A program made the position numbers and the translations under genes. A DNA stretch of 64,000 bases from Escherichia coli. Its GTDB lineage: Bacteria > Pseudomonadota > Gammaproteobacteria > Enterobacterales > Enterobacteriaceae. This document shows, in pieces, positions 1 through 64,000 of the stretch. The notes beneath the pieces were generated by a model, which ran no database searches, had not been told where the DNA came from, and saw only the letters and a program-made list of their open reading frames with translations. The DNA is taken from NCBI RefSeq assembly GCF_002854065.1, contig NZ_CP024151.1; one strand, written 5' to 3'. The number at the start of each line of letters is the position of its first letter. Positions within the stretch are counted from its first letter, which is position 1.

Positions 1-125
1 TGCAGTTGCCATGTTTTACGGCAGTGAGAGCAGAGATAGCGCTGATGTCCGGCGGTGCTTTTGCCGTTACGCACCACCCCGTCAGTAGCTGAACAGGAGG
101 GACAGCTGATAGAAACAGAAGCCAC
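1..125 (-). CDS. insA: IS1 InsA, N-terminal part (3' end lies outside window)
   Basis: Minus-strand translation from GTG at 125 reads [41 protein letters not shown], the InsA N-terminus. Confidence 0.7.
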
Positions 126-180
126 TGGAGCACCTCAAAAACACCATCATACACTAAATCAGTAAGTTGGCAGCATCACC
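1..180 (-). mobile_element. IS1, terminal ~180 bp (element continues beyond window start)
   Basis: Reverse complement of 158-180 is the IS1 terminal inverted repeat GGTGATGCTGCCAACTTACTGAT; the following bases match the IS1 insA 5' region. Confidence 0.8.
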
Positions 181-709
181 AGATTCTGACCAGACGGTTC
201 AGGCTGTACGCTTACGGTTGTCGTGAAGGAGGGGGAAGACCATCTCATCGCTTACTGATGTTCCTGTTACTATATCTATTGAATCCTGGCTATAAGTTCG
301 CTGTTTAAAGAATTATATGAATAGCACCAATTAATAAGTTAATATTAAAAAGAAGACAGACCTTCTAAATAAACGCATTGAATCTATGTTCCCTTGTGAG
401 TGTTTTTACGTTTGGCGGGAGGCCTGGAACCTCGGGATTTAACTTTTCTTTTTATATTTTTGATAAAATCATCAATAGAAAACTGAATCGTCTCTGATAA
501 ATACTGTTGAGCTATATCTGTACTCTGTTTTTCTAAATCAGAAGCTTTCTTTGTTTCAAGAACAGATTTGATTAACTCCTTACGTTGTGTACACCAAATC
601 TCGTCAGATGAACAGTATTTTTTATTTTCGTGTTTGTTCATTATTTATTGCTCTAACTGATTTATTTCCCTATATCCAGGGAGTAGATATATCTACTCCC
701 TGCTTATTA

Positions 710-2407
710 TCATTTCACGTTAGTTAAAGATTTTTTTATATTCTCAAATTTGGCTTGGTTGATATCACTGATCGGTTTTTGACTTGACGTGATGAAGTCA
801 ATCATAACAGCCTTCATATTCTTAACCACATCAGGATGGGATGCAGAGAGATCTTTAGTTTGTTGCAGATCGTTGATATCGTACAGAGCTAGTTTATTCT
901 CTGCATAGGTGTAAACCAGAGAATAATCGTTGCTTCTTACAGTGTATGCAAACTGGCTTAAGTCTTCTGTATGTGGGTTGTGCGGATAATCATCAGACTC
1001 TTTTCTCACGAATTTATGATATCCGTTCCAGAATGCAGTGTTCTCTTCGTCCCACCAGTGAGAATAAGAGGTAATCCAGGACAGATATTTGTGAGGTTCG
1101 CCAGCTGCAGATTTCTTATCAGCTCCTTTCTGTACATATGGCAATAATGATACACCATCTAGTTTCAGAGAAGCAGGGATCTTGATATCTGCGGCATCTA
1201 AAGCGGTCGGATAGAAGTCCATTGATGAAACCAGTTTGTCATAATCACCCGTTTTCAGCTTGCCATTCCACCACATGAACATAGGTGTATGCATACCACC
1301 CGGATACGGTTGGCCTTTGTAACCAGCCTGCGCACCATTCAGTGGCAGTGGACCATCAATTACAGCACCGTTATCAGAGGTGAACAGAATGATGGTGTTG
1401 TCGTACTGACCTTTTTCCTTAAGTGTATTCAGGATCTTTTTAACCCCCTGGTCAACGGAGTAAATTGACGCATAATAGTTATCAGCAGTCTTGCTACCAG
1501 TGTTGAATTTCTCCTGATAGTTTTTAGGCGCAGGCTGATCGTTAGGCAGGTGTGGTGCACTGTATGCCAGATAAATCATAAATGGCTGTTCCAGTTTGCT
1601 TGCACGGTCAATTACACCAATTGCTTCATCAGTTAATTGATCACTAATGTACCCTTCAGCTTTAATGTTTTCACGGTTACGGAACAATGACGGGGAGTTA
1701 TAAAGTGAAACGCCGGATGCGTGATAGCCCATGAAGTAGTTGAAGCCACGATTCTGAGGTTGCCATTCTTCTGCGGAGAAGGTGGTGAAGTTATCGTGGT
1801 AGTCACGGGTTTGTTTTTCTTCAGGCACACCTACGTTGCTGATTTTTGATAAGTGCCACTTACCGATTGCTGCAGTGTAATAACCATGATTCTGAAGTAA
1901 TTCAGACAGGAATGTTTCTTCCAGAGGGATACCATCCTGTGCATCAGAATTTGAATATACACCGAAGCGAGCAGGAGCTCGCGCCGTCAGGATTGCGGCA
2001 CGTGAAGGGCCAGAGACACCGTGTGCAACATAGCCGTTAGTGAATTTTACACCTTCGTCCATCAGGGCCGCTAATGTTGGAGTGGATTTTTTTGCAGCTT
2101 CAATTGCTTTATCAATACCTATTTTGTATGTATCAACAACATTTCGGTTATCCATCGTTTTAGGGTCAAATGAACTATCATCAAAAGGCAATTGTCCATA
2201 CCCTAAATCATCCATTGTTAAAACAATGATATTTGGCTTACCTTTAGTGCTGTATTCCGTCGGCGTGAAGTCCGCAAAGGCAACATTGGTTTTTGTTGCT
2301 TTGAGCTTAACATCATCTGCTGCATTTGCAGTACTCATCATCAGACCAGATGCTAATATAAGTGATATTGATGAGTTAAGCAGTTTTTTATTTAACTGAT
2401 GTTCCAT
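710..2407 (-). CDS. Sulfatase family enzyme (Ser-type, signal peptide; YdeN/AtsA-like)
   Basis: 565 aa ORF with N-terminal signal peptide and sulfatase signature SGPSRAAILTARAP (S-x-P-x-R); ATG preceded by GAAGGA. Confidence 0.8.
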   Translation of the reverse strand: MEHQLNKKLLNSSISLILASGLMMSTANAADDVKLKATKTNVAFADFTPTEYSTKGKPNIIVLTMDDLGYGQLPFDDSSFDPKTMDNRNVVDTYKIGIDKAIEAAKKSTPTLAALMDEGVKFTNGYVAHGVSGPSRAAILTARAPARFGVYSNSDAQDGIPLEETFLSELLQNHGYYTAAIGKWHLSKISNVGVPEEKQTRDYHDNFTTFSAEEWQPQNRGFNYFMGYHASGVSLYNSPSLFRNRENIKAEGYISDQLTDEAIGVIDRASKLEQPFMIYLAYSAPHLPNDQPAPKNYQEKFNTGSKTADNYYASIYSVDQGVKKILNTLKEKGQYDNTIILFTSDNGAVIDGPLPLNGAQAGYKGQPYPGGMHTPMFMWWNGKLKTGDYDKLVSSMDFYPTALDAADIKIPASLKLDGVSLLPYVQKGADKKSAAGEPHKYLSWITSYSHWWDEENTAFWNGYHKFVRKESDDYPHNPHTEDLSQFAYTVRSNDYSLVYTYAENKLALYDINDLQQTKDLSASHPDVVKNMKAVMIDFITSSQKPISDINQAKFENIKKSLTNVK

Positions 2408-2502
2408 ATGGTATTCCTTCTGAGTTGCATCACGAACATTTATTAATAATAAAAGCCTCTGATATAAATAAAAACTATGTAAATCGTTTAAATGGATACC
2501 TG

Positions 2503-3639
2503 TTAAAACTGATACATCATACCAACAGCAAGTATATTATCGGTTGCAACTCCAGCCTTTTTGGTAAATTCGCTTTCATCAATAAGGTTAATTTTGTAAT
2601 CAATAAGAAGTGACATGTTTTTGTTCAGAAAGTAGTTTGCGCCAACATCAATATACTCAACAAGAGACTGATCGCCATAGTTTACTATTCCACCTTTAAC
2701 ATCCATCCCTTTGGACTGAACGTAAGCCAGTGAAGGACGCAGGCCGAAATCAAACATATACTGAGCCACAACTTCAATATTCCGTGCTTTATCTGCGATG
2801 CCTGCGCTACCAAATGGAGTCATATTTCGGGTTTCAGAGTAGTCAGCTGCCAGATACAGGTCATTATCATTATACTTGACCCCAACACCTGCAAACTCCG
2901 CATGTTTTCCCCCGGCAATCCAGCGAGGCGTAATAACTTCTTTTCCTTCTGAATCTTTCGATGTCATGAAACGTTTACGGCCTTCTTTTTCCTGCAGACT
3001 GGTTCTGTCGGCATTAGTGTAAGCGGCAACGATTCCAAAACCTTCATAGTCATAGCTTACGGAGAAACCATATCCATCACCATTAGCTTCAAGTAAATTA
3101 TCACGGTCATTTTTACCCTGATATTGAGCAGAAAAAGTAAGTCCATCAACAAGCCCGAAGAAATCTGTATTGCGCCAGGTCAGAACTCCGGTTGTTCTGC
3201 CGGTCATATAGTTATCAGAGTAAGTCCAGCTGTCACCACCAAAGTCCGGAAGTACGTCAGTCAGAGCCCCCACATCATAGGCAACACCATAGTTTCGCCC
3301 ATAATCAAGTGAACCGAGTATATTGTGGCGAATACCTGCAAATGCCAGACGATTTTTATCGTTGCGTACTTCACTTTCTGTCTTAAACCCCAGGAACTGG
3401 TATTCCCACTGACCAAAGCCAGTCAGGCTCTCATTAATTTGTGTTTCGCCTTTGAAACCAAGACGTGCAAATGTTCTGTCGCCATCCATAGAACCATCAG
3501 AGATGTAATGACGGGCTTTAACGCGACCATAAAAATCCAGTTTATTACCGTCTTTATTATAGATTTCTGCTGCCTGTGTTGCCTCACACAGCATTAATGC
3601 AGAAACGACAGAGCACACAACCACACTTAATTTTCGCAT
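2503..3639 (-). CDS. Outer-membrane general porin (OmpC/OmpF/PhoE family)
   Basis: Starts MRKLSVVV... with signal peptide, AEIYNKDGNKLD and GFGQWEYQ motifs, C-terminal ...MMYQF; start taken at internal ATG (track M8). Confidence 0.8.
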   Translation of the reverse strand: MRKLSVVVCSVVSALMLCEATQAAEIYNKDGNKLDFYGRVKARHYISDGSMDGDRTFARLGFKGETQINESLTGFGQWEYQFLGFKTESEVRNDKNRLAFAGIRHNILGSLDYGRNYGVAYDVGALTDVLPDFGGDSWTYSDNYMTGRTTGVLTWRNTDFFGLVDGLTFSAQYQGKNDRDNLLEANGDGYGFSVSYDYEGFGIVAAYTNADRTSLQEKEGRKRFMTSKDSEGKEVITPRWIAGGKHAEFAGVGVKYNDNDLYLAADYSETRNMTPFGSAGIADKARNIEVVAQYMFDFGLRPSLAYVQSKGMDVKGGIVNYGDQSLVEYIDVGANYFLNKNMSLLIDYKINLIDESEFTKKAGVATDNILAVGMMYQF

Positions 3640-4192
3640 AAAAAAATCCCCTGTGCACATTTTTAGTATGGTTTTAAAAATTAAACTATGGCGAAAAAAT
3701 TATCACCATGCAAATATGTAACAAAATATTTCTCGGTGATCTATGTTGTTGTTTTTATTTGAGGTTGTATATTTTCTAGTGTATTTGACTTTTCTTTCTT
3801 AAGTGTTATTTCTCGACCTTTATCACAGAACCATCTCCCTGGATATCCCCATAACATTGCATGAAAAGCAAGTTTTACCAATCTTGATTTTCAGTGTTAA
3901 ATAAGATTAATAACTGTAATTCTGCAAAAAAAAGAACACCATATGTAGTATGACTACGTATTCCACTCTGTTCGTTCACGGACTGGCATCGAAGTCTGAG
4001 GTGTACTGGCAATAGCGGATACAGTCATTTGTTCTTTTTTTAAGCATTCATCCGATGATACTTTTCCTGAATGCTACCGGAGTGGTATTCCCCTGCCGTG
4101 ATAGACTGGCCCCCTGAATCTCCAGACAACCAATATCACTTAAATAAGTGATAGTCTTAATACTAGTTTTTAGACTAGTCATTGGAGAGCAG

Positions 4193-4558
4193 ATGATTGA
4201 TGTCTTAGGACCGGAGAAACGCAGACGGCGTACTACACAGGAAAAGATCGCTATTGTTCAGCAGAGTTTTGAACCGGGAATGACGGTCTCCCTTGTAGCC
4301 CGGCAACACGGTGTGGCAGCCAGCCAGCTATTTCTCTGGCGCAAGCAATACCAGGAGGGAAGTCTTACTGCTGTGGCCGCAGGAGAACAGGTCGTTCCTG
4401 CCTCTGAACTTGCTGCTGCCATGAAGCAGATTAAAGAACTCCAGCGCCTGCTCGGCAAAAAAACGATGGAAAATGAACTCCTTAAAGAAGCCGTTGAATA
4501 TGGGCGTGCAAAAAAGTGGATAGCGCACGCGCCCTTATTGCCCGGGGATGGGGAGTAA
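4193..4558 (+). CDS. insC: IS2 transposase OrfA (InsC)
   Basis: [56 protein letters not shown]... matches IS2 InsC. Confidence 0.9.
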
Positions 4559-5421
4559 GCTTAGTCAGCCGTTGTCTCCGGGTGTCGCGTGCGCAGTTGC
4601 ACGTCATTCTCAGACGAACCGATGACTGGAAAGATGGTCGCCGCAGCCGTCACTCAGATGATATGGATGTACTTCTCCGTATACACCATGTTATCGGAGA
4701 GCTGCCCACGTATGGTTATCGTCGGGTATGGGCGCTGCTTCGCAGACAGGCCGAACTTGATGGTATGCCTGCGATCAATGCCAAACGTGTTTACCGGATC
4801 ATGTGCCAGAATGCGCTGTTGCTTGAGCGAAAAACCGCTGTACCGCCATCGAAGCGGGCACATACTGGCAAAGTGGCCGTGAAAGAAAGCAATCAACGAT
4901 GGTGCTCTGACGGGTTCGAGTTCCGCTGTGATAACGGAGAAAAACTGCGAGTCACGTTCGCGCTGGACTGCTGTGACCGTGAGGCACTGTACTGGGCGGT
5001 CACTACGGGCGGCTTCGACAGTGAAACAGTACAGGACGTCATGCTGGGAGCGGTTGAACGCCGCTTCGGCAACGAGCTTCCGGCGTCTCCAGTAGAGTGG
5101 CTGACGGATAATGGTTCATGCTACCGGGCTAATGAAACACGGCAGTTTGCCCGGATGTTGGGGCTTGAACCGAAGAACACGGCGGTGCGGAGTCCGGAGA
5201 GTAACGGCATAGCAGAGAGCTTCGTGAAAACGATAAAGCGTGACTACATCAGTGTCATGCCTAAACCAGACGGGTTAACGGCAGCAAAGAACCTTGCAGA
5301 GGCGTTCGAGCATTATAACGAATGGCATCCGCATAGTGCACTGGGTTATCGCTCGCCACGGGAATATCTACGGCAGCAGGCCAGTAATGGGTTAAGTGAT
5401 AACAGGTGTCTGGAAATATAG
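4516..5421 (+). CDS. insD: IS2 transposase OrfB (InsD), DDE integrase domain
   Basis: 301 aa ORF overlapping insC in another frame, as in IS3-family elements; matches IS2 InsD. Confidence 0.9.
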
Positions 5422-5832
5422 GGGCAAATCCAGTATCCGGATGTGCTGCCAGCCTTCTCAGTTAACCGATGTTTTCCGGGCTTTTTGCCATACTGAGGAC
5501 TGATAACGTATTCCTGGTCGTAAAACCCGTCAATATGCGCCGGGGCATCGACAAAACTGACACAGTACGTCCGGAAAGAACTTAACGCTGCATGGCACGA
5601 CAATGCTGCCTTTGTCTTTACCAACAAGGCTCGTTCCCGCATAAAAGTTCTACGCCGGGATAAACATGGCGTATGGCTGCGTCAGGCCTTCACTACTTCA
5701 CACCGGAAGTCTTCCAGCCTGACACGAATATACCGTCCGGGCTCTTTCGCAGGTGCAAACAGTTTTTCACATTCGGCGAATGTCATTTCTGAATCCTGGT
5801 AACGCAACCACTGAACCGGCATATTACCGGGT

Positions 5833-6438
5833 TTGATTATTGTCGCAGTTATTTTATATCGTTTCCCCATATCGCCTCTCATCCTGACAACAAAATTACC
5901 GGCTGAGCCAGGGGGCCCTCACCCCCCTATAAGGGGTCCGCTTGGAAACATATCGAAGAAAACGGCCGGCGGGAGGAATACGGCGCGCTACCTGGGTCGT
6001 TATCTGAAGAAGCCGCCGATAGCAGCCTCCCGGCTGGCACATTACAACGGAGGGGCGAGCCTGAGCCTCCGTTACCTGGACCACAAAATGGGAGAAACGG
6101 CGACGGAAACGCTGACACAGCGAGAGCTGGTCGCGAGGCTGAAACAGCACATCCCGGAGAAGTTTTTTAAGATGGTGAGGTACTTCGGGTTCCTTGCCAA
6201 CCGGGTGTGTGGAGAGAAGCTGCCGCAGGTGTACCGTGCTCTGGGGATGGATAAACCGGAAGCAGTGGCGAAAGTGTGCTATGCACAAATGATGAAACAG
6301 TTCCTGAGTCGTGATCCGTTCGAATGCGTGCTGTGTGGCAACCGGATGGTATACCGCCGGTCCCTTGCGGGGCTGAATGTATCAGGGCTGAAGAAAAACG
6401 CGCGGGATATCAGTCTGCTGAGGTATATGCTGGCCTGA
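5833..6438 (+). pseudogene. IS91-family transposase, C-terminal remnant
   Basis: ORF contains ARYLGRYLKKPPIAASRLAHYNGG...LRYLDHK, typical of IS91/IS801 transposase C-termini; no N-terminal HUH/Y2 domain, left part cut by IS2. Confidence 0.4.
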
Positions 6439-6704
6439 CGCAGGCTAAGTGTGCCCGGGAATTGGTGCAGGAATAAAAAACAGCCTGTTGCGGTATAAGA
6501 ATCGACCATGCAGAGAGATAAAACACCGGAGTGGTGGGAAAAGCAGAAGAGCTCACGTGGCATAAGGCGTGGACAGCGGTATCGTCTGGTTTTTCAATTT
6601 CCTATACGTCAAGGATATTTAATGGAATATCAAACATTTGGCCTGATAACAATGCTCAAGGATTAATACCTGCAGGCTATGTTAAAGTTGTCCCCACACA
6701 CAAT

Positions 6705-6980
6705 CTACCTGTTTTCTCGTGTGTGCCACAGGCGCAATACATAAATAGTCTGGCCAGTAAGTTCGTAACGGATTTCGTACTCGCCAGCATAAATCCGTCT
6801 GACCTCCCTGGGTTCAAACTGAAACAACTGTTCTCCCATACGTGGATGAGTTAACAGAATGACCGGTGCCTGTGTCAGGGACTGCACCGTTCTGGCTGCA
6901 GCTGGTTTACTGGCCAGCGCCAGAAAATCATATAACCGCGCCAAATCAGAAAGCGCCTTACTGGTCCACTTCAGTTCCAT
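6705..6980 (-). CDS. Type II toxin, RelE/ParE family
   Basis: 91 aa, start overlaps the stop of the upstream small gene; pattern ...RRIYAGEYEIRYELTGQTIYVLRLWHTRE typical of ParE/RelE. Confidence 0.75.
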   Translation of the reverse strand: MELKWTSKALSDLARLYDFLALASKPAAARTVQSLTQAPVILLTHPRMGEQLFQFEPREVRRIYAGEYEIRYELTGQTIYVLRLWHTRENR

Positions 6981-7264
6981 CAGCGAGGCACCGGTAACGG
7001 ATTGTCAGTACCGAGGCTGTCCGCCCAGGCCTGTACAGCCTGATGGTCGATAACCTGTCCGGATGTCACATCGTCCAGGGCTTCCAGCGTCAGGCGATTA
7101 CGCTCCTCCTCCTGGGCAAGCCATGCAGAAAGCGCCTGTTTGATAATCCAGCCCCGGGACCGTTCCAGTCTGGCGGCCATCTGGTCGACTTTATCAGCCA
7201 TAGGTAATGGCACATGCGCAGTAATTACTTTTGTTACTTGTGCGGTATTGTTTTTCATTTGCAT
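6980..7264 (-). CDS. Type II antitoxin, ribbon-helix-helix (CopG-like)
   Basis: 94 aa immediately upstream of the toxin with 1-nt overlap; RHH-like segment RLERSRGWIIKQALSAWL; start could be the track M1 or the ATG 6 nt downstream. Confidence 0.7.
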   Translation of the reverse strand: MQMKNNTAQVTKVITAHVPLPMADKVDQMAARLERSRGWIIKQALSAWLAQEEERNRLTLEALDDVTSGQVIDHQAVQAWADSLGTDNPLPVPR

Positions 7265-7899
7265 ATCCGATTAGTTGTTAATCATATTTAATCATAGTGA
7301 TTACTTTCAGACGGAACAAGACAAATAATGCGCGTCAGCGCATGTAAGGCGGCATACGGTGGTTACATGTAGCACAGGAGTAAAACCGCCGAAGCCCGGC
7401 GTAAGCCGGTACGGACTGATAGATTTCACCTTACCCATCCCCAGCCCTGCCAGACCATACCCGCTTTCAGCCATGAGAGAGCTTCTGTGCGCGGTCGGAG
7501 TGGTCCCGACGAGGGTTTACCCGAAGTCGGGGCGTATCTCCGCGTTAGCGGGCCGTCAGGGCCGCTTACGAGCGTGTACTGAGAACTTCCAGCCAGAAGA
7601 CTGACAGCAATGATAATGTAGTTACAACATTCATAATTAAAAGCGACTCTGTTCCGGCCCGAAGGGCCGGGGCGGGGCCGCTTTTCAGTTATGAGGGAGG
7701 GGCTTTGTGGTTTCAGTTCTGCGCGGGACCGGGGTTTTCCTGGTGGTTGTATTTGAGTGTTGTAACTAAAATGGCTCCGGTCGGGGCCCGCCGCTTGCGG
7801 TGGGAGGTGCATATCTGTCTGTCCACAGGACAGGCAGTGAATAGGTTTTCTTTTTAAATGAATGTAGTTAAGTAGTTTAAAGGAGATATAAACAGGTGT

Positions 7900-8174
7900 T
7901 TAAAAGATACATTGCACCCTGTAAGGCTGGCGGATGGCGCTTTATGACATGAACGGTTGTAACCTTATGGGGAAGTCCCTTGCAGTTAAATGTGGATAAG
8001 CAAAATTCCTCGTCTGTGAGGCGTGTTTTGTATCAAAAACAGGAGGGACCGGATGCACCTGAAGGTGGATGATGAGGTTGTTTTTTGTATGCGGTGCTGT
8101 TTTTTTGTTCGCCGACAGGCTTCAGGCGTGCAGATGCCTCCGGTGCGGGCCGGATTATTCAGAGGAGGTCACTT
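7900..8174 (-). other. RepFIIA-type origin of replication (oriR) region, approximate
   Basis: Immediately downstream of repA1; DnaA box TGTGGATAA at about 7991-7999; AT-rich stretch. Confidence 0.5.
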
Positions 8175-9032
8175 TCAGGGGGAAGCTGTGGCCAGCCGGC
8201 TGTAATTACGGTTACGTGACAGAATCATGCGCTCTTTCACACGACGCTCCACTTCGCGTTTTACCGCCTCACGATTGGCAGTGAAGCGCCCTTCCGAGAT
8301 TTCACGCGTCAGCTGCCGTTTCACCAGGGTGACGATATCCTGACGTTCCCTGTTCGCATCACGACGCGCACGGGCACGCTTTATTCCACGGGACTTAAGC
8401 TCTGTCTGGTAACTGCGGAAACGCTCACGCACAAAACGCCAGGCTTTCGCTATCAGTTCATCCATACCCAGGGTATCCAGTCCCTGCTTTTTGCGCTGTC
8501 TGTTTTCCCATTCAACACGACTGCGGCGCGCAGCAACTACTGCATCCTCAGACACATCAAGGGCGGCAAATAGCGCCGGTGTGAACGTGATATCGGTCGG
8601 AATGTAGCACCCGATAAGCGGATCATATTCCGTCTGGTAGGTAATCAGTCCCAGCTCTGCAAGGAACGTCAAGGCTCGGGTGGCCCGGGTGATGGAGAGT
8701 TTTCCGGCAGCAGACTCCGTCGCCAGTCCGCACTCAATGGCCAGCGTAGTGATGGAGCACTGGACGCGGTTGGCCAGCGGGTCATAGTGAAAACACAGCC
8801 CCTGCAGCAGCGCATCAATAGCCCGGCGACGCAGTACCGGTGGCATGCGCCGACGCAGTCCCTTCGAACGGGCATGTGCCACATGAATGGCGAAATCAAA
8901 ACGGGAGGTGAAGCCCACCGCCTTTTCCATCAGTTTTTCGCAGAACTTCAGCGTTCCGGCACCTTCACGGGGTGTGAACACCGGATTCGGGTTTTTAACC
9001 TGTGAATAGTATTTTTGAAGGAGATCAGCCAT
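8175..9032 (-). CDS. repA1: Replication initiator RepA1 (IncFII)
   Basis: From internal ATG: [56 protein letters not shown]..., near-identical to R100/R1 RepA1. Confidence 0.9.
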
Positions 9033-9108
9033 GTCCCCCTCCAACACTATTCCCCCTCCTACGGGCGGCAACTAGCTCGTCTGGGCCGACACGTAAAGTT
9101 TCGAACAT
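9025..9108 (-). CDS. tap: repA1 leader peptide (tap/repA6-like), translationally coupled
   Basis: 27-codon [30 protein letters not shown] whose stop overlaps the repA1 start codon, the arrangement known for IncFII tap. Confidence 0.45.
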
Positions 9109-9805
9109 ATCTGGTCTGAACCAGATGGTTCCTCCATCAAAAGCGATGAGATGAAGATCATTATCAAGAGTTTTGAGGGCTCTCCAAACACGAGTGTATG
9201 AACCTCCACTACAAACTGAAAGCTCTTTAACAGATAAGTTAACTTTGTTCGTATCAGGGATGTAGTGTGCGCACATTACTTGTACGAGGGAAACATAAAA
9301 ACTAACCATCGACGCGCTGATTTTATTTTTACGTTTGCCATGCGCTATTGCAAGAAAACCTCTGATGAAGATCAGATGCTTGAAGGAGTCAAAATGAGCC
9401 CTTTTCTGGAGAAGGCAGCAAAACGGGTGAGGATACTTGCTGGAATCAATGTGAAGATCTGATTCAATCCCACCCGCTATTACTGAATGTGTTTCATGAT
9501 TAGCCACACCATCCTGCACTTACAATGCACAGAAGGAGTGAGCACAGAAAGAAGTCTTGAACTTTTCCGGGCATATAACTATACTCCCCGCATAGCTGAA
9601 TTGTTGGCTATGCGGTTTTATGGGGCCCCGGTAATCTTTCTAGTCGCCAAACTTGAAGAAGATTATCGGGGTTTTCGCTTTTCTGGCTCCTGTAAATCCA
9701 CATCAGAACCAGTTCCCTGCCACCTTACGGCGTGGCCAGCCACAAAATTCCTTAAACGATCAGCAATCTACCACTCACTCCTGAGATAAGCAAGAATGTG
9801 AATAT

Positions 9806-10063
9806 TTACGAAGTCGCTCTGCGTTTCAACTCTGATTCAATCAGTTTTTCAAGCATCTGCGCCTGAGTAATACCTTCCTCATCCGCAAGTTCACTCAGCC
9901 TGTCTTTTAACCGGGCCTGAATAACCGCATGAAAAGCCTTATGAGTGTTGCTTCTGCGAGCCAGAGAAGCTCTTTGCCTCTCTCTGGCCGGAACAGGGTT
10001 ACCTTTCCGGTATGTACGCTTGGTGCCTGATGAGGAAGTCACTGCATTTTCTGTCTGCGACAT
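9806..10063 (-). CDS. copB: Copy-number control repressor CopB (RepA2)
   Basis: [11 protein letters not shown]...[17 protein letters not shown] resembles R100 RepA2/CopB. Confidence 0.85.
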
Positions 10064-10178
10064 CTCGCCTCCTCAATTCTCAAACAGGGATCGTTTCGCA
10101 GAGAATACTACAGTTTTTTGAAATCAGCGACTTGAAAGTTGTGACGATGATCTGTGTTGGCGCACAAATCATGTCTGA

Positions 10179-10529
10179 TTACGACCGTTTAATGTGATTT
10201 TGATAATGAAATGACTGAAAAGCTGGAAATGCCTTAGCCAGGGTGCCGGCCCCGGGCGGGACCGGCTGTTTCTGGTATATAGGATGTCTGCCCCTGAAAT
10301 ACCTCACACTTCCGGAAAGCGGGGACTTCCGTGCTTCGTAGGCCAGAGTTACCTGCACCACTGTATTTCCTCTGTGAATATTCAGCTCACATAACCGTTC
10401 CCTGAATATCAGTGAAAAACACAACACCATGGCGCACACGGCGAGCAACCCGATAAGGGCATATTTCGTCATAAACTTTGACCTCTCTGCAAAGAAGAGG
10501 CTACAATCAGTAGTGTTAAGGTACTTCAT
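10179..10529 (-). CDS. srnB: SrnB/PndA (Hok-family) toxin locus: mok-like leader in frame with toxin; ORF lacks the expected stop
   Basis: MKYLNTTDCSLFFAERSKF-MTKYALIGLLAVCAMVLCFSLIFRERLCELNIHRGNTVVQVTLAYEARK matches SrnB; reading frame continues 48 codons past ...EARK. Confidence 0.7.
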   Translation of the reverse strand: MKYLNTTDCSLFFAERSKFMTKYALIGLLAVCAMVLCFSLIFRERLCELNIHRGNTVVQVTLAYEARKSPLSGSVRYFRGRHPIYQKQPVPPGAGTLAKAFPAFQSFHYQNHIKRS

Positions 10530-11478
10530 GCAGACCTCACGAGTTAATGGATTAACGAGTGGGGTCTTCGCATTTCTGGTACCTGCGTCTTGCCTGAACC
10601 AGAAAGGCTCAGACACCCGCCGCGATAATACCACATTCCCTGTTGCTGGCTATTACCCCCATTTGCCTGTTTTTGTTACAAAAACGCCGGGAGCGGGGGA
10701 AAACTTACTTTTTCCCGTTTCCGGGGGGGACAACTGAGCATTGCGAACGCGTCAGCTACGATGTTCCGGTGATTGCTGATCAGCCCCTGTTGTATTCATA
10801 AACTAATTAACATTCATTCCGTCTGGTGCATAAATCTGCCCGTGAACATCTGCAGACAATACCGACCATAAAAAAATAAATAATCCCAGTAGAATATATT
10901 TCCTCATATTATTATCCATAACAAATAAATGGCACCTGTACACCTGTATTTCAGGCAATCCTGAATATTGCAGCGCACATTGAATAAGACGTTATTTCGT
11001 GACATTAATCACAAAATATAAAATCGCGACTTAATACGGAAAAAACTCTGTGCTACTCAGAACTGACTGGTCATACTGCCCGACCGGATATTAAAAAAGC
11101 AAATCTCATAAACTCCTTTCAGCCTTCTGACTCCTGGAGTAATGAAGGCTGCTTTTTCGTTACACCCTTCCCCGGCAGCGCCGGTAGCAGTGTTCAGCCC
11201 TTTTTCGGGCAAACTGCTGCCAGTCTGTCCGGGGCGCAACACAGGCAGCCCGTCGCCATCCTTCTGCCGCTTCCATCCAGCGTCCACTGACCTCCAGAAT
11301 AACGGCCCGGCTTCCGGCACGCTGCCAGCGCCAGACCTGACCGTTCCGTGAACTGTTTCTGAATCCATTCATCTTTATCACTCCTCTTTAACCCGTCAGT
11401 ATTATGGTGTTAAATAATCTACTGAATTGGCTTCCTTTCGGGTACGGAAGTTTATTTCCTTTTAAGCCTTATTTCCCT

Positions 11479-11507
11479 GCCTCCTCTCTCTGATGGAGGC
11501 TTTTTTT
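11479..11507 (+). terminator. Candidate rho-independent terminator (hairpin plus T7), overlapping finO stop
   Basis: GCCTCC-N10-GGAGGC followed by TTTTTTT on the plus strand; coordinates approximate. Confidence 0.3.
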
Positions 11508-12066
11508 ACTTCTCATCAAGCACGGCCTGAAGTTCTGCCTTTATCCGGTTCTGGCGGCGGATTTTATCCAGACGCTCTGCCGCATACGCTTCCTCCTCCT
11601 GAGAAATATGCTCCGTCACATACCCTTCCGTGTCATACCGGCAGGCACCGGCTTTCATGGCACACAGATAGCTTTCTGAACGGGTGATGGCCTTCAGCGC
11701 CCTGCGCAGTTTTTTATGCGAGAGCGGGATATTCCGCTGCGCCACGTCTTCCAGTAACACGTCCCGGATACCGCAGGCCAGAAGCCGGGGGGTGTCACCG
11801 TCAAATAATCCCGGCCACCAGGGCTTCAGGGTGTTCACGGCTTCATCCAGTGTGGGCAGGTTCAGATAAATGGACAGCGCCTGTCTGGCCTGCGCTTTTT
11901 TTGCCGCCAGCTCTGCCTCCCGAGCCGCTTTCTCCACCAGCTTCTGCTTTTTCACCTTCCATTTTGGTGGCGTGGTGACATTGATGATGGTTTTCCGGTT
12001 GCGGACAGGCGCTGTTCCCTCTGTCTTCCGCTTCAGTGTCAGTACCGGTCGCTTCTGCTCTGTCAT
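11506..12066 (-). CDS. finO: Fertility inhibition protein FinO (intact)
   Basis: 186 aa [17 protein letters not shown]...[16 protein letters not shown], full-length FinO. Confidence 0.95.
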
Positions 12067-12120
12067 GCTGTGTTCTGCCTCTGACGAATCATCCTCTTGC
12101 GGCCAAAGATACCATACCCG

Positions 12121-12867
12121 TCACAGCGCCAGAACGTCCAGCACAGCCAGATGACAGGCATAGAACGTCGGGAAAAAATCCCCGGGCCAGAAACGGGGTA
12201 ATGATTTTCCTGCACACGACACCAGACCAACGGTCAGCACCGTCATCACAAGGCCGGCCACCGCCGCTGCATCACTGGTGGCAAGGTTAAGCGCCGGAAT
12301 AACAGCCAGCAGGCAGGCGACCAGCGCCAGACGTTCCATTCTGTCTTCCGCCCGGTACAGCCTGTGGCTGACTGCCAGCATCAGCAGCCCGGCAATGCCG
12401 TAACTGGTGCCGGAGAAAGGCAACCACATTGCCAGAAGCAACATGGTCTCTGCGGAACGCCACCAGGTGCGCGTTTCACACCATGTCAGCACCTGTGCCG
12501 TAACTGCAAAGGCAAACAGGATATTCCCCTCATACCAGGGAAAGCCGGCCAGATAATATGCGAACTGGGCAATCACCGCCCATCCCCACAGCCGGTTAAT
12601 GGCCTCCTGCCGGATATGCGTATGACGGGACAGATTCAGCCCCCACACCAGGGCAAACAGCGGAAAGGCCCCACGCCCGACCAGAAACATCCACGACTGG
12701 TCCAGATGCAGAATGCGGTTTGCATGGTCCAGAACCATCAGCACCAGTGCCACCGTTTTGATGATATCCCGCTGTCCGGGTGACCAGACCAGCAACGACT
12801 GCAACCAGGTATCGGTCCGGGCAGCCAGTGAATCATTACGTGTTGTGTTCGTGTTATCCGTTGTCAT
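12121..12867 (-). CDS. traX: TraX, F-pilin N-acetylase
   Basis: 248 aa polytopic membrane protein MTTDNTNTTRNDSLAARTDTWLQSLLVW..., last gene of the tra operon. Confidence 0.9.
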   Translation of the reverse strand: MTTDNTNTTRNDSLAARTDTWLQSLLVWSPGQRDIIKTVALVLMVLDHANRILHLDQSWMFLVGRGAFPLFALVWGLNLSRHTHIRQEAINRLWGWAVIAQFAYYLAGFPWYEGNILFAFAVTAQVLTWCETRTWWRSAETMLLLAMWLPFSGTSYGIAGLLMLAVSHRLYRAEDRMERLALVACLLAVIPALNLATSDAAAVAGLVMTVLTVGLVSCAGKSLPRFWPGDFFPTFYACHLAVLDVLAL

Positions 12868-12886
12868 CAGCGTTTATCTTCCTGTA

Positions 12887-15800
12887 TCAGTCTCCGCCCA
12901 GGGTTTTCTCTTTCTGCAGGGCACGAACCATATCCCGCTCCATCTGCTGCAGTCGCTCCTGCAGCAGATTTTCCCGGGCAACATCCCGGACCGCTTCCCG
13001 CACCCGTTGTGATTCACGCAGCACACTCTCCGGCAGCGCGGCTTCCCGTTCAGATATGGCAGACCGGTCACGCTCCTGCCCGGCAATCTCCCTGACAGCC
13101 TGCTCTGTTTTGCCATCCGGCAGGTCAGGTTTGTTCTCTGCCATTTTACGGACAATTTCATCCGCACGGCGTTCCGTTTCACGGCGGATGGCCTCTTCAG
13201 CTTGCCGCTGTGCCAGTACCTCTGCCGTGACCGGTTCGCCATTTCCGGCTCCCGGCTGAACGCTGTTGTCCGGGATATCCCCCCACACGCGACCACCGGT
13301 GATGGTACCGGGATTCCACGGACGACCTTCACCGGCGATTCTTACCACCACACCGCTGTCAGGATTATCACGGGCAATCCGGACACCATCCTGCATATTA
13401 TCAGCCAGCAGGCTCTCTCCGTTACGGCTGCCCTGCAGGGCCACGAACTGCGCATCCCCGCTGCCTTTCACCCGGCCTTCACCACTGAAGCCCCGCAGCC
13501 CGTTTCCGTCATCCGTGGTCAGCGGATTCAGCCAGATACCGGCGGACTTGCCGTTACGGTCAAAAGCCGGCAGTGCCACATACGGCTGCGGATATTTGCG
13601 CCCGGGTGCAATAAACCGTGCAGGATTGTCTCCCCCGGCAAGTCCCGCCTGACGGAGAACGGCACGGCCGGCCGCCACGTCCCGCAGCTCCCGCGCCGTA
13701 CTGAACAGCCGCTCTGCATTCATGACCTCCCGGTCCGATTTCGGCTCAAGCACATCGTGGGCAGTTCCTTTCTGTACGGCATTGTTAATGGCATCCGTCC
13801 AGCCCTGACGGTTATCGGTATACACCTGCACATGCTGCTTCATACGCGACAGGGCCACGTAGGCTGACTCAAAGCCGGCCATCTGTTTCCGGCTGCCTTC
13901 CGTACCTTCAAGCGCGATGGCAAAGGTTTCACTTGCCCCCTGCGCACCGTGGGCGGTGATGGCATAGGCCAGGTCAATATGTTGCTCTGCCCGCTCCTGA
14001 CCGGGGCGAATCACCCGGGTCTGCTGTCCGTCCGACAGCGTGACACTGTCACCGGAAACCGCTGTCACCGTCCAGACGCTGTTGGCCACATAACCGCGCT
14101 CCCGGTCACTCTTCGTGAAGCGCATCCGGTCACCGGTTCCCACCCGGATGGTGTCCGGGGTGTACAGTGTGACGCCTTCAGCCACCGCCTCCCGGGGCGA
14201 AATCAGCCGCGTGTTACCTTCAGCATCCTGCAGGGTTATCAGCCCGTCATCCCTGCTGATACCGGCAATCCGGTGATACACATTATCCACCAGGGCAAGT
14301 GCGTCCCGATGTGTCTCCCAGGTGGAGAGACGACGCAGCTCCCCGTCGCGTATATTCGCTGTGTTCAGGACAGGCACCATGACCTGCTCTTTTCCCAGCT
14401 CACCGGCCTTTTCCCGTGCATCATGAATCATGCTGTTCAGCACGCGCCGGTCCTCATTCAGGTGCGTGACAATCAGCGTCTGCTCCCGTGCTTCCGGTGT
14501 TCTGCCGGTATAGTCGCGGACAATGGCTTCATACAGTGTCATGGGGACATCCGGGAAAGCCTCGCCTTTCAGCATCGCCTTCTGCTGCGCTTCTGCCAGT
14601 TTCGCTTCCTGGCTGTGACTGAACTCCATCACGGAGTGCTCCGGTGCCCATGCGCCCTCCAGACGTGGCACCTGAGACGGTTTCACACTCTCAAGCCCGG
14701 ATAGTGCCCTTTCCACATCCCGGTTAATCAGGTTGTATACCGCCTCCCGCAGTTCCGGCGTCTGACGCACAATCTCCTTCATGATGGCCACATCGGCAGC
14801 ACTGCGCGTCTGCTGGAGACGGAAAGGCTGACCGGGCGCGATGGCCTGCAGCTGGTCCGTGTCACCACTGGCCACGGCACGACCGCCACCGGCCGCAATC
14901 AGGGCGTATGCCCGTGCCATGTCGGTATTGCCCACCATTGAGCTCTCATCGAGCAGGAACAGCGTGTTGCTGAAATCCGGCGTTTCTCCGCTGCGCTGCT
15001 GCAGCTGCGTGTCATGCAGAAAAGACGCCAATGTCTGCGCATCCACGCCGGCGCTGCGCATCTCCCCGACCGCACGGTGTGTGGGACCCAGCCCAACGAC
15101 ACGGGGACGCTCACTCTCCGGCAGCATGTTCACGGCTGACATCACCGCCCGGAACTGTGTGGTCTTACCCACACCGGCATAGCCCTGCACCACCGTGAAG
15201 CGGTCGGACGTTTCCAGTATCATGCGGGTGGCGGCGCGCTGTCCTGATGTCAGTTTCTCCATGAGTTCGCCAGGTACTCTCTCCATCAGCGGCGTGACCG
15301 CCTCCTTACCTTCGAGAATATGGCGAAGAATGCTCTTTTCTGCCTCATACGACGCACGGGAAACCAGCAGGCCTGTGCCATAGTCTTTTGCCACATCCAC
15401 ATACAGTAAATCACCCCGTTTTATCTGCGCATCGATTTCCCCTCCCAGTTCAGTAAAACTGGTTCCTTCTGCAGCAAACGACTTCGCCTCTGTCAGCAGG
15501 TCCACCATGCTGAAGGCCAGGTTTTTACTTTCCAGCACAGGAAGGGCCAGATGAATGGCCTGCTGTGCCGGCGTGTGAAGCCCGGCTTTCTGCAGACTGA
15601 TAGCGGTTTCCAGCAATGTCTCACCGGCACGCGCCTTTATCTGCTCAGAAACCACCGTAAAGGAGGGATGGCGGGCAAGTTTTTCCGCAGTACGGGTTTC
15701 ATCCAGTGAGGAATACAGCCGGACATCACGACCGCTGCGGGCCAGACCGTTCAGGGTGGCGTTGTCCATTGCCATCTGTGTGACGGAGGCAAAAACCTTC

Positions 15801-18157
15801 GCACTGTCGCTGACGGAATGCCCGGGCGTTTCCACCCAGCCGCTCTCCAGCTTCAGTGCCGTGAACGGTGAATCAGCCACAGGCAGGGAGGCCGGTTCAG
15901 CCCGTCCCGGCACAACAACCGTCATCGCGTCCTCGCTGACGGATGCCACCTGCAGGAGGTCACCGCCGGAGACGCGGAGTCCGGGAATTTTCCCGGTCAC
16001 CCTCAGACGCTCGCCGTCTGCCACCGGCATTTTTTCCGGCCGGAACAGCGACCAGCTGCTGTCCAGGGAGGAAATACGCACCACCTGCGTTTCACCCTGC
16101 GCATCCCGCAGGGTCAGGCTGTGACTCTGCGCCGTCACCCGGTCGATAACATAGCGGTCATGACTGCGTGTCTCCGGGTTCCACTGCTCCATCACCATCC
16201 CCGGACGGTACATATCCCGCAGATAACGGCTCCGGCTGTCCAGCCAGACCGGTGACAGTGCCGTCATGGTTACCTCCGGGTGTCCGAGCACGCCCTGTGT
16301 TTTCAGCTCACTGCGAATGGCCTGTGTCAGTATGGCCTGTTCCCGTACCCCGCTGACCTGTGCCACGCTCTCTTCTCCGGCTTTCACGCTGGCCGCAAAA
16401 TCTCCTGCCAGCCGGGCATAGCGGACATTACGGTCCGGTTCACTGATGATGGTGGCCGGCCGCTGTTCTCCCCCCTGCCAGCGATATGTGTTCACCCCGG
16501 CATCTTTCATGGCCATCAGTGCACTGCCTGTACCGGTTCGCTGCCCGCTGTCGGTTATCAGGACCTGTACGTTATGACGTGCAGCACCGTCCAGCAGGGT
16601 TAACGTCTCTTTCAGGGAGAGTTTTTCGCCCTGGTCAACGATAACAGTATTGCCCGGCGTGAAGGCCATGCCCTCCTGCAGCTGACGACGTCCGGTTATC
16701 AGCTCACCGGACAGCCGTTCATCCTGCTTCAGGTTCATCTGCGAGCGACGGTCAGCGGCGATAATCTGCACCTCCCGCCCCTGCTCCCGGGCCATCATGA
16801 CCAGCTCCGCCACCCGCTCACGCTGCCCGGCTGCACCGCCCTGCCCGGACACAATAGCCAGCGACGGGCGATCCTGTGCCAGAACACTGACCGCATCGCT
16901 GTAACCGGCCGTCCGGGGGACACTTTTCTCCGGATGTACGGTCACCCGGTTCTGTTTCATGATGTCACGACTGAGTGCCCGGACTGACAGCTCATCGAGC
17001 ACATGAATCCCGGACGTGAACAGCCCCTTCTCACGATCGAGGGGGATAAGCTGCTCACGGCTGATGGCCTCATCGATACCGGCGCGTGCCCGTTCAATCA
17101 CACCATTTTCCGGCGGCAGTATGCCGACCGTTCTGGCCAGCACGTCCGTGTACGTAAACTGCACTTTGCGTTCACTTAATCCGGCAATCGCCTGTGTCAC
17201 CGCCTGCTGCACATCCGGCCCGTCCGGTGAAGCAGGCCCGGGCGCCTGCGTGCGGGTCTCCGCCCGTTGATCCGCCGCGTCACGATACGCCCGGATGTCG
17301 AACCCGGTTTCCCTCAGCGTCTGCATCCATTCAGCCATTCTGACTTCAGGATCGACGTGCTGTTTGGATTTTCGCGTATCCAGTGCCGCCACATCCCGGG
17401 ATTTCAGCGAGGCATCTTCCCCGACGGCCTCCCGGATAGTCTGTGAGCGTCCGGAAAAGGCCTCCACCGGTACGCCCGGCATCTCCCACATACCGTGCTT
17501 ACCCACCACTTCGGTTTCATAGCCCAGCGCCTCAACCTGCTCTTTCAGTTTTTCCCGGTAGAGCCTGCCAAAGGCAATCTGATTAGCGTACACATTCTCA
17601 ATGAACCCCGTTTTCCCCACTTTGTCACTGCTCAGTGTCTTCCACTCACCGTTATGCTGCGTAACATTAGCCACCACCGCATGCGTGTGTAACTGTGGTT
17701 CCTGATCGCGACTGGTGTCGTGGTTAAACAGTGCCATCACCAGATTACCGGTCAGTACCGTTTCTGACTGTCCGTCCGTCATCACCCGTGTGGAGGCCAG
17801 CGCCTCCACCTGACGAACAGCAAAGTCCACGGCCTGGTTATGTGCATCAATCAGGCGCTTATCGCCACCTAACATGGCCATCATGGAGACACTTTTGGGG
17901 GCGGAGAAGGTCAGGTCGTAGCCGGGACGATGCTTATTACTGCCATCCTGCATGCGGCTTAGATCCGCTCCGTCCGGCAGCCTTCCCTCCAGAAGACGGG
18001 TAAAAACATCCTTATCGACACTGCCCTGCAGTCCCAGCTGTTCAGCCCCCCTGCCGGCCCAGCGTTCTCCCATGCTGCCCAGTACATAGTAATTATCCTT
18101 GTCGGTATAATAGTTACCGGCACTTCCGGCCGATCTGACCTGCGCGATACTCATCAT
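12887..18157 (-). CDS. traI: TraI relaxase/helicase (MOB-F)
   Basis: 1756 aa [43 protein letters not shown]..., F TraI size and N-terminus. Confidence 0.97.
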   Translation of the reverse strand: MMSIAQVRSAGSAGNYYTDKDNYYVLGSMGERWAGRGAEQLGLQGSVDKDVFTRLLEGRLPDGADLSRMQDGSNKHRPGYDLTFSAPKSVSMMAMLGGDKRLIDAHNQAVDFAVRQVEALASTRVMTDGQSETVLTGNLVMALFNHDTSRDQEPQLHTHAVVANVTQHNGEWKTLSSDKVGKTGFIENVYANQIAFGRLYREKLKEQVEALGYETEVVGKHGMWEMPGVPVEAFSGRSQTIREAVGEDASLKSRDVAALDTRKSKQHVDPEVRMAEWMQTLRETGFDIRAYRDAADQRAETRTQAPGPASPDGPDVQQAVTQAIAGLSERKVQFTYTDVLARTVGILPPENGVIERARAGIDEAISREQLIPLDREKGLFTSGIHVLDELSVRALSRDIMKQNRVTVHPEKSVPRTAGYSDAVSVLAQDRPSLAIVSGQGGAAGQRERVAELVMMAREQGREVQIIAADRRSQMNLKQDERLSGELITGRRQLQEGMAFTPGNTVIVDQGEKLSLKETLTLLDGAARHNVQVLITDSGQRTGTGSALMAMKDAGVNTYRWQGGEQRPATIISEPDRNVRYARLAGDFAASVKAGEESVAQVSGVREQAILTQAIRSELKTQGVLGHPEVTMTALSPVWLDSRSRYLRDMYRPGMVMEQWNPETRSHDRYVIDRVTAQSHSLTLRDAQGETQVVRISSLDSSWSLFRPEKMPVADGERLRVTGKIPGLRVSGGDLLQVASVSEDAMTVVVPGRAEPASLPVADSPFTALKLESGWVETPGHSVSDSAKVFASVTQMAMDNATLNGLARSGRDVRLYSSLDETRTAEKLARHPSFTVVSEQIKARAGETLLETAISLQKAGLHTPAQQAIHLALPVLESKNLAFSMVDLLTEAKSFAAEGTSFTELGGEIDAQIKRGDLLYVDVAKDYGTGLLVSRASYEAEKSILRHILEGKEAVTPLMERVPGELMEKLTSGQRAATRMILETSDRFTVVQGYAGVGKTTQFRAVMSAVNMLPESERPRVVGLGPTHRAVGEMRSAGVDAQTLASFLHDTQLQQRSGETPDFSNTLFLLDESSMVGNTDMARAYALIAAGGGRAVASGDTDQLQAIAPGQPFRLQQTRSAADVAIMKEIVRQTPELREAVYNLINRDVERALSGLESVKPSQVPRLEGAWAPEHSVMEFSHSQEAKLAEAQQKAMLKGEAFPDVPMTLYEAIVRDYTGRTPEAREQTLIVTHLNEDRRVLNSMIHDAREKAGELGKEQVMVPVLNTANIRDGELRRLSTWETHRDALALVDNVYHRIAGISRDDGLITLQDAEGNTRLISPREAVAEGVTLYTPDTIRVGTGDRMRFTKSDRERGYVANSVWTVTAVSGDSVTLSDGQQTRVIRPGQERAEQHIDLAYAITAHGAQGASETFAIALEGTEGSRKQMAGFESAYVALSRMKQHVQVYTDNRQGWTDAINNAVQKGTAHDVLEPKSDREVMNAERLFSTARELRDVAAGRAVLRQAGLAGGDNPARFIAPGRKYPQPYVALPAFDRNGKSAGIWLNPLTTDDGNGLRGFSGEGRVKGSGDAQFVALQGSRNGESLLADNMQDGVRIARDNPDSGVVVRIAGEGRPWNPGTITGGRVWGDIPDNSVQPGAGNGEPVTAEVLAQRQAEEAIRRETERRADEIVRKMAENKPDLPDGKTEQAVREIAGQERDRSAISEREAALPESVLRESQRVREAVRDVARENLLQERLQQMERDMVRALQKEKTLGGD

Positions 18158-20319
18158 CAGAAATCATCTCCCGGCTCAACATCCTCCCCACGCTCCCGGT
18201 GCACATTAATGTTCACCTCTTCACGACGCTGCATCTGCTGCTGGATGTCCGGATGATTTTCCTGTTGCCATGCCTCATAAGCGGCCATATCCACCACTTC
18301 ACCGGATTCACTGATCCCGGGTGGCAGTTGCTGTTCCATCTCTTCTTCCGGTTTCATTTTCAGCTCCTGCTCGATCCCCCCTGCCGGAACATTCACACCT
18401 GAATCTGACTTCTTATCGTTTATGGCAGGAGACACCGGCTGTTGCGGCTGTTGCGGCTGTTCAGCCTGAGTCACGTCTTCTCCGGAAACAACTTCCGGCA
18501 CATCCGGTTCGAAGAGGCTGGCCATCTGACGACCTTCTGCTTCCCTTGCGGCAAGTACGGCACTCAGACGGTTCTCCATTTCCGGGTTGATGTCACGCGG
18601 AATAAACTCAGGGGCAACCTTCGGACGTGCCTGATATTTCAGTGAGAGTTTTACTGCCGGATACGGTCCGGGCAGGGTGACATAACAAGTCAGATCCGGC
18701 AGAGACTGAATGTCGGAATAACTGACCAGCGTCTGGCGCTCCATATCCTTACCGGTCGATACCCCGTCACGTACCGGATCAGCACCGTAGGAATACTGCT
18801 CGCTGGCTTTCAGGTGCTCTTTCTCACCAATCTCACCGGCAGCGAACTCTGCAATCTTATGGCTGGGAGAACGGAAAAAGGCACGAGTGTTCATGACGTC
18901 AAACAGCGTGGCAGCCGCTTTCTCACCGTAGATATCTTCCAGCTGGGCATAGGACTGGATACCAAACACATAACAGCCACCGAACTTACGGGCTTCCGGC
19001 AGGATCTCCACCAGGTCCGGCAGTTTGTGTAACGTGGGTAGCTCATCACAGAAAAACCACACACGACGGTTACGGTTTTCTCCCATTGCCAGCAGACCAC
19101 GAATGGCAATGGACAGCCACATGGAGATCACCGGCTTCAGGGAGGCATGGGTGTCGGCATTCGACGAGATAAACAGCCAGCCGTTTTTCTGATCTTCCCG
19201 GACACCCCGCATCCAGTCACGGATGGTAAAAGACTCACCGTTATGCTCAATCCCCTGCAGGTAACGGATGGCTTTCACGTAGTTGGTCAGCACAGCACGG
19301 ATGGAAATCGCCGTTTTCTCAATTTTCTCTTCCACCAGGTTGGCCGCCGGTGAATTACGCAGGAAGGTACGCAGTTTTTCGATTTTGATGGAAAGCAGTG
19401 TGTCCACCAGTTTGCTGTAGCTGCGGTTGGGGTCATTACGCATCAGGTACGCCGCTTCCGCAAAAATGGTACGTCCTGAACCCTGCCAGAACGGGTCCTC
19501 TTTTGTGCCCATCGGGATCAGAGTATTTGCGGTATTATCAAAATCCGGCTGTGTCAGGCACTCCTTCCACAAATCCCAGGCGGCACAACGGGCATCCAGC
19601 GGATTCAGGATTTTATCGATGGAGGGATCATAGTAACTTTTAACAAATTCCCCTGAACGGTCATAAATCACCACCATATCTCCACGCTGACGGGCGTAGT
19701 TGGCCAGACGACGGATAACTTCCGACTTACCGGCCCCGACCGTGCCGTGCAGACAGAAGTTCTGGATTTCGGAATCCCGGATAATCGGCAGGTCGCCAAT
19801 CCGTATATCGGAGTCCTTGCCGTCTTTTTTCAGCATCCGGGCAACGTCTTTCGGGTTCTCCGTCAGCTGACGACCACCTGTGACTTCATTTTCGCTCTGT
19901 TGTTTACCCTGACGCCCCAGAATCCAGGAGACAACAAAGAAGGTAATCAGGCAAATAACCAGTGCCACAACTGTAGCCAGAACGAATGCGGACCATAGCT
20001 GCTCTCCGCACCAGATCATATATTTATCATGCAGTACCTGAGCAGCGTTCATCCGGAAGGTTTTGCCGTAATACTGGATCTCATAGACCGGCTGGGACTT
20101 GATTAAATCCCGCATGCCTTCCAGCGTGGTACACCACCAGTAAATACAGCCGTTCACAAACGTCTGCCAGCTTATTTTTACCCATAAAACCAGACCAACG
20201 AGTATCCAGAAAAAAATAAACAGGCAGTAAAGCATGATATTGGCGATCTGGCTGAACATGCGGATACGCATGGACGCAATCTGACCGCCCTGGGTCATAT
20301 CCTTTGCGTTAAAACTCAT
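18157..20319 (-). CDS. traD: TraD type IV coupling protein
   Basis: 720 aa [24 protein letters not shown]..., Walker [10 protein letters not shown]-terminal QQP repeats; stop overlaps traI start. Confidence 0.97.
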
Positions 20320-20570
20320 GATGATATTCCGAAGAAAAAAGTCAGTCGGACTGATTATTAATGATGAAAAGATTAATAACCGTTAAATTCCGGCTTCGCC
20401 GGCAACACTTCACGGTCGCACAAAGAATTTGCACAACCGCTCAGTGTTTTCATATTTATTTCGGAAACGCCGGGGAGAAATAAAATTTATTTTATTTCTT
20501 TCCGGGGTTGGACAACGAGCAAAGCGAGGCGTCAGTCAGGAGGCCGGTCAGACCAGCCTCCGGAAGATAA

Positions 20571-21302
20571 TCAGAGAATATTTGCGATTGATTTGGCCAG
20601 CTGGTCTTCGAGAACAGGCTTCGCCTCTTCAAATTTCAGGTTAACCTTGTTCGCATTTGAGACCACACGGGTCTGGTATTTATGCTGGTTACCTGTTTCA
20701 GTACTGGTCTGAATTTTCGCACCTGATGTGCCCTGACGCAGGGCGGCAACATTATCCGTTGTCACCGTTGCCTTAGTACGCTCTGCAATCTGCACATCCG
20801 TGATCATGGTATAGTTCACATCTTCCACCATCGCATCTGCAGCCATACCCACCAGACCGGCAGCAAGGCCCACACCGAGTGTGGCACCGGCAGAACTGGA
20901 ATTATATCCGGTGATACCGGCACCTAACGCTGCACCAACTGCTGCGCCCTCATAACCACGGTTCAGCCATCCCTGAGACTCCCGCAGATCCATCTTATCG
21001 GCCTTCAGCACATTCGCCTGAATCCAGTAGTAGGCTTTATCCGGAGAAGTCACCACCTGATATCCTTTTGCTTTCACAGCATCAGCAATTTTGCCCTGCA
21101 GCCCACTCATGTCTTTATCAGACGTGTTTTTGATCTGCAGAAATACCGTGCGTTCGCTGGCGGGTTCAAGCCAGATGGTCTCACTCATCTGAGTCTTCAC
21201 CTCAAGGTTACGCTTCTTGATTGCTGTGCTCATCGCACCACACCCTGAAAGGGCCAGAGTGGAACTGACCAGTGCAACCATCATCAATTTTTTTGTTTTC
21301 AT
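20571..21302 (-). CDS. traT: TraT surface exclusion / serum resistance lipoprotein
   Basis: 243 aa [38 protein letters not shown]... Confidence 0.95.
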
Positions 21303-21315
21303 CCAAAATATCCTT

Positions 21316-21825
21316 TTAACTAACAGACTCTTTTTTGAACAGTCCTATTACTGAGGCTATAGCTGAGAGATTATAACGATTTATATCTATGGTATACACC
21401 AAGAAAAATAATATGAATGTAATCATTAGTGCAAAAACATATAAGATAGAATGCATAAACGAAACCATAGAAAAAACAATCAAAAACAACAAAATATATG
21501 TCTTACTCTTAGAATACATAAAATTTATTATTTTTGAATCCTTTCTGAAACTATCAGGAATCGCAAGGTATAACATCATTCCATTTGTAATAGCCACAAA
21601 AAGCAGGAACCCCATCATTCCACTAGCACATATATCAAAGCCAACATCCCTGACATCACTTTTAACCGATACTAAACGCAGAAAAGTTGGCCATAATAAA
21701 ACCCATAAAAACACATAAGTTCCCGGCTTTATGACTTGTAATAATGATGGGATATTAACACCCTCTACAGAGAGTACCTCCTTTAGTTTTTGCATCTCCA
21801 TTCTTATATCATAGTGAGTGATCAT
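21316..21825 (-). CDS. traS: TraS entry exclusion inner-membrane protein (divergent)
   Basis: 169 aa hydrophobic ORF between traG and traT; ATG overlaps traG stop; sequence not recognisably conserved, called by position. Confidence 0.55.
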
Positions 21826-24647
21826 AATGGCCCCTTCAATCGTTCTTTCTTATCATCCACCATCTGTTTTAACGCATCTTCAGACGGTGTTGGCATTAAT
21901 TTCTGTCGTTTATTTTCTTCATTATATCTGTTGTTTTGTTGAATTTCTTCCTGTTTGTGATTATTTTTTAACTCTGAATATTGTCTGTCTACAATATTTT
22001 CTTCGCCATGAATACTATTCTGAGTATCTCCGATATTCCCTTTATATTCTGTGACCATATTATCAACCTGATGTTTTACATCATTACGGATATTACTGTC
22101 CTGCGTTCTTTGATCAATAATGGCCTGATGCCCCTGATGGTCAGCAATAATATCCTGGCTGCCACCACCCGAAGGTACGCTCTCCATTCCTTTACCAATA
22201 TCCCCACGGGATTCACGCCAGGCATTATCAACACCAGGCTGCACCTGTTCCTGAACAAAAGACCATGCCATCGCCCGACGGCGTTCTGCAATCTCCGGTG
22301 AACTGGTGTTTGTCAGAATAGCTTCGGCATCCTGCGGTGCGTGTTTCATCACATACTGTGCAAACTGTTGCGACAAATCTTCGCTCATCTGCCCACTCAT
22401 GCTTTCAGTACGGGATGCCATTTCAGCATATTCATGGCTGCGGGTCATATTCGTCGTGTACTGGTCGTAACTCTGTTTCGCTGAGTTCAGGGCTGCAGAC
22501 AACTGGTCCACGCGGGAATCGGCATTATTGTCAGTATGGCTGCCGGATTCACTGACTTTGCGACTGGTAAAGTAATCGCTGGCCTCTTTAAAGTCCTTAC
22601 TGGCTTTAGCATCGATATCATGGCGAGCATCATGGGTAGCCCTGCTGCCACTACTTGCTGAATGTGAGTCATCATCCGTTGCATCCAGGCTCCCCTTAAA
22701 TCCACCTCTGATGCCTACCCCACCACCAACACCAAGAATTTTAGGTTTAACCCCCCATTCAGCATGAGCATCAGCATACATTCCACCAGATAGCCTGGTA
22801 CTTGTTGATGCCAGTTCCTGAGTCGCCTGCTCATTACTGATATTATGCGCCTTCGCATAGCTTTCCACTGCACTGCGCATACGGCTGGCCATCATGGAGT
22901 CCTGAGCACTCATCGTGCTGTCAGCACCACCGGTGACAGAATCACTGCTCCCCCGGTTAGAACCAAACTGACTGAGCGTGTTCCAGGCACTGGCAATACT
23001 GCTGCTGAACCCATGCAGGGCACTTTCTGCTCTGTTCGATGCTTCCCGGGCCATTTCCTGTTGTGCCGCCGCAATCTGACGCGTTGCATTGATGCCGACC
23101 GGTAACCGGGACATCGCTCCGCTTGCATCCATCACCATATTACCGTCACGGGTCTGTGTGGCGGTTGCGCCACTGCCGGTCTGGTACATCATCTGACCAA
23201 ACGACGTGGTGCTGTTGGTGCTCCAGCTGAAGCCGTTAACATTCTCCGTCTGCATGTTGCCGTAGGAGTAATTACCGTCAACCACACTGCCTGCTGCACT
23301 GGCGGTCGGGCTGATAGCAGAGGAAGCGAAATGGCTGTACACACTGGAAAATCCTGCCCCGAGCCCCCTGACCATCATCCAGGATAATGGCGGGATCATC
23401 ATGGAAAGATACCCGGCAGTGGAAGCCAGATCGGAGTATTTCAGCTGTATCTGTGAAATTTCCGAGAGCACCACCGGTGCACCATTCTGCTTTGCATAAA
23501 ATGTCATGGCGCTGTTCAGAATGGCGTACAACATTGGCCATGACTGCAACCACATCAGGGCAAACACATAGCCTTTCAGGACGGACAGCGTCAGTTTGTT
23601 GAAGACAGCCGCCAGTACCAGGAGCGGGAAAATACCGATGGCGATCCCCGTCAGGATGGTCTGCGTCATGGGCAGTGTCCGCATCGCCACATGACCGATG
23701 GAGACATGTGCCAGACGTTGCTTCTCCATCGATGATGTGGTGGCCAGATTCACCAGGCTGGCCGAATCACCATTACGTGCGGCATAACTGGTGATCCCCT
23801 CCTTCAGCGCATTGATGGTGACATTCTGGCGGATGATCTGGCTGGCTGATTTACTTGAGCCATAGAAGTAACTGTAACTGTCGCCAATCAGCGTACTGAA
23901 CAACAGGTTCGGATCAGGGCGTCCACCAAATAGCTGCTGGGCATAATAATGCCATGTTTTTCCGCCACTCTGTGTGTCCAGATTCAGCTTGTCTTTCAGC
24001 GAAACCGACGCGTCCTTACAGGTCACGAAATTATTATTGCTGTCATAAACGCCCCGCAGCGGACTGGGGCGGGAAAAAATCAGCGTGTAAGGATCAGCGG
24101 AGGCCATCAGTTCCTCCAGCGTGTATTTGTGGTTCAGGTAAATATCCCCCATCACGCAGTTCTGCACATAATCCTGGAAAAGATTGGCGATTTCCGGATT
24201 ACGGGACAAAAAGTCGGTGCTTTTTGATACCAGTTCTGCGCCAAACAGCATCCCCGTTTTGCTGTAGGTGACACTGTCCGGTTGCGTGAAGATCATCTCG
24301 TAACTGGCCACCATTGCATGCCCGATACGGGTCGTCAGTGAAAGTGGCATCGCCAGTCCGACCGGCACATTATCCACCCGGTGAACTTTGACCAGGTCAC
24401 TGTTATCAATAATCTGCACCGATGTGCGGACATTAACCAGCAGGCTGATAAGCACAAACACGGCCACCCAGCCCAGCAAATCCATCACGTTGTGCCGCTG
24501 TACCCACATTACGGCCACCGCGAGAACAGACAATGTGAGCGCAATTTTTTCAATGGAATCCCACGTCCGGGTCCCCATAAAGGCGGCAATGGCATTCAGG
24601 TTATTCCGCAACCACTCACCACCGGCAATCACATAAACTTCATTCAC
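21822..24647 (-). CDS. traG: TraG mating pair stabilization / pilus assembly
   Basis: 941 aa MNEVYVIAGGEWLRNNLNAIAAFMGTRTW...; GTG start overlapping traH stop. Confidence 0.95.
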   Translation of the reverse strand: MNEVYVIAGGEWLRNNLNAIAAFMGTRTWDSIEKIALTLSVLAVAVMWVQRHNVMDLLGWVAVFVLISLLVNVRTSVQIIDNSDLVKVHRVDNVPVGLAMPLSLTTRIGHAMVASYEMIFTQPDSVTYSKTGMLFGAELVSKSTDFLSRNPEIANLFQDYVQNCVMGDIYLNHKYTLEELMASADPYTLIFSRPSPLRGVYDSNNNFVTCKDASVSLKDKLNLDTQSGGKTWHYYAQQLFGGRPDPNLLFSTLIGDSYSYFYGSSKSASQIIRQNVTINALKEGITSYAARNGDSASLVNLATTSSMEKQRLAHVSIGHVAMRTLPMTQTILTGIAIGIFPLLVLAAVFNKLTLSVLKGYVFALMWLQSWPMLYAILNSAMTFYAKQNGAPVVLSEISQIQLKYSDLASTAGYLSMMIPPLSWMMVRGLGAGFSSVYSHFASSAISPTASAAGSVVDGNYSYGNMQTENVNGFSWSTNSTTSFGQMMYQTGSGATATQTRDGNMVMDASGAMSRLPVGINATRQIAAAQQEMAREASNRAESALHGFSSSIASAWNTLSQFGSNRGSSDSVTGGADSTMSAQDSMMASRMRSAVESYAKAHNISNEQATQELASTSTRLSGGMYADAHAEWGVKPKILGVGGGVGIRGGFKGSLDATDDDSHSASSGSRATHDARHDIDAKASKDFKEASDYFTSRKVSESGSHTDNNADSRVDQLSAALNSAKQSYDQYTTNMTRSHEYAEMASRTESMSGQMSEDLSQQFAQYVMKHAPQDAEAILTNTSSPEIAERRRAMAWSFVQEQVQPGVDNAWRESRGDIGKGMESVPSGGGSQDIIADHQGHQAIIDQRTQDSNIRNDVKHQVDNMVTEYKGNIGDTQNSIHGEENIVDRQYSELKNNHKQEEIQQNNRYNEENKRQKLMPTPSEDALKQMVDDKKERLKGPL

Positions 24648-26020
24648 AGCGTGCTCCCTCCGAAGTGATAGTTGTTCTGGTAACGACTGAGCATGCGGGC
24701 GGAAAGCTGCTGACGCATGTAGCTCATCTGACGATCGACAACCAGCAGCGCATCCTGCTGTACCTGCACCTGTGACTGAAACGCCGCAATCTGCCGGGTG
24801 GCATCATTCATGTTGTCGTTAATATGTTCGATAACTGCTTCGTCATAATTTCCTGTGGCCACCATCGCCCGGGCCTGCTGTATCAGCTCCTGAATGTACT
24901 GCAGCAGGATGTCGTAACCGATATAGTCCGTCAGCTGGTAAATCATACTGTTGGAAACACCGAGCATTTGCGGGTCAACCAGGTATTTGAAGACGGGGAT
25001 GGTGGTACTGGAAATAAAGCCTTTTTCCTTGTCATCCAGAGGCGTGTCACTGACCGCCTTGTTCTGAATGCTGGCCAGAAGTTTAGTAATCTGAGACTTC
25101 AGTGCATTATCCCGGCTGATGGTCACCGGTGTGTCTGCCACCACTTTCAGGCATTTATCAGAATCGTTGCAGTGATAAATTTTTGCTGTGCCGCCTTCCA
25201 TCATGGCCCGGATAATTGAGCGGTCAGTGGTTCTGGCTGATAGCGGTGTGATTTCGCCGTTGGGACCAAACACCAGTGAGCCGGTCAGCGTCATCACAAA
25301 TTCTTTCAGCTCTTTGTTGCCATCAAACATTCTGTTTTTGGAAAGCGCATTCCACATGATGTTGATGTTTTTGGTCACCCGCTCCTTATCCTTGTCGCTG
25401 GCTTTATCCCTGACGCTGTCAGATTTCCCGCCAACGGTACATCCCTGCCGGGAAGCCGCCCAGTCAGCAAAAATATTGCTCTCACCGGCAATGTCCTGAC
25501 AGACTTTCTGCTGGGACACCTGCGTCCGGGGGAAAAGCCCGCCGATAATCCCCTGTGCAGCCTGGCAGGAACTGAGGTTCATACTGTTAATGTCGCTTGC
25601 CATTTTCTGCAGGAAGTCTTTTGCGGTTTTGATTTCCGGCACCGTTGTCTGCAGGGCAAGGTCAAAAAAGTAACCGGCAGCATTGCTCATAATCTGCTTA
25701 ACAAAACGCTGCAGCTGCTCGCCATTAATAAAACTGAACGAACCGAGGTAGGCGTCGATGCCGCCACATCCGGCATTGATATCCGGCAGCGTCATGGAAA
25801 TCAGCTGAACATTTTTGACCTGAGTACGGGCATACAGGGAGCCACCGTAAGCATAACCGGCGGCCTGCCCCTGCCAGACGCCCGGCTGTGTGGTATTGGA
25901 GGCGAAGCCCAGCTTGTTAAAGAACTGATTCATGTCGCTGTTCACATCCGCTGACGCTGCGGGTGTGACCGTCAGTAAAGCAGCACAAAGAACCAGAAGA
26001 GGTTTAATGCGTGGCATCAT
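24644..26020 (-). CDS. traH: TraH pilus assembly protein
   Basis: 458 aa MMPRIKPLLVLCAALLTVTPAASA... Confidence 0.95.
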   Translation of the reverse strand: MMPRIKPLLVLCAALLTVTPAASADVNSDMNQFFNKLGFASNTTQPGVWQGQAAGYAYGGSLYARTQVKNVQLISMTLPDINAGCGGIDAYLGSFSFINGEQLQRFVKQIMSNAAGYFFDLALQTTVPEIKTAKDFLQKMASDINSMNLSSCQAAQGIIGGLFPRTQVSQQKVCQDIAGESNIFADWAASRQGCTVGGKSDSVRDKASDKDKERVTKNINIMWNALSKNRMFDGNKELKEFVMTLTGSLVFGPNGEITPLSARTTDRSIIRAMMEGGTAKIYHCNDSDKCLKVVADTPVTISRDNALKSQITKLLASIQNKAVSDTPLDDKEKGFISSTTIPVFKYLVDPQMLGVSNSMIYQLTDYIGYDILLQYIQELIQQARAMVATGNYDEAVIEHINDNMNDATRQIAAFQSQVQVQQDALLVVDRQMSYMRQQLSARMLSRYQNNYHFGGSTL

Positions 26021-26319
26021 TCTTGCCCTCCCTTAATTTGTTCTCCCGGCGCATACGACATTTCAGCAGGAATATCCTGATATTTCCGTCCAGTCCTGCG
26101 GCTGTAATATATTTCAGACACCGAAATCCATCCCACAATTGCCCCCACAAAAAACACAACAGAAACAGAAAAGGTAAGGCACAGCGAAACGACAATTTCT
26201 ACAGGGCTGGCGGGATAAAAAAGCCCCTGACGGATAAAGGGGATATTCAGGCTGACGATTATTCCCGTCGCGATGCCGGATATTCCGGCAATGAGTAACA
26301 CCACCTGCTTATTTCGCAC
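26017..26319 (-). CDS. trbJ: TrbJ-like small membrane protein (start uncertain: GTG at 26319 or ATG at 26379)
   Basis: ORF between trbB and traH with hydrophobic core VVLLIAGISGIATGIIVSL; only ~290 bp separates trbB and traH so a separate trbF is absent. Confidence 0.45.
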   Translation of the reverse strand: MRNKQVVLLIAGISGIATGIIVSLNIPFIRQGLFYPASPVEIVVSLCLTFSVSVVFFVGAIVGWISVSEIYYSRRTGRKYQDIPAEMSYAPGEQIKGGQE

Positions 26320-26854
26320 CTTTTTTTCCTCCGTACATCTGCAGAACGGTATCCATCCGCGCCATAAAACCGGCGGCATCCGTTGCCCCCTGTAAAAGCG
26401 GTAATGCCTCAAGCGTGTTGACGTTGACCAGGAAGGTGGTCGGTGTGGCCACCGGGATATTCGGGAAGAAGGTCTGCATCACGTCCGGTGGCACCGGTAA
26501 TGCTTCCGGAAAGGCGGTATCCCCCTGACCATCCAGGGTGTAGGGAAAAACGGAAAAGCCGTACTGCTGTGCCAACTGCTTCAGTACCGGGTCAAACTGG
26601 TGACAGTAAGGGCAATGCCCCTGCATAAACAGCACCACCTTCCAGTCGGCCAGGTTAACCTGCCTGCCGTTGCTGAGGCGGAACCAGCGGGGAGCCGGCT
26701 TTTCTGTCCTGGCTGATGTGTCTGCTGCCGGTTGTGCAGGCTGCGCGGCCATGCCCTGCGGATTCCAGAGTCGTTCAATTTCATCCCGGGTGGAGGCCTG
26801 CACGGCAGCGGCTGCCAGCAACAGGGTGAACAACAGTGATTTAATGAGAGACAT
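26309..26854 (-). CDS. trbB: TrbB periplasmic thiol-disulfide isomerase (DsbC-like)
   Basis: 181 aa with signal peptide and CPYC active-site motif. Confidence 0.9.
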   Translation of the reverse strand: MSLIKSLLFTLLLAAAAVQASTRDEIERLWNPQGMAAQPAQPAADTSARTEKPAPRWFRLSNGRQVNLADWKVVLFMQGHCPYCHQFDPVLKQLAQQYGFSVFPYTLDGQGDTAFPEALPVPPDVMQTFFPNIPVATPTTFLVNVNTLEALPLLQGATDAAGFMARMDTVLQMYGGKKGAK

Positions 26855-27125
26855 GTCTGCCCTCCTGCTGCCCTTCCATCATGGCCTGTTGTCTTGCTTC
26901 CAGCGCCTCACGCTCTTCCCGGCTGACACGGGCAATCCATGCATCCAGCACCTGGTATGCGCCGAACAGCACGAGAATGGCCGCAATCAACTCCGCCAGA
27001 AAAAAAGCCATCCAGGGTTTGCTGTAAACAAGACGGGCGACGATATGAAACCAGACACCCAGGGAAAATACCCACATTCCCGTAATATCAAGCCGGGGTA
27101 AAGAGAATCTGCGTTTACTTATCAT
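26841..27125 (-). CDS. traQ: TraQ pilin chaperone
   Basis: 94 aa MISKRRFSLPRLDITGMWVFSLGVWFHIVARLVYSKPWMAFF... Confidence 0.9.
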   Translation of the reverse strand: MISKRRFSLPRLDITGMWVFSLGVWFHIVARLVYSKPWMAFFLAELIAAILVLFGAYQVLDAWIARVSREEREALEARQQAMMEGQQEGRHVSH

Positions 27126-27243
27126 GTTAAACTCCGGTTATTATTTACATGAGAGTATTTATGTCTGTAATATTCGCGTTTGTGTGATATTAATCAGATC
27201 AACCTCATTATTTTGTATGGTTTTTATTACCGTTTTATATGAC

Positions 27244-27591
27244 TTAGCCTGTCATAAGCCCCCTTATAAAAAACCACATCACTCCGGACCATACTGATGA
27301 CAACATAATACAGATAAATATTCTTCTGAACCCGTCGAAGCTCGTAACATTCGGTAATGAGCCAATAACCATTGGAACAACCATTGCTGCGCCCTGATTC
27401 ATAATTGCACCACACAGAAACCAGAGACTGGCAGTCAGCACATATAAACACGCGATATTAATAACAAGGAAAACCAGTGAGCTCAGGAGAAACATTTTCC
27501 TGTCATTACGCTCAGAAAAAAAATAACCGGCAATAATGACAAATATTAACAGAACAACACCTGTAAACAGTTTCAAATAATCTTCACTCAT
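27244..27591 (-). CDS. trbA: TrbA inner-membrane protein
   Basis: 115 aa hydrophobic MSEDYLKLFTGVVLLIFVIIAGYFF... in the conserved position between traQ and traF. Confidence 0.85.
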   Translation of the reverse strand: MSEDYLKLFTGVVLLIFVIIAGYFFSERNDRKMFLLSSLVFLVINIACLYVLTASLWFLCGAIMNQGAAMVVPMVIGSLPNVTSFDGFRRIFICIMLSSVWSGVMWFFIRGLMTG

Positions 27592-27606
27592 AAATCAAAT
27601 CCGCGA

Positions 27607-28350
27607 TTAAAAATTGGGTTTAAAATCTTCAGAAACGTTTAGGAATTGTTTTGCCAGGTCGTCCTGCGAAATAAAGCCGTATGATAACGGGCGAACACTG
27701 CCCTGTTTCGGGTCAACCAGCATCATGGCCGGGAAATATTTCACGCCGAGGCGCTGCGCCTGCCCCTGGTCAGTCCGGGAATCCGGCAACAGCGGATTAA
27801 TCACACCATCCACGGAAACGGGAATAACACTCAGACCATAGGTATCCCTGAAGCCATTAATGACCTGCGCCAGCTGCCCGTCGATGGGGTCCTGCCCCCG
27901 GTAAAAGAACATGATGCCGTAGTGTTCAGCCAGTTTCGCAATGGCCTGTCGCTGCTGCACCTGGTCTGCCGCCAGCTGGTTCCGGACCGTGCCGTTGTAA
28001 TGGCTGTACTGCAGGTTATAGTCCAGTTCGGGATGCGCCAGCATGGATTTTTTGGCGCTCATGGTGAAAAGCCCGGCCTGCTGAGTCCAGTAATTCTGCA
28101 GCCGGAAATATTTCACAAAATTATCCACGCCGGGATACAGAATAGCTTCGTACAGCGCCCGCTTTGTTGCCGTCTGCAGTGCGGCCAGTTTCTGCATAAT
28201 GTCCGGCTCCTGACGGGGGGCTGCAGGTACTGGTTTATTTTCTTTTTCCTTCGGATTTATTTTCTCGTTATACCACTGCCAGCCTGCATCTTTTCCTGAC
28301 GCCGGAAAAATAAAGCAGCAGAGTAACAGTGGCAGTAATGCTTTATTCAT
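27607..28350 (-). CDS. traF: TraF pilus assembly protein (thioredoxin-like fold)
   Basis: From internal ATG: MNKALLPLLLCCFIFPASGKDAGWQWYNEK..., 247 aa as in F. Confidence 0.95.
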   Translation of the reverse strand: MNKALLPLLLCCFIFPASGKDAGWQWYNEKINPKEKENKPVPAAPRQEPDIMQKLAALQTATKRALYEAILYPGVDNFVKYFRLQNYWTQQAGLFTMSAKKSMLAHPELDYNLQYSHYNGTVRNQLAADQVQQRQAIAKLAEHYGIMFFYRGQDPIDGQLAQVINGFRDTYGLSVIPVSVDGVINPLLPDSRTDQGQAQRLGVKYFPAMMLVDPKQGSVRPLSYGFISQDDLAKQFLNVSEDFKPNF

Positions 28351-28603
28351 CTTCATTCCTTTCATCACTTTTTCTTTCATCAGGTTTCTGCAGGTCAGTC
28401 AGGGCAGAAAAACAAAAATACAGAATAAACAGGAGCACACCGGAGTAAAAAATAACGAAAGCAGCAGCAAGTATCTCACCTGCAGTGGTTTCTTTTACCG
28501 TATCCCACGACCAGATAATTACCGGGGAAATGACAATCGCTGTAATCAAAAGCCGGATAAGAAAATCAATAAAACGGTTCGACGTGAATATGACTTTCAT
28601 CAT
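28343..28603 (-). CDS. trbE: TrbE small membrane protein
   Basis: 86 aa MMKVIFTSNRFIDFLIRLLITAIVISPVIIWSW..., overlaps traF start. Confidence 0.8.
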   Translation of the reverse strand: MMKVIFTSNRFIDFLIRLLITAIVISPVIIWSWDTVKETTAGEILAAAFVIFYSGVLLFILYFCFSALTDLQKPDERKSDERNEDE

Positions 28604-28626
28604 TTTCCCCGGTTATTTTCCCTACC

Positions 28627-30435
28627 TTACTGTCCTGCCTGTTTCAGCTGGTCAGCAATCTGCTCTTTCACTTTCTGCGTCAGAACACCACTGTCCGGGA
28701 TTTTCTGGTTATTCATCAGGTCTTCGTAGAAGTTAGTGAAATCCAGTCTGTCGAACTGAATTTTCTGCAGCTCATCAACCGTAATCCCCCGACAGTCAGG
28801 ATGCTTCGCACTGCCAAAACTGATACGCAGCTGTCCGTTGCGCCCCTGCTGCTGGACTATCTGCGCCAGCTTCGAATCAAACTGACAGTAACTGCGTTTT
28901 TTCTCCAGGCAGACACCCAGCACTTTCTTCGAACAGAACTCTCCGACACTGACGGTCAGTTTGTTTGATTTTGCTTTAGCCAGGGCTTTTTCATCACTGC
29001 TGCATTTGGCCAGCCCGATATCCTGTCCCCAGCCGCTGTCCTTACAGCAGTTGCTGTATCCGGCTGCAGCCTTCTTACAAAATTTCGCCTGACCGGTGAA
29101 AGCACGGACATCCACCCCGTTCAGCGCCGCAACATCCTTACCTGCTGCGGCCAGTGCCGCCAGCTGAGAAACGGCTTCGGCAAAATCATTACTCTTCCCG
29201 CTCTGAGCCTTATCGCATTCGCCATCGAGACAGAAGACGTCTCCCCCACAGACCATCATTTTCCCGGATGTTTTTGACTCACAGGAGTACGTGGCATATT
29301 CATGCAGACAGGCACCTTCTTCGGAGTAAAAGGCGCACTGGTGTGACACCAGGGTACAGGCAGGATTGTCGGTGTAGGTCTGACAGGTTCCCTTGTCTGC
29401 TGACTGTGTGACATACGTGTCCCGGTATGCCCAGCAGCTCTGGTACATGCTGTATGACTGACCGTCTTTCACCAGCGTCCTGTTCCCGCCAGCCTCCGTA
29501 CATTCTGTTTTTGTCAGTTTCCCCAGCTCCTTGCTGAACGGGCAGCTTTCAGACCAGACAACATACGGGGTGTACGAGGCTTTTTTTACCCTGACAACCA
29601 GACGCAGCTTCATTGCCGTATGACGTCTGAATTTTGTATTCCCGACCCGGACGGGGTGAGATGACGTAAAAGCCACACCGGCAGTCAGTGTTTTCTGTAC
29701 TGGTGTAAATGAGGCATCTGCTGAGTATTTGGCATTCCAGCTCAGTGGGGTTCCCAGTACTGTAATTGTCATAGGTACACTCTTCTGCAGGTAAGTACGA
29801 CTCCAGCTGTAATGCGCATCGACAATTTCACCGGTAACGGGAGAGGTAATGGAGACAACATACTGACCATTCACTTCACGTGCAGGTAGCTGACTCATTT
29901 CATACTCCAGCGTCCGGGTTTCCCATGTGGTACTCCCCTGCAGCTCCATACGGGCAGTTCGTGTGCAGTACTGCTCCACCTGTAAATCCCGCTCACAGGA
30001 GTAATTCGTGTATTCACTCCGGCTAATCTCCTGCGCACTGCACTGCTGCCCGGTGTTTCCCACAATGCTGTCAGCCCGGTTCACCACATCCCTGCCGGTC
30101 TGGATAAACGGTGCATCCGGTGAAAGAATGTCTTTCGGCTTGTTCATGAATGACTCTGTGATGGTTTTTCCGGTTTCACCGGTCGCCCATTCCGTGGTGC
30201 CGTCATTTTTCAGGCCGCCATCCCCGCCGGCAGTCACGCCACCGTAGTATTTTGTCTCGTCCGGATTCGCGTTATAGCCGGGGATACTCTCCTGTGGCTT
30301 AAAGCCCTGAATACTGCTGCTTCCCTGTCCTTTGATCTGGTGAGCAAAATCAGAGCCGGCCCGGTAATCACTGTTGCTGTCAGCCTGTGCCATGCCGGCA
30401 ACCAGAGCCAGTATCAGAGGTAAAATACGTTTCAT
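28627..30435 (-). CDS. traN: TraN outer-membrane mating pair stabilization protein
   Basis: 602 aa Cys-rich, MKRILPLILALVAGMAQADSNSDYRAGSDFAHQ... Confidence 0.95.
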   Translation of the reverse strand: MKRILPLILALVAGMAQADSNSDYRAGSDFAHQIKGQGSSSIQGFKPQESIPGYNANPDETKYYGGVTAGGDGGLKNDGTTEWATGETGKTITESFMNKPKDILSPDAPFIQTGRDVVNRADSIVGNTGQQCSAQEISRSEYTNYSCERDLQVEQYCTRTARMELQGSTTWETRTLEYEMSQLPAREVNGQYVVSITSPVTGEIVDAHYSWSRTYLQKSVPMTITVLGTPLSWNAKYSADASFTPVQKTLTAGVAFTSSHPVRVGNTKFRRHTAMKLRLVVRVKKASYTPYVVWSESCPFSKELGKLTKTECTEAGGNRTLVKDGQSYSMYQSCWAYRDTYVTQSADKGTCQTYTDNPACTLVSHQCAFYSEEGACLHEYATYSCESKTSGKMMVCGGDVFCLDGECDKAQSGKSNDFAEAVSQLAALAAAGKDVAALNGVDVRAFTGQAKFCKKAAAGYSNCCKDSGWGQDIGLAKCSSDEKALAKAKSNKLTVSVGEFCSKKVLGVCLEKKRSYCQFDSKLAQIVQQQGRNGQLRISFGSAKHPDCRGITVDELQKIQFDRLDFTNFYEDLMNNQKIPDSGVLTQKVKEQIADQLKQAGQ

Positions 30436-31070
30436 TTCCCGGAATCTCCTTTCCCTGCCAGTAAATCATGAGCCACCTGCCGGCAGTCACCCGTGGCGGC
30501 CACTTTCTCCAGCGCCTGGCCGACCCGCAGGTTTCCCCGGATGATGTCGTATCCCTGACTGCAGAACACCACCAGTGCCGGTACACTGCGAATGCCGTAC
30601 TGTGAAAACAGCGTCGGGTCGATCTGAACACCATCAGTCGCGCCGTCTTTCACCAGGGACAGTACGGCTTCAGCGGTGGTCTTCAGGTCATTGTTCACCA
30701 TGCCCCGCAGTGTGGCGGGTATACCGTAGTGCCGGGTTTCGCCCAGCATTCGTTTCAGCCCCTCTTCGGGAATGGAAAACGACACAAAATACAGGGCACC
30801 CTGCCGGGGTTTCCCGTCCTGCGAAGCCTGCTGTTTACGAACCAGCTCATCCAGGAAATGGTTATCTGAACGCTGAAGGGGGTTTTCCAGCACCTGCTTC
30901 TCCGCCCAGGCTTTCAGCTGATGGTCAGGTTTTTCACGCAGTTGTCTGCTTAAATTTTCCTGCTGCTTCAGGAACTGGCGGTTTTCAGGAGTGTTCACGT
31001 TTTCTGACGCCATAACCGCCCCGTTCAGCATCATCAGCAGTGCTGCCAGAGATTTCATACTCAGCTTCAT
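30432..31070 (-). CDS. trbC: TrbC pilus assembly protein
   Basis: From second Met: MKLSMKSLAALLMMLNGAVMASENVNTPENRQF..., 212 aa. Confidence 0.9.
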   Translation of the reverse strand: MKLSMKSLAALLMMLNGAVMASENVNTPENRQFLKQQENLSRQLREKPDHQLKAWAEKQVLENPLQRSDNHFLDELVRKQQASQDGKPRQGALYFVSFSIPEEGLKRMLGETRHYGIPATLRGMVNNDLKTTAEAVLSLVKDGATDGVQIDPTLFSQYGIRSVPALVVFCSQGYDIIRGNLRVGQALEKVAATGDCRQVAHDLLAGKGDSGK

Positions 31071-31078
31071 CATTCACC

Positions 31079-32071
31079 TCACAGGAAGACACAGTTACGT
31101 TTACGCCACATCAGGTAGCCGAAGTTTTTCTTTGTATTGGGCGGATTTTTCCCGGTTTCCCAGCGGGTCACACTGCGCCCGAACGGGTGGCACTGTCCGC
31201 TGTCCGGGTACATATTCACCATCTGATAACGCCAGCGTTCTTTGGGCAGGATTGGGGACGGATATTCATTACAGACGGCGTTATTTTTCCCGATGGTTTC
31301 CATAATCATGCCCTGACGGTGCAGCTTGAACGCCATGCGTTCACTGACCAGCAGGGAGGACTGCAACGGACTGGACTCATTACTCACCCAGCCATTGAAC
31401 GGGTACATACTGCCCTGCGAACCGGCACACCAGAACAGAACATCGAGAGGCATATTAAAGGCGCTGGCAATGGCATCTGCTGCACAGGCCCCCTGTGCTA
31501 TCGGATTGGCAAAGATGACAGCTTCCGGATTGAGAATGGTGGTCAGGCTGCTGTCCGTCCAGGTGGGGTCAATTTCAGAAAGATAAGCGATATCCAGGTC
31601 ACCACCTTCCAGACAGCCCAGCGATGTGATGATGTTAAGCCAGTACGTCAGCGGGTATTTGTACCAGTGAACGTGATAGAACGCCCCGTTCACCTGCTTC
31701 TCATCTTTTTTCGCCGTTCCCTGTGCCGTTTTACCAAAAGCCGGCAGGCTGAAGCCCAGGTTAACCATGCATCCCGGTGACCGGGTGACGTCCGTCAGCG
31801 CCATCGGCTCCCAGTAACCAATGGCCAGCCCGATACGCCTGAACAGCGGCGGCGGTGCCGGACAAATCTGAATGGGCATCGACGGGTTCGCCGTGTCGGG
31901 GACCTTACCCTGACTGACTTTGATACTGCCCAGCGAGAGCGGGAAAATACAGCTCCAGCAGATATCCGTGATCGGGTTTACAAAACGCCCCTCACAGGCA
32001 GAATCCGCAGACGCTGCAGGGACATGACCGGCGAGAAGGAATAACATCAGCAGCCACAGGCTTCGCTTCAT
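31079..32071 (-). CDS. traU: TraU pilus assembly / DNA transfer protein
   Basis: 330 aa MKRSLWLLMLFLLAGHVPAASADSACEGRFVNPITDICWSCIFPL... Confidence 0.95.
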   Translation of the reverse strand: MKRSLWLLMLFLLAGHVPAASADSACEGRFVNPITDICWSCIFPLSLGSIKVSQGKVPDTANPSMPIQICPAPPPLFRRIGLAIGYWEPMALTDVTRSPGCMVNLGFSLPAFGKTAQGTAKKDEKQVNGAFYHVHWYKYPLTYWLNIITSLGCLEGGDLDIAYLSEIDPTWTDSSLTTILNPEAVIFANPIAQGACAADAIASAFNMPLDVLFWCAGSQGSMYPFNGWVSNESSPLQSSLLVSERMAFKLHRQGMIMETIGKNNAVCNEYPSPILPKERWRYQMVNMYPDSGQCHPFGRSVTRWETGKNPPNTKKNFGYLMWRKRNCVFL

Positions 32072-32700
32072 TTTCTGCCCTCCTCTGCCGGAATAAATTC
32101 CACCTTCAGGAAGCGATCGCCGGGAACGGCGCTCACCCGTGCCGGGACCTGATCAATGCCGAGGCGCTGGCAGAGCACACCGTTCTGGTCAAAGTAAACA
32201 CGGCTGTCCAGAGACTTCTGCATCTCCGGGATACTGCCCTGCACGAGGATAATTTTGCTCTCCAGTGTGGGCGGCGTCTGGCGTTTCATCCAGGCCACCT
32301 GCGCCGGATCATCGCCATTGATGAAATACAGCGTCTGGTTAAAAGGAACATACTGCAGCGGATTCATCACTTCACCCTGACGGGCAAACACCCGCCCTTC
32401 GTTATCCCGGATATCCGCAGCCAGTCTGACGGACGGGTCAAACAACCGGCTACCGTATTTCTCCGTGCGTCCGATACCGGGCACGGCAGGGGGCCGCAGA
32501 CTGTTGCGGATCACCCGCTCCTTAAAGGCATCCATTTTCCGGCCCATCTCACCGGACTGCTCCAGTGCCGTCAGGCGCTGCATGATCACCGTCAGCATGT
32601 CCGGCTCCTTTACCGGCCACAGATCGCCCCAGGTACCAAGATCGGCGGCGGCCACACTCTGCCCCCATATCAGCAGGGCAATCAGCCCCCGGCATCTCAT
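32068..32700 (-). CDS. traW: TraW pilus assembly protein
   Basis: From internal ATG: MRCRGLIALLIWGQSVAAADLGTWGDLWPVKEPDMLTV..., 210 aa; ATG directly after trbI stop. Confidence 0.9.
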   Translation of the reverse strand: MRCRGLIALLIWGQSVAAADLGTWGDLWPVKEPDMLTVIMQRLTALEQSGEMGRKMDAFKERVIRNSLRPPAVPGIGRTEKYGSRLFDPSVRLAADIRDNEGRVFARQGEVMNPLQYVPFNQTLYFINGDDPAQVAWMKRQTPPTLESKIILVQGSIPEMQKSLDSRVYFDQNGVLCQRLGIDQVPARVSAVPGDRFLKVEFIPAEEGRK

Positions 32701-33083
32701 GGTTCCGCCCTCATTCGCCGGGCAATATCCTGCTGGATTTCCCGGGTGATATCCGGAGCCCCCTGTACCACGGCAGGCGACACCAGAATGACCGCGTGGT
32801 GTTTCTGCTGCCACGCCTGCAGGCTGGCTTCCAGTGCCGTGTTAAAACGCGCTGAAAGGGCTTTTGACTGTGCTTCTGACAGTTGTTTCTGACTGGCGCT
32901 GTCAAAAAACGCATCCACGGTCTGTTTCATGTTGAAGGCGGCAGTCACCGGTGCGTTCAGTCTGACAATGCCGTAACTGATGGCTGCGTTCAGTAACACC
33001 ATTGCCAGGTATCCCGGCACCGTCCACCACCAGTGGCTGCGTCGAGGGGCTGTAACGTCAGTCGTTTTTTGCGTTGTGGTCAT
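32697..33083 (-). CDS. trbI: TrbI inner-membrane protein
   Basis: 128 aa MTTTQKTTDVTAPRRSHWWWTVPGYLAMVLLNAAISYGIVRL... Confidence 0.9.
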   Translation of the reverse strand: MTTTQKTTDVTAPRRSHWWWTVPGYLAMVLLNAAISYGIVRLNAPVTAAFNMKQTVDAFFDSASQKQLSEAQSKALSARFNTALEASLQAWQQKHHAVILVSPAVVQGAPDITREIQQDIARRMRAEP

Positions 33084-35707
33084 GCAACACTCCTGTATTT
33101 CTCATGCTCTTCAAGCCAGGCTTCCAGCGAAGCCATCTCCGGCCCTGATTTCTTCCACGCCAGCTGCCACACCGCCTCATGAATACTCAGCCCCTCTTTA
33201 CGCTTCTGCTGTACAAACTCAAAGTCCGGGCCGTCAGAGCTGTACATGGCACGGCTTAACGGGTCCACAAACAGACGGTGCCAGGAGGAATGGTTTTCCA
33301 CCTGCAGCAGGAAGGAACTGAACCACTGGTCTTTGGCCGCACCAAACTTGCCAATCATGTCGCGCTGCAGTGGCAGGAACTGGTCCGGATACAGCTGGTT
33401 GTATTTCGCGAACTCCTTCGCACTCTGTTTGAGGATAATTTTGTAGGAGGAGTTACCCCATGCCGCACGGGCAGCACTGGATGCCTTGTCAGAGTCAAAG
33501 TCGACGATGTTCTGTGTGATGGTGATATAGGCACCGGTATGACGGCGGGCGGTACGGTAACCTTTCTCAATAAACTCACCGACCTTGTGATTTTTGAAGT
33601 CCAGCAGACGCCAGCCTTCATCAATAACGTTCAGTTTTTTGAGATTACGCGGCGTGCGGTACATCCTGTTCTCGATGTAGATAATCAGGGAGAACATCAC
33701 CGCAACCAGCAGTGACGGACGGTCTTCCAGTCCGCCCAGCTCCAGCACCACCATTTTTGCGTCATCCCGCAGGGACGGCTCATCAGAGTTAAAATACTGG
33801 CCGTAAGTGCCGTTGGCAGTGTACTGGTCAAGCAGCACAATCATTTCGTCCAGACGGCTGCGGATAGTCGGTGACTCGGCATACTGCTCGCTGTCACTGG
33901 CGTTTTTCAGGAAATCCACCACGTCATCAATACGTGCCCTGTTCTCTTTGGTCCGCCATGATGCCCTGACGGCCTGCAGCAGCAGACCTTCATGCACTTC
34001 ATCCAGGTTACCGTTGGGGCTGGCCATCACCGACAGCTGGTCGCGGACACGCTCCGCTGACTGGTCAATATCGGTGATGTTCGCAAACGGGTTAAAGCGC
34101 AGGGTTTCACCGTCCAGATATACGCCCCCCATGTTCTCACACAGGGACTTGTAGCCATCCCCCATGTCGAACACCACGGCAAAGCCCCCGGAGTCCAGCA
34201 CGCTGCGGATAAGTGGCTGTATCAGCCCGGTTTTACCGGCCCCGGAGGTGCCACAGACCGCCATGTTGTAGTTGGTGTTATTCATCCCCCGGAAGAAAAT
34301 ATCGATAAACGCCAGCTGGTTACGGTAGGTGGGTGCCAGCAGACCTGCCGGTGTCAGGGGGTTATCCGCCACTAACGGCATCAGGTTGGCCACATTAAAG
34401 CTCTCTGCGCGCTGTACCACTCCGGCCTCTTTCAGCTGTTTAAACAACCCTTTCCCGGCCATAAAGGGCAGACAGGTCAGGAAATTGCGCATGTGGTTAA
34501 AGCGCGGTGAAATCAGCTCAAAACCGTTTTTACGGAAGCTGTTCAGGATGTCCTGCTCCACTTCCAGCGCCGTTTCATTATTGTCCTTGCAGAAGGCTGT
34601 GATGTTGAGGAAGTAGGACACCACGGAGGACTGACCGGAGCCCAGCCGCTGACGCAGTTCCCCCCACTCCTTCGCCTCTTTCTCCACGGACGGAAACCAT
34701 TTGGCATAGGAGGTCTTCGACTTTTTCTCCAGGTCCATGTACTTCAGGTTGGCTTCGCTGTGGGTTTTCACCTGGTCTTCCACCACCAGAGTCAGCGTCA
34801 GGATGAACGGACAGGAGATGGACAGTTCCGGGTTCAGCAGGTTGCTGTAGTTGTCAGCCATGTTCCACAGGAAGGCGATTTCCGGGTTACGGGCCAGATG
34901 GAAATTCAGGATGCGGGCCGTGCTGTTCCTGCCGTTCTCACGCAGGCCCAGCGTCAGGTAATCAGCCCGGACTTTCAGATCAAAACTGTCCTCCACACAC
35001 TGATAATTCAGATCAGAATACGGGTCCAGCTGACGTCTTTTCGGGTACAGGGAGTCCGGGTTATGGTTAATCATCTCCCCGACAATATCGATAAAGGCCT
35101 GTGCATCCACCGTCTGTGTGGTGATACTGGCCCCCTGTAACGACGCCCGGATGATTTTCACCAGGTTTTCCATTTCCAGAATGTCGGCCCGGCTTTTTTT
35201 CTTCGAAGGAGAACAGTACGAGATAAACACCCGGTAATGGCGCAGGGTCAGGGGCAGATTCATCCCCTCCGGCAGCGGAAACTGTGTCGCTGCCGCTTTC
35301 ATATAATAGGCCCGGGTAATGGCGTTAAACCGTTCAGCCTGTTCACCTGACCAGGAGAACTCACGCAGCCCGTATTCAATCCTGTCACCAACCAGCTGAC
35401 TGGACATCAGATGGATACACAACGGAATACCGCGCGGCAGTTTGGTGCGCAGCATGTGATCGAGGGCCTCCACAATGGACTCATTCGCCCCATTGATGGG
35501 GATGGCTTCCAGCATAAAGCCCATCGTGGTGTCATTCATGAACAGACCGGATTCCTGGTTGTAATCACGGTACGGCAGCAGACGGCTGAACTGCGGGAAG
35601 CTCATTTCGCCCAGAACTTCATTGGCCTTTGCGGATTCGTCAGGCAGTTTCAGTGCTGTGACGAGGGAGTTAACCGCCTGAGTGACGGCCTCAAGTGGGT
35701 TATTCAC
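33080..35707 (-). CDS. traC: TraC (VirB4-like) pilus assembly ATPase
   Basis: 875 aa MNNPLEAVTQAVNSLVTALKLPDE..., Walker A GTSGAGKTG. Confidence 0.97.
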   Translation of the reverse strand: MNNPLEAVTQAVNSLVTALKLPDESAKANEVLGEMSFPQFSRLLPYRDYNQESGLFMNDTTMGFMLEAIPINGANESIVEALDHMLRTKLPRGIPLCIHLMSSQLVGDRIEYGLREFSWSGEQAERFNAITRAYYMKAAATQFPLPEGMNLPLTLRHYRVFISYCSPSKKKSRADILEMENLVKIIRASLQGASITTQTVDAQAFIDIVGEMINHNPDSLYPKRRQLDPYSDLNYQCVEDSFDLKVRADYLTLGLRENGRNSTARILNFHLARNPEIAFLWNMADNYSNLLNPELSISCPFILTLTLVVEDQVKTHSEANLKYMDLEKKSKTSYAKWFPSVEKEAKEWGELRQRLGSGQSSVVSYFLNITAFCKDNNETALEVEQDILNSFRKNGFELISPRFNHMRNFLTCLPFMAGKGLFKQLKEAGVVQRAESFNVANLMPLVADNPLTPAGLLAPTYRNQLAFIDIFFRGMNNTNYNMAVCGTSGAGKTGLIQPLIRSVLDSGGFAVVFDMGDGYKSLCENMGGVYLDGETLRFNPFANITDIDQSAERVRDQLSVMASPNGNLDEVHEGLLLQAVRASWRTKENRARIDDVVDFLKNASDSEQYAESPTIRSRLDEMIVLLDQYTANGTYGQYFNSDEPSLRDDAKMVVLELGGLEDRPSLLVAVMFSLIIYIENRMYRTPRNLKKLNVIDEGWRLLDFKNHKVGEFIEKGYRTARRHTGAYITITQNIVDFDSDKASSAARAAWGNSSYKIILKQSAKEFAKYNQLYPDQFLPLQRDMIGKFGAAKDQWFSSFLLQVENHSSWHRLFVDPLSRAMYSSDGPDFEFVQQKRKEGLSIHEAVWQLAWKKSGPEMASLEAWLEEHEKYRSVA

Positions 35708-35865
35708 ATGAATTCCTTAGTTGAAAATAAAGCGAGAAATGCGGTAGCCATGAAGGGAATACCTGTAATTAACGCGCCATTTCCCGGCGCATATACAAAG
35801 ATTTCTGTTTTCTGAATATCCACTCATGTTCATCCGGAATTAAATCACTATGTTCTGCGACTGAC

Positions 35866-36087
35866 TTATGCATAATGTTTTCTCTGTCTTTCCTGATACG
35901 CCTGACATTCAACGCACAACGTCACACCGGGAAATATTTTCCGCCGGGCTTCCGGAATAGGATTTCCGCATGCTTCACAGAGATAAACAGGAATACCATG
36001 AGCATTTATTTTCTGGCGTATCCGGTTTATTCCTGTCATGGTCAGTTGTTCTGTCACTGAATATGCTTCATCGGCTTCATCACTCAC
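35866..36087 (-). CDS. traR: TraR (DksA/TraR-family zinc finger)
   Basis: 73 aa MSDEADEAYSVTEQLTMTGINRIRQKINAHGIPVYLCEACGNPIPEARRK... with C4 zinc finger. Confidence 0.85.
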   Translation of the reverse strand: MSDEADEAYSVTEQLTMTGINRIRQKINAHGIPVYLCEACGNPIPEARRKIFPGVTLCVECQAYQERQRKHYA

Positions 36088-36221
36088 GGAATATTCCTCC
36101 CGACATGTTCTGACACGCTACCGCCCATCCCTTTTCACGCACAGGGCACTCGTTTTACAGGCAGATTTTGAATACAGAAAGCCCGCCGGCATTGCCGGCT
36201 GATATACAACTTCAGGGCCAG

Positions 36222-36737
36222 TTAATTAATACGTGGTTTTCCCCACGCAGACGGTTTAATAACAAAAAACACGCTGGATGGCTGATGATAAACATCCTGG
36301 TTATCAATATAAGGCGCTATCCATAATGCTGCCGTCTGCTCACCCGTTCTTAGCGGACGAGGAGGTGTTACCGGCGTAACTGAACTGACCGGAACAACCG
36401 TTTTCACTTCCCGGGCAGCGGTAAACAGCGGGCGAGGTGCCAGCAGTTTCTGCTCCGGATGTGCTGTCACCGCAGGTCTGCTGCCGGACGGAGTGGTCGC
36501 GGTGACGGTCTGCACCGGCATTGTCCGGAAGTTCCCTTCAGCCAGGCGCGGCAGTGATGCCGCAACCGGCTTTGCTTCTGAGGACTGCTCCAGTTTTTTG
36601 GCCTTCTCATTGGCCTGCTCCATCGTCATACAGGTATCTGATGTGGTGGCGTTACACTCAAATTCCGTATTAGTTCCGGCACAGCCAGAAAGTAATAACG
36701 TCCCCAGCAGAGGAATAAATAAAGAAATCTTTTTCAT
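36222..36737 (-). CDS. traV: TraV outer-membrane lipoprotein
   Basis: 171 aa MKKISLFIPLLGTLLLSGCAGTNTEFECNATTSD... with lipobox. Confidence 0.9.
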   Translation of the reverse strand: MKKISLFIPLLGTLLLSGCAGTNTEFECNATTSDTCMTMEQANEKAKKLEQSSEAKPVAASLPRLAEGNFRTMPVQTVTATTPSGSRPAVTAHPEQKLLAPRPLFTAAREVKTVVPVSSVTPVTPPRPLRTGEQTAALWIAPYIDNQDVYHQPSSVFFVIKPSAWGKPRIN

Positions 36738-37054
36738 TACCCTTCTCCTTTTTTATTATTCTCCACAACAGCAGAAATTAACTCTGCTGTCAGATTTGTT
36801 TTCCCTGCACAGGGTTGTCCGAAGACTACTGTATTTCCCGGAGAAGAAAATAAGCTCATCGACATACCCTTCTTCATCACACCGACAGCTGCCATATTAA
36901 AATTGTGCGGCAATGATTCAGAACCGAATTCCTTCAGTGCAGGAAGTACGATTCTTGTGGTGCAGTTACTGAGAACAGCATTCATAAAATCATCTGATAC
37001 GCTTTTATCCGGTACAGAGCGTGCAGTAATAATATTAATATTACGCATGTTCAT
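36737..37054 (-). CDS. trbG: TrbD/TrbG-like ORF (single frame here; start uncertain)
   Basis: ORF between traP and traV in the position of trbD and trbG; several in-frame ATGs near the traP stop; P-loop-like GQPCAGKT. Confidence 0.4.
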   Translation of the reverse strand: MNMRNINIITARSVPDKSVSDDFMNAVLSNCTTRIVLPALKEFGSESLPHNFNMAAVGVMKKGMSMSLFSSPGNTVVFGQPCAGKTNLTAELISAVVENNKKGEG

Positions 37055-37628
37055 TTTTATCTCCGTTGCTTCTGTTTGTTCGGTCATCAGGGAAATAAAC
37101 ATGGCATTTCCTGATTTTTTCCGGCAGGGAAGCATCTTCCGTAAGAACTTCCTTCAGATGTTCATCTGCAGTTGCGACCCGGACACATTTCATTTTTCCG
37201 GGTCGCATCGGATATTTTCCGGAGATCACCGCCAGCGAGACATACATCAGTGCCAGCGTTGCCCATAATGCGGTGAACAGTTGCATCAGAAACTGGTCAG
37301 TCTCCCTGGCATATTCTGCAGCATCCCCCCGGCGAAAACCGCACGTTACAGACGGAGGCATCGCTAAATCGGAACCAAAACTGTTCGAGCAGTATCGGAC
37401 TGGATACAGCCCGGCTGGCGTTCTGCCCCTTACAAACTCGATCTCCTGAACCAGCAATTTCCCCGGTGTGGTGTTGTCCTTCCATAAAACCAGTAACGCC
37501 AGCAGAGCCATTGTGGCCAGCGGCAGAATGACGGCGTATTTCAGACACCAGAACAACCAACACAGGCCCTGGGCAACAACATACCGGGTGGCATGGCATA
37601 TCTGACGGAGTGACATATTATTTGCCAT
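37041..37628 (-). CDS. traP: TraP inner-membrane protein
   Basis: 195 aa MANNMSLRQICHATRYVVAQGLCWLFWCLKYAVILPL... Confidence 0.85.
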   Translation of the reverse strand: MANNMSLRQICHATRYVVAQGLCWLFWCLKYAVILPLATMALLALLVLWKDNTTPGKLLVQEIEFVRGRTPAGLYPVRYCSNSFGSDLAMPPSVTCGFRRGDAAEYARETDQFLMQLFTALWATLALMYVSLAVISGKYPMRPGKMKCVRVATADEHLKEVLTEDASLPEKIRKCHVYFPDDRTNRSNGDKNEHA

Positions 37629-39045
37629 CGTTGCCCCCTCCCTGGCTGCCGGACATAAACTGCTGCGGATTCAGGTTGCCCAGCTGCTTCAGCATCTGGT
37701 CAGTATTAAAGCCGTTAAGATGACTTTCAGCCGATGGCGGAACAGAAACCGGACTTTCCGGATTGTCTTCTTCCGCTCTGCTCTGCGTGCGTTCCAGCGC
37801 CATCTCTTCCACGGTTTTCAGCTGGAAGCCGTCCTGGAACACCACGGTCACTTCGTTGCCCGCACCAATCGGTATCACCGGGTGATACTGTTCGGCACGT
37901 TTGATGTAGTAGTCACTGAGCGTCTGTGCGGCTTTCGATGCGCCGCCACCGATACCCATTTTAAGGACATCGCCGGCCCCGTAAGCAGCGGTGGCACCCA
38001 GCCCGACAGCCGGCTGGGAGGCGCGCTCCATTCCCTGACCGATACCGTCAACAAATCCCGCGCCCCATGCCCAGCCGAGGATTTTGCCGTTACGCATCAC
38101 CACTTCGCCCTTGATACCGTTTTTACCCCGGAAGCTGACATGCCCCTTAATCGGCATATCAATGGTTTTGCCGTCCTTCAGGCAGCTGATATTGCGGGTG
38201 CGTACAATGGCACGCTCACTGGAGACATCCCCCCAGGCTTCCAGCCCCACAAAACATCCCGTTGCGTCATACGTTTTGCTGTTCGGCATTTCCACCAGGC
38301 CGGTGATACGCAGCTGCATCGGCACCGTGGATTCATTACCGGTGACCGACGCATTGGCATCCGCCCCTTCAATCAGCATGGCTTTCGCAAAACTTCCTGA
38401 CGGAATGTACGGCAGTGATGGTCCCTGTTTTCCCTCATTACGGGTAAACACCTTACGCTGTATCCGGTTAGGCACCGGCACAGACTGGTACGTCACCTGT
38501 GGTGGTGGCGTGACACCATTCCCGGGATAAAACGCCGTCGGCGGTGGAACAGCAACGCTGCCCTGCGGCGGGAAGGATACGGGGGTGTTTCCTGGCTGTG
38601 GTTCGCCTTCCGGGCCGGGCGGTGAGGCAGGCATCTGCGGTACAGGCTCACCGGTCGCCGTGACGGGATTAGCACCCAGGGCTTTCACCTGCTCTGCCAG
38701 GGCGGCATTATCCTGTCCCAGCTTTTCAATACGACGCTGGTCATCACCGCGCTGTTTGTTCAGGACATCCAGCTCGCGACGGATTTCCTCATACTGCTTC
38801 TGCATCTGCGCTGCCGTCACCTGCATCTCTGTGGTGGCATGCTGACGCACCTTGTCATCAAAGGTCGTATCCACCACACCGGTCATATCCGGCACGGGTT
38901 CCTGTTCAGCCACGGCCTCACCGTTACCGGACATGTCCACATCAGACAGATACAGTGCACCACCAATCGCGGAGGCTGCACCGACAACCACAATCCCCAG
39001 CCACAGGTACTGCTTGCGTTTCACAATGGTATTGATACTGGCCAT
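37618..39045 (-). CDS. traB: TraB (VirB10-like)
   Basis: 475 aa [35 protein letters not shown]..., proline-rich linker. Confidence 0.95.
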   Translation of the reverse strand: MASINTIVKRKQYLWLGIVVVGAASAIGGALYLSDVDMSGNGEAVAEQEPVPDMTGVVDTTFDDKVRQHATTEMQVTAAQMQKQYEEIRRELDVLNKQRGDDQRRIEKLGQDNAALAEQVKALGANPVTATGEPVPQMPASPPGPEGEPQPGNTPVSFPPQGSVAVPPPTAFYPGNGVTPPPQVTYQSVPVPNRIQRKVFTRNEGKQGPSLPYIPSGSFAKAMLIEGADANASVTGNESTVPMQLRITGLVEMPNSKTYDATGCFVGLEAWGDVSSERAIVRTRNISCLKDGKTIDMPIKGHVSFRGKNGIKGEVVMRNGKILGWAWGAGFVDGIGQGMERASQPAVGLGATAAYGAGDVLKMGIGGGASKAAQTLSDYYIKRAEQYHPVIPIGAGNEVTVVFQDGFQLKTVEEMALERTQSRAEEDNPESPVSVPPSAESHLNGFNTDQMLKQLGNLNPQQFMSGSQGGGNDGK

Positions 39046-39773
39046 CAGTTGCCCTCCCCGTCACGGATGACATACACATCCATGCGCGCACCTGCCAGTA
39101 ACTGGCTGGCAGGCTGGCTGAACATCACGGCACGGGTTCCCGGCTGCCAGAAATCACTTTCCCGGATATTCAGGGCAGACAGCGTTTTATTTTCCACGGC
39201 AAAGCGGACCATCTTCAGGTGATTCCCCGTCCATACGGCATCTGCCACTGAAGACAGCCCCGCCGGGGCCTGCAGGGTTTCCTTTGTCACCGGGACCTGA
39301 TACCAGCCTGCGGGTAATTTTCCGCCACGGACGGCCTGGCTGATGGTCACAAGCAGGGATTCGTAAGGCGTGGACGTTTCCCACGCACCGGCTTCTTCTC
39401 CGGTTCCGCGCAGGTCACTGACCAGCTGAATGGTACGCCCCGCGCCTTCACGGGGAACGGCCTGAATGGAAAGATTCAGACCACGTTCTGTTTCCAGAAT
39501 GAACGTAAAGGGCTTTTTGTTGACGGTGGCCACCACCACACCGCCGGAGGCGGTCTGCTCATTATTGGTCAGGGCACCATCCAGACTGTTCACGGCGATA
39601 ATCCGGTCACCGGGAACGGTAAACAGATTCGGGCTGGTATTGCTGATGGCAATACTGGCCTGACCACCGTTCACCATTGGCACCACGGTGGGGGCCAGCG
39701 TACCGTTTGCGGCCATCACGCTGCAGGAAAAAAACAGGCTGCCGAATATTATTGCCGTATTATTTTTTCTCAT
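39045..39773 (-). CDS. traK: TraK (secretin-like / VirB9-like)
   Basis: 242 aa [38 protein letters not shown]... Confidence 0.95.
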
Positions 39774-40326
39774 CGTCTGTTTCCCCGAAATTATCCAGCC
39801 AGGTCACCCCGTTTTCCCGCTTCAGAATAAGGATGTAATGTTTGATATCAGTGAAAGGTTTTGAATCACCAATCCAGGTTTTAAGCACACCACGAATTTC
39901 CACACGGCCATACTGAGGCCAGACACGAACACTGGTCTGGAAAAAGGCTGAGTTCACGTTATCGTTTTTAATACGCTTCGCTTCTTCAGCCAGAATAACT
40001 TTCATCTGGTTCTGTGCGCCCGGGCGGATATATTGCAGAAGCGCCTGATGTGAGGCATCGACGGTTTCTGATGAAACATTCAGACGGAGGGCAATAAATG
40101 ACAGCGCCATCTGCTGTAAATAAGAGGCGTCGGCACTGTTCTGTGACACGGCAAAGGGAGCATTAAATGCCATTGGCGTCACGGCAGTGCGTTGCTCATT
40201 CTGAAGACGGTAGTTATTCACTCCCTGAATGACGTTAACAGAGAGGCTGAGAACAATAAGCACTGACATAAATATAAAGGCGATGGCCATTACACGACTG
40301 GTACTTAAACGGGCACCGTGTTCCAT
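39760..40326 (-). CDS. traE: TraE (VirB8-like)
   Basis: 188 aa [41 protein letters not shown]... Confidence 0.95.
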
Positions 40327-40347
40327 ATAACAATCCTGGTATCAGTT

Positions 40348-40659
40348 CTATTTAATCCACTGCCGGAAACACGAATCGGGAACATTATGAAAAATACCGC
40401 GCAGCAGGGCTGTTGGCATATACCAGTAAATCAGGTCTCGTAACCAGGAACTGCCCCGCCCTTTTTTCAGTTTTTTAATCCCGAAATAAACCAGAACCGC
40501 TGCACCAATACCGAACAGATATTTCGATGTTGTGATACCCCAGCCAATACAGATTGCTGCGGGGATCAGTTCATCCAGTGGCAGGCCAAACCAGCGGCTC
40601 TGGTTGGTCAGTGTTTCCGGGAAACGATATTTCTTAAGTTTATTCTCGTCTCCCGACAT
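40348..40659 (-). CDS. traL: TraL (VirB3-like)
   Basis: [42 protein letters not shown]..., ATG start. Confidence 0.9.
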
Positions 40660-40673
40660 CGTTTTATTTCCTG

Positions 40674-41039
40674 TCAGAGGCCAACGACGGCCATACCCAC
40701 AGCAATAAATACAGAGATGATGGCGAAACCGGCCAGGAACTTGACGTTTTTGGTCATCATGTACATGACCGCACCGACCAGAACTTCAGCCAGAACAACC
40801 CATTTAACAATACTGGAGTCCTTACCGAAGGTCGCCTTAACCGTGTTGTTACCACTTGCCATCAGGTCCTGACCACTGCTGCTAGCGGCCATCGCCAGTT
40901 GCGGGAAGAACATCATCAGAACAGCAGCCGGGATCACAGCGCGAGCCAGGCGAAGCATATTCAGACGAGTGAATTTGGAAAAAAACGACTTCTTTTTGAC
41001 GGGCGCAGAAGCACCCTGAACACTTAAAACGGCGTCCAT
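40674..41039 (-). CDS. traA: TraA propilin (F-type pilin)
   Basis: 121 aa [64 protein letters not shown]... Confidence 0.95.
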
Positions 41040-41072
41040 ATGATTCCTCTGTTTAATATTGATAGATAAAAA

Positions 41073-41300
41073 CTAAAGTTCTTTAAATGTTGACTCGCTC
41101 TCTTCGGTCACCTCCCTGAATATTTCTTCGTTATAGAAATCAGGAAATCGTTTCAGATGATCTCTGAGACGGATCTGGACTTCTATCGTTTTACTTCTTC
41201 CACTACGATCTTTGGCCTTAATAAGTCGGTTATTTGTATCTTCATCGAGATACACCGAGACTGTTCTGCTTATACCGCCTCTCGCGTTACGCCTCCTCAC
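41073..41300 (-). CDS. traY: TraY (R100-type, 75 aa RHH oriT-binding protein)
   Basis: MRRRNARGGISRTVSVYLDEDTNNRLIKAKDRSGRSKTIEVQIRLRDHLKRFPDFYNEEIFREV... Confidence 0.85.
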   Translation of the reverse strand: MRRRNARGGISRTVSVYLDEDTNNRLIKAKDRSGRSKTIEVQIRLRDHLKRFPDFYNEEIFREVTEESESTFKEL

Positions 41301-41394
41301 TCAATTCACCTCTGTTTCCCGACTAATAAAATTATGATTGCACAGAAACCGACGAAAAAAAAACACGCCAAAATTGGCGTGCCTTATTTAACAT

Positions 41395-42081
41395 TTACTT
41401 AACGCTATAAAATTCACGAATTATATTTAATAGCAAATCTATTTTCCCTTTATAGATACATGACACTCTGAATAAATCAAAGTGTTCAAAAAATTCTTTT
41501 ATTTTCCGTTTAACTGGTTTAATTCGATCCTCAGATGCTCTGTCTGTAATACCCAATTCTCTGGCAATTGTTGCATGACCAACACCCAGCATATAAAAAG
41601 AGAAAACAAGCAATGTCCCGGGGGAAAGATCATTCCATATCGTTAATTTATCAGAAGTATTTGTATTACTTCCACTCTGACTTAACGCAAAAAATGGATA
41701 ATCAGGAAACGGATTAATTTGCCATAAAACAACAGATTCGTCATTATAAAAAGAAACATTCTCCATCCTTATCTGATAGATTTCGCCATGAAAATTAAAA
41801 CGACGACAAAATGCAGAGCCATGTCCAAGAGCCTGGCATTCCAATTCAAGTGATGAAAGAAAAATTTCAACCTGCAGACGTATATAACTCTCTCCGGATA
41901 AGGGTTTATCTTCTCTGGAAAAGAGTTCAATAAAAGCCCCATTGGCATAAAGGATTTTCCGGTTTTTGTTACGGACACAAACCGGAACGGGAGAATTTCT
42001 GTAGATATTCTGAACGTTAAGGATGTACTTATTTACAGATTGACTGTTAAGTGGCCTTTCTCTACGATCCAGCGCACACAT
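41395..42081 (-). CDS. traJ: TraJ transcriptional activator of the tra operon
   Basis: Position between traY and traM; start taken at internal ATG ([13 protein letters not shown]...) preceded by GGAGG; 228 aa. Confidence 0.8.
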
Positions 42082-42152
42082 AGGAACCTCCGTTAAGGAT
42101 TCTATGGACAGTCGATGCAGGGAGTTCAGACCTCCCTGCATCGGCGATTTTC
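42072..42152 (+). ncRNA. finP: FinP antisense RNA (approximate bounds)
   Basis: Antisense to traJ leader/RBS; hairpin GATGCAGGGAG-N6-CTCCCTGCATC followed by GCGATTTT on the plus strand. Confidence 0.5.
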
Positions 42153-42271
42153 AGTTTCAATTTTTAACGTGGCATTAACCACGTAATTAATATACTAATT
42201 ATCTGACGTATTGTCATCTTTTTGAATCATAAAAATTCTTATATTTGAACCAACTCAAACTTCATTTTCAT

Positions 42272-42655
42272 TTATTCATCATCATTTTTTGGAAAAAACC
42301 GGTCCATCTCAACAGACACTTTCTCTCTGATATCGTCAACCATACTGGCATATTCAAACTTCGGGTTTCCGGAGACATGAGGACTGAGAGACTCAATACC
42401 TAAAATCTTTGCCACCGTTGACTGTGTTTTTACAACACATTCAAGAAGAAGTTTATTAAACTCTGTCTGGTTAAACGCAGACTCTTTACGCTCCATCTGT
42501 GCATCATATACGCGAAGCCCCAATTCAAGAAGCATTGAAGCAGTTCCTGAAAGGCTTATATCTTTATCTCTTGCTCCCTCCTGACGACGCTTTTCAACAA
42601 TCATGTTAATTTTTTCATGAACCTCATTACTGATATACAGATTTACTCTGGCCAT
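42272..42655 (-). CDS. traM: TraM relaxosome accessory protein
   Basis: 127 aa MARVNLYISNEVHEKINMIVEKRRQEGARDKDISLSG... Confidence 0.95.
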   Translation of the reverse strand: MARVNLYISNEVHEKINMIVEKRRQEGARDKDISLSGTASMLLELGLRVYDAQMERKESAFNQTEFNKLLLECVVKTQSTVAKILGIESLSPHVSGNPKFEYASMVDDIREKVSVEMDRFFPKNDDE

Positions 42656-43069
42656 AAGACAGTACCTTTTATATTCTGAAACAAGTGTTTTATTTCATTT
42701 ACTAATAGTTTGGTCTGAAAAAAGAAGAGCACCCCTAGCAGCGCCCCTAGGGGCATACTATAAAAAAACGCACGGCGCTGCTAGGGGCGGCCCTAATATA
42801 TCCAAATGTTTTTCATAAAATTTGTCAGTACTGACCCTAACAAGGGTCGCCATAGGGTCGCCATAGGGTCGTCAACGCCCCTATTTAATAATGTAAAATA
42901 AATTAAAATACATTATTTAAAACATAAGCTAATGATTCAAAAAGCAAATCAGCAAAAACTTGTTTTTGCGTGGGGTGTGGTGCTTTTGGTGGTGAGAACC
43001 ACCAACCTGTTGAGCCTTTTTGTGGAGTGGGTTAAATTATTTACGGATAAAGTCACCAGAGGTGGGAAA
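42656..43069 (+). other. oriT: oriT; nic site between 42978 and 42979 on the plus (transferred) strand
   Basis: Plus strand carries the F nic sequence TTTGCGTGGGGTGT^GGTGCTTT, inverted repeat GGTGGTGAGAACCACC (42988-43003), and GGGTCGCCATA direct repeats upstream. Confidence 0.85.
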
Positions 43070-43579
43070 ATGAAAAAATGGATGTTAGCCATCTGCCTGA
43101 TGTTTATAAATGAGATCTGTCTGGCCACTGATTGCTTTGATCTTGCAGGCAGGGATTACAAAATAGATCCTGATTTACTGAGAGCAATATCATGGAAAGA
43201 ATCCCGTTACCGGGTTAATGCCATCGGTATTAATCCGGTAACGGGATATGGCAGCGGACTGATGCAGGTAGATTCCCAGCATTTTAACGAACTGGCCCGC
43301 TATGGAATTAAGCCGGAACATCTGACAACAGATCCCTGCATGAACATTTATACCGGTGCTTATTATCTGGCAATAGCCTTTAAAAAATGGGGCGTCTCCT
43401 GGGAGGCCGTTGGTGCATACAATGCCGGATTCAGGAAAACCGAACGCCAGAACCAGAGACGTCTTGCCTACGCATCAGATGTTTACCGGATTTATACCGG
43501 GATAAAAAGCAGTAAAGGTATCCGGCTTCCGGCCACGAAGAAATCACTTCCGGAAATTAACAGCGAGCAGAACAATTAA
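43070..43579 (+). CDS. Lytic transglycosylase Orf169 (gene X / P19 family)
   Basis: 169 aa from [12 protein letters not shown]... with SLT motifs; GAGGTGGG RBS; divergent from traM. Confidence 0.9.
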
Positions 43580-43835
43580 TCTTACAGACATTGTCAGATA
43601 CCGGTTATGCCGCAAAAGCGGCATGGAAGGCCACACACAAAAATATCATATGAGTGACAATACTGACTGGCCGAAGCCCCGCGAAGCGGGAACCCATCTT
43701 ATATATACCCGGTAACTGCGCAGCCTCCTGCCAGACCATTTTTCGCGGGCACAATATTTACAGACAACCGGAAAGCCGGTTGATGAAATCGAGGTATATC
43801 AGACGACACAGCAATGCCGAAAAATGATAATATAA

Positions 43836-43867
43836 GTAAAGCCCCGAAAATTTTTTCGGGGCTTTAC
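43836..43867. terminator. Perfect palindrome, candidate bidirectional terminator
   Basis: GTAAAGCCCCGAAAA-TT-TTTTCGGGGCTTTAC, 9 bp downstream of the DUF932-like gene stop, T-rich on both sides. Confidence 0.5.
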
Positions 43868-43875
43868 TTATATTA

Positions 43876-44697
43876 TCATGACTTCCACTTTCTGAACTGT
43901 TCGGCAATCACCCATAACGCCTTGTTGATTCTTATATCACCATCAATACCTGTAATGGCTCTTGTCATGGTATTTTTCCCGGAGGCACTTCGCCCCGATA
44001 ATCCACCTTTTATCATATTCTCCTGAACCCGCTGCCAGGTCGTCCAGAGATCGTTCTGTTTATCCTCCCGACGACGGGGAGTAATTATCTGTTCAGGCGT
44101 CACTGGCGTTTTATTTTCATCTTCATACCTGACCATCAGTGCAGCTCTGCCAAATAAATGTTGCTCGTCACTGTTAAGATGAATTTCTTTCATCGCCTCC
44201 ATATTATCAGTGACCTTATCAAAGACACCGAGTACTTCATACGCTCCCTCGATAACCTGCCCGACAATATCACCTTTATGTGGAACGCGGATTTCGCCAA
44301 AATTATTTCCGCACACCAGGCCATTTGTGCAGACAAAACGAAAAATTCCGGGGATCATCTGATAACTGGATGAACCATCATGTGAATTAAGCAGGATAAT
44401 TTCAGGAACTTCCTGCCCGTTAATATGCCCTTCCCTGCGAAGACGTAACATATGTTTACTGTATTCGCGACGTCCCAAATCACGAACCCGACTCTGACAG
44501 GCAAAGAATGGCTGGAAACCTTCATCACGTAACTTATTGATGATATTGATTGTTGGAATATACGTATAACGTTCACTCCGGGACTTATGTTTATCACCGG
44601 AAAATACCGAAGGCACGAACTGCATTAATTCATCATCCGTTAAAGGACGTTCACGGCGGATGGAATTATACCGACCAAAACGGGAAGTTAATCGCAT
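43876..44697 (-). CDS. Conserved leading-region protein (DUF932-like, YubP-like)
   Basis: 273 aa from internal ATG MRLTSRFGRYNSIRRERPLTDDELMQF..., AGGAGT RBS. Confidence 0.65.
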   Translation of the reverse strand: MRLTSRFGRYNSIRRERPLTDDELMQFVPSVFSGDKHKSRSERYTYIPTINIINKLRDEGFQPFFACQSRVRDLGRREYSKHMLRLRREGHINGQEVPEIILLNSHDGSSSYQMIPGIFRFVCTNGLVCGNNFGEIRVPHKGDIVGQVIEGAYEVLGVFDKVTDNMEAMKEIHLNSDEQHLFGRAALMVRYEDENKTPVTPEQIITPRRREDKQNDLWTTWQRVQENMIKGGLSGRSASGKNTMTRAITGIDGDIRINKALWVIAEQFRKWKS

Positions 44698-44815
44698 AAC
44701 AGCTACTCCTTTATGAAAGAATAAATTTAATAAAAAATTTTTCCGCTTAATATAATCCCCCCCGATCTCCATTAACAAGATTGCAACAATCAGGAGGGGT
44801 ATTCATCACATCCGG

Positions 44816-45103
44816 TCAGCAGATCGCCCGGATATCGAGGCCGGCACGCTTAATCTGACGCAGGAACTGTTTGAAGTGATCGGCTTCCGCAATGTTGATA
44901 TGGCGGAACTGCTTATCCACACCCTGACTGAGCGCGTAGCTATAACTGAAGGCCATCTTTTCCGGGTGGCTTTTGCGATATTTTTTCAGCTCAGTCAGGC
45001 TGCTGAATTCCAGGACGTCCCACTCTTCCCCGGTGTTTTTTTTCTTCCCGGCAACAAGAAGCGTGTACGACGCGGTGTTAACGTGGATATTTCGGGTACT
45101 CAT
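44816..45103 (-). CDS. Hypothetical leading-region protein (95 aa)
   Basis: ATG preceded by AGGAGA; immediately downstream (minus strand) of repeat copy 1. Confidence 0.5.
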   Translation of the reverse strand: MSTRNIHVNTASYTLLVAGKKKNTGEEWDVLEFSSLTELKKYRKSHPEKMAFSYSYALSQGVDKQFRHINIAEADHFKQFLRQIKRAGLDIRAIC

Positions 45104-45123
45104 CCTGCTTTCTCCTCTCTCTG

Positions 45124-45765
45124 GTTTTCAGCCCCCATCATCTGTTGAGTTTCGGGAGCCGCGGTTTTGACGTTTTGCGGGGACCTGCCTTTTGTTCCCT
45201 CCGGTATTCACCATCACCTTTTTGAGAACCTTCGCCGCAAGGGGCATCACTGCCACGGCCGGAAACGACTGTCCGGGGGCAGACCGCAAAAGTTTTTGCC
45301 TGCTTTTGAGCAAAAAGTTTTGCGGGATGTGCATTTCACCCCTGGACTGGCGGAGACGGTTGTGGCTGTCTATGCCCCCGGCGACAGGGGCTTAAACAGG
45401 TGAATGGCACCGGACACAACAACGGGCAGGGACCCGCCGCAACGACGTGAAGCGCGGTTTGCGAAACGGCGTTGCCCCTTACATCCCGGCGGCCTTTTGC
45501 CGGGATGCCGGGAGCGCAGGCCACGGCGCGACAGAGGCGGCGCGACCGGAACGGTCGCTGCAAGCCCGGGGTTTTCACGCATCGGACCGTAGCGACAGCC
45601 CGAAACCGCGCCAGCGGGTTCGGCGGAGACTGGCAGGTGCGCCAGCAGCTGCCTGTCGGAGTCGGGTCTGACGACCGGATGCCGCCAGGCAGCCGGGAGC
45701 CGAAGGTGCGCCCGGCAGACAGGACAACACTGCAGTAGTCAGAATCAGAGCAGGAAGAAAAAGAG
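45124..45765 (-). repeat. GC-rich leading-region repeat, copy 1 (Frpo/ssi-like candidate)
   Basis: ~640 bp nearly identical to 50461-51093 and, over its distal ~390 bp, to 53826-54433. Confidence 0.8.
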
Positions 45766-46024
45766 AATAATCACAGGGAAGGTGATGTGATTTCTGACAG
45801 GCCATAACCAGAGAAGGCGGGGGAAAAGAACGGGCGCCGCAGGCGCGCGTTCATCCCCGTTCCTGAAGGGAAACGACCTTCCTGAAGTCAGGTTGTTCAT
45901 GCCCGTACAACATCAGCAAGGAGAAAGGGGCTACCGGCGAACCAGCAGCCCCTTTATAAAGGCGCTTCAGTAGTCAGACCAGCATCAGTCCTGAAAAGGC
46001 GGGCCTGCGCCCGCCTCCAGGTTG

Positions 46025-46183
46025 CTACTTACCGGATTCGTAAGCCATGAAAGCCGCCACCTCCCTGTGTCCGTCTCTGTAACGAATCTCGCACAGCGAT
46101 TTTCGTGTCAGATAAGTGAATATCAACAGTGTGAGACACACGATCAACACACACCAGACAAGGGAACTTCGTGGTAGTTTCAT
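46025..46183 (-). CDS. hok: Hok-family toxin (Hok/FlmA-like), intact
   Basis: [52 protein letters not shown]; 3' UTR GC-rich fold-back region follows. Confidence 0.85.
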
Positions 46184-46241
46184 GGCCTTCTTCTCCTTGC
46201 GCAAAGCGCGGTAAGAGGCTATCCTGATGTGGACTAGACAT
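46029..46241 (-). CDS. mok: Mok/FlmC-like overlapping reading frame
   Basis: 70-codon ORF overlapping hok in the +1 frame. Confidence 0.6.
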
Positions 46242-46462
46242 AGGGATGCCTCGTGGTGGTTAATGAAAATTAACTTACTACGGGGCTATCTTCTTTCTGT
46301 CACACAACACGGCAACAAACCACCTTCACGTCATGAGGCAGAAAGCCTCAAGCGCCGGGCACATCATAGCCCATATACCTGCACGCTGACCACACTCACT
46401 TTCCCTGAAAATAATCCGCTCATTCAGACCGTTCACGGGAAATCCGTGTGATTGTTGCCGCA

Positions 46463-47182
46463 TCACGCCGCCTCCCGGAGTTTGTTCGGCACCATCCATC
46501 GCTCCATCTCACGGACGGCATGACCGGCCTCCCTTGCCGCCATACCAGCCTCTGCGATGACCTGCCAGAATGGCATATCCTGCCACTGCCAGCGTTCCAT
46601 TCCGGCCAGTGACGGAAAACGCTCGCCCCACTGCCAGAACAGGGTTTCCAGGTCATGCTCTGCCACCCGGTCACTCCAGCGTGCATGCCAGCTTCCGACT
46701 GTTTCCGGTGAATGAAATGCCAGTTCGATTTCAGCCTGAGCGACCAGCGCCTGGTACGCACGGGCTTTCTGCTCTGTCTCCCTCGCCTGCTGGCGGCTGT
46801 ACTTCTGCATGACCAGCGCGGATTTATGGCGACTGCGTTCCCTGACACGAAACCGCACCGACGGGAACAAGCGCTCTGCTGCATCACCGGGAAGGGGAAG
46901 GAGGCAGACCTCGCCCTGTGTTTCAATCAGCACATCGATGGCATACAGCCACTGAAGACGGTTGCCGTGCAGTTCTTCTGCGGTCAGGGACGGCATGAAA
47001 AATCGCAGGTCAGACAGCGATATCCTGCGGCTTCCGTTCAGACAGCGGAAAAACGCCCCCGCATACGGATATTCAGCCAGCGTGTTACCCTGATGGCGGC
47101 GTTTTTCGGTCTCCGCCACCGCCCGCCATGCGGCCTGTTGCTCTGTGCTGAGAGGAACCAGTGCCTGTGAACGTGCGCTCAT
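46463..47182 (-). CDS. psiA: PsiA (plasmid SOS inhibition operon protein A)
   Basis: 239 aa [50 protein letters not shown]... Confidence 0.9.
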
Positions 47183-47613
47183 GCCTGACCTCCTTCCGCC
47201 ATCAGGATATGGATGATGTCGTTAACGCTGTATCCCTGCGTATCCAGTGACGCCGCCAGTGCCAGTGAATGGCTGACGGCTTCCGGTGCAAACCGCCGCT
47301 GTACCTGAACCACCGCAAACGGCTCACCACCGGCATTCACCAGAACCAGCACCCAGACCTGGGAGACATCGCCCGGTGAACATAACGCCAGGTGAAAACG
47401 TTCGTGGGCAGGCGTGAAACGGACCTGGACGGGGAAAAAGCCGCCAAACTCGCTGCCGTACTCGCCGTTCATCGTCCAGTTGTCCGGCGCATCCAGCTCC
47501 CGCATCACGGCGTGTGTCAGCTCACGGCGTGCATCACTTCCGGCAGCCCGGATATCTTCATATTCCTGTGCGTTCATGGTATGTAATACATTCAGAGTCA
47601 GTTCAGTTTTCAT
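47179..47613 (-). CDS. psiB: PsiB (anti-SOS, RecA inhibitor)
   Basis: [46 protein letters not shown]...; stop overlaps psiA start. Confidence 0.95.
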
Positions 47614-47667
47614 CACGGTATCTCCCTTGCTGCCGCCCCGTCTCCGGCGGGGCGGTGTGGTTGTTCA

Positions 47668-49626
47668 TCAGGCGGCATCAGCCAGGTTATCGGTGCGTTC
47701 AGTGGCATCCGTCTGTGGGCGTGGTGCACACATCCAGCCAGGCACCCAGCGGTTGTCTTTCATATGGTGCTCTGCATGTTCAGCCGCATCGCCTTTCTTC
47801 ATCTTCTCCGCGTCCCGTGCGGCACCGGATAGTCCTGCCTCATTCAGGGCTGCGATAATCTGCGGCTTTTTCAGGTGTCCGAAAAAGTTTGCTTTCGTCG
47901 GCTGCCACCAGTCGCGCATGTGAAAGCCGATGGCGCTCTCCAGCGTGTCCAGCGGACTGCGTGACGTGTGACCATACTCACGGGTCTGGACACCGTGGAT
48001 ACTGCACGCGGTGCAGAAACTGAGCAGTGATAACAGCACCTCCTGACTGAGTGACAGGAACGTCGTCATATCCCGTGCCCATCCATCCGGCAGCAGGGCG
48101 GCAAGACGGGCTTTTTCTGCCATCATCGTCATGAATGCGGCACCTTCCTTCCCTGACGGCGCATCGCTGGTCAGCGAATAATGCTCACATTCCAGGCGGA
48201 TTCTGGCGGGATTGCTGTAAGCTCCGCTGCCAAATACATTCAGACAGAGTGTCCATGCCAGAAGTGCCAGGGATTTGTCCGGCTGCTGCATCAGTGCTGC
48301 CTGGACTGCCAGCGTGCGCTCTGAGGACATTTTCGTCAGCAGTGGCAGACTGATTTCCTCCACGGAGGCTTTCTCCTGCACCTGTTCCGTGTGGTCAGCG
48401 TCGTCAGCCACATCATCCTCACTGCGTAACTGCACACCACGCTGGACACATACGTTTCCATAACGCCAGGACACCACCACGCCACTTCCGGCACGCATCT
48501 CCGGCGTCCACGCCCTGACCTTCGCCATGCAGTCAATCAGCTTCATTTCTGCTTCCAGCAGGTCGGATTCCTCACACTGGTTTTCCAGCGCATCGTAACG
48601 TGCCATCAGTTTGTTCAGGCGTTCTTCTTCTGCCTCCGTCAGCACCGCTTCCGGCTCCGGCAGACTGCGGTATGTTCCGGCATCCTCACGGCACTCACCA
48701 ACGGCCTCCATGCGTCCGGCACACCATCCCCAGCCCTCGGCTTCCCGAAGGTGTTCAGCAACAGCCTGGAGTTTTTCCAGCAGGGCAGCATCGAGCGCAA
48801 CACAGTCCACATAGCCACCCTCGTCGTCGCTGAACAAATCGGTGCGCAGTTCATCTGGCGAGAAGGCATCAGCCCCCACAAAGCGGAATTTAGTGTTCCC
48901 CGCCACCGCCACTTCACTTTCGGTCACCAGACGACGAATGGTCTGTACTTCCGGTTTTCCGCCCCATCCCGACTGACAGGCAGCTTCAAACACCTGCACC
49001 TGACGCGCGGTGTCGTTCTCCAGCGCCAGCGCCTGACAGTGCTCTGTGGTGATGCGGTCTTCTGCCAGCGCATCGAGGATGACAGGCGCAAGGTCTGCCA
49101 GTTTCAGCATTCGCTGAACGTGGCGGGGTGAATAGCCCAGCAAATCACCGATTTGTGCAGGCGTTTTGCCTTCCTGCGCCATTGCACGGAATCCGGCAAT
49201 CTGTTCGGCAGGGTGCATATCCCGACGATGACCGTTTTCAGTCATTGATGCGGCAGTCGCCAGTTCCTGCGGAATAACCTTCACGCGGACAGGCCAGTCA
49301 GCCGGAAGGATGTTGCGCTCTGCCAGCATGTTGAGTGCTGCCAGTCGGCGACCGCCTGCGGCGACACCGTAACGGTCACCTGGCAGGGCATGAACAACCA
49401 GATTCTGCAGCAGGCCGACGCCCTTAATGGACTCTGCCAGTTCGCTGACAGACTCCGCAGAATACGGCACCGTGCGCACATTCAGCGGTGACTTAATCAG
49501 CGAGGCCAGCGGCACGCTCACTTCAGCCGTCTCCGCCAGCAGGGCCGACAGGACTGTTTCCTGCGTTTTTGCAGGTTTACGGCTGGATTTACGCTCCGTT
49601 TTTACCTTAGACTCTGTAACTGACAT
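47668..49626 (-). CDS. ParB-like nuclease domain protein (652 aa leading-region protein)
   Basis: N-terminal ParB/Srx-like segment LVVHALPGDRYGVAAGGRRLAALNML; start at internal ATG preceded by AAGGAG. Confidence 0.8.
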   Translation of the reverse strand: MSVTESKVKTERKSSRKPAKTQETVLSALLAETAEVSVPLASLIKSPLNVRTVPYSAESVSELAESIKGVGLLQNLVVHALPGDRYGVAAGGRRLAALNMLAERNILPADWPVRVKVIPQELATAASMTENGHRRDMHPAEQIAGFRAMAQEGKTPAQIGDLLGYSPRHVQRMLKLADLAPVILDALAEDRITTEHCQALALENDTARQVQVFEAACQSGWGGKPEVQTIRRLVTESEVAVAGNTKFRFVGADAFSPDELRTDLFSDDEGGYVDCVALDAALLEKLQAVAEHLREAEGWGWCAGRMEAVGECREDAGTYRSLPEPEAVLTEAEEERLNKLMARYDALENQCEESDLLEAEMKLIDCMAKVRAWTPEMRAGSGVVVSWRYGNVCVQRGVQLRSEDDVADDADHTEQVQEKASVEEISLPLLTKMSSERTLAVQAALMQQPDKSLALLAWTLCLNVFGSGAYSNPARIRLECEHYSLTSDAPSGKEGAAFMTMMAEKARLAALLPDGWARDMTTFLSLSQEVLLSLLSFCTACSIHGVQTREYGHTSRSPLDTLESAIGFHMRDWWQPTKANFFGHLKKPQIIAALNEAGLSGAARDAEKMKKGDAAEHAEHHMKDNRWVPGWMCAPRPQTDATERTDNLADAA

Positions 49627-49690
49627 ATATTTCTCCTTTGACCGGGGTGGTTGTATGTCTGCCGGACGTGATCCCCGTCCGGCACCTCTC

Positions 49691-50438
<748 letters not shown>

Positions 50439-50460
50439 GATGTGCCTCCTTCTGTTGATG

Positions 50461-51093
50461 TTTTCAGCCCCCATCATCTTTTGAGTTTCGGGAGCCGCGG
50501 TTTTGACGTTTTGCGGGGACCTGCCTTTTGTTCCCTCCGGTATTCACCATCACCTTTTTGAGAACCTTCGCCGCAAGGGGCATCACTGCCACGGACGGAA
50601 ACGACTGTCCGGGGGCAGACCGCAAAAGTTTTTGCCTGCTTTTGGGCAAAAAGTTTTGCGGGATGTACATTTCACCCCTGGACTGGCGGAGACGGTTGTG
50701 GCTGTCTTTGCCCCCGGCGACAGGGGCTTAAACAGGTGAATGGCACCGGACAGAACAACGGGCAGGGACCCGCCGCAACGACGTGAAGCGCGGTTTGCGA
50801 AACGGCGTTGCCCCTTACATCCCGGCGGTCTTTTGCCGGGATGCCAGGAGCGCAGGCCACGGCGCGACAGAGGCGGCGCGACCGGAACGGTCGCTGCAAG
50901 CCAGGGGTTTTCACGCATCGGACCGTAGCGACAGCCCGAAACCGCGCCAGCGGGTTCGGCGGAGACTGGCAGGTGCGCCAGCAGCTGCCTGTCGGAGTCG
51001 GGCCTGACGACCGGATGCCGCCAGGCAGCCGGGAGCCGAAGGTGCGCCCGGCAGACAGGACAACACTGCAGTAGTCAGAATCAGAGCAGCAGG
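50461..51093 (-). repeat. GC-rich leading-region repeat, copy 2 (immediately upstream of ssb)
   Basis: Nearly identical to copy 1 with a few substitutions. Confidence 0.8.
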
Positions 51094-51104
51094 AAAAAGA
51101 AGAA

Positions 51105-51152
51105 CAGTAGCAGTAGCAGTAGCAGTAGCAGTAGCAGTAGCAGTAGCAGTAG
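51105..51152. repeat. Hexanucleotide tandem repeat (CAGTAG)8
   Basis: Eight perfect CAGTAG units adjacent to repeat copy 2. Confidence 0.9.
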
Positions 51153-51330
51153 CAGGAACAACAACATCAGTAACAGACAAATGACAGGCATGAAGAAACA
51201 GAAGCCCCCATCAGAACGTCCGCGTAATGAAAGGGGCGGCGCGTGAGCGCGGCCCCTTTCAGCACCACCGGCGCGCGTTTTTTCCCGGCGCGGGCAGACA
51301 GGCATTTATCCTCCCGCCGGCCCTGTGTCA

Positions 51331-51894
51331 TCAGGCACGCAGACGAATAATCATCGTCGGGACATCGGTATAAGCAAACGTGCCGCGCGGCAGCTCCTCG
51401 CGGACGTCAGAAAACGGTAACAGCTTCTCCTGCTGGCGTGGTCCGTTGAGACAGACGGCGACCAGCACGCCACCCGGACGCAACAGGGAAAAGGCCCGCA
51501 GGATATGCCGGATATCCTGCCCGTGGCTGAACGGCGGATTCATGATAACCCGGCTGTAATACTGCACCGGCTGCCATTCCATGAAGTCGCCACACTGAAC
51601 CCTGACACCGTTAAAATTTTCCCGCAGATACCGGACCAGCCCGCTGTTGATTTCCACCGCATCACACATGGCCCCCGGCGCGGTATCCCGAATCGCCCGC
51701 AGTATGGCCCCGGTGCCGGCAGAGGGTTCCAGAATGTGATCACGGTTGCTGATCTCCGCCAGCATCACCAGGCGATCACAGACCGGGGCAGGAGTCACAA
51801 AAAGCTGAGATTCAGCCCGGATTTCAGCAACCGGCGCGGCGTTATCCAGCCTTGCGCGCATCAGCCGGATACGTTCTCTTAACTGACTGTGCAT
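51331..51894 (-). CDS. SAM-dependent methyltransferase (putative N6-adenine class, NPPF motif)
   Basis: 187 aa with SAM-binding motif EPSAGTGAIL followed by IMNPPF. Confidence 0.65.
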   Translation of the reverse strand: MHSQLRERIRLMRARLDNAAPVAEIRAESQLFVTPAPVCDRLVMLAEISNRDHILEPSAGTGAILRAIRDTAPGAMCDAVEINSGLVRYLRENFNGVRVQCGDFMEWQPVQYYSRVIMNPPFSHGQDIRHILRAFSLLRPGGVLVAVCLNGPRQQEKLLPFSDVREELPRGTFAYTDVPTMIIRLRA

Positions 51895-51941
51895 ATCATT
51901 ATCTCCGTCATCCCCCGGGGATTTTCCCGGGGGGATATACC

Positions 51942-53303
51942 TTATTTCTGTGGGATTTCCGTGATTTTCATGTCGGAGATATACACATTCACCAGGCGGA
52001 AATTATTGTCCATTGTGCGGCGGTACCGGTATGCCCCGTGGTCTTCTGCTTCTGCCACACTGCGCACGGCCTTACAGTCCCGGGGCAGGGCGGCCCACTG
52101 TGCCTTTGTCATTTCCCGGAAACCTTCCCCCGGATAGTTGACTACCGGCGGACGCTTCGCGGCCTGACTGGCGACGGCAGCCTCTTCTGCCGATGGTGCT
52201 TTGTAGTCCGTGATGCGATCGGGCGTCACTTTCATCGTGCCGCTGTACCCGAGAAAACTGTAATTTGGCGTTGTGACTGAACTCACCGCCCCGTTGCTTT
52301 TGTTCACACGGATGATGGTCAGCCACTCGCCCCGGCTGAAAACCTGTCCGCCCGGCTCAAAATCCTGTGTCCGGGTAACCACGCCGCCGCTTTCGTCCAG
52401 CATGGCACGCTCATAGATCAGGCGGTTCTGATAGTGGTTAACCCAGCGTTGTTGATGCTGAATCTGCCGTTCATGACAGCGGATCGCAATTTCGCGGGCC
52501 TGCTCCGTGGTGATGATGTCATCATCCAGGGCCGACCATAACGATCGACTTCCTTCATACTGGCTTTTTTCTGCCGGGCGCGGATACGTATCCAGCGGGA
52601 AACAGGCGCTGATATGGTCATGACTGCTGATGAGTTTTGCCATATTCAGATCCAGCGATTCAGCCCGCCACATCGTCAGATATTTCTGCGACTGCGCGAT
52701 GGTCTTTTCAGCCTTGCGCAAATCAGCTTCGATTTTTTTGATACGACGCCAGCGAACGTCCGGACGTTCTTTATACTTCGCGTGAAGCAGTGCCGACCGC
52801 GCCCGCTCTTCCCAGTATTCCGCACGTTCAAAGAGCATCACGGCTCGTTTCATGCCGTTTTCAATACGCTGCGCATCACGACGGGCGCGGCGTTCGCTGT
52901 GATGCCCCACAAGAATGGGCTGACCGGGCGGGATCATCGCGGCCAGTCTTTCCACTTCATCAAGTGCCTGTGCGGATTCACTGGCCCGCTTTCCGCTGTA
53001 TCCGGTAAACCGCTCCGCCCGTGCTTCCTGACGTTCAGCGAGCGTGCTGTCTTCATCCTCAATCTCTCCGGCAAGTGAGAGGAGCACGTCTTCCCGGCCC
53101 GGTGTCCAGGCTGGCGCGACAAACAGCGCCTGTTTGGGTGCCCAGCGAAAACCGGCATCATGCACTTTTTTATACGTCTCCGGGTCGAGGCGTGACGCGG
53201 CATACAGGCGCAGTTTGTTGTCATCCGGTGAGTAGGTCGCGCGGTACATCTGCACAGGGCTGGCGGCTTCCGGGGCGGTCATGGTGATTGCTGCTAATGT
53301 CAT
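51942..53303 (-). CDS. Conserved leading-region protein of unknown function (453 aa, DUF3560-like)
   Basis: ATG preceded by AAGGAGA; charged helical central region, no recognisable catalytic motif. Confidence 0.5.
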   Translation of the reverse strand: MTLAAITMTAPEAASPVQMYRATYSPDDNKLRLYAASRLDPETYKKVHDAGFRWAPKQALFVAPAWTPGREDVLLSLAGEIEDEDSTLAERQEARAERFTGYSGKRASESAQALDEVERLAAMIPPGQPILVGHHSERRARRDAQRIENGMKRAVMLFERAEYWEERARSALLHAKYKERPDVRWRRIKKIEADLRKAEKTIAQSQKYLTMWRAESLDLNMAKLISSHDHISACFPLDTYPRPAEKSQYEGSRSLWSALDDDIITTEQAREIAIRCHERQIQHQQRWVNHYQNRLIYERAMLDESGGVVTRTQDFEPGGQVFSRGEWLTIIRVNKSNGAVSSVTTPNYSFLGYSGTMKVTPDRITDYKAPSAEEAAVASQAAKRPPVVNYPGEGFREMTKAQWAALPRDCKAVRSVAEAEDHGAYRYRRTMDNNFRLVNVYISDMKITEIPQK

Positions 53304-53354
53304 AAAATGTTCTCCTTCCGTCTGTTGCCGCCCCTCGCGGGGCGGCTCACCTCA

Positions 53355-53585
53355 TCAGTTAAAAGCGCGTTTCAGTTCGAGTGTGCGGAGCACCTGCCCG
53401 AAGGCCGTGTTTTTCATGGCGGGGATGTGTACACCACGCCCCCGGTGAAAACTCCGGGCAATGTGTCGCCCGAAGGCTTTCAGCACGGGGTCAATTTCCG
53501 GCGCGGGGATGTCTTCGCGTCTGAAACGGGGATGACGGCGGGGCTTTACAGCCGCTGCGGAAGGTGAAACAATACTTACTGTCAT
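53355..53585 (-). CDS. Hypothetical small basic protein (76 aa)
   Basis: ATG with AAGGAG RBS, downstream of repeat copy 3. Confidence 0.45.
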   Translation of the reverse strand: MTVSIVSPSAAAVKPRRHPRFRREDIPAPEIDPVLKAFGRHIARSFHRGRGVHIPAMKNTAFGQVLRTLELKRAFN

Positions 53586-53825
53586 AAATGAAACTCCTTA
53601 TGACAAATTGGTTAACAATGCCGTCAAAATTGGTTGTGCAATTCTTACGGCGTGGATTAAGCAGGTCCCTGACCTGCTTTTTTCATATCTGCGTCTGACG
53701 TTCTACGGTGTTTTCCTCCTTCTGTTCCTGCGTTCTCATTACCTGCCAGCCGGATGACTGACAGAACAAATAAATGCATATTGCCGGAGCCTGAAATAAA
53801 TCCTGATTTTTAAAGAACATCACCC

Positions 53826-54433
53826 GTTGAGTTTCGGGAGCCGCGGTTTTGACGTTTCGCGGGAACCTGCTGCTGTATTCCCTGTGGTATGAACTTCACC
53901 CGTTTGAGAACCTTCGCCGCAAGGGGCATCACTGCCACGGCCTGACGCACCTGTCCTGGGCAGAACGCAAAATTTTTTACCGGGTTTTGGGTAAAAAATT
54001 TTGTGGGCTGTTCATTTACCCTGGACAGTCAGTGCGGCAGGTTGTGGCTGTATCAGCCCCCGGCGACAGGGACTCATACGGGTGTGTGGCACCGGCAGGC
54101 AATGAGCAGGGACCCGCCGCAACGACGGAGAGCGCGTGCGCGAAACGGCGTTGCCCCTTACATCCCGGCGGCCTTTTGCCGGGATGCCGGGAGCGCAGGC
54201 CACGGCGCGACAAGGGTGGCGCGACCGGAACGGTCGCTGCAAGCCCGGGGTTTTCACGCATCGGACCGTAGCGACAGCCCGAAACCGCGCCAGCGGGTTC
54301 GGCGGAGACTGGCGGGTGCGCCAGCAGCTGCCTGTCGGAGTCGGGCCTGACGACCGGATGCCGCCAGGCAGCCGGGAGCCGAAGGTGCGCCCGGCAGACA
54401 GAACAACACTGCAGTAGTCAGAATCAGAGCAGC
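53826..54433 (-). repeat. GC-rich leading-region repeat, copy 3 (diverged in proximal third)
   Basis: Distal ~390 bp closely match copies 1 and 2; first ~220 bp diverge after the shared GTTGAGTTTCGGGAGCCGCGGTTTTGACGTTT. Confidence 0.75.
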
Positions 54434-54622
54434 AGATAAAGGAACAACAACATCAGGAACAGTTCCATAACATAAGAAAGAAACACTCCTGAGTCAGACA
54501 CATCACAGACGGGAAGGGTAACGGGCGACGCGCCAGCGTGGCCCGCTTCCCTTCCGGCAGGCGTCAGCCTGCCAGGGGTTTTCGCGCGGACTGACAGGCG
54601 GCCTCCACCGCCTGCCCCTGTA

Positions 54623-54814
54623 TCACCTGTTTCTGCTACCCTGTAAGATGTAGTGACCGCCCAGGAAAACCGCCTGCTGATTCGCCACAAAATCGCAGAT
54701 TTCATCAACAATCTGCGCGGTGGTGAGCGGTTTCTGCCCCATTTCACGACGCCGCGCATTAATCACGGCCCTGTAATTACGCAGAATTTCGCGGGTTTCT
54801 GTGCTGATATTCAT
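54623..54814 (-). CDS. Hypothetical small protein (63 aa)
   Basis: ATG overlapping the stop of the upstream 144 aa gene (ATGA), suggesting coupling. Confidence 0.45.
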   Translation of the reverse strand: MNISTETREILRNYRAVINARRREMGQKPLTTAQIVDEICDFVANQQAVFLGGHYILQGSRNR

Positions 54815-55245
54815 GACATCGTCTCCCCGTCCAGCGCCTGTAACACAACGTCCATTGCTTCGCGTTCCTCCCTGACGAATGCGTCACCGTCGCCCCCGTT
54901 CTCACTCCCGACGGCATACAGGCGCTTCATTTCACTGCCTGCCAGCGCCATCACTTTTTCCAGCATCACCGCCGGGACTGTCACCTGACGGCTGGCGCGC
55001 TTTTCTTCCATCAGTTCATGAACAACGCCGTGAACAACGCCGTGAACAACGCTGACATCCGCACCATATTCAAAGGCATCGTCCAGCCGCTGCATGACGG
55101 TTTCCAGCTCATCGTCTGTCAGACTCCAGTCCTGGGCTATGTGACGCACATCCCCACGGGTCAGCACCACGGCAAAAACGCATTCACTGTCCGGCACGTC
55201 TGTATCCAGCACTTCGCGGATAATTTCTTTAACAGTACAGTACAT
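54811..55245 (-). CDS. Conserved leading-region protein, paralog B (144 aa, DUF1380-like)
   Basis: AAGGAGA RBS; shares N-terminal MY-T-E--RE, S/LTD-E--TV and RQVTVPA segments with the 56961-57395 ORF. Confidence 0.55.
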   Translation of the reverse strand: MYCTVKEIIREVLDTDVPDSECVFAVVLTRGDVRHIAQDWSLTDDELETVMQRLDDAFEYGADVSVVHGVVHGVVHELMEEKRASRQVTVPAVMLEKVMALAGSEMKRLYAVGSENGGDGDAFVREEREAMDVVLQALDGETMS

Positions 55246-55291
55246 GTTCTCGTCTCCTTTACAGGGGCGGCATTGCCGCCCCGTCCGTTAA

Positions 55292-55717
55292 TCAGTCCAG
55301 AGCCGCGTAAATCGCGTTGCATTCGGGGTGAAATTCGATGTGACGCCACAACTGCGCATCGCGCATCCGGTAAAGCTGGGTCAGTCCTGCATCCCCGCTG
55401 TCGTGGTACAGCCACAACTGGCGGTTAATCACAAGGGAGGTCAGGATGATGCCTGCGGCATCAGCACTCACGGTACGGTCAAACCAGTTTGCACCGTTCA
55501 CCATGTGGAAACGGTCGCCATCCGGCATCATGTAACCGCCACCGTCCGGCAGGCGGATGAAGTGCCAGAAGCCTCCCTGATATTCCGGCATCATTTTTTG
55601 CGCCAGCGCGTACACATACGCCTCGGCATACAGAAAATCGTTGCCAAACAGATACGGCAGAAAGGAGAGACGGTCGCACTCTTCAACATTCAGAGTGACA
55701 GGTTTCGCATATTGCAT
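55292..55717 (-). CDS. klcA: Antirestriction protein, KlcA/ArdB family
   Basis: 141 aa; [18 protein letters not shown] and NAIYAALD segments parallel KlcA of IncP; GGAGGA RBS. Confidence 0.85.
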
Positions 55718-56133
55718 GATGTTTTCCTCCGTTGTTCACATATTCCGCGACACCGGGCGGTGCCGTGCCTCCATAAAAGCCGGGCGAACAGGCGGGGATG
55801 CAGGGGCGCAAGGGAAGCCGCAGCCTGACGCACACGGCTGACGGGAGTTGCAGGGTGAGACCGCGAAATCTGAGCGGGTGAACGACCGGAAAATCACGGC
55901 AGACGGGAAGGAGGGACCGGGTGACCGCAGCGGCGAAGCGTACCCTTGCATCAACGCCAGCCCGGCTAAGATGGAGGCACGGCACAGCCCGCACACGACG
56001 CTGAGGCCACATAACTGAAAAACCACAAGGCCATGCCCTGCATGGCCGGGTAAAGCGGAGCCGGCGGCGACTTCCTTTGTGCTCTGTCCGGGGACCGGCA
56101 GGAAAAAGGCGGGGATTTACCCCGCCAGTGTCA

Positions 56134-56910
56134 TCATTTCCGGATTTTTGCCAGGGCATCCGCCATGCTGCGGATTTCGGTCCGGGCTTCCCGGACCACC
56201 TCCCGCAGAACACCACGGTCAAACCAGCGGCGGGGCGGTTCATCCGGTATACGCAGCACATCGCAGGCCAGCCCACTGGACAGGATATGCTCAATACACT
56301 CACTGACCAGATACATTTCCACCGACGAAAAACGTGCTCCCCGGTTCACGATGGCATCGAGCACCACGGGCAGGTTTTCGTCATCTTCATCGAGCCAGCA
56401 GGGGTGATCGCTTTCCTTCACGACCAGGCGAAAGCGGCGCGTCTGGCGGGTCAGCAACGTCTGACCGGTGGTGGTCAGCGCCGCACGGATACGCCGCGCA
56501 TCTTCTGCCACCTGGTAACAGATGCTTCGTACCGCATCGTGCACCGCATCAAGAACAGCCTTGATTTCGTCTTCGGTCAGCCATTCTCCGGCATACGGGA
56601 AAGACACCTGCGTTCCGTCTGCCGGAAGTACCGGCAGCGACTGCCACTGACTGCCGGACAGTACCAGTTCCGCCCCGGTTCCGGTCAGTCTCTGAATGGC
56701 GGAGGCCAGGAGCGGCGGCAGTACGCCGCCGTGACGGTTGATAAGTAACGTCGCCAGCCGGGGCGCATCCAGCCGCACGTAAATGCTGATCCAGCCCGGA
56801 TAGTTCGGATTTCGCTGGTCAACATCCGTCTCTTCCGGCCAGTCCTGCGCCAGCAGCAGGTTACGGGCGTGACGACAAATCAGTGCGTTCAGCGTGCTGT
56901 TTTCGTTCAT
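56134..56910 (-). CDS. Hypothetical leading-region protein (258 aa from ATG 56910; track ORF extends to 56961)
   Basis: Internal [11 protein letters not shown] preceded by AGGGAGA; no recognisable motif. Confidence 0.5.
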
Positions 56911-56960
56911 GATTAAGCGTTCTCCCTGTATCGCCGCCCGCAGGGCAGGCGGCGATAACA

Positions 56961-57395
56961 TCAGTTGTTTTCGTGTGTGTTGTTTTTCAGCAGGGTGCGG
57001 GCCTGATTAACCACCGCCTGACGGCGGGTAACGCATTCCGGGACGGCGAGGCCGTTATCACGGGCGGCCCACTCACGTTTCCACAGTGCCTGTTCAGCGG
57101 TCTGAATCAGGGACGCCAGCAGTTCAGCAGGGACGGTCACCTGGCGGTTTTCGCTCACGTTGCTGATAATCTCCATCACCGCGGCGGAAGAAATACCGGA
57201 TTCAGTCCGCTGGTCTTCCGGGATGTCCTCCATGCGCGCCAGGACGGTCCTGATTTCATGATCGGTCAGAGAAATTTCCATACCGTCAGCCAGTGCCTGA
57301 ATCTCTTCCGGGGACCAGATAACCAGCATCAGCGGCGCGTCTCCCGGATACTTTGCTGCCAGCTCCCGGCATAGCGTTTCGCATGTTCCGTACAT
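56961..57395 (-). CDS. Conserved leading-region protein, paralog A (144 aa, DUF1380-like)
   Basis: AAGGAGA RBS; paralogous to the 54811-55245 ORF. Confidence 0.55.
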
Positions 57396-57408
57396 TCTCG
57401 TCTCCTTC

Positions 57409-57630
57409 TCAATCTTTGAAGCAGGAATCCAGTTCCAGAATTTCGGTATACGCCTCCATAAACAGGCGATTGGCGCGATACAGCGTCTGGCGTGTCAGGC
57501 GTTCAACAAGCACATCGGAATCAAAGCGACAGCGATGCTCCATATCGTTCAGCCTAGCCCGAAGGTCACACATGGTGTTGGCCACCTCCGCCACGTCGGC
57601 GCGAAGTTTTTCGTGTCCGGCATAGTTCAT
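57409..57630 (-). CDS. Hypothetical small protein (73 aa)
   Basis: ATG directly after the methyltransferase stop codon. Confidence 0.4.
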   Translation of the reverse strand: MNYAGHEKLRADVAEVANTMCDLRARLNDMEHRCRFDSDVLVERLTRQTLYRANRLFMEAYTEILELDSCFKD

Positions 57631-58314
57631 TTACGCAGCCTCCGGTTCAAACCAGTTATCATTCGCGGCCCCCTGCTGCATGGCCCGTTGCACGGCGGCC
57701 AGTCGTTGCTGTCCGGCACGGTGATACTGTTCAAGCAGCTCGATACCGATATACCGGCGTCCGGACTGGAGGGCGGCCACGCAGGTTGAGCCGCTGCCTG
57801 CAAACGGGTCCAGCACAATCGCGTTCGGATGTGTGAAGCTCTCAATCAGTGGTTGCAGGCTGGTAACGGGCTTTTCCGTCGGGTGATGGCGGTTGCCCGA
57901 ATATTTCCAGCCCAGCACGTCGGGTAATGGCTTCGGAGGCAGCGCCGGACGGCCTTTTGCCAGGATATAGGCGCATTCGTGACGGTACGCGACATACGCA
58001 GATTTGGATGTGTAGCTTTTGGTGAACACAAGGTGCCCTACAACGCTGAATCCGGCGCGTTTCCAGGCTGCCATAAAGCGGTCAATACGGTTCCAGCCAT
58101 AGAAACTCACCATCAGCGCATCTTTTTTTAGTACGCGGTACATCTCATTACTGGCAGGTTGCAGCCAGTCATCGTTAACGTCACCGGCAATGGTGCGCCC
58201 GGAACGGTCACGAAAACCAACGAGATATGGTGGGTCGGTTAAGATGAAATCAATGGCGTTATCAGGAATCGTGGCCATAACACGCACGCAGTCACCCAGG
58301 ATAAAACGGGACAT
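57631..58314 (-). CDS. DNA methyltransferase, beta-class N6-adenine/N4-cytosine type (DPPY motif)
   Basis: 227 aa with FILTDPPY near the N-terminus and DPFAGSGSTCVAA SAM-binding motif near the C-terminus; GAGGAGGA RBS. Confidence 0.8.
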   Translation of the reverse strand: MSRFILGDCVRVMATIPDNAIDFILTDPPYLVGFRDRSGRTIAGDVNDDWLQPASNEMYRVLKKDALMVSFYGWNRIDRFMAAWKRAGFSVVGHLVFTKSYTSKSAYVAYRHECAYILAKGRPALPPKPLPDVLGWKYSGNRHHPTEKPVTSLQPLIESFTHPNAIVLDPFAGSGSTCVAALQSGRRYIGIELLEQYHRAGQQRLAAVQRAMQQGAANDNWFEPEAA

Positions 58315-58699
58315 AACAGCACTCCTCCTCTTACAGAGGGCACCGGGAGGGCGCCCCTGTGGCGCCCGTTCTCCGCTGCCTGTGGGCTGTTCACCGCGTC
58401 CGGTAACGGGTCAGGCCGACCGTGGAATACCGCAGCCGTCGTCTTTCTGACGGCGAGGATATGCCGCGAAAGCGGCTTGAAGGGCATTCATCAGAAAAGG
58501 GCGACAGGCTGGCGTACACTGTCACCGACGCCAGCCAGGAGCGGTAAAAGCGCCCGTCCCGTGCCCGGCCGGACACGGGACACTGACCACAGGCAGCGTT
58601 CCTGCCGCGCCGCGTCAGCCGGCGCAGTAAAAAGAGGAGCACGGCGACATCCTTTGTCGGAAAAGAAACGGGCGGTTGCCCGCCCGTCTCCGTCATACT

Positions 58700-59626
58700 T
58701 CATCCGCCATAATGCGCCACCTTGTCGACTATCCACGCAGGTCCGGTGACTTCCGGCAGCTCATCGTCATCTGTCGGGGAAGACCATTCAAGTTCCCCCC
58801 ACAGCACATCAACGAGCTCTCCACGCTCATACAACTGCCAGCCACAGAAATTGCAGCCTTGTTCGGCGTACCAGTGCTCCAGCGTGCAGCTGAAACGGCG
58901 GCTTAATTCTGCAACAACGTCGCTTTCCGGCTGACACCACGGCGTGTCGAAATCCACCTGAATGAAGTTTTCTCCCTGACTGCTGATATTCAGGTCATAC
59001 CCACAAGGCCACTTCACGCCATACCGTTCGGTATACCAGTGATATGCAGAAGGAACACCGTTCAGAACACCACCGTTAAAGCCATTCACTTCAACATCCA
59101 GGCGGGTCGGCAGAACCGTCAGCAGGTCAAACGGCATGGTTTTTTCCGGCAGCACGTTGTCACACAGACGGTTCCACCACACCGATACATCCTCGTTACC
59201 CCAGATGTCACACCAGTCACCTCTTTTTGCGGTGAAATGCACAGTGATGATTTCCCTGACATCATCCGGTAATCCTTCCCAGCGACGCTGTCCAGTACCG
59301 CTCTGCAGCCAGAGTTTATGCAGCATCAGGCAGTTTTGCTCATCCAGCAGTACACCGTCCTGCAGGTATGTCAGCCAGCGGGTGAACGCGATATTCTCCG
59401 GCGATACAACGCCACGCCCGGCAGCCGTCAGTCCGGGGCATGGTTCAAACCGCACATCTTCAGTGGTCTGCAGAAGTCCGGCACTTCCGGCCAGAAACAG
59501 CTGAATACCTTCATTTGTGGCGCGGCGATAAAGCGGTGTGACTGCACCGCTGGCCAGTCGTTTAATCTCAGCAATCTGTGCCGGTTCACCAGAAAAATGC
59601 ATACGATTTGAGCACCAGTTTGGCAT
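58700..59626 (-). CDS. Hypothetical Cys/Trp-rich leading-region protein (308 aa from ATG 59626; track ORF extends to 59671)
   Basis: Internal ATG MPNWCSNRMHF preceded by GAGAGGAGAA; multiple C-x-x-C/W-C motifs. Confidence 0.55.
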   Translation of the reverse strand: MPNWCSNRMHFSGEPAQIAEIKRLASGAVTPLYRRATNEGIQLFLAGSAGLLQTTEDVRFEPCPGLTAAGRGVVSPENIAFTRWLTYLQDGVLLDEQNCLMLHKLWLQSGTGQRRWEGLPDDVREIITVHFTAKRGDWCDIWGNEDVSVWWNRLCDNVLPEKTMPFDLLTVLPTRLDVEVNGFNGGVLNGVPSAYHWYTERYGVKWPCGYDLNISSQGENFIQVDFDTPWCQPESDVVAELSRRFSCTLEHWYAEQGCNFCGWQLYERGELVDVLWGELEWSSPTDDDELPEVTGPAWIVDKVAHYGG

Positions 59627-59980
59627 GGGAATTCTCCTCTCACATGCGGCCTCTATCAGGCCGTGCCGCACCTGTAACCGGGCGACCGCATACGAATGCA
59701 GGTGCGGCCCCGAAGCCGCAGCGCGTGGAGGAGGAACGACGAAACGTGACCGGGTGAGGAGGCCGGCGACAGCGACACACTTGCATCGGATGCAGCCCGG
59801 TTAACGTGCCGGCACGGCCTGGGTAACCAGGTATTTTATTCACAGAACCGTGCGCAAAATGCTGTGGATAAGCTGGACACAGCAGTCCACAGCAGGCATA
59901 CAGCCACACCCTCAGAGAATTGAGCGTTTTTTAGTCACAATAATGACATTTGACTGTGTGTGGATTCAGTTATTAGAATG

Positions 59981-59996
59981 CTGTATATACATACAG
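59981..59996 (+). promoter_or_regulatory. LexA box (SOS operator) upstream of impC
   Basis: CTGTATATACATACAG fits CTGT-N8-ACAG, ~25 bp upstream of the impC ATG. Confidence 0.7.
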
Positions 59997-60019
59997 CAAT
60001 AGAAAAGGGAGATGAGAAC

Positions 60020-60268
60020 ATGATCCGCATTGAAATTCTTTTCGACCGCCAGAGCACAAAAAACCTCAAATCAGGCACACTTCAGGCGCTACAGAATGAA
60101 ATCGAACAACGTCTGAAACCACACTCCCCGGAAATCTGGCTGCGTATAGACCAGGGCAGCGCCCCGTCTGTATCTGTCACAGGAGCCCGCAACGACAAGG
60201 ATAAAGAACGTATCATGTCTCTGCTGGAAGAAATCTGGCAGGACGACAGCTGGCTGCCTGCAGCATGA
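60020..60268 (+). CDS. impC: ImpC (DinI-like SOS modulator)
   Basis: MIRIEILFDRQSTKNLKSGTLQALQNEIEQRLKPHSPEIWLRIDQGSAP...EIWQDDSWLPAA, DinI-family pattern. Confidence 0.85.
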   Translation: MIRIEILFDRQSTKNLKSGTLQALQNEIEQRLKPHSPEIWLRIDQGSAPSVSVTGARNDKDKERIMSLLEEIWQDDSWLPAA

Positions 60269-60702
60269 GTACCGTTTATCACCGTCCGGCTGACCCTTCA
60301 GGCGATGACAGTTACGTGCGACCGTTGTTTGCCGATCGTTGCCAGGCCGGTTTTCCTTCGCCTGCCACTGATTATGCTGAGCAGGAACTGGATCTGAACA
60401 GCTATTGCATCAGCAGACCTGCAGCCACCTTCTTTCTGCGCGCCAGCGGTGAATCGATGAACCAGGCTGGCGTGCAGAATGGTGATCTGCTGGTAGTGGA
60501 CAGGGCCGAGAAACCACAACACGGGGACATCGTTATCGCTGAGATCGACGGTGAGTTCACCGTCAAACGACTGCTGTTGCGCCCACGCCCGGCACTGGAG
60601 CCGGTTTCAGACAGCCCGGAATTTCGCACACTGTATCCGGAAAACATCTGTATTTTTGGTGTTGTCACTCACGTGATACACAGGACGCGGGAGTTACGCT
60701 GA
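60265..60702 (+). CDS. impA: ImpA (UmuD/MucA-like, S24 peptidase fold)
   Basis: 145 aa LexA/UmuD-like; start overlaps impC stop (ATGA). Confidence 0.9.
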   Translation: MSTVYHRPADPSGDDSYVRPLFADRCQAGFPSPATDYAEQELDLNSYCISRPAATFFLRASGESMNQAGVQNGDLLVVDRAEKPQHGDIVIAEIDGEFTVKRLLLRPRPALEPVSDSPEFRTLYPENICIFGVVTHVIHRTRELR

Positions 60703-61972
60703 TGTTTGCACTGGCTGATATCAACAGTTTCTACGCCTCATGTGAAAAAGTTTTCCGCCCGGACCTTCGCAACGAACCGGTCATCGTACTCAGCAATAAC
60801 GATGGCTGTGTGATCGCGCGCAGCCGGAGGCAAAAGCCCTTGGCATCAGAATGGGGCAGCCCTGGTTTCAGGTGAGACAGATGCGCCTGGAGAAGAAAAT
60901 ACATGTATTTTCCAGCAATTATGCGCTGTACCACAGCATGAGCCAACGGGTCATGGCTGTTCTGGAGTCGCTTTCTCCCGCAGTTGAGCCCTACTCAATT
61001 GATGAAATGTTCATTGATTTGCGGGGGATAAATCATTGCATCTCTCCGGAGGTTTTTGGTCATCAGCTCAGGGAACAGGTAAAGAGCTGGACAGGACTCA
61101 CCATGGGGGTGGGCATTGCGCCTACAAAAACGCTGGCTAAAAGTGCACAGTGGGCAACAAAGCAATGGCCACAGTTTTCCGGTGTGGTCGCGCTGGAGGC
61201 AGAAAACCGTAATCGGATCTTGAAGCTACTGGGGCTGCAGCCAGTTGGTGAGGTCTGGGGAGTAGGACGCAGACTGACGGAAAAGCTGAATGCGCTGGGT
61301 ATTAACACAGCACTGCAGCTGGCGCAGGCTAACACGGCATTCATCCGGAAAAACTTCAGCGTCATTCTTGAGCGTACGGTACGCGAACTCAACGGCGAGT
61401 CCTGCATATCCCTGGAAGAAGCACCACCGGCAAAACAGCAGATTGTCTGTAGTCGCAGTTTTGGTGAACGAATCACAGACAAAGATGCCATGCACCAGGC
61501 TGTTGTTCAGTATGCAGAGCGGGCCGCAGAGAAACTACGTGGGGAGCGTCAGTATTGCCGGCAGGTGACGACATTTGTACGGACATCCCCCTTTGCAGTA
61601 AAAGAACCCTGTTACAGCAATGCCGCTGTGGAAAAGCTTCCATTACCCACACAGGACAGCCGGGACATTATTGCCGCAGCATGCAGAGCGTTAAACCATG
61701 TCTGGCGTGAAGGGTACCGCTATATGAAGGCAGGAGTCATGCTGGCTGATTTCACACCATCGGGTATAGCGCAGCCGGGATTATTTGATGAGATCCAGCC
61801 CCGTAAAAACAGCGAAAAGTTAATGAAAACACTCGATGAACTGAACCAGTCTGGAAAAGGGAAAGTGTGGTTTGCGGGGCGAGGAACCGCCCCTGAATGG
61901 CAAATGAAACGGGAAATGCTCTCGCCTTCGTATACAACACAATGGACTGAGATCCCCATTGCTTCATTCTGA
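60702..61972 (+). pseudogene. impB: ImpB (UmuC/MucB-like Y-family polymerase), apparent -1 nt frameshift near 60822-60826
   Basis: N-terminal 40 codons (MFALADINSFYASCEKVFRPDL...VIARS) in frame 0 then stop at ~60878; remainder (EAKALGIRMGQPWFQ... 373 aa) continues in another frame. Confidence 0.8.
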
Positions 61973-61976
61973 TATA

Positions 61977-62405
61977 TCAGAATAATTTTTGCATTTTAAG
62001 GCGCACATCATTCATTGCCTCCTGCACCGAATCAGTAGCAGAAGGAGGCATTTTTTCAGCAGATTGCAAAGCACCGAGTTCAGTCAACACAGCTCTGATA
62101 TCGGCCTGAGAAGGCTTCCATCCTGTCGTCTGACTGAGTAAGGTTACAACCTGATCTGCTGAAAACTCCTCGCTCAAAATGGCAGTCAGCAATACAGGCA
62201 GGCGAGGATCAAGTTGGTGTAACGCCATTCCAGAAATAAATGCATTCCGGAACAGCTCACCACGCTCAGAACGCGGAACGGACTCTATCGCTTCCAAAGC
62301 TTGAAAGTCTGCAGCTTTTTCCGGATGCAGATAAAGTGTGAATTTTTTCCTTTTCCGTTCATCGTCCACAATATTACTCCTCTTTGAAAGCCGCGATAGC
62401 TTCAA
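61977..62405 (-). CDS. parR: ParR/StbB centromere-binding adaptor (type II partition)
   Basis: ESVPRSERGELFRNAFISGMALHQLDPRLPVLLTAILSEEF parallels R1 ParR; directly downstream of parM; start uncertain. Confidence 0.75.
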   Translation of the reverse strand: MKLSRLSKRSNIVDDERKRKKFTLYLHPEKAADFQALEAIESVPRSERGELFRNAFISGMALHQLDPRLPVLLTAILSEEFSADQVVTLLSQTTGWKPSQADIRAVLTELGALQSAEKMPPSATDSVQEAMNDVRLKMQKLF

Positions 62406-63345
62406 CCAGTGCTGTCTGTGGCGACTCCATCATCACTACTTTTTGCCCAAGATGGTGCCATGCCGTTTTTATCGAATCATAGATCAACGGGGCCCCACCA
62501 CCGACAACATAAACACGATTCACATGATGAAAATCACCGAGCTCATTGACTACTTGCTCCCCCAGACTGGCAATAGCCCCCTCAATGGTATTAAGGACCA
62601 GATCAGTTTTTGTTTCGTCATTTATAACCTGCCGAACAAAGTCCGGGTCATTACGACGTTTAATCAATTCATCTGCAACGAGGAAACTGGTATCACTGGA
62701 TGCCATGCGCAATGCACTCATTGCAGCTTTCGTAACTGAAGACACACCAATGCCAGAATTACCATGAATGGCACTTACAGAGTCAAATTGACCAACGATA
62801 ACACCAACATCAAGCGTAGTGCCGCCAATATCAACTACCAGCGATTTTTCGAACTGACCAACTTTATCCATGACCAGACGAGAAAACACAGCTGGCAATG
62901 ATTCAGGCATCACATCAACGTGTTCAATGGTGAAAACATCGCCTTTATTAAGACGAATCGGCCTCATTAAATTCTCAATTTTACGCTGAATGTTGAGTTC
63001 ATTTTTTTGACACTCTTTCGTGTAGAACTCACTGATAGGCAAAGTCACAGTCAATGATACAGGCTGAGGCGCTAATCCACTATTCAGTAAAGCGTGATGC
63101 ACAGCTAACAGGTTAACATCCGTATATTGATACTCAATATGAGTCGTAAGAATAGATTGGTTGCTAACTTCATCATACGTGTATTTTTTACCATCCAGTT
63201 CATAGTTAAATGTCTGGCGAATCCCTAACCCGTCAACCTTCCATCCATGACGAAATGAGTTTTGCGACAACGACTTACAGATTTTCCCATTGTCATTCCA
63301 TGCCAACTTGATTGTTGTTGAACCATCATCGCAGTATACGTTCAT
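62374..63345 (-). CDS. parM: ParM/StbA actin-like segregation ATPase
   Basis: 323 aa MNVYCDDGSTTIKLAW... with DIGGTT and VVGGGA motifs. Confidence 0.9.
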   Translation of the reverse strand: MNVYCDDGSTTIKLAWNDNGKICKSLSQNSFRHGWKVDGLGIRQTFNYELDGKKYTYDEVSNQSILTTHIEYQYTDVNLLAVHHALLNSGLAPQPVSLTVTLPISEFYTKECQKNELNIQRKIENLMRPIRLNKGDVFTIEHVDVMPESLPAVFSRLVMDKVGQFEKSLVVDIGGTTLDVGVIVGQFDSVSAIHGNSGIGVSSVTKAAMSALRMASSDTSFLVADELIKRRNDPDFVRQVINDETKTDLVLNTIEGAIASLGEQVVNELGDFHHVNRVYVVGGGAPLIYDSIKTAWHHLGQKVVMMESPQTALVEAIAAFKEE

Positions 63346-63349
63346 CTAT

Positions 63350-63570
63350 AGCCCCTTAAATACTCAATCTGAGTAAATCACTGTTTCTGGTTGCAAGGTA
63401 ATACTCAATTTGAGCACTATCATAGTTATGAAATCACAAAACACAAGTAATATTTATTACATCATATGACATACTTCATATTTCATACTTCATAAATATG
63501 AATGCATGTTGACACATCAGGTTACCGTGTCAAAATATCATCATACTTCACACATCACATTTATGAGGTT
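63350..63570. other. Candidate partition site / promoter region with short direct repeats
   Basis: AATACTCAAT(C/T)TGAG twice and CATACTTCATA twice, between divergent parM and the ParA-like gene. Confidence 0.3.
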
Positions 63571-63572
63571 GC

Positions 63573-64000
63573 AATGATTACTGTAGTTGGTGGGAACAAA
63601 GGTGGTTCAGGGAAAACTACCATTGCATCAAACCTGGCTATTGCTCTCGCAAATAAAGGAAGGGAAGTCTGCCTGTTAAACGGAGATCTACAACGAACAG
63701 CCGCAAAACATCATGCGGAACGAGAAGCTGCAGGACTGTTACCAGCAATAACCCTTGTTGAGAAATTTGATAACCTGACACAAACACTACAGGCTCTGAA
63801 TGAAAAGTTCGATGATGTAATAGTGGATGTCGCAGGAAGAAACTCAAAGGAATTCATAACGAGTGGAGTTGTCGCACATCAAATAATTGCGCCACTACAG
63901 TGTTCTCAACCAGATCTGGATACTCTTACAGAACTAGAACAACAGATAGACGCAATGCGTAACCTTAACCCGGAACTTAAGGTTTATTGTTTACAAAGTA
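63573..64000 (+). CDS. ParA/MinD-family P-loop ATPase, N-terminal part (runs past window end)
   Basis: ATG at 63573 after GAGG; deviant Walker A GGNKGGSGKTT; no in-frame stop before the window end. Confidence 0.65.

Follow-up and report, generated by a model that had tools for sequence, protein, structure and literature searches.

Organisation of the tra region

The 64-kb stretch of DNA analysed here (the window) carries a tra operon on its minus strand. According to the ORF map, the annotation of identical or near-identical records and blastn blocks collinear with F (NC_002483.1), the gene order is traM-J-Y-A-L-E-K-B-P-...-V-R-C-trbI-W-U-trbC-N-trbE-F-trbA-Q-trbB-...-H-G-S-T-D-I-X-finO. This is the order found in F from traM to finO, the compact traR–traC and traU–trbC junctions are also those of F, and the conserved single-operon synteny places the operon among the F-like systems (MPF_F, MOBF12 group A). 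When ORF lengths in the window are compared with those of F, every tra gene classed as essential for transfer and for making F pili (the list is taken from PMC5102898) is present and full length. The ORFs of F-like length are traC (875 aa), traN (602 aa), traU (330 aa), traH (458 aa), traG (941 aa), traB (475 aa), traK (242 aa), traE (188 aa), traV (171 aa), traD (720 aa) and traI (1756 aa), while traA, traL, traW, trbC, traF and traQ are present by annotation. The FinOP/TraJ regulatory module is there too: the Rfam models of FinP (91 bits) and of the traJ 5′ UTR (117.8 bits) match at 42075–42184, finO is an ORF of 186 aa at 11506–12066, and a PAS-domain TraJ is annotated.

The part of the operon considered below, 26017–37135 (11,119 bp), is 100% identical to pPM4-5-103k (NZ_CP096835.1), CP101797.1 and NZ_CP116170.1, which are all annotated plasmids and have the same annotated gene set over these 11,119 bp. 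Beyond roughly 18.5–41 kb of the window, pPM4-5-103k is out of register, which indicates that the replicon of the window is related to this plasmid but not identical to it. At least 3,180 records cover at least 80% of the region, and only 22 are at least 99% identical across the full 11 kb. Against F, blastn gives a single block of 9,555 bp from traV to trbA, with 98.0% identity, and the alignment is interrupted at three sites only: between trbB and traH, between trbA and traQ, and at trbD. Since these indel differences are read straight from the alignments, chance is not a consideration.

The genes around these sites, all on the minus strand, are intact trbB (26309–26854, 181 aa) and traQ (26841–27125, 94 aa), both identified from ORF and annotation, trbA (27244–27591, 115 aa; NCBIfam NF010266, 222.8 bits, and annotation), trbE (28343–28600, 85 aa; NCBIfam NF010271, 157.6 bits, and Pfam TrbE), and trbC (30432–31070) and trbI (32697–33083), which are ORFs annotated in an identical record. 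An Rfam scan finds no known RNA inside 26017–37135, and a scan of 25,900–27,700 finds no promoter or terminator above shuffle expectation.

The trbB–traH interval

The trbB frame stops at 26309; the start of traH is at 26020, although RefSeq (PGAP) places it at 26017. The two genes are separated by 288 bp, whereas the gap measures 637 bp in F and, in R100/NR1 (NC_002134.1), about 636 bp; the first-pass annotation was right in giving this interval about 290 bp and room for one small ORF. A single ORF, which we call trbJ′ (26017–26379, minus strand), fills the space, and there is no separate trbF. Its translation consists of TrbJ residues 1–97 followed by a tail of 23 aa encoded by a 3′ remnant of trbF; the product has 120 aa (363 bp) if translation begins at the annotated PGAP ATG, and 100 aa with the classical GTG (26319). 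NZ_CP096835.1, an identical record, calls this ORF trbJ, and NCBIfam NF010265 assigns it to the TrbJ family (240.5 bits for a cutoff of 164), residues 1–114 aligning with positions 1–114 of the 115 of the profile. Despite this match, residues 98–120 are non-native relative to TrbJ.

Alignments, length arithmetic and the sequence itself place the deletion junction between 26090 and 26089 (minus strand). The deletion is 345 bp long (346 bp relative to F) and took the 16 C-terminal codons of trbJ together with trbF, of which only the equivalent of the last 22 codons is left. The junction reads CGCAGGACTGG up to the breakpoint and ACGGAAATATC after it, which creates the 363-bp trbJ′ ORF ending on the traH start and identifies the trbF-deletion allele of the pSFO157/pEC_B24 type. 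In the alignment, the left flank CGCAGGACTGG is that of the trbJ allele of pCys-1 and pRHB04-C01_2. The alignments reveal no obvious microhomology at the trbJ–trbF junction. A deletion mediated by the repeat CGGAAATATC, which occurs at both ends in F, was considered and rejected: the junction is upstream of the left copy, and the allele is pCys-1-like.

The trbF 3′ remnant (26017–26089, minus strand) matches the 3′ end of F trbF in blastn with 94.5% identity over 73 bp. It holds the Shine–Dalgarno sequence of traH, AAGGGAGGG, at 26026–26034, and the TGA/ATG (ATGA) stop/start overlap is intact at 26015–26020. As the ribosome-binding site and this overlap are untouched, traH should be translated as usual, and a polar effect is not to be expected. 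The tail of trbJ′ cannot be taken as a genuine TrbF C-terminus, since this holds only in comparison with the frameshifted allele of F, in which an F-specific extra T shifts the 3′ frame of trbF; in the alleles of R100, pEC22-OXA-1 and pRHB04 the native TrbF tail is in a different frame from that of trbJ′. The trbF gene is also decayed in pCys-1, by a nonsense codon.

The trbA–traQ spacer and the trbD site

The spacer between trbA and traQ (27126–27243) is 118 bp long. Its alignment with R100 is that of an identical, empty artA-insert site, and the 278-bp insert that bears artA in F is missing at 27198/27199; this insert has no match in the window. The only plus-strand ORF of at least 40 aa around trbA–traQ is found at 27124–27297 and encodes 57 aa, versus 104 aa for ArtA. 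The absence of an artA-sized antisense ORF had been noticed from the sequence, and is real, but it had been looked for opposite trbA, while artA of F lies within the trbA–traQ spacer.

Between traP and traV, the window has one ORF at 36737–37135, where F has trbD (63 aa) and trbG (83 aa). Read from the upstream ATG at 37135, the open frame has 132 aa; the annotated gene is a trbD of 105 aa (36737–37054, minus strand). It is of the R100 type according to the R100 alignment and to NCBIfam NF010284, the curated 106-aa form of TrbD (226.3 bits, cutoff 176); Pfam DUF2689 covers the N-terminal 54 aa of the product. The initial description of this region as a single open frame was correct. The ORF is not a merged trbD/trbG: a fusion is excluded, since BLASTP detects no similarity to TrbG of F and the DNA alignment reveals an alternative cassette. 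From the alignment and the boundaries of the blastn blocks, the variable 3′ cassette of trbD spans 36752–36869 (minus strand). It is of the R100 type and about 120 bp long here, while F has at this site an unrelated sequence of about 260 bp (L002, 6439–6696) with the end of the short trbD and trbG. We also considered that the R100-type TrbD could be the remnant of a P-loop ATPase, and rejected this idea, as the matches are all sub-threshold (TraC Walker A, E = 0.25; RecA and KTI12 P-loops). Three-way alignments assign the window to the R100-type state at two sites: at the trbD site, where one trbD ORF of about 106 aa lies next to traV, and at the trbA–traQ site, with its 118-bp spacer.

Comparison with F, R100 and related plasmids

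The first-pass annotation had concluded that the accessory gene content is unlike that of F. This is true for trbF, artA and trbG, and also for the spacer between traD and traI, outside the interval that this annotation covered, which carries vapBC in F (classically trbH) and is absent from the window. F thus has trbG with the short trbD, the 278-bp artA insert and intact trbJ and trbF, all of which the window lacks. According to tblastn and blastn, homologues of F TrbG, ArtA, TrbF and the traD–traI spacer are found nowhere else in the 64 kb, where the sole matches to F accessory sequences are 73 bp from the 3′ end of trbF and the final 14 codons of artA. The accessory set of the F reference (trbG, artA, trbF and the trbH/vapBC spacer) is therefore not that of the window.

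R100 matches the window at two of the three sites, with its single 106-aa trbD directly upstream of traV and its artA-less 118-bp spacer, and its traD also abuts traI. Unlike the window, R100 has intact trbJ and trbF, it carries four additional ORFs in the traR–traC interval and another in the traU–trbC interval, and its traN diverges in the central part. Alignment to F and R100 had been proposed as a check, with a shared organisation in reference plasmids as the refuting outcome, and such sharing is largely what is seen: R100 shares the artA-less spacer and the single trbD. The trbF-less arrangement, in which trbJ′ abuts traH, exists in neither F nor R100 but is found in pSFO157 (NC_009602.1) and pEC_B24 (NC_014382.1), which share the deletion junction and the 363-bp trbJ′, and have no artA. 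In the junction interval, the window has an A at 26078 where both have a G, and pEC_B24 additionally differs at 26062 (C versus A). Unlike the window, pSFO157 has the F-type trbD and trbG and the vapBC spacer, and pEC_B24 has an F-type trbG according to the paper that describes it, so that its combination is not identical to that of the window either.

Frequency of the variants

The 5′ part of trbJ is present in about 3,565 PLSDB records, and 779 of those with this trbJ (about 22%) have the identical trbF-deletion junction. These were counted at a coverage of at least 80% with a 66-bp probe that the trbJ–trbF alleles of F and R100 are unable to seed. In a spread sample of PLSDB the junction is found in 12 of 60 records. 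Its hosts are E. coli, Salmonella, Shigella, Klebsiella and Enterobacter, and MOB-suite types 779 of the 785 junction-match records as conjugative. Among 5,426 complete E. coli genomes, 2,631 contain trbJ and 689 contain the junction (698 records). For the other sites, PLSDB has about 870 records with artA, about 2,280 (2,282) with the F-type trbG and about 1,240 (1,238) with the 3′ part of the R100-type trbD.

In the literature, the non-essential tra and trb genes are less frequent across F-like plasmids, only some of which have the specific set of trbA, trbG and artA (PMC5102898). A plasmid with no trbF and no artA was described in 2010, pEC_B24, and yet it "is easily transferred by conjugation" (PMC2887853).

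Interpretation

The phenomenon is already known, and there is nothing unusual in the reduced accessory set. The window very probably contains a complete, ordinary F-like (MPF_F/MOBF) tra operon with indel variants that result from plasmid mosaicism, and it differs from F at three sites, all in genes that are not essential for transfer. The presence of these arrangements in R100, in pSFO157 and pEC_B24, and in other sequenced F-like plasmids by the hundreds to thousands points to ordinary mosaicism. The trbB–traH site would have a derived state, produced by the 345-bp deletion in a trbJ–trbF allele like those of pCys-1 and pRHB04, in frame for trbJ. The two other sites are in states shared with R100, one with no artA insert and the other with an alternative trbD 3′ cassette replacing the short trbD and the trbG of F. 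The three states combine differently from one plasmid to another, pSFO157 being an example, as would be the outcome of homologous recombination between co-resident F-like plasmids. An insertion in trbJ of F reportedly reduced transfer somewhat; if so, the altered TrbJ C-terminus could act quantitatively. Transfer proficiency is probably unaffected, judging from the full-length essential genes, the typing of 779 of 785 junction records as conjugative, the transfer of pEC_B24 and the classical genetics of F cited in PMC5102898.

The frequency of the deletion allele and its spread over these hosts could lead one to think that it is under selection, either with the tail of trbJ′ being a neo-functional protein, or with the loss of trbF being adaptive (for transfer rate, host range, or phage and exclusion), the proportion of about 22% then reflecting selection rather than hitch-hiking. 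Indeed, the trbJ frame is not interrupted before the TGA overlapping the start of traH, and in pEC_B24 and pSFO157 the substitutions have left the ORF uninterrupted. However, the tail overlaps the translation-initiation region of traH, which is constrained anyway; it is out of the native TrbF frame in all non-F alleles, so that no TrbF domain is kept; decay of trbF by other routes, in pCys-1 and in F, fits a dispensable gene; and the success of the carrier plasmid lineages accounts for the frequency alone. We consider selection of this kind quite unlikely. It would also be unlikely that the deletion is a single ancient event and that the rewired C-terminus of TrbJ, the loss of TrbF, or both measurably change mating, in which case the allele may be selected and spread by recombination over F-like backbones that otherwise differ, the frameshifted trbF of F being part of a repeated decay of the gene.

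Three accessory genes and the trbH/vapBC spacer are missing relative to F, as they would be if the operon were undergoing a private degeneration towards inactivation. This is very unlikely, considering that each state is common to hundreds to thousands of plasmids, with nearly all of the junction records typed as conjugative, that the essential tra genes are all full length, and that two of the three states are also those of R100, which is a transfer-proficient reference. As for an assembly or sequencing artefact that would have shortened the trbB–traH interval, nothing suggests it beyond the difference from F, and it is scarcely credible when the identical junction occurs in 779 independent PLSDB records and, for complete assemblies of E. 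coli, in 698 records, including pEC_B24, which dates from 2010.

The result matters little beyond confirming F as an atypical reference for the accessory content of tra regions. Its artA, trbG, trbH/vapBC spacer and trbF reading frame are not the sole states, and often not the majority ones, so that small-gene differences from F are not to be read as unusual or as a loss of function; in particular, the absence of trbF, artA or trbG is no predictor of a transfer defect. Regarding the use of annotations, "trbJ" designates here an ORF made of TrbJ plus a remnant, and "TrbD" exists in several cassette forms.

Organization of the tra operon

An entire F-like tra operon, encoded on the minus strand, occupies ~11.5–42.7 kb of the window, starting with traM (~42.3–42.7 kb) and ending with finO (11,506–12,066). 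The interval considered here (26,017–37,135, minus strand, 11,119 bp) is bounded by the stop codon of the small ORF that precedes traH and by the furthest upstream ATG in the trbD frame. Three annotated plasmids of E. coli (pPM4-5-103k, NZ_CP096835.1; CP101797.1; NZ_CP116170.1) match it at 100% identity, and PLSDB has at least 3,180 records with a coverage of 80% or more. The register with pPM4-5-103k is kept only at ~18.5–41 kb and is lost in 1–18,500 and 41,000–64,000 through indels, one of which changes the length of traD by 9 bp. The source replicon is therefore a relative and not pPM4-5-103k itself.

The first-pass annotation described a reduced set of accessory trb genes, based on the trbB–traH gap, the lack of an artA-sized antisense ORF opposite trbA and the single open frame in the trbD/trbG region. 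Each of the three sites was aligned with F (NC_002483.1) and R100 (NC_002134.1), the first one also by an eight-way alignment. All three statements hold with respect to F, which aligns with the window as one 9,555-bp block (98.0% identity) broken only at the three sites. On the other hand, by the test set with that annotation (refutation if reference plasmids have the same organization), two of the three features are the organization of R100, which is collinear with the window at these two sites (R100 has extra traR–traC and traU–trbC inserts that the window lacks). The third feature, the trbF-less trbB–traH region, is not that of R100, but it is found in pSFO157 (NC_009602.1), pEC_B24 (NC_014382.1) and hundreds of other plasmids. 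The original observation is accurate, and the variation is well sampled, already published and already known.

The trbB–traH region

The gap of about 290 bp that had been noticed between trbB and traH measures 288 bp, versus 637 bp in F (trbB stop at 26,309, traH start at 26,020 or 26,017). Three-way and eight-way alignments reveal a clean deletion whose junction is at 26,090/26,089. Its size is 345 bp compared to R100, pEC22-OXA-1, pCys-1 (NZ_CP041299.1) and pRHB04-C01_2, and 346 bp compared to F, since F alone has a run of seven T where the others have six. What is lost is the 3' end of trbJ (16 codons) and nearly the whole of trbF, of which only the last ~70 bp are left. The intact trbJ–trbF alleles are diverse whereas the junction is essentially invariant, a polarity that favours a derived deletion over an insertion in the other plasmids. 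The left flank of the junction, CGCAGGACTGG, is specific to the trbJ allele of pCys-1 and pRHB04, while the alignment shows the right flank to be more F-like.

Because 345 is divisible by three, the trbJ frame remains open. The resulting ORF, trbJ' (26,017–26,379), encodes residues 1–97 of TrbJ followed by RKYQDIPAEMSYAPGEQIKGGQE, a tail that is the same as the C-terminus of F TrbF. We considered that trbJ' may be a TrbJ–TrbF chimera, and rejected this reading: the native TrbF tail of R100, pEC22-OXA-1 and pRHB04-C01_2 (...LKRRMRRE..LREG.N.A.H*) is read in a different frame, so that the predicted product is best described as TrbJ with a substituted C-terminus. It passes the NCBIfam TrbJ model (240.5 bits, cutoff 164). 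RefSeq/NCBIfam (NF010265) names this minus-strand gene "P-type conjugative transfer protein TrbJ"; this looks like a name collision with the VirB5-like TrbJ of IncP/Ti systems, since the F-type TrbJ is a small two-helix membrane protein with no Pfam match. The trbF remnant keeps the traH Shine-Dalgarno sequence AAGGGAGGG (26,026–26,034) and the TGA/ATG overlap.

The trbF gene also decays elsewhere. The seven-T run of F (17,952–17,958 of our F sequence L002, NC_002483.1 ~83,951; six T in R100, pEC22-OXA-1, pCys-1 and pRHB04-C01_2) puts the C-terminal ~32 residues of F TrbF out of frame with respect to the tail conserved in other alleles; trbF ends exactly on the traH ATG in F, and 14 nt inside traH in the other alleles. 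In pCys-1 (~330–760 of sequence L008), the unannotated trbF has an in-frame TAA (…KTDP*LNN…), an independent inactivation of the gene. This nonsense codon and the frameshifted 3' end in F support the view that trbF is dispensable.

The artA and trbD sites

The artA gene of F (104 aa, in the trbA–traQ spacer on the anti-tra strand) is nearly entirely encoded by a 278-bp segment. This segment is absent from the window. It is also absent from R100, which shares with the window an identical 118-bp trbA–traQ spacer. The only antisense ORF there (57 aa, 27,124–27,297, plus strand) lies across the spacer and includes the final 14 artA codons (27,198–27,239), in DNA common to the window and F. This ORF is probably a non-coding leftover.

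The single trbD/trbG frame proved to be one trbD ORF of 105 aa, versus a short trbD plus trbG in F. R100 has the same single ORF (106 aa), and the window protein fits the curated 106-aa TrbD model NF010284 (226.3 bits, cutoff 176). In F, the shared part is limited to the first ~60 codons (DUF2689), after which an unrelated cassette supplies the end of the short trbD and trbG; no similarity between the window TrbD and TrbG was found. The C-terminus of the R100-type TrbD (36,737–36,830, minus strand) carries a Walker-A-like motif, GQPCAGKT, and then a helix (NLTAELISAVV). This motif matches the Walker A box of TraC weakly (E = 0.25) and the P-loops of RecA and KTI12 below threshold. Either a relic fragment of an NTPase gene or chance resemblance could explain it.

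Downstream, traD (18,157–20,319) directly adjoins traI (12,887–18,157) at 18,157, like in R100, whereas in F and pSFO157 the two genes are separated by ~700 bp, annotated as opposite-strand vapBC and classically called trbH. The vapBC of F is therefore also missing. TrbG, ArtA, TrbF and the F traD–traI spacer have no other match in the whole 64 kb.

Distribution among F-like plasmids

A 66-bp junction probe, built so that the trbJ–trbF alleles of F and R100 cannot seed a match, hits 785 PLSDB records (779 at ≥80% coverage) and 689 of 5,426 complete E. coli genomes; the conserved 5' part of trbJ hits 3,565 and 2,631, respectively. Among 60 evenly spaced matches to the whole trbB–traH interval, 12 were of the short form, in agreement with the probe count. 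In PLSDB the junction is found in plasmids of E. coli, Salmonella, Shigella, Klebsiella and Enterobacter, with conjugative typing for 779 of the 785 records. PLSDB also contains ~870 records with the F artA insert, ~2,282 with F-type trbG and ~1,238 with the 3' part of R100-type trbD. From these counts, the absence of artA is the majority state, while roughly a third of these plasmids have R100-type trbD and about a fifth to a quarter have the trbF deletion.

The states of the sites assort independently. Like the window, pSFO157 carries the trbF deletion and lacks artA, but it has F-type trbD and trbG and the vapBC spacer; pEC_B24 likewise carries the deletion and lacks artA, but has trbG. This is the mosaic expected from recombination among F-like plasmids. 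Among 256 MOBF12 plasmids, genes non-essential for F transfer are rarer, trbH is present in only 8%, and trbA, trbG and artA occur together as a set that is specific to some of these plasmids ("Five shades of F", PMC5102898).

Functional consequences

We infer that all three differences are (nearly) neutral polymorphisms and that transfer is unimpaired. The essential tra ORFs are all F-like in length on an ORF map against F, the deletion does not reach the traH initiation region, and pEC_B24 lacks trbF and artA yet "is easily transferred by conjugation" (PMC2887853). Terminator-like and promoter-like signals around the junctions do not exceed shuffle expectation. With FinP, the traJ 5' UTR and a 186-aa finO ORF present, the operon is expected to act as a normal F-like transfer system under FinOP regulation. 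The population data contradict both a degenerative state of the gene set that is private to this plasmid and an assembly artefact. The frequency of the deletion allele is the sole positive evidence that TrbJ' might be adaptive or neo-functional.

Rfam matches at gathering level correspond to FinP and the traJ 5' UTR (42,075–42,184); others are at 15,232–15,308, 23,843–23,928, 9592–9680, 10,460–10,618, 46,181–46,357, 11,080–11,263 and 53,580–53,682, the families being AS-traI, AS-traG, CopA, two sok antitoxin RNAs, AS-pc02 and AS-pc01. The window scan gave none inside 26,017–37,135. Last, two long plus-strand ORFs, of 246 aa opposite traU (31,040–31,780) and 226 aa opposite traB (37,720–38,400), are most likely shadows of the coding strand.

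Follow-up and report, generated by a model that had tools for sequence, protein, structure and literature searches.

The interval 42656–43069 of the window (the whole 64-kb stretch of E. coli DNA analysed here) lies between two divergent genes of an F-like plasmid transfer region. It raises the question of which of the known F-like systems supplied its transfer origin and the regulatory genes beside it. A preliminary description of this DNA had answered with a mosaic F/R100-type system under FinOP repression, in which an F-like nick site stands next to R100-type regulatory genes. Judging from the sequence, we are confident that the interval is the transfer origin (oriT) of an IncF conjugative plasmid of the classical kind (MOBF12 group A), which is built of known alleles. 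This configuration is already known and very common.

Layout of the locus and its nick site

The interval is the exact gap between traM and orf169 and was therefore taken as oriT (Table 1). It could be aligned throughout with oriT of F (NC_002483) and of R100 (NC_002134). The open reading frames and the annotation of the window gave the order traM-traJ-traY-traA...traI-traX-finO on one strand. The regulatory set of traM, traJ, traY and finO that characterises classical F-like plasmids (PMC5102898) is complete, each gene being Pfam-supported, and a single long tra operon lies downstream of PY. Every protein of the locus falls in a curated family, and deposited plasmids carry the locus at 100% identity. 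As had been described, orf169 is divergent from traM and starts about 90 bp from nic, the ATG and the nick position being 91 bp apart. The orf169 protein has 98.2% identity to F orf169. When the roughly 130 bp that begin with the nick core and end at the orf169 ATG were compared with F and R100, only the 2-nt nick polymorphism and one ATG-adjacent base differed. The proximity of orf169 to nic is nothing peculiar, the same stretch being present in F and R100.

Table 1. Features of the oriT locus and of the associated transfer genes, with positions in the window (↓, nick;., no strand given)
Feature	Position	Strand	Remarks
finO	11506–12066	-	186 aa, intact; FinO_N and ProQ/FinO domains full-length
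traI relaxase/helicase	12887–18157	-	1756 aa
traD	18157–20319	-	within the tra operon
traY	41073–41300	-	75 aa, GTG start; Pfam TraY
PY control sites	41366–41404	-	ArcA CGTTAAGTAAATGTTAA 41388–41404, TraJ CGCCAATTTTGGCG 41366–41379; published R1 TraJ site exact, ArcA site with one mismatch
traJ	41395–42081	-	228 aa, as annotated publicly on an identical plasmid; PAS fold
finP antisense RNA gene	42040–42151	+	promoter-like TTGACT-17-TACGAT 42040–42068; RNA 42075–42151; Rfam RF00107, 91 bits
traJ 5' untranslated leader	42076–42184	-	Rfam RF00243, 117.8 bits
traJ promoter-like site ATGACA-17-TATATT	42189–42217	-	10/12 matches; just upstream of the traJ leader (start 42184)
traM	42272–42655	-	127 aa; Pfam Tra_M, 176 bits
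oriT (whole traM/orf169 intergenic region)	42656–43069	.	lies between the start codons of traM (42655) and orf169 (43070)
Putative TraM sites (sbmA/sbmB equivalents)	42729–42789	.	14-nt arms CCCCTAGCAGCGCC/GGCGCTGCTAGGGG; aligns with the F sbm region
GC-rich segment	42833–42883	.	three tandem 11-bp units (AGGGTCGCCAT at 42843–42875); TAGGG/CCCTA motifs
AT-rich segment, R1-type	42884–42945	.	at the F IHF-A and TraY (sbyA) position; placed by distance from nic
Inverted repeat GCAAAAAC/GTTTTTGC, 5' side of nic	42952–42959/42962–42969	.	invariant in F, R100
TraI recognition/nick sequence TTTGCGTGGGGTGT↓GGTGCTTT	42965–42986	+	F/R1 type; unique match; same as F
Inverted repeat TTGGTGGT/ACCACCAA, 3' side of nic	42986–42993/42998–43005	.	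invariant in F, R100
orf169 (gene X/gene 19 homologue)	43070–43579	+	Pfam SLT lytic transglycosylase; divergent from traM

The nick sequence on the + strand is of the F type, GCGTGGGGTGT↓GGTGC. The 22-mer TTTGCGTGGGGTGTGGTGCTTT was found once, at 42965–42986 on the + strand, and 100 shuffles gave 0 matches to it, even at <=3 mismatches. When the window was aligned with both F and R100, its reading GCGTGGGGTGTGG was that of F, whereas R100 reads GCGTAGTGTGTGG; the class was likewise of the F type, with GTGGGGTGT↓GG and not the R100-type GTAGTGTGT↓GG. Fold prediction of the single-stranded DNA gave two hairpins, one from each of the two 8-bp inverted repeats, and left nic unpaired. The F-like nic with its inverted repeats, as first described, was thus confirmed by a unique 22-mer, by identity to F in the alignment and by repeats on both sides. 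From the F literature, TraI would be expected to cleave the transferred (+) strand between 42978 and 42979. The R1 oriT oligonucleotides used in experimental work on R1 carry the same GGGG nick sequence.

The relaxase encoded 25–30 kb away is of the same class. TraI is 97.2% identical to F TraI. Structures from both F and R1 were matched by its relaxase domain, and its residues 150–250 have 100% identity to the crystal structures of the F relaxase. Residues 193 and 201 of TraI were reportedly swapped by Harley and Schildbach in 2003 and are said to be determinants of nick specificity; they are Q193 and R201 here and in F, and R193 and Q201 in R100. The pairing of nick and TraI was consistent in five of five plasmids: three (the window, F and pEC656_1) had GGGG with Q/R, and two (R100 and pP19A_1) had AGTG with R/Q. 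Because pP19A_1 has an R1-type traJ together with an R100-type nick, the nick type assorts independently of the regulator type while nick and TraI stay matched. Past these five plasmids, the linkage was followed through separate PLSDB totals, which are not joint counts. The exact 62-bp nick core of the F type and of the R100 type occurred in 2,508 and 1,260 PLSDB records, respectively, and the TraI specificity segment of the F type and of the R100 type in about 2,270–2,660 and about 1,270–1,350 records, respectively. The nick-type and TraI-type totals agree for the F type and the R100 type alike, and the F type is the more frequent of the two nick types. Presumably, the nick/TraI pair stays matched over this distance by selection. 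Taken from its sequence, the nick/TraI specificity class is F-type, and an F-type preference of the relaxase is predicted.

A three-part oriT and its TraM allele

Alignment with F, R100, pEC656_1, pMAR7 and KE50 showed that oriT is a three-part mosaic. The first part, about 42940–43069 (nick core through orf169), is common to all F-like plasmids except for the GGGG/AGTG polymorphism. The second part, from about 42888 to 42940, is AT-rich; it has the same sequence in pEC656_1, the stand-in for R1, but is unlike that of F and of R100. The third part, the traM-proximal 42656–42883, was not alignable with R1-type sequence and is the allele of pMAR7 and KE50. Going by the F spacing to nic, we take 42884–42945 to hold the IHF and TraY sites. 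A scan of oriT for the strict IHF consensus WATCAANNNNTTR returned 0 matches, and the IHF sites were therefore placed by position alone. On the traM side, the GC-rich repeat segment at 42833–42883 is probably the equivalent of sbmC, and the copy number of its 11-bp unit is variable, pMAR7 having one unit more. Within 42656–42790, a simple promoter scan gave no convincing candidate for a traM promoter.

The TraM protein has 100% identity to TraM of pMAR7 and is also 100% identical in plasmid KE50, and its identities to TraM of R100, F and the R1 type are 88.2%, 85.8% and 75.6%, respectively. Its sequence equals Swiss-Prot TRAM9_ECOLX exactly, and that of TraY equals TRAY4_ECOLX exactly; at the level of sequence, both are curated alleles described before. 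Studies have shown that residues 3, 5 and 7 of the TraM beta-ribbon determine site specificity (Wong et al., PMC3159463). In R1 and pED208, TraM with K3/Q5/Y7 reads GANTC, F TraM with K3/N5 reads A(G/C)CG(G/C)T, and R100 TraM has R3/I5 (PMC3159463). The beta-ribbon residues of the window TraM are R3-N5-Y7.

The sites beside this TraM are also of a type of their own. CCCTA/TAGGG occurred in 9 copies in 235 bp, compared with 0.07 expected, and was more than 100-fold enriched in 42656–42890 relative to the whole window. The window type of oriT had 9 CCCTA/TAGGG, 1 GANTC and 0 copies of the F motif, whereas R1-type oriTs had 10 GANTC and the F oriT had 3 copies of its own motif A(G/C)CG(G/C)T. The motif content of oriT co-varies with the TraM allele, in line with the published role of residues 3, 5 and 7. 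The copies at 42729–42789 are 12 bp apart, which is the spacing of the published TraM model, and CCCTAG-type motifs also stand in the copy-number-variable 11-bp tandem array at 42843–42875. We infer that CCCTA/TAGGG may be the TraM recognition element, and the candidate centred on CCCTAG would be distinct from both A(G/C)CG(G/C)T of F and GANTC of R1 and pED208. We tentatively propose, at somewhat less than even odds, that R3-N5-Y7 marks a structurally uncharacterised TraM/site class, perhaps reading CCCTAG, which was joined inside oriT near 42884 to an R1-type TraY/TraJ/finP cassette. If true, a new TraM site class would be a modest extension of the known allelic specificity and not a new kind of system.

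In PLSDB, the traM-oriT-orf169 block occurred in 21 records at >=99% identity and in 1,485 records at 95–99% identity, and the traJ-traY block in 597 and 851 records, respectively. At >=95% identity, the traM-oriT allele was thus present in about 1,500 records and the traJ-traY allele in 1,448. The traM-oriT-orf169 block was found at 100% identity in at least six plasmids, and deposited E. coli plasmids, e.g., NZ_CP096835.1, NZ_CP080082.1 and NZ_CP116170.1, matched both flanks of the window at 100% identity.

A junction of R1-type and pMAR7-type sequence inside oriT, near 42884, could mean that mismatched modules leave the plasmid transfer-defective or derepressed despite its intact finO. We consider this very improbable, because the combination occurs in about 1,500 plasmids of several genera, which are mostly typed as conjugative, both TraY and the segment that is placed as sbyA is in F are of the R1 type, TraM and the segment with its sites co-vary, the C-terminal tail of TraD that TraM binds is identical to the F tail, and the tra genes are all intact. 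Examples of such mismatches would be an R1-type TraY unable to use this oriT, or a TraM-site allele unsuited to the F-type TraD and TraI. Instead, all specificity pairs look cognate in sequence, namely nic and TraI Q193/R201, the TraJ site and TraJ, finP and traJ, and TraM and its sites. With each protein beside its seemingly cognate site, the system is therefore predicted to be self-transmissible and repressed.

The regulatory cassette and its parentage

Studies by Koraimann's group have shown that the recognition sequence of R1 TraJ in PY is CGCCAATTTTGGCG, located at -51 to -38 (PMC7303359), and that the ArcA binding sequence TGTTAAGTAAATGTTAA lies at -76 to -60 (PMC7303359). TraJ of R1 and TraJ of pSLT share 73% identity and are interchangeable, and the identity of R1-type TraJ to F TraJ is about 18% (PMC7303359). 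In the window, the TraJ site at PY is an exact match to the published R1 site, and the ArcA site, a tandem repeat, has one mismatch to the published sequence and stands 8 bp upstream of the TraJ site, as published. The identities of TraJ to its counterparts in pEC656_1, pSLT, R100 and F were 97.4%, 73.7%, 25.9% and 24.0%, respectively, and pSLT TraJ (4EW7) was the only structure match in the PDB. The value for pSLT is in line with the 73% published for R1 and pSLT. TraY was 96% identical to that of pEC656_1 and 48% identical to that of R100. When the transfer region was compared in 500-bp tiles, the R100 blastn match of the traJ and traY tiles was absent or weak, with none for the traJ tile. 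FinP folds into two stem-loops (-37.1 kcal/mol, z = -5.9), and it is antisense to the traJ leader, overlaps the traJ ribosome-binding site and is accompanied by signals that resemble a promoter and a terminator. The promoter-like sites of finP and of traJ both stand where they would be expected. Both loops of finP are the same as in pEC656_1, and the loops of R100 are different.

R1 (KY749247) was represented here by published site sequences, by the structure sequences of R1 TraM, 1DP3, and R1 TraI, 5N8O, and by the stand-in pEC656_1. We take 1DP3 to be the N-terminal domain of R1 TraM; residues 2–56 of TraM from pEC656_1 equal this sequence, and the ArcA and TraJ sites of pEC656_1 are exact. 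Because TraJ (97.4%), TraY (96%) and finP (identical) match a plasmid with R1-type TraM, the finP-traJ-PY-traY cassette is R1-type. An R1-type TraM would carry K3, Q5 and Y7 and stand beside GANTC sites, but the window has R3, N5 and Y7 and a single GANTC. TraJ and PY agree with R1 and TraM does not; therefore, the plasmid is a member of the R1 TraJ subgroup without being a copy of R1.

The same results bear on the reading of oriT-traM-traJ-traY as a plain R1 transfer control region with no extra mosaicism. The TraJ site, TraJ, TraY, finP and the AT-rich segment of oriT are all R1-type, and the nick is the one used in R1 work. Yet the 75.6% identity of TraM to the R1 type, its DNA-contacting residues, which are R3/N5 and not K3/Q5, and the 230 bp of oriT next to traM, which cannot be aligned with the R1 type and hold one GANTC against 10, make this reading less probable still. 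Pure R1 identity was ruled out by TraM and the TraM-site segment.

FinO of the window is 95.2% identical to R100 FinO, and FinO of pEC656_1 is itself identical to R100 FinO. Since FinO is not allele-specific and even the R1 stand-in carries the R100 form, the likeness of finO is uninformative on an R100 ancestry of the regulators. According to Fernandez-Lopez et al. (PMC5102898), F is the single exception to finO+ among the plasmids of MOBF12 group A, and Virolle et al. summarise that F is derepressed through an IS3 insertion in finO while R1, R100 and R6-5 are still repressed. A short TraY with an intact finO is the norm for classical F-like plasmids, F being the exception, and is no hallmark of R100. 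Based on these sequences, the plasmid is probably FinOP-repressed.

An F/R100 hybrid, with an F-type nick and R100-type traJ, traY and finO, is the least probable reading of all and hardly credible, because the R100-like points (a TraY of 75 aa, a FinO 95% identical and a traD that abuts traI without the intervening module of F) stand against TraJ and TraY proteins of 25.9% and 48% identity, traJ and traY tiles with no or weak blastn match, finP loops unlike those of R100, an R1 TraJ site in PY and a FinO similarity that is not allele-specific. R100 parentage of the regulators was refuted at the sequence level by the protein identities and the tile comparison.

The single observations of the preliminary description were right for traY (short form of 75 aa, 41073–41300, minus strand) and for finO (186 aa, with both domains full-length). 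The label of R100-type regulatory genes was wrong, given the identities of TraJ and TraY to R100, the different finP loops and the R1 TraJ site of PY. Of the mosaic F/R100 system under FinOP repression, the F-type nick and the mosaic stand, and repression is a reasonable prediction from the sequence, but the R100 parentage falls, since the regulators are R1-type. Correct local facts (F-type nick, short TraY, intact finO) had led to a wrong parentage label. A short TraY and finO+ are usual, the F-type nick is the commonest and R1 work uses GGGG; therefore, the locus has a standard, common configuration and is not an unusual F/R100 hybrid.

Transfer functions and comparison with known systems

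The rest of the transfer region was mostly close to F. The traL, traE and traK proteins had 100% identity to F. In the 500-bp tiles, traN was 99.4–99.8% identical to F, compared with about 82% for R100, and the corresponding values of traH were about 98% and 79–85%. Tiles of traJ, traY and traS had no good match in F or R100, and traG was divergent in parts. The mating-pair set is intact, with traA, L, E, K, B, V, C, W, U, N, F, H, G, D and others 88–100% identical to F. As in R100, traD adjoins traI without the module seen there in F. Identical plasmids are typed as MPF_F and conjugative. In terms of sequence content, the window carries everything that defines a classical F-like plasmid of MOBF12 group A, i.e., the relaxase and its nick, the regulatory set and the mating-pair genes.

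By analogy with F and R1, IHF and TraY would bend the AT-rich segment beside nic, and TraM tetramers would bind the repeats nearer to traM, forming a complex that docks to the TraD tail. TraI would then cut the + strand at GTGGGGTGT↓GG and pilot the strand out. Because the strand would exit 5'-first, the orf169/leading-region side would be the first to enter the recipient. Expression of the transfer genes would require TraJ, which with ArcA at PY would relieve silencing. Intact FinO would stabilise the FinP antisense RNA and thereby block traJ translation, leaving the plasmid repressed.

We believe that the region is made up of specificity modules which can be exchanged separately, each being a known allele. 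One is the F/R1-type nick core with the F-type TraI 25–30 kb off, and a second is the R1-type module of the sbyA-region sequence, finP, traJ, PY and traY. Further modules are traM with the TraM sites (pMAR7/TRAM9), the F-like pilus and mating-pair genes and a distinct traS entry-exclusion allele. Since the modules assort independently, the alleles of F-like plasmids need to be typed module by module, that is, by nick/TraI, sbyA/TraY, TraM sites/TraM/TraD tail, TraJ site/TraJ, finP and traS/traG. The combination in the window is among the commonest in sequenced Enterobacteriaceae plasmids. The prediction is of a repressed, self-transmissible plasmid, which would be mobilisable and would be cross-regulated by R1-type TraJ and FinP and not by the regulators of F or R100. 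Beyond annotation, this matters little.

With F, the window shares an identical nick, both inverted repeats, Q193/R201 of TraI, the TraD tail, traL, traE and traK (100%), traN (about 99%) and the 91 bp between nic and orf169. F differs in its duplicated TraY of 131–133 aa, compared with the single 75-aa form here, in TraJ (24%) and in its finP loops. F also has an interrupted finO, a VapBC-like pair between traD and traI, which is absent in the window, and another traS allele.

With R100, the window shares the 75-aa length of TraY, the intact finO (95%), traD abutting traI and the overall gene order. In contrast, R100 has an AGTG nick (2 nt different) with R193/Q201 in TraI, TraJ and TraY of 26% and 48% identity, respectively, other finP loops, divergent traN and traH (about 80%) and an additional gene, for a hydrolase, between traX and finO.

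With R1, as represented by the published sites and the stand-in, the window shares the TraJ site, the ArcA spacing, TraJ (about 97%), TraY (about 96%), finP and the AT-rich oriT segment, and likewise the F-type nick core, the 75-aa TraY and the intact finO. R1 differs in a K3/Q5 TraM (75.6%), compared with R3/N5 here, and in GANTC motifs in place of the CCCTAG type over the traM-proximal 230 bp. The pilus and mating-pair genes of the window are nearer to F than to R1.

The EPEC adherence-factor plasmid pMAR7 has TraM of 100% identity, the same oriT allele, R1-type TraJ (96%), TraY of 98.7% identity and an F-type nick. It differs in one more 11-bp unit in oriT, in small differences of finP loop I and in other accessory genes. 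The oriT allele, the R1-type TraJ and the F-type nick are shared with about 1,500 further sequenced IncF plasmids.

Regulators, oriT and the start of orf169

In the comparison plasmid pP19A_1 (sequences L012 and L014), traM, oriT, traY and traJ were all of the R1 type, whereas the nick was of the R100 type (AGTG) and was matched by a TraI carrying R193 and Q201. This combination of R1-type regulators with an R100-type nick and TraI shows that the regulator and nick modules assort independently. The traM, oriT and traY of pRHBSTW-00670_2 (L013) were also of the R1 type with an R100-type nick (AGTG), and its TraJ was only 68% identical to that of the window.

Otherwise near-identical oriT alleles differed in the copy number of the tandem 11-bp unit AGGGTCGCCAT. 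There were three copies in the window and in KE50, and four in pMAR7 (L010), both of which are plasmids with the TraM/oriT allele of the window.

In public records of plasmids identical to the window, an automatically annotated SLT protein of 215 aa (window 42932-43579, +) begins at an ATG at 42932, which lies 5' of nic, so that this ORF would span nic; a 200-aa version is annotated in other plasmids. For the classical product of 169 aa (N-terminus MKKWML), the start codon is at 43070 and a Shine-Dalgarno-like GAGGTGG lies immediately 5' of it; the 215-aa and 200-aa calls therefore look over-extended.

Entry exclusion

The TraS of the window was less than 30% identical to those of F, R100 and pSLT, no Pfam match was found for the 169-aa protein, and its protein cluster had 716 members. 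In the neighbouring part of traG (window 22500-24000, -), the nucleotide identity fell to 82-86%. The low TraS identity, the missing Pfam match and the divergence of the adjacent traG together suggest that traS/traG of the window belongs to a separate entry-exclusion specificity group.

Other loci of the window

Just past the IncFII replicon, an IS3-family transposase is adjoined by genes for two cargo proteins, a 565-aa sulfatase and a 385-aa general porin (window 710-5421). This cargo looks unusual, but several deposited plasmids have it at 98-100% identity. Four Rfam matches above the gathering score in the window were AS-traI, AS-traG, AS-pc02 and AS-pc01, antisense RNAs originally described from plasmid pHK01. 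The Pfam IMS match of the Y-family polymerase ORF begins only at profile position 49, and for this reason the ORF may lack its N-terminal part, or its start may have been called wrongly. In the leading region, the G+C content at 45300-45900, a stretch flanked by the DUF932 gene and hok/sok, was 61-64%, compared with 35-49% around oriT; this stretch contained only short overlapping ORFs annotated as hypothetical.

Positions of the features in the window and in comparison sequence L004
Feature	Sequence	Position	Strand	Region or basis
RepA	window	8175-9071		IncFII replicon
CopA RNA	window	9592-9680		IncFII replicon
hok/sok-type toxin-antitoxin locus	window	10460-10618	-	near replicon; Rfam sok match
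AS-pc02	window	11080-11263	+	Rfam
AS-traI	window	15232-15308	+	Rfam
traS (169 aa)	window	21316-21825	-	
AS-traG	window	23843-23928	+	Rfam
Tandem AGGGTCGCCAT	window	42843-42875		oriT
hok/sok-type toxin-antitoxin locus	window	46181-46357	-	leading region; Rfam sok match
AS-pc01	window	53580-53682	+	Rfam
Y-family DNA polymerase ORF (impB/mucB/samB family)	window	60851-61972	+	Pfam IMS
VapC/VapB-like pair	L004	31967-32592		traD/traI junction comparison

Junctions compared with known plasmids

At window 18157, traD directly adjoins traI, as in R100, whereas in pSLT and the F record the two genes are separated by a VapC/VapB-like toxin-antitoxin pair on the opposite strand, in the old 'trbH' region. 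In R100, pP19A_1 and pEC656_1 (the stand-in for R1), a hydrolase gene (uilS) lies between traX and finO, whereas the window lacks uilS.

Follow-up and report, generated by a model that had tools for sequence, protein, structure and literature searches.

The window, i.e. the whole stretch of 64,000 nucleotides that was analysed, contains the leading region of an F-like (IncF) conjugative plasmid, the genes of which all lie on the minus strand according to the list of open reading frames (ORFs) and the PGAP annotation of the identical plasmid NZ_CP055056.1 (Table 1). In the 1.5 kb surrounding the CAGTAG microsatellite considered here, the identity to IncF plasmids, NZ_CP055056.1 among them, is 100%, and the plasmid records that match this part number at least 5,000. 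The stop codon of the methyltransferase gene is 176 nt from the microsatellite, and beyond the DUF3560 gene there are antirestriction, DUF1380, and DNA methylase genes.

The direction of transfer may be read from GGGGTGTGGTGCTTTT, which we take to be the nick-region sequence of the F oriT. It matches the plus strand at 42972–42987, a position flanked by traM, traJ, and an SLT gene in the annotation of the identical plasmid. Since the match is on the plus strand, this strand is the transferred (T) strand, and the tract enters the recipient approximately 8.1 kb after the nick.

The plasmid SSB encoded in this region is 150 residues long, versus 179 in F and in NZ_CP055056.1. It is without 29 residues of the disordered linker through an in-frame deletion flanked by the short repeated QPQPEPQ / QPEPQPQ, and its DDIPF tail is intact.

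Table 1. Features of the leading region around the CAGTAG tract, in order of their positions in the window
Feature	Position	Strand	Basis and remarks
Repeat copy 1, Frpo1-type	45124..45760	+	Repeat families, alignment to F; tail without a long simple-sequence repeat
hok/sok	~46025-46357	-	Annotation of NZ_CP055056.1, ORF list
psiA	46463-47182	-	Annotation of NZ_CP055056.1, ORF list
psiB	47179-47616	-	Annotation of NZ_CP055056.1, ORF list
ParB-like gene	47668-49722	-	Annotation of NZ_CP055056.1, ORF list
Plasmid ssb, first gene downstream of repeat copy 2	49986..50438	-	ORF list, annotation
Repeat copy 2, Frpo2-type single-stranded DNA promoter element, upstream of ssb(-psiB-psiA)	50460..51096	+	Repeat families D1 and D2, alignment to F, fold
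89-codon ORF, (Ala-Thr)n; 'yddA' in older annotation, hypothetical protein in PGAP	50911..51180	-	TTG start, no Shine-Dalgarno
A/G-rich, T-poor low-complexity tail holding the microsatellite	51075..51228	+	Composition, fold, homologous tails beside copies 1 and 3
74-codon ORF, poly-Leu	51081..51305	-	Starts at the conserved GGAGGATAAATG, 25 nt past the stop codon of the methyltransferase gene
(CAGTAG)8.5 perfect hexanucleotide microsatellite	51105..51155	+ (transferred strand)	Reads as (GCTACT)n or (CTACTG)n on the gene-sense strand
(AAC)3 then ATCAG, second small indel site	51157..51170	+	ACATCAG versus ACATCATCAG (+CAT) in many plasmids
GC-rich hairpin GAAAGGGGCGGCGCG-TGAG-CGCGGCCCCTTTC, methyltransferase-proximal end of the tail	51229..51260	.	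Terminator-like, no proper U-tract
Class I SAM-dependent methyltransferase gene	51331..51894	-	ORF list, PGAP annotation of the 100%-identical NZ_CP055056.1
DUF3560 gene	51942-53303	-	Annotation of NZ_CP055056.1, ORF list
Repeat copy 3, with the DUF3560 and methyltransferase genes downstream	53806..54439	+	Repeat families; (AAC)3 in the tail at 54443-54451

The repeat tract

Tandem Repeats Finder and direct reading both give CAGTAG × 8.5 at 51105–51155 (plus strand), with 100% matches, no indels, and a score of 102, which is the top score of all tandem repeats in the window. The perfect (CAGTAG)8 described in the first-pass annotation is confirmed by both; the eight full units occupy 51105–51152 and are followed by an extra CAG. 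The 12-mer CAGTAGCAGTAG has seven exact, overlapping occurrences, every one within the tract. At no more than one mismatch, eight matches are observed versus 0.08 in dinucleotide-preserving shuffles, and none of the 100 shuffles reaches eight. The tract is not an artefact of assembly, because it recurs with identical flanks in thousands of independently assembled plasmids.

On the minus strand the three frames of the tract read Ala-Thr (GCT ACT), Leu-Leu, and Tyr-Cys. The Ala-Thr alternation that had been predicted for translation of this strand is arithmetically correct, and its frame is that of the ORF named yddA in older annotations (PMC6052338).

Copy-number polymorphism

The number of units, n, was read directly in 21 sequences with near-identical flanks, and the values found were 1, 3, 4, 5, 6, 7, 8, 9, 11, and 12 (Table 2). 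The n = 1 allele belongs to a plasmid typed as conjugative.

Table 2. Copy number (n) of the CAGTAG unit in the sequences in which it was read directly
n	Sequences
1	CP057369.1
3	pE312_IMP6
4	NZ_CP070230.1; p4D31-4
5	L007; L013
6	L004; L005; L012; L017
7	L003; L011
8	The window; L006; L016; pHN7A8; NZ_CP055056.1 (100% identical across the tract)
9	L002; R100
11	L009
12	pIP1206

For a wider sample, a 181-nt query spanning the tract was used, which gave 2,370 plasmid records at E ≤ 1e-45. With the same query the locus is found in 1,508 of the 5,426 complete E. coli genomes (1,639 records), and the hosts of the approximately 2,400 plasmids that carry it are Escherichia, Klebsiella, Shigella, and Salmonella. 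Alleles were decoded in 60 evenly spaced matches per search, with the 6-nt unit and the neighbouring +CAT as the indel types; about a dozen per search, which were partial matches or showed other span differences, were left undecoded. Among the 60 of each search, the decoded n ranges from 5 to 11 with a mode of 7–8, and most of the span differences are multiples of three.

Identity of at least 99% over the 181 nt is retained at the CAGTAG locus in only 200 of the 2,370 plasmids (8%). In the control, 176 nt from the corresponding part of the copy-3 tail with only (AAC)3, it is retained in 2,287 of 2,717 (84%). Therefore, the excess variability is a property of the repeat rather than of the region. 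The tract thus combines perfect copies beyond chance, copy-number steps of whole units, and a variability above that of the control, as is typical of a microsatellite or variable-number tandem repeat (VNTR). The earlier view that the hexamers are prone to slippage and variable in length is supported, with n varying from 1 to 12 among related plasmids.

The polymorphism is already on record, having been published in 2018: Wang et al. (2018) listed copy numbers of 6–9 for a GCTACT repeat among near-identical plasmids (Table 2 of PMC6052338). GCTACT is the CAGTAG repeat on the opposite strand, in the Ala-Thr frame. In pHN7A8 (NC_019073.1) the sole such array is (GCTACT)8 at 32033–32080, with the class I SAM methyltransferase gene on one side and ssb on the other; its n of 8 agrees with the published table, and the identity of the locus is confirmed. 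A literature search by the literal repeat string returned no paper, the published mention (PMC6052338) giving the unit as GCTACT only. Differences in n between near-identical plasmids are found both there and in a database match (H32), and the near-clonal comparisons of that paper are the best available, if indirect, evidence for a high rate of slippage.

The Frpo-type repeats and the promoter hairpin

The leading region holds three direct repeats, each of approximately 640 nt (the repeat copies of the first-pass annotation), which align with Frpo1 and Frpo2 of plasmid F. The Frpo elements are single-stranded DNA promoters. In F, the genes downstream of Frpo1 are ygeA/ygeB and those downstream of Frpo2 are ssb-yfjA-yfjB-psiB-psiA, and their early expression in the recipient requires the respective element; deletion of Frpo2 left the transfer frequency of F without measurable change (PMC9849209; further sources on Frpo elements and leading regions are PMC11541004 and PMC12672017).

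Copy 2 consists of a long imperfect hairpin (about 50485–50800) and a conserved 'right part' (50801–51096). Folded as DNA, the transferred strand at 50440–51260 has an energy of -206 kcal/mol (z = -9.15 versus shuffles). Homology to Frpo1 and Frpo2 of F together with a long hairpin, the marks of a Frpo or ssi class 1 element, are found at 50460 to about 50915 and not at the microsatellite. The tract lies just past the conserved repeat. Along the transferred strand it is 3' of the Frpo2 hairpin, at a distance of over 300 nt and on the side away from ssb. It is mostly unpaired and takes no part in a -35/-10 stem, and it is outside the hairpin whichever arm holds the -35 and -10 boxes. When the transferred strand was re-folded with n = 0, 1, 4, 8, 12, and 16, the minimum-free-energy structure of the hairpin was identical, and the total fold energy shifted by approximately 3 kcal/mol of about -206 over this range.

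An anchor from the left flank, when sought in plasmid F, gave no match, because the Frpo repeat of F has a different right part. Two plasmids (L016 and L017) have an F-type right part and still carry the CAGTAG tract, which indicates that the tract travels with the methyltransferase-side tail.

In pIP1206 (NC_010558.1, L018; n = 12), a group II intron (ltrA) is inserted within the Frpo right part, with the microsatellite about 80 nt to its right. In pHN7A8 (L021), a group II intron is located elsewhere in the leading region (26531–28198). The intron has been described as a variable feature among plasmids (PMC6052338).

Low-complexity tails of the repeats

The tail that holds the microsatellite beside copy 2 consists of 44% A, 26% G, 20% C, and 11% T (51075–51215). 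All three copies share the sequence ending in CAGAATCAGAGCAG, after which a low-complexity tract follows with 42–47% A and 11–18% T on the transferred strand. The copy-2 tail (51081–51215, 135 nt) is essentially unstructured on both strands (-4.4 and -4.0 kcal/mol, z about 0), and a hairpin or slipped structure of the CAGTAG repeat itself, at -3.2 and -2.4 kcal/mol on the two strands, is no different from shuffles. In the copy-2 tail, GAAGAA and CAGGAACAACAACATCAG are separated by the inserted (CAGTAG)n block, and in the copy-3 tail the motif GGAACAACAACATCAGG is present without the block. Hairpins related to the one at the methyltransferase-proximal end (51229–51260) occur in the copy-3 and F tails.

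The statement in the first-pass annotation that nothing equivalent sits beside copies 1 or 3 is correct in part. The copy-1 tail is without a long simple-sequence repeat, but homologous A/G-rich tails are present at all three copies, the copy-3 tail contains (AAC)3, the same position is (AAC)9 in R100, and the Frpo2 tail of F contains (TTCCTCTTC)5. Frpo-type tails are places where simple repeats expand, as exemplified by (CAGTAG)1-12, AAC, and the GAAGAG-type tract in F. The (CAGTAG)1-12 arrays are found at the Frpo2 tail of plasmids with the methyltransferase module. At the corresponding position, plasmid F has a single degenerate unit, CAGTAACAG, without expansion. The presence of different simple repeats in other Frpo tails fits mutation-driven low-complexity evolution better than a function specific to CAGTAG.

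The (AAC)3 of the copy-3 tail occupies an equivalent place, and R100 (NC_002134.1, L020) has (AAC)9.3 there (12375–12402). For the most part the copy-3 (AAC) keeps to 3 units across 2,717 plasmids, and +/-3 or +6 variants are seen occasionally. The tract in the Frpo2 tail of F (NC_002483.1, L010; 8016–8062) is an imperfect (TTCCTCTTC)5.2, reading GAAGAGGAA on the transferred strand.

Regulatory signals and expression of ssb

A scan for sigma-70-like promoters at 50300–51500 found none, and two terminator-like hits were returned, neither of them at the tract. The hairpin at 51229–51260 was not called by the terminator scan. As no canonical terminator was detected, read-through from the copy-3 operon probably carries transcription across the tract. 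At gathering threshold, the Rfam matches at 44000–56000 are sok and AS-pc01 only, and none is at the tract. AS-pc01 (RF02875, 'Antisense to pHK01_035') is matched at 53580–53682 on the plus strand with 91.3 bits (gathering score, 79); the match is antisense to leading-region genes and falls in the interval from the DUF3560 gene region to Frpo copy 3. An RNA-level or regulatory role of the tract is conceivable, and no evidence for one was found.

The most developed form of such a role is that of a regulatory spacer, or plasmid 'contingency locus', in which n would tune early expression, either through the organisation of the entering T-strand around Frpo2 or through read-through of the methyltransferase operon into ssb-psiB-psiA. 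Variants of differing anti-SOS or SSB dosage would as a result coexist in a plasmid population. Repeats upstream of promoters that modulate expression are known, e.g. the TAAA tract upstream of nadA in Neisseria meningitidis. With such precedents, the hypervariability of the tract, its position between two early-expressed leading-region operons, and its probable inclusion in a transcript (there being no canonical intrinsic terminator between the methyltransferase gene and Frpo2) all speak for this role.

It is nevertheless unlikely, and the related suggestion that the tract is a length-variable spacer affecting expression of ssb is not supported, given its position and the comparison with F. 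The tract does not lie between the promoter and ssb but on the opposite side, beyond the hairpin, and enters the recipient after the hairpin. The predicted fold of the hairpin does not change with n from 0 to 16, and the 6-nt step is unlinked to helical phase or to a -35/-10 spacer. The n = 1 allele is carried by a plasmid typed as conjugative. In F, which has only the one degenerate unit in place of the repeat, Frpo2 works and drives early ssb expression (PMC9849209). Furthermore, because the deletion of Frpo2 itself did not measurably alter F transfer (PMC9849209), any tuning would have a small effect on fitness.

Overlapping reading frames

PGAP places two 'hypothetical proteins' over the tract. 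If either were real, the repeat would be coding, as (Ala-Thr)n in YddA or as part of a small hydrophobic poly-Leu peptide, and n would alter the length of the protein. In favour of this, both ORFs are called by PGAP and in older annotations in most plasmids, the 6-nt unit leaves any frame intact, and a good Shine-Dalgarno-ATG, GGAGGATAAATG, is conserved 25 nt past the methyltransferase stop. Both ORFs nevertheless look like artefacts of base composition. All three minus-strand frames are open across the tract, for 68–150 codons. The minus strand contains 11% A, so that stop codons are rare and open frames there carry no information.

Neither ORF has a reading frame, start, and ribosome-binding site that are all conserved among the homologues. 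The Ala-Thr ORF begins with TTG and has no Shine-Dalgarno, and its C-terminal 60 residues (two thirds) lie within the Frpo repeat, a DNA element present in three copies. A protein homology search with this 89-residue ORF gave 218 matches with heterogeneous N-termini. The 120 matches listed are all unnamed and all from Enterobacteriaceae, mostly E. coli, with no Pfam domain recorded among them. The protein matches are poor for counting n, because clustering at 90% identity merges alleles. The ORF that is led by the Shine-Dalgarno is cut by a 1-nt indel at about 51277 to 15 residues (MPVCPRREKTARRWR) in 10 of the 16 loci, and in one variant (P0005) the start of the poly-Leu ORF is fused to the Ala-Thr frame.

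From these sequence features, translation of the ORFs overlapping the tract appears unlikely, and the tract is most likely non-coding. The Ala-Thr ORF (yddA) is probably not a gene, and the poly-Leu ORF is probably not one beyond, at most, a 15-residue peptide. A coding repeat with n setting the protein length is, on the whole, quite improbable.

The Shine-Dalgarno-ATG GGAGGATAAATG itself (51303–51314) opens either the 15-residue ORF MPVCPRREKTARRWR (10 of 16 loci) or a poly-Leu ORF of 68–76 residues, depending on the 1-nt indel, and a short conserved peptide or a remnant of translational coupling may conceivably exist there. Within the Frpo repeat and the adjoining tail, 'hypothetical protein' genes of the PGAP style occur in most plasmids at positions equivalent to 50464–50670, 50911–51180, and 51081–51305 (all minus strand), and are probably annotation artefacts of a stop-codon-poor strand. 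The annotated ORFs over the tract have given rise to many accession numbers that differ in repeat number alone.

Discussion

The CAGTAG tract is, with good confidence, a neutral, slippage-prone intergenic microsatellite. It is best explained as a non-coding hypervariable VNTR in what would be an A/G-rich, unstructured linker on the transferred strand of the IncF leading region. The linker would run from the methyltransferase operon, at its 3' end, to the Frpo2-type single-stranded DNA promoter that drives ssb-psiB-psiA. The array may have originated by expansion of a proto-repeat like the single degenerate unit CAGTAACAG of plasmid F, and 6-base units would be gained and lost via slipped-strand mispairing in replication or in conjugative strand synthesis.

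Changes in the length of the tract are presumably neutral or nearly so, given a unit divisible by three and a position outside any promoter core and any verified gene, and the tract would accordingly be a fast-evolving marker rather than a switch. It appears to be dispensable, as F, without the expansion, has a working Frpo2 (PMC9849209), and a plasmid typed as conjugative has the n = 1 allele. Against neutrality, the alleles cluster at about 7–8 and not at the minimum, for which weak selection, a mutational equilibrium, or shared ancestry could account.

A different question is that of the tail as a whole. The A/G-rich, T-poor composition is conserved beside the three Frpo copies and in F, and therefore the whole tail may have a role. 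It could be speculated that the A/G-rich Frpo tails are functional linkers of the T-strand or of the read-through transcript, and that (CAGTAG)n is a plasmid-borne contingency element tuning read-through into ssb-psiB-psiA or the coating and processing of the strand; this combination is rated as very improbable. If it were true, early anti-SOS dosage would vary within plasmid populations, with variants for different recipients.

It is very unlikely that the tract is a Rho-utilisation or termination element, in which Rho would be loaded by the pyrimidine-rich RNA (CUACUG)n with its flanks and would terminate the methyltransferase-operon transcript with an efficiency set by tract length. For this reading, the RNA is U/C-rich, unstructured, untranslated, and located after a stop codon, and over the tract the C/G ratio reaches a maximum of 2.0 in one 78-nt window. 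Against it, the excess of C is modest and limited to that one window, YC dinucleotides number 3–6 per 78 nt in the two windows over the tract versus 10–18 in neighbouring windows, the tail is mainly U-rich and not C-rich, and the n = 1 and F-type tails are without the tract.

The tract has little mechanistic importance as the finding stands, and it would be of biological interest only if n were shown to tune early gene expression. It may be of use as a marker: being present in about one quarter of the complete E. coli genomes, it could separate closely related IncF plasmids in outbreak tracing, with the caveat that equal copy numbers can arise independently. The two 'hypothetical protein' calls over the tract, including yddA, are probably spurious and inflate the gene counts of pan-plasmid analyses with length variants. 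Expansion of simple repeats in Frpo tails is to be expected when single-stranded DNA promoters are aligned or delimited.

Comparison with known systems

The contingency loci that underlie phase variation in Haemophilus, Neisseria, Helicobacter, and Campylobacter share with the CAGTAG tract a perfect short repeat and a polymorphism in steps of one unit, most plausibly produced by slipped-strand mispairing. In contrast to these loci, the CAGTAG unit is a multiple of three, so that length changes do not cause frameshift switching, no ON/OFF phenotype is known, and the tract is outside any verified gene and promoter core. The 6-nt unit, with no conserved ORF and no promoter-like site at 50300–51500, sets it apart from a phase-variable contingency locus.

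The tract adjoins a Frpo-type repeat and is in this respect connected with the Frpo or ssi class 1 promoters of IncF and IncI leading regions (Masai and Arai 1997; PMC9849209; PMC12672017; PMC11541004). It differs from them in that the microsatellite is outside the hairpin, unpaired, and absent from the characterised Frpo2 of F.

The 9-bp CAACAGCCG (Gln-Gln-Pro) repeats in traD of F-like plasmids are likewise length-variable tandem repeats of the same plasmids, with 6–13 copies among F33:A-:B- plasmids (PMC6052338). They lie, however, inside a real gene and alter a protein linker, whereas the CAGTAG tract is most likely intergenic. In the window, (CGGCTGTTG)2.9 at 18436–18461 is the reverse complement of CAACAGCCG, with about three copies, and the surrounding ORF is a putative traD. 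The DUF1380 gene (54811–55245, minus strand) contains a perfect 12-nt repeat, (TGAACAACGCCG)2.8 at 55019–55052, which encodes a VHGVVHGVVHGVVH stretch and is possibly another in-frame length-variable site.

With the GCTACT repeat of PMC6052338, the tract shares both the locus and the repeat unit, read on the opposite strand. In that paper the repeat was placed inside the gene yddA and was a descriptive difference within one plasmid lineage. The present analysis adds that it is widespread, that n extends from 1 to 12, that it is probably non-coding, and that it belongs to the low-complexity tail beside a Frpo-type element.

Follow-up and report, generated by a model that had tools for sequence, protein, structure and literature searches.

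What is done by the mostly uncharacterised genes that lie among anti-defence hallmarks in this Escherichia coli sequence, and how do they come to be expressed? The window, i.e. the whole 64-kb stretch analysed (GCF_002854065.1, NZ_CP024151.1), contains a block that a first-pass annotation described as eleven leading-region ORFs: a KlcA/ArdB antirestriction protein, two orphan methyltransferases and eight proteins of no assignable function. From their position next to ssb, psiB and ParB-like genes the eight were proposed as anti-restriction, anti-CRISPR or SOS-modulating candidates. The explanation that we favour, and consider quite probable as a whole, is that we have here the oriT-distal half of a classic IncF/IncI1-type leading region, in which hairpins drive the zygotic induction of anti-restriction products.

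Position and layout of the block

All eleven ORFs are found on the minus strand (51331-59626) with the lengths annotated, and the strong Shine-Dalgarno sites reported for them are GGAG-type sequences 5-10 nt upstream of each start. Only the outer border of the block, placed at 59671, has to be moved: there the reading frame at its longest would open with an upstream GTG, while the ATG at 59626 carries the Shine-Dalgarno site. In addition to the exact F-type nic (Table 1), the FinP and traJ leader were located at 42075-42184 (~42.1 kb) and sok at 46.2 kb, and F ssiE was matched at 43574-43762. These positions together identify the plus strand as the T-strand. The placement of nic means that the block genes face oriT at a distance of 8.35-16.7 kb, which bears out their assignment to the leading region, and the incoming T-strand is the template of all eleven ORFs. 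That the ORFs are no chance occurrence is shown by matches to the 8.3-kb stretch in at least 5000 PLSDB plasmids, with a coverage of 80% or more in 3106.

Pfam confirmed the antirestriction protein (Antirestrict PF03230) and the two methyltransferases (N6_N4_Mtase and class I SAM domains) and assigned the other ORFs to DUF3560, DUF1380 (twice), DUF1281 or no family; NCBIfam, PHROGs and PADLOC were concordant with these assignments.

Table 1. Features of the block and its surroundings, ordered by position in the window.
Feature	Position	Strand	Basis or remark
F-type oriT nic sequence	42968-42986	+	Exact match to GCGTGGGGTGTGGTGCTTT; outside block
Class 1 Frpo/ssiD-type ssDNA promoter	50468-50817	+	Upstream of ssb, just outside block
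187-aa SAM-dependent methyltransferase (MT187)	51331-51894	-	Pfam MTS, Methyltransf_25, RrnaAD (class I SAM)
453-aa DUF3560 protein (YdbA family)	51942-53303	-	Pfam DUF3560
76-aa basic ORF, pI 11.9	53355-53585	-	AAGGAG Shine-Dalgarno; first gene after third Frpo copy
Antisense sRNA AS-pc01	53580-53682	+	Rfam RF02875, 91.3 bits vs gathering score 79
Third, diverged class 1 (Frpo-type) hairpin	53829-54160	+	Upstream of 76-aa/DUF3560/MT187 operon
63-aa ORF	54623-54814	-	98% identical in F and pESBL
144-aa DUF1380 paralogue a	54811-55245	-	Pfam DUF1380; acidic, pI 4.4, net charge -17
141-aa KlcA/ArdB antirestriction protein (F YfgB)	55292-55717	-	Pfam Antirestrict PF03230, 1.9e-26
Class 2 ssDNA promoter hairpin (ssp2/'Frpo3')	55747-56000	+	Upstream of klcA; inverted repeat 55754-55991
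Intrinsic-terminator-like hairpin and T-run	56108-56126	-	Directly 3' of 258-aa ORF; 7 G-C pairs then TTTTT
258-aa protein (YffA/YchA family)	56134-56910	-	phrog_8919, 1e-137
144-aa DUF1380 paralogue b	56961-57395	-	Pfam DUF1380, 6e-53; acidic, pI 4.7
73-aa ORF	57409-57630	-	phrog_4830, 1e-36
227-aa beta-class N6/N4 DNA methyltransferase (MT227)	57631-58314	-	NCBIfam PRK13699, 4e-147; Pfam N6_N4_Mtase
Class 3 ssDNA promoter hairpin (ssp3)	58374-58598	+	Upstream of methylase; inverted repeat
308-aa DUF1281/Api92-like protein (YfdA/YubB family)	58700-59626	-	Pfam DUF1281 and DUF1281_C
Short class-2-like hairpin	59657-59821	+	Directly upstream of DUF1281; inverted repeat

Single-stranded DNA promoters in the gaps

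A promoter scan of the coding strand from 50.4 to 60 kb detected nothing sigma-70-like. The spacers inside the block, about 2.3 kb in all and passed over by the first-pass annotation, hold ssDNA-promoter hairpins, and these indicate how its genes get expressed. Every long intergenic gap corresponds to a published hairpin type (class 1 Frpo, class 2 ssp2 or class 3 ssp3), as judged from inverted or direct repeats and DNA folds with z from -2.7 to -9.1, and the block is thereby split into four or five operons. The class 1 promoter upstream of ssb is 96.9% identical to F ssiD and folds into a hairpin of ~330 nt (-99.3 kcal/mol, z -9.1). Its diverged counterpart inside the block, a direct repeat of 50472-51176 (-95.6 kcal/mol, z -7.8), shares 78.8% identity with F ssiD and 92.8% with the F Frpo upstream of ssb. 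For ssp2 (-71.6 kcal/mol, z -4.6) the identities are 95.5% to F, 97.6% to pESBL and 82.5% to candidate Frpo' 4 of Samuel et al. (2024), and ssp3 (-81.7 kcal/mol, z -5.0) is 96% identical to both F and pESBL. A 101-aa ORF of the RefSeq records sits within ssp3; it has a pI of 11.5, lacks a Shine-Dalgarno site and is probably spurious.

The short hairpin in front of DUF1281 (-50.3 kcal/mol, z -2.7) shares conserved blocks with ssp2, including CTTGCATC-N5-CAGCCCGGYTAA, and in an alignment of the class 2 family that includes it, compensatory changes occur in 17 of the 43 pairs. It is a candidate additional ssDNA promoter, judging by sequence and fold. It is present in F and pESBL as well. In pESBL only six operons were found to be induced, those of klcA and ardA from class 2 promoters (Wen et al. 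2025); since the pESBL copy is 99.5% identical to ours and yet lies outside those six, the hairpin may be weak or inactive.

The methylase and KlcA operons

MT227, with its DPPY motif ahead of FAGSG, is 92% identical in amino acids to the methylase of pESBL-EA11, M.EcoGIX, equal to it in length, of the same beta-class N6_N4 type and preceded by the same hairpin; on this sequence evidence it is the M.EcoGIX orthologue. M.EcoGIX methylates single strands (m6A at SAY), shields pESBL on entry and has an activity linked to DNA polymerase I (Fomenkov et al. 2020, PMC7736820). The SAY specificity and polymerase dependence are features of M.EcoGIX, the MT227 allele being known from its sequence. The 73-aa ORF begins directly at the MT227 stop codon (gap 0). 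An AF2 model of DUF1380b is all-alpha with a pLDDT of 72.9, i.e. of moderate confidence, and a Foldseek search with it returned family members only. The 258-aa protein has no Pfam or PDB match and belongs to a narrow family of 413 homologues, with at least 82% identity among the matches listed. The ssp3 operon probably ends at the terminator-like hairpin behind this gene.

In the next operon, the KlcA/ArdB protein is 100% identical to its pESBL and 98% to its F counterpart and matches the PDB entries 2KMG (KlcA, 1.8e-18) and 2WJ9 (3e-7). The PF03230 domain is common to all of these known proteins, F YfgB included, and no differences were detected. DUF1380a is 29% identical to DUF1380b (E 2e-11), and its stop overlaps the start of the 63-aa ORF by 4 nt, which suggests translational coupling of the two. 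When ssp2 is deleted from F, transfer falls at least 21-fold into non-isogenic hosts, with a 36-fold cut against EcoGIII and a 5-fold one against EcoKI, and the effect is confined to non-isogenic, RM-proficient hosts (Fraikin 2026). With this deletion, the protection from restriction by M.EcoGIX and early-mating RNA-seq (Wen et al. 2025), most of the conjugation and expression experiments that the first-pass annotation proposed have published counterparts for near-identical genes. In the RNA-seq, F transconjugants showed induction of both the klcA operon and that of the M.EcoGIX homologue, as did pESBL.

A probable split methyltransferase in the additional operon

MT187 has motif I (EPSAGTG) and motif IV (NPPF) and lacks a target-recognition domain. 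Its closest profiles include rRNA adenine, protein-glutamine and DNA methyltransferases; in PADLOC it matches mad2 (1e-20) and type II MTase models. An MT187-like C-terminal domain is fused to DUF3560 in 99 of the 150 representatives (at 50% identity), and MT187 is 41% identical (BLASTP, E 2e-39) to the C-terminus of a fused homologue, P0256. UniProt likewise lists 'Methyltransferase type 11' fusions, and M.TaqI was matched by profile in the methyltransferase part only. Beta-proteobacterial MOBF plasmids have the combination as a single gene beside ssb and DUF932; in Enterobacterales it is generally split in two, here with 47 nt between the genes and a Shine-Dalgarno site for each. Because of the fusion in distant relatives, the 453-aa and 187-aa proteins look like the N-terminal and C-terminal modules of one split methyltransferase; such a fusion indicates a functional link, not a mechanism. 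The AF2 model of the DUF3560 protein (pLDDT 93.4) combines a small alpha/beta domain with long helical hairpins and, at the C-terminus, beta domains, and a fold search with it gave no informative match.

A pESBL homologue of the 76-aa ORF is 46% identical (tblastn E 3e-13); in NCBIfam, PHROGs and Pfam the ORF has no family match. AS-pc01 is complementary to the Shine-Dalgarno site and start codon of this ORF and comes with a sigma-70-like promoter (53545-53573) and a terminator (53659-53685) of its own. As both F and pESBL lack the DUF3560/MT187 operon, its early induction is proposed only from the homology of its hairpin to Frpo.

The profile and structure searches alter the earlier assignments in part. 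Pfam, NCBIfam, PHROGs, PADLOC and PDB give no function for the unassigned ORFs, as annotated, except that the 453-aa protein appears to be a split-methyltransferase module; the three functions named in that annotation hold, the 187-aa methyltransferase appearing to be half of the split enzyme. For the DUF1380 pair, DUF1281 and the 258-, 63-, 73- and 76-aa ORFs, profile, PDB and fold searches gave family members only or nothing, and hence no functional lead. The DUF1281 protein, very acidic (pI 4.6, net charge -21), matches PDB 2IJR, a 'hypothetical protein api92' (1e-50).

Proposed mechanism and alternatives

In the model that we favour, the plus strand would enter the recipient 5'-first from the nic at 42.98 kb, and the block would arrive within some 10-20 s. 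As long as the DNA stays single-stranded, the gap hairpins would re-create -35/-10 promoters, from which host RNA polymerase would transcribe the minus-sense genes in a burst (zygotic induction). The class-2-like hairpin may thus drive DUF1281 (operon 1), ssp3 would drive the methylase, 73-aa, DUF1380b and 258-aa genes up to the terminator (operon 2), ssp2 would drive KlcA/ArdB, DUF1380a and the 63-aa ORF (operon 3), and the third Frpo copy, of class 1, the 76-aa, DUF3560 and MT187 genes (operon 4). The M.EcoGIX orthologue would blunt type II restriction by promiscuous methylation of the incoming single strand, KlcA/ArdB would inhibit type I restriction, and the DUF3560 protein and MT187 would form a second, bipartite methyltransferase, with the DUF3560 module in place of the domain for target recognition or DNA engagement that MT187 lacks. 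The mostly acidic co-transcribed proteins (both DUF1380 paralogues, 258-aa, DUF1281) would most probably be accessory or anti-defence/establishment factors of the same time window. Upon complementary-strand synthesis the hairpins would vanish and expression would cease, with AS-pc01, makeable from duplex DNA only, as a putative second lock on operon 4.

The uncharacterised proteins could also be establishment or host-manipulation factors that act on host transcription or metabolism, complementary-strand synthesis, recircularisation or acquisition cost and are expressed early only because they are needed then. They match no anti-defence family in PHROGs, Pfam or PADLOC, and the ParB-like neighbour YfjB/HerB, once 'unknown' beside ssb and psiB, proved to bind the chromosome, reprogram host transcription and offset acquisition cost, so an anti-defence role cannot be read from position as had been supposed. 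As M.EcoGIX is tied to DNA polymerase I, proteins co-transcribed with it could act in DNA processing. However, co-transcription with KlcA and the methyltransferases in conserved modules, and an ssp2 deletion that hurts transfer only into non-isogenic, RM-proficient hosts, make establishment functions possible but doubtful. IncFII(K) plasmids retain one such module, MTase/73-aa/DUF1380/259-aa, with another class of promoter and another antirestriction gene downstream of it. The anti-defence hypothesis is also that of Samuel et al. (2024) for these families. Nothing here points to anti-CRISPR or SOS modulation by any of the uncharacterised ORFs.

Alternatively, the small proteins may not be free-standing effectors but belong to the known enzymes next to them, as subunits or regulators: the 73-aa, DUF1380b and 258-aa proteins might tune or target M.EcoGIX, or shield the plasmid from the type IV (methylation-dependent) restriction that promiscuous m6A would provoke, while DUF1380a and the 63-aa ORF might assist KlcA. 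The genes are spaced so tightly that their translation may be coupled, IncF, IncI1 and IncFII(K) plasmids share the module order, DUF3560/MT187 is a precedent for an 'unknown' neighbour as enzyme part, and the accessible part of Fomenkov et al. (2020) asks how sensitive M.EcoGIX-modified DNA is to EcoKMrr, a modification-dependent enzyme. Nevertheless, M.EcoGIX cloned alone is active (Fomenkov et al. 2020, PMC7736820), no fusions to a methyltransferase or KlcA were seen, apart from near-identical sequences in which neighbouring genes are probably read through, and no structural or sequence sign of interaction was seen; we regard this relationship as unlikely. Far less probable still is that the ORFs are hitch-hiking or decaying genes without current function. 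DUF1281 is indeed frameshifted in F, F and pESBL lack the DUF3560 operon, and DUF1380 a/b chimeras in some plasmids imply loss of the 258-aa gene, ssp2 and klcA, but thousands of plasmids of several genera carry intact ORFs with Shine-Dalgarno sites, and these ORFs keep 77-100% amino-acid identity across IncF and IncI1 backbones and rank among the largest leading-region-enriched families (Samuel et al. 2024).

Comparison with known leading regions

The accessible parts of Samuel et al. (2024), Wen et al. (2025), Fraikin (2026) and Shaw (2026) make no mention of the DUF3560-methyltransferase split/fusion link, the class-2-like hairpin upstream of DUF1281 (yfdA) or AS-pc01 over the 76-aa start, and we take the latter two as details without an earlier report in these texts. 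The fused DUF3560-methyltransferases, e.g. Ajs_4206 of Acidovorax sp. JS42 pAOVO01, are collinear with the 453-aa and then the 187-aa ORF (45-50% and ~41% identity, respectively); close to the relaxase, their genes form unidirectional clusters with ssb and DUF932; one relative carries LPD29, a polyvalent-protein domain of conjugative elements.

The block itself is not new, being the far half of the standard F-type leading region, which thousands of sequenced plasmids carry with little change and which has been studied as an early-expressed anti-restriction region. F (NC_002483) and the IncI1 plasmid pESBL-EA11 (NC_018659) have the same gene order: DUF1281, class 3 hairpin, methylase, 73-aa, DUF1380, 258-aa, class 2 hairpin, KlcA, DUF1380, 63-aa, Frpo and ssb, with proteins 77-100% and hairpins 95-99.5% identical to those here. 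In contrast to both, our sequence has an insertion that separates the 63-aa ORF from the ssb Frpo and consists of the 76-aa/DUF3560/MT187 operon with its own Frpo copy and AS-pc01, and DUF1281 is intact, whereas the F copy falls into two tblastn pieces in different frames. Transcription start sites of class 1, 2 and 3 promoters have been mapped in pESBL (Wen et al. 2025). The families of the block correspond to families 6, 7, 8, 14, 15, 26, 27 and 28 in Supplementary Table 1 of Samuel et al. (2024), where they are leading-region enriched and uncharacterised, and the block shares its concept, gene families and promoter classes with the Frpo-type anti-defence islands of Samuel (2024), Wen (2025), Fraikin (2026) and Shaw (2026).

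Position and orientation of the block

Translation of the window recovered all eleven minus-strand ORFs that the first-pass annotation had placed in the block at 51331-59671, with the positions and lengths it had proposed, and a GGAG-type Shine-Dalgarno sequence was found 5-10 nt before the start codon in all eleven. An exact match to the F-type nic site lies on the plus strand and, together with the positions of the FinP and traJ leader, sok and ssiE, identifies this strand as the one transferred (the T-strand). The claim that every ORF points toward oriT was confirmed as well: the genes lie 8.35-16.7 kb downstream of nic and the incoming T-strand is their template. Such T-strand-templated genes directly after nic are expected of a leading region. 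Computed from the published F transfer rate of ~790 nt/s, the block would enter the recipient ~10-20 s after the onset of transfer.

Directly past the block, the plus strand carries a sigma-70-like promoter and a region with a DinI-like ORF, umuD and umuC. The latter is present as two ORFs of 57 and 373 aa, which suggests a frameshifted polymerase V gene.

Features of the block and its surroundings (positions in the window)
Feature	Position	Strand	Remark
FinP and traJ leader	42.1 kb		
F-type nic	42968-42986	+	exact match; outside block
F ssiE	43574-43762		
Class 1 Frpo copy, further	45132-45481		
sok	46.2 kb		
Class 1 Frpo copy upstream of ssb	50468-50817		fold z -9.1
(CAGTAG)8.5 microsatellite	51105-51155		
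MT187, methyltransferase, 187 aa	51331-51894	-	
DUF3560, 453 aa	51942-53303	-	
76-aa ORF	53355-53585	-	
AS-pc01 promoter, sigma-70-like	53545-53573	+	whole RNA gene 53545-53685
AS-pc01 antisense sRNA	53580-53682	+	Rfam match, RF02875
AS-pc01 terminator	53659-53685	+	
Class 1 Frpo/ssiD copy, diverged	53829-54160		z -7.8; 78.8% to F ssiD, 92.8% to F copy upstream of ssb
63-aa ORF	54623-54814	-	
DUF1380a, 144 aa	54811-55245	-	
VHGV coding repeat in DUF1380a	55019-55052		12 nt, 2.8 copies
KlcA/ArdB, 141 aa	55292-55717	-	YfgB of F
Class 2 ssp2	55747-56000		also called Frpo3
258-aa ORF	56134-56910	-	
DUF1380b, 144 aa	56961-57395	-	
73-aa ORF	57409-57630	-	
MT227, methylase, 227 aa	57631-58314	-	
Class 3 ssp3	58374-58598		
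101-aa ORF	58391-58696	-	probably not a gene
DUF1281, 308 aa	58700-59626	-	
Class-2-like hairpin	59657-59821		directly upstream of DUF1281; shorter than ssp2
Sigma-70-like promoter	59950-59979	+	directly past block, opposite strand
Region with this promoter, DinI-like ORF, umuD and umuC	59950-61972	+	

Single-stranded promoters and operons

Non-coding sequence makes up about 2.3 kb of the block; when the T-strand was folded as DNA, every long gap gave a large hairpin. Upstream of the operons, hairpins homologous to all three classes of ssDNA promoter were found, namely class 1 (Frpo/ssi), class 2 (ssp2) and class 3 (ssp3); a promoter scan of the coding strand across 50.4-60 kb gave no sigma-70-like promoter. 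A terminator-like hairpin lies directly 3' of the 258-aa ORF. This layout of hairpins and terminator indicates that the block is arranged in operons: ssp3 precedes the methylase MT227, the 73-aa ORF, DUF1380b and the 258-aa ORF; ssp2 precedes KlcA, DUF1380a and the 63-aa ORF; and the diverged Frpo copy precedes the 76-aa ORF, DUF3560 and MT187. Start sites at ssDNA promoters have been mapped in the IncI1 plasmid pESBL-EA11 (pESBL), and new transconjugants of F and pESBL show strong induction of their klcA and methylase operons, which are near-identical to those of the window (Wen 2025). As F and pESBL do not carry the DUF3560 operon, it is the Frpo copy that points to its early expression.

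The window's Frpo copy in front of ssb shares 98% identity with the oriT-proximal Frpo of F (L002, 15657-16004), and the one in front of the DUF3560 operon shares 93% with the copy that precedes ssb in F. The similarities of the Frpo copies are swapped relative to F, a pattern that fits an insertion of the operon along with a duplicated Frpo. The interval from the ssb Frpo copy to MT187 contains a microsatellite. RefSeq records of relatives, F and pESBL among them, annotate a 101-aa ORF as a hypothetical protein that falls within the class 3 hairpin; with no Shine-Dalgarno sequence and a pI of 11.5, it is probably not a gene.

The hairpin upstream of DUF1281 has the conserved arm blocks and the -35/-10-like hexamers on the 3' arm that characterise class 2 (TTGCAT-N15-TAACGT, compared with TTGCAT-N15-TAAGAT in ssp2), and in an alignment of eight class 2 family members compensatory changes were seen in 17 of 43 pairs. 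It is also present in F (L002, 4638-4847) and pESBL (L011, 3252-3462), with a conservation of 97.6-99.5% (99.5% for pESBL). Published maps contain four operons in F and six in pESBL, with class 2 promoters of pESBL at klcA and ardA only (Wen et al.), and the accessible portions of the leading-region papers on F and pESBL do not describe this hairpin as an ssDNA promoter. As the published promoter sets do not include it, it may be a promoter that was overlooked, or one of weak activity.

On the plus strand, the AS-pc01 antisense RNA is complementary to the Shine-Dalgarno sequence and start codon of the 76-aa ORF, a placement that the accessible portions of the leading-region papers do not describe. 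The template strand of AS-pc01 is formed only when the complementary strand is made, so this RNA may silence the DUF3560/MT187 operon in the established, double-stranded plasmid.

KlcA and the M.EcoGIX-type methylase

Three ORFs had been assigned a function from sequence alone, and all three assignments held. The 141-aa ORF contains a full-length Antirestrict domain (Pfam PF03230, 1.9e-26) and matches the solved structures 2KMG (1.8e-18) and 2WJ9 (3e-7), which identifies it as a KlcA/ArdB antirestriction protein. Fraikin et al. cite inhibition of type I restriction by ArdB of R64, 93% identical to YfgB of F, and found that F without ssp2 transfers less into RM-proficient hosts, with 5-fold lower transfer into EcoKI recipients. 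By analogy with these data, KlcA/ArdB of the window is predicted to inhibit type I restriction. MT227 is a beta-class N6/N4 methyltransferase (N6_N4_Mtase; PRK13699, 4e-147) with DPPY and FxGxG motifs in its translation, and is an orthologue of the pESBL methylase M.EcoGIX (92% identity). M.EcoGIX promiscuously methylates single strands at SAY, giving m6A, and shields pESBL from restriction on entry (Fomenkov 2020, PMC7736820); the same modification and entry protection, published for M.EcoGIX only, are predicted for MT227.

DUF3560 and MT187 as a probable split methyltransferase

The third assignment, MT187, has the SAM motif I EPSAGTG and the catalytic motif IV NPPF, and matches PADLOC and PHROG DNA methyltransferase models; it was the sole PADLOC match in the block. 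Profiles of rRNA and protein methyltransferases score about as well as those of DNA methyltransferases, and no target-recognition or DNA-binding domain was found within its 187 aa. Among representatives clustered at 50% identity, DUF3560 has 3898 relatives, and an MT187-like C-terminal domain was present in 99 of the 150 best of these. The 453-aa and 187-aa ORFs are collinear with the N- and C-terminal parts of such fused proteins, and the C-terminus of one of them shares 41% identity with MT187 (E 2e-39). When a fused protein was used in tblastn, it aligned as two adjacent pieces in Enterobacterales plasmids and as one piece in beta-proteobacterial plasmids. In Acidovorax pAOVO01 and other beta-proteobacterial MOBF plasmids, the fused gene is single and lies close to the relaxase, in a cluster that also contains ssb and DUF932. 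Several fusions are named 'Methyltransferase type 11' in UniProt, and one relative also carries an LPD29 polyvalent-protein domain. These comparisons suggest that DUF3560 and the neighbouring methyltransferase behave as one enzyme, a concrete and testable link that is new here, in which DUF3560 may supply the target recognition or DNA binding of MT187.

PDB matches of the fusion-family profile were confined to the methyltransferase part, M.TaqI being the best; a PDB sequence search with DUF3560 gave no match, and Foldseek of its AF2 model against AFDB50 retrieved family members only. The metagenomic contexts of fused homologues contained neither annotated neighbours nor further homologues of the window.

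Uncharacterised ORFs and the anti-defence hypothesis

For the other ORFs, the initial impression that no motif could be recognised proved right, as only DUF families were matched in Pfam, NCBIfam, PHROGs, PADLOC and PDB, and these searches gave no clue to the function of DUF1380a, DUF1380b, the 258-aa protein, DUF1281 or the 63-, 73- and 76-aa ORFs. DUF1380a and DUF1380b are 29% identical and both acidic. From sequence composition, DUF1281 has a net charge of -21 (pI 4.6) and DUF1380a of -17 (pI 4.4), and a DNA-mimic antirestriction function is a candidate role for both. In the same databases, the uncharacterised ORFs showed no resemblance to ArdA, Ocr or other DNA mimics, anti-CRISPRs or PsiB-like proteins. 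Fold searches returned just family members or coiled coils. DUF1281 matches the Api92 structure 2IJR, which is solved but unannotated. The AF2 model of DUF1380b was of moderate quality (pLDDT 72.9, pTM 0.47) and Foldseek found DUF1380 proteins only; PDB sequence searches with the 258-aa protein and a DUF1380 profile gave no match. The YffA/YchA family of the 258-aa protein is narrow, with 413 proteins, and its possible kinship with DUF1380 through an 'LTDxEIxxVL' motif was dismissed (BLASTP E about 0.05, hhalign probability 3%), as was that of the 76-aa ORF with the 95-aa ORF after the first Frpo copy, where no similarity was found. Literature searches for DUF3560, DUF1281, DUF1380, Api92, ychA, ycgB, yubF, yffA and ydbA yielded no functional study. 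The VHGV-encoding repeat inside DUF1380a differs in copy number among homologues.

The proposal that these genes, by their position, are candidates for anti-defence functions is partly supported. The observation underlying it was confirmed, and Samuel et al. (2024) have already published the same hypothesis for these families, which are among the largest leading-region-enriched families and are labelled there as uncharacterised: YffA/YchA, two DUF1380 families, the K07319 methylase, antirestriction, the K07317 methyltransferase, DUF1281 (YubB/YfdA) and DUF3560 (YdbA). The block is thus already known as a leading-region feature, and as both the question and the candidate list have been published, the present finding does not open the question of function. 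Against the proposal stands the lack of a match to an anti-defence family in these databases and fold searches, and the HerB/YfjB example illustrates that position alone is no proof of such a role. The methyltransferase/73-aa/DUF1380/~259-aa module is also kept in IncFII(K) plasmids, with another promoter class and another antirestriction gene (ArdA) downstream; this argues for a functional unit.

A broader reading would join several of these observations, although taken as a whole we consider it rather doubtful. DUF3560 and MT187 would form a two-subunit nucleic-acid methyltransferase without a target-recognition domain, whose DNA engagement module would be a new fold. The enzyme would be made only while the entering DNA is single-stranded, with Frpo turning it on and the duplex-dependent AS-pc01 turning it off afterwards, and would provide broad anti-restriction beside the M.EcoGIX-type methylase. 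The very acidic DUF1281, behind an undescribed class-2 ssDNA promoter, would be a new antirestriction or other anti-defence effector in the position taken in IncI1 by ArdA, downstream of the second class-2 promoter.

A large proportion of the F-type plasmids that disseminate antibiotic resistance in E. coli, Klebsiella and Salmonella carry the block genes, which are among the earliest expressed in a new host. The roles of the uncharacterised ones would reveal how plasmids evade host defences and could suggest ways of blocking establishment. What is added here is chiefly the split-methyltransferase link, the main testable one, together with the extra class-2-like hairpin and the antisense RNA over the start of an early operon.

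Distribution and comparison with known plasmids

In megablast, the 8.3-kb block matched at least 5000 PLSDB records, and among those listed 3106 covered at least 80% of the query. The carriers among the matches listed were mostly conjugative MOBF/MPF_F plasmids of Escherichia, Klebsiella, Salmonella and Shigella. In annotated relatives the block is flanked on one side by traM, an SLT protein, DUF932, hok, psiB, a ParB-like protein, DUF905 and ssb, and on the other by DinI with umuDC and parM. The phage collection gave a single 1.9-kb fragment record as the sole match, so the strong PHROG matches do not signal a phage origin.

Some plasmids carry DUF1380 chimeras (P0424, P0443 and P0462; alignment A5), in which a b-type N-terminal half is joined to an a-type C-terminal half at the conserved RQVTVPA motif. 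They point to recombination between the paralogues, an event in which the 258-aa gene, ssp2 and klcA would be lost. In the IncFII(K)-type plasmids pKPC2_020030 (L008) and pSA20053897.3 (L009), the methylase/73-aa/DUF1380/259-aa module (locus 1-3163) stands behind a class-2-like hairpin, not class 3, and is followed by ArdA in place of KlcA; DUF1281 is missing. These loci suggest that promoters and effectors are shuffled as modules.

In plasmid F, the DUF1281 gene yfdA (L002, 4856-5778) aligns as two pieces in different reading frames and so appears to be frameshifted, while DUF1281 is intact in the window and pESBL. Compared with F, the block proteins are 92-98% and the intergenic hairpins 95-98% identical; compared with the IncI1 plasmid pESBL, identity is 100% for KlcA, 92% for the methylase, 94% for DUF1281 and 77-98% for the remaining proteins. 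The 76-aa/DUF3560/MT187 operon is present in the window and missing from both.

Follow-up and report, generated by a model that had tools for sequence, protein, structure and literature searches.

What do two related small proteins do in the leading region of a plasmid, why are there two of them, and do they work with the genes that lie next to them? The question is of practical interest because the fate of a resistance plasmid in the first minutes within a new host depends on its leading region, the part that is transferred first. One third of the commonest leading-region gene families are without a known role (Samuel 2024, PMC11541004). We analysed a stretch of 64 kb from Escherichia coli (the window), in which an initial annotation had picked out two ORFs of 144 aa as paralogs, one of them with an in-frame 12-bp tandem repeat. 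We arrive at a reading in which these are two DUF1380 genes of the IncF/IncI leading region, separated by an ancient duplication, whose products would be accessory factors acting in the recipient and whose repeat would be neutral, and we give this reading as a whole somewhat better than an even chance.

Identity of the pair and its plasmid setting

Both genes lie on the minus strand and encode acidic proteins of 144 aa. Paralog A (56961..57395; YubF/YcgB/Hp10 type) has a pI of 4.7 and a net charge of -9, and paralog B (54811..55245; YubJ/YcjA/Hp12 type), which carries a three-unit repeat allele, has a pI of 4.4 and a net charge of -17. The proposed paralogy was borne out by pairwise BLASTP, in which the two proteins shared 29% of 119 aligned residues (E 2e-11). 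Paralog A scored 179.2 bits against DUF1380 (Pfam PF07128), with residues 1-136 aligned to profile positions 1-137. Paralog B scored 25.0 bits, 1 bit short of the curated gathering threshold of 26 bits for PF07128. An identical protein, P0002, carries a precomputed match to PF07128.18, B matched the DUF1380 family profile with an E of 1e-44, and it can be aligned end to end with the family, with which it has in common the N-terminal MY(G/C)T, a T/S-D-x-E helix cap and the motif R-x-V-T-V-P-A. The ATG of A has AAGGAG 7 nt upstream and begins a protein with MYGT, the N-terminus found in all distant homologs. Judged by these alignments, A and B are a genuine duplication, A being a member of the uncharacterised DUF1380 family and B very probably one too. 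The pair itself is already known and annotated, RefSeq labelling both genes 'DUF1380 family protein'.

Every gene between 52 and 60 kb of the window is on the minus strand. The list is headed by a DUF1281 gene (58700-59671), followed by an orphan N6/N4 DNA methylase of the M.EcoGIX/YfeA type (57631..58314; PF01555, 134 bits) and a 73-aa YubE gene directly upstream of A (57409..57630; PF27407:YubE on orthologs). Downstream of A are the gene for a 258-aa protein of the YubG/YchA/Hp11 type (p258; 56134..56910), a 416-nt intergenic region homologous to ssp2 of plasmid F (55718..56133), an ArdB/KlcA antirestriction gene (55292..55717; PF03230, 92.8 bits), whose protein accession is the same as that of pESBL, then B, and finally a basic ORF of 63 aa with a pI of 9.8 (p63, Hp13 of pESBL; 54623..54814). 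The surroundings comprise umuD, DinI, DUF1281 and, further along, ssb, DUF905, a ParB-like gene, psiB, hok and DUF932. Over a 3.3-kb segment the sequence agrees at every position with that of pPM4-5-103k, an IncFIB/FIC (MOBF) plasmid of E. coli, and at least 5000 plasmid records, from Escherichia, Klebsiella, Salmonella and Shigella, carry this segment at 90% identity or more.

The gene order of the window is the same as that of plasmid F and of the IncI1 plasmid pESBL, and the strand is the same as that of ssb, psiB and ardB. By gene content and order, then, the window represents a leading region of the classical kind, from an IncF plasmid of E. coli, and gene order and orientation place A and B between oriT and the maintenance region and make the transferred strand the template for both. 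When leading-region protein families are ranked by size, the YcgB/YubF family comes 7th, with 3957 members whose median distance from oriT is 19 genes, and the YcjA/YcgC/YubJ family 14th, with 3145 members at position 15; both are marked 'Uncharacterized' (Samuel 2024, PMC11541004). The DUF1380 lineages are thus among the most abundant families of this kind, and the present analysis sharpens an experimental target without describing a new kind of system.

The two genes belong to different operons, A to DUF1281-methylase-YubE-A-p258 and B to ArdB/KlcA-B-p63, the latter probably driven by ssp2. Between the p258 gene and ardB, F has an interval that matches the window's gap at 55718-56133 with 95.6% identity, and as ssDNA this gap is predicted to form a long hairpin (-95.7 kcal/mol for the coding strand, z -4.2; -103.1 kcal/mol for the template strand). 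A terminator-like hairpin with a T-run lies 3' of the 258-aa gene (56126-56108, minus strand) and would end A's operon, and a search of 54400-58500 gave no sigma-70-like promoter, where 1.9 were expected. Taken together, the homology and hairpin of the gap, the terminator-like site and the lack of a sigma-70-like promoter in that interval place A in the methylase operon and B in the ardB operon. By homology to F ssp2, a putative ssDNA promoter would lie upstream of B's operon in the window. Four leading-region operons have been described in F, with ssp2 just upstream of ardB (yfgB) (Fraikin 2026; ssp2 mapping in PMC12672017 and bioRxiv 10.64898/2026.01.09.698686). In F and pESBL, the two plasmids in which zygotic induction was measured, transcripts of the operons with the KlcA and M.EcoGIX homologs were raised in transconjugants, and these operons were assigned ssDNA promoters of classes 2 and 3 (Wen 2025).

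Evolution of the two lineages and their neighbours

A family search over 1.84 billion representative proteins returned no more than 285 relatives, of which many were fragments. When 100,044 species genomes were scanned, 20 loci were found, all on enterobacterial plasmid-type contigs, which indicates a small family restricted to plasmids of this kind. Searching the INPHARED phages by tblastn gave no DUF1380 match, so that within that collection this is not a phage family. We compared 30 loci, with protein identities down to 32-38%. The methylase and YubE precede the A-type copy in 28 of 28 loci, and B-type copies lie downstream of ArdB/KlcA in 14 of 14, although in L028 a further DUF1380 copy stands between the two. 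In a neighbour-joining tree the copies found after ArdB form a clade cleanly apart from those found after YubE. The clean split and the fidelity of each clade to its operon argue that the duplication is older than the divergence of these plasmids. On the evidence of the tree and of gene order, the duplication is ancient and each lineage has been kept in its own operon.

The genes downstream of the pair behave differently. The initial annotation had each paralog translationally linked to a small partner ORF, and this holds for B only, whose TGA is overlapped by 4 nt (ATGA) by the ATG of p63. At A, the overlap (TGATG, 1 nt) is limited to a mechanical 275-aa ORF that extends the p258 reading frame to 56961 and whose ATG lacks a Shine-Dalgarno sequence. 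The RefSeq start of p258 is 51 nt after A, with GGGAGA before it and a 13-bp GC-rich hairpin between it and A, and distant homologs align from that residue. Nor is the second partner small: p63 has 63 residues, but p258 has 258.

The further suggestion that the genes form two-component modules proved overstated. Such a module, either toxin-antitoxin-like or an obligate heterodimer, would join B to p63 and A to the 275-aa ORF. Besides the ATGA overlap, the pairing of an acidic B with a basic p63 would suit it, as would the frequency with which the genes adjoin, p63 following B in 11 of the 14 loci with a B-type copy and p258 coming next after A in 22 of the 27 loci that are informative. However, co-conservation is only partial, and the strict co-occurrence of two genes that marks toxin-antitoxin pairs was seen neither for B and p63 nor for A and p258. 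In 10 loci p63 is present without B, either directly after ArdB (L012, L016, L022, L023 and L027) or without ArdB and B alike (L017-L020 and L026); B-type copies without p63 occur in L005-L007; and in L005-L009 p258 is missing or has an 89-aa ORF in its place. The likely p258 start also lies beyond the hairpin downstream of A, and Pfam, NCBIfam and PADLOC gave no match to a toxin-antitoxin or defence family. Finally, in the TnSeq study of pESBL by Yamaichi et al. (PMC4288162), for which we confirmed the gene identities against the RefSeq record, M.EcoGIX, Hp9 (YubE), Hp10 (A), Hp11 (p258), KlcA, Hp12 (B) and Hp13 (p63) all received 1.00 for non-essential, 0.00 for maintenance and 0.00 for transfer, so that insertions in Hp10-Hp13 were fully non-essential for maintenance. 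Because the partners are found independently of the paralogs and show no maintenance phenotype, we consider modules of this kind very unlikely. What is modestly new here is that both lineages are ancient, operon-specific and tied to the upstream anti-restriction genes and not to the downstream ORFs.

The TnSeq null in E. coli K-12 matings (PMC4288162) would fit an anti-defence role and would equally fit no role at all. In the same matings the methylase is just as dispensable until the recipient restricts (PMC4288162).

The tie to the upstream genes could mean that the DUF1380 proteins are dedicated helpers with no host target, A modulating, chaperoning or restraining the single-strand methylase, perhaps with YubE, and B doing likewise for ArdB/KlcA. 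The invariant adjacency of methylase, YubE and A, the position of all B-type copies downstream of ArdB and the confinement of each clade to its own operon are what this idea has in its favour. Rates of divergence, however, fit it poorly. A and B diverge fastest among the proteins of their operons: the methylase is 70-93% identical across all A-containing loci, and it is 70-86% identical where A is only 30-58%. ArdB is likewise better conserved than B in most loci. In L003, identity to the window is 81% for the methylase and 32% for A, and 40% for ArdB and 38% for B. Such unequal conservation is hardly what tight, co-evolving complexes would show and fits instead a host-facing role for the faster partners. 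Seven loci moreover have ArdB without a B-type copy, so that B is not required for ArdB function, and ArdB is reported to inhibit restriction-modification systems. For the methylase, deletion of M.EcoGIX alone gives a restriction-evasion phenotype (PMC4288162), and the enzyme was studied in artificial constructs (PMC7736820). We therefore regard a purely helper function as unlikely.

A different possibility is that the two genes do little or nothing themselves and are conserved as hitch-hikers, because they lie inside highly successful, recombining blocks of the leading region. This would account for a TnSeq screen without phenotype (PMC4288162), for the clean absence of B from the five loci in which p63 directly follows ArdB, and for the tolerance of in-frame length variants. 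Genes without function would, however, hardly keep their ORFs, their length, the MY(G/C)T start and the R-x-V-T-V-P-A motif down to ~20-30% identity, nor stay in clades that have been separate since before these plasmids diversified, and extra copies have been gained, with four in L028. Compared with distant orthologs, both A and B gave dN/dS of 0.18-0.33, at saturating dS. From this codon-level comparison A and B are constrained coding genes under purifying selection, and we find the hitch-hiker explanation quite unlikely, a shade more so than the helper one.

The 12-bp repeat in paralog B

In agreement with the initial annotation, B contains an in-frame repeat encoding VVHG-VVHG-VVH. Tandem Repeats Finder placed it at 55019..55052, with a period of 12, 2.8 copies and a 100% match. 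On the coding strand it reads GTTGTTCACGGC twice and then GTTGTTCATGAA, and in frame it encodes SVVHGVVHGVVHE. A perfect 34-nt array of period 12 exceeds by far what chance would produce in 64 kb.

We compared the number of repeat units across plasmids and found alleles with one, two or three. The corresponding protein clusters are of 136, 140 and 144 aa, all intact, and the two-unit clusters have thousands of members. Two imperfect units, GC(A/G)TTGTTCACGAC-GTTGTTCGTGA, which encode (I/V)VHD-VVR, are present in F, where the variant is GC(A), and in most plasmids. The exact B protein of the window was found on 104 contigs. Among 4796 plasmid records matching a 101-nt segment that spans the three units, only 9 of those listed match it without a gap, and 4041 lie within the range of identities to be expected from a 12-nt gap. 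In distant orthologs this site lacks a repeat. The three-unit allele would have arisen by slippage during replication on a pre-existing imperfect two-unit microrepeat. In the AlphaFold model of B the repeat lies inside a predicted helix (residues 64-85), in the most indel-rich segment of the family alignment, and the extra unit would add four residues, about one turn, to the helix in the segment that best tolerates indels.

Phase-variable contingency loci resemble B in having a short intragenic tandem repeat whose copy number varies between isolates, and we considered phase variation for this repeat. Such loci are on/off switches in which a gain or loss of repeats alters the reading frame or the spacing of a promoter, whereas the unit in B is intragenic and in frame; being 12 bp, a multiple of three, it never loses the frame and cannot be a frame switch, and its copy number, only one to three, changes the helix by four residues at a time. 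We therefore rejected phase variation. The three-unit repeat is a rare, harmless-looking length variant with no switching role, a slippage allele of little importance.

Proposed role and comparison with known systems

Structure prediction for B with AF2 gave a confident model of six helices (pLDDT 84.5). No known fold relative was found for it: a Foldseek search of the model against viral predicted structures gave nothing below an E of 0.04, and a profile search of PDB sequences returned only de novo designed helical proteins, at E >= 0.005. PADLOC and NCBIfam have no DUF1380 matches, and PHROGs gave matches to families of unknown function only. Neither A nor B has an enzymatic, catalytic or DNA-binding signature, and a literature search with DUF1380 and the yub, ycg, ycj and yfc names found no study that gives a function. 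Weak Pfam matches to PP-binding (acyl-carrier-like) domains, in 3 of 28 members, were set aside; the serine of the 'SLTD' sequence is not conserved across the family. Function therefore rests on inference from context.

The proteins are small, acidic and helical, they evolve fast, and they would be expressed at entry from operons devoted to anti-restriction, from which we infer a recipient-directed role. The lead genes of both operons defeat restriction, the M.EcoGIX-type methylase having a part in restriction evasion (PMC4288162, PMC7736820), and A and B are expected only transiently as the plasmid enters. We hypothesize that, while the plasmid becomes established, A and B would bind some protein of the recipient and neutralise it, and that they would be accessory factors beside protective methylation and ArdB. 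An accessory role in establishment or anti-defence, directed at the recipient, is the most likely function for the pair, and we would put it at roughly an even chance.

A bolder version of the recipient-directed reading can be offered only tentatively, as something that may well prove wrong. DUF1380 might be a new anti-defence family with two specialised lineages, of which one accompanies the operon of the single-strand methylase and the other ArdB. If this were true, each lineage would counter a different defence or DNA-processing factor of the recipient, and the indel-prone VVHG helix might touch the host factor, an arms race adjusting its length.

Several known systems bear comparison with the pair. 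ArdA and Ocr, the DNA-mimic anti-restriction proteins, are like DUF1380 small, very acidic and largely helical, and are encoded in the early-entering region of a mobile element and expressed at entry, as DUF1380 would be; similarity of fold between DUF1380 and ArdA or Ocr was not found. Closer in setting are ssb, psiB, ardA, ardB/klcA and M.EcoGIX, which have in common with the DUF1380 genes their region, the logic of their strand and the transient zygotic induction reported for their operons. These genes have defined activities in inhibition of the SOS response, inhibition of type I restriction or methylation of ssDNA, whereas none has been assigned to DUF1380. The closest systems are the DUF1380 genes of F (YubF/YcgB and YubJ/YcjA) and of pESBL (Hp10 and Hp12), where family, gene order and operons are the same as in the window and where the F proteins are 92% identical to A and B. 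The sole difference from F and pESBL is one of allele, B having three repeat units (144 aa) in the window and two imperfect units (140 aa) in those plasmids and about 4000 others.

Translation start of paralog A

In RefSeq, paralog A, the DUF1380 protein encoded immediately downstream of the YubE gene, carries an extended N-terminus that overlaps the YubE gene, giving a protein of 172 aa in the window (56961-57479) and of 184 aa in plasmid F (L002, 6966-7520). The 144-aa start is better supported than the longer RefSeq start, because AAGGAG lies 7 nt upstream of it, the Pfam profile match begins at residue 1 of the 144-aa form, and MY(G/C)T forms the N-terminus of all distant homologs as well as of paralog B, the second DUF1380 protein.

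Promoter content and intercistronic hairpins

No sigma-70-like promoter match was found on either strand of the 4.1 kb at window 54400-58500, where 1.9 were expected from shuffles; this absence fits operons not expressed from double-stranded DNA. Two GC-rich hairpins lie between cistrons, one with a 13-bp stem just before the ribosome-binding site of the 258-aa gene downstream of paralog A (56929-56957) and one with a 9-bp stem just before that of paralog B (55264-55282). Possible roles are in the processing or stability of the mRNA; alternatively, the hairpins may be structures of the entering single strand.

Gene loss and duplication among related loci

Paralog B is missing in five of the loci compared (L012, at 6669-7331, L016, L022, L023 and L027), and there ArdB is followed directly by the ORF for the 63-aa basic protein (window 54623-54814). 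The L012 flanks are otherwise >90% identical to the window, and this locus therefore represents a natural deletion of B that could serve in comparisons. Among the sampled loci, the 63-aa protein is commoner than paralog B; Pfam, NCBIfam, PHROGs and PADLOC place it in no family.

The enterobacterial plasmid segment also occurs on contigs that bear the labels Streptomyces morookaense, Oscillibacter, Oscillospiraceae and Collinsella (L012-L015 and L019). The A-type protein identity is 57% in L019 and about 89-98% in the other four. These labels almost certainly reflect contamination or mis-binning in those assemblies.

Four DUF1380 copies are present in a Citrobacter werkmanii contig (L028, 4929-8506): besides A and B there are two additional ones, the first preceding the 258-aa gene and the second following ArdB. 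In L003, two paralogs of the 258-aa gene are present. Duplication is a repeated event in these leading-region families.
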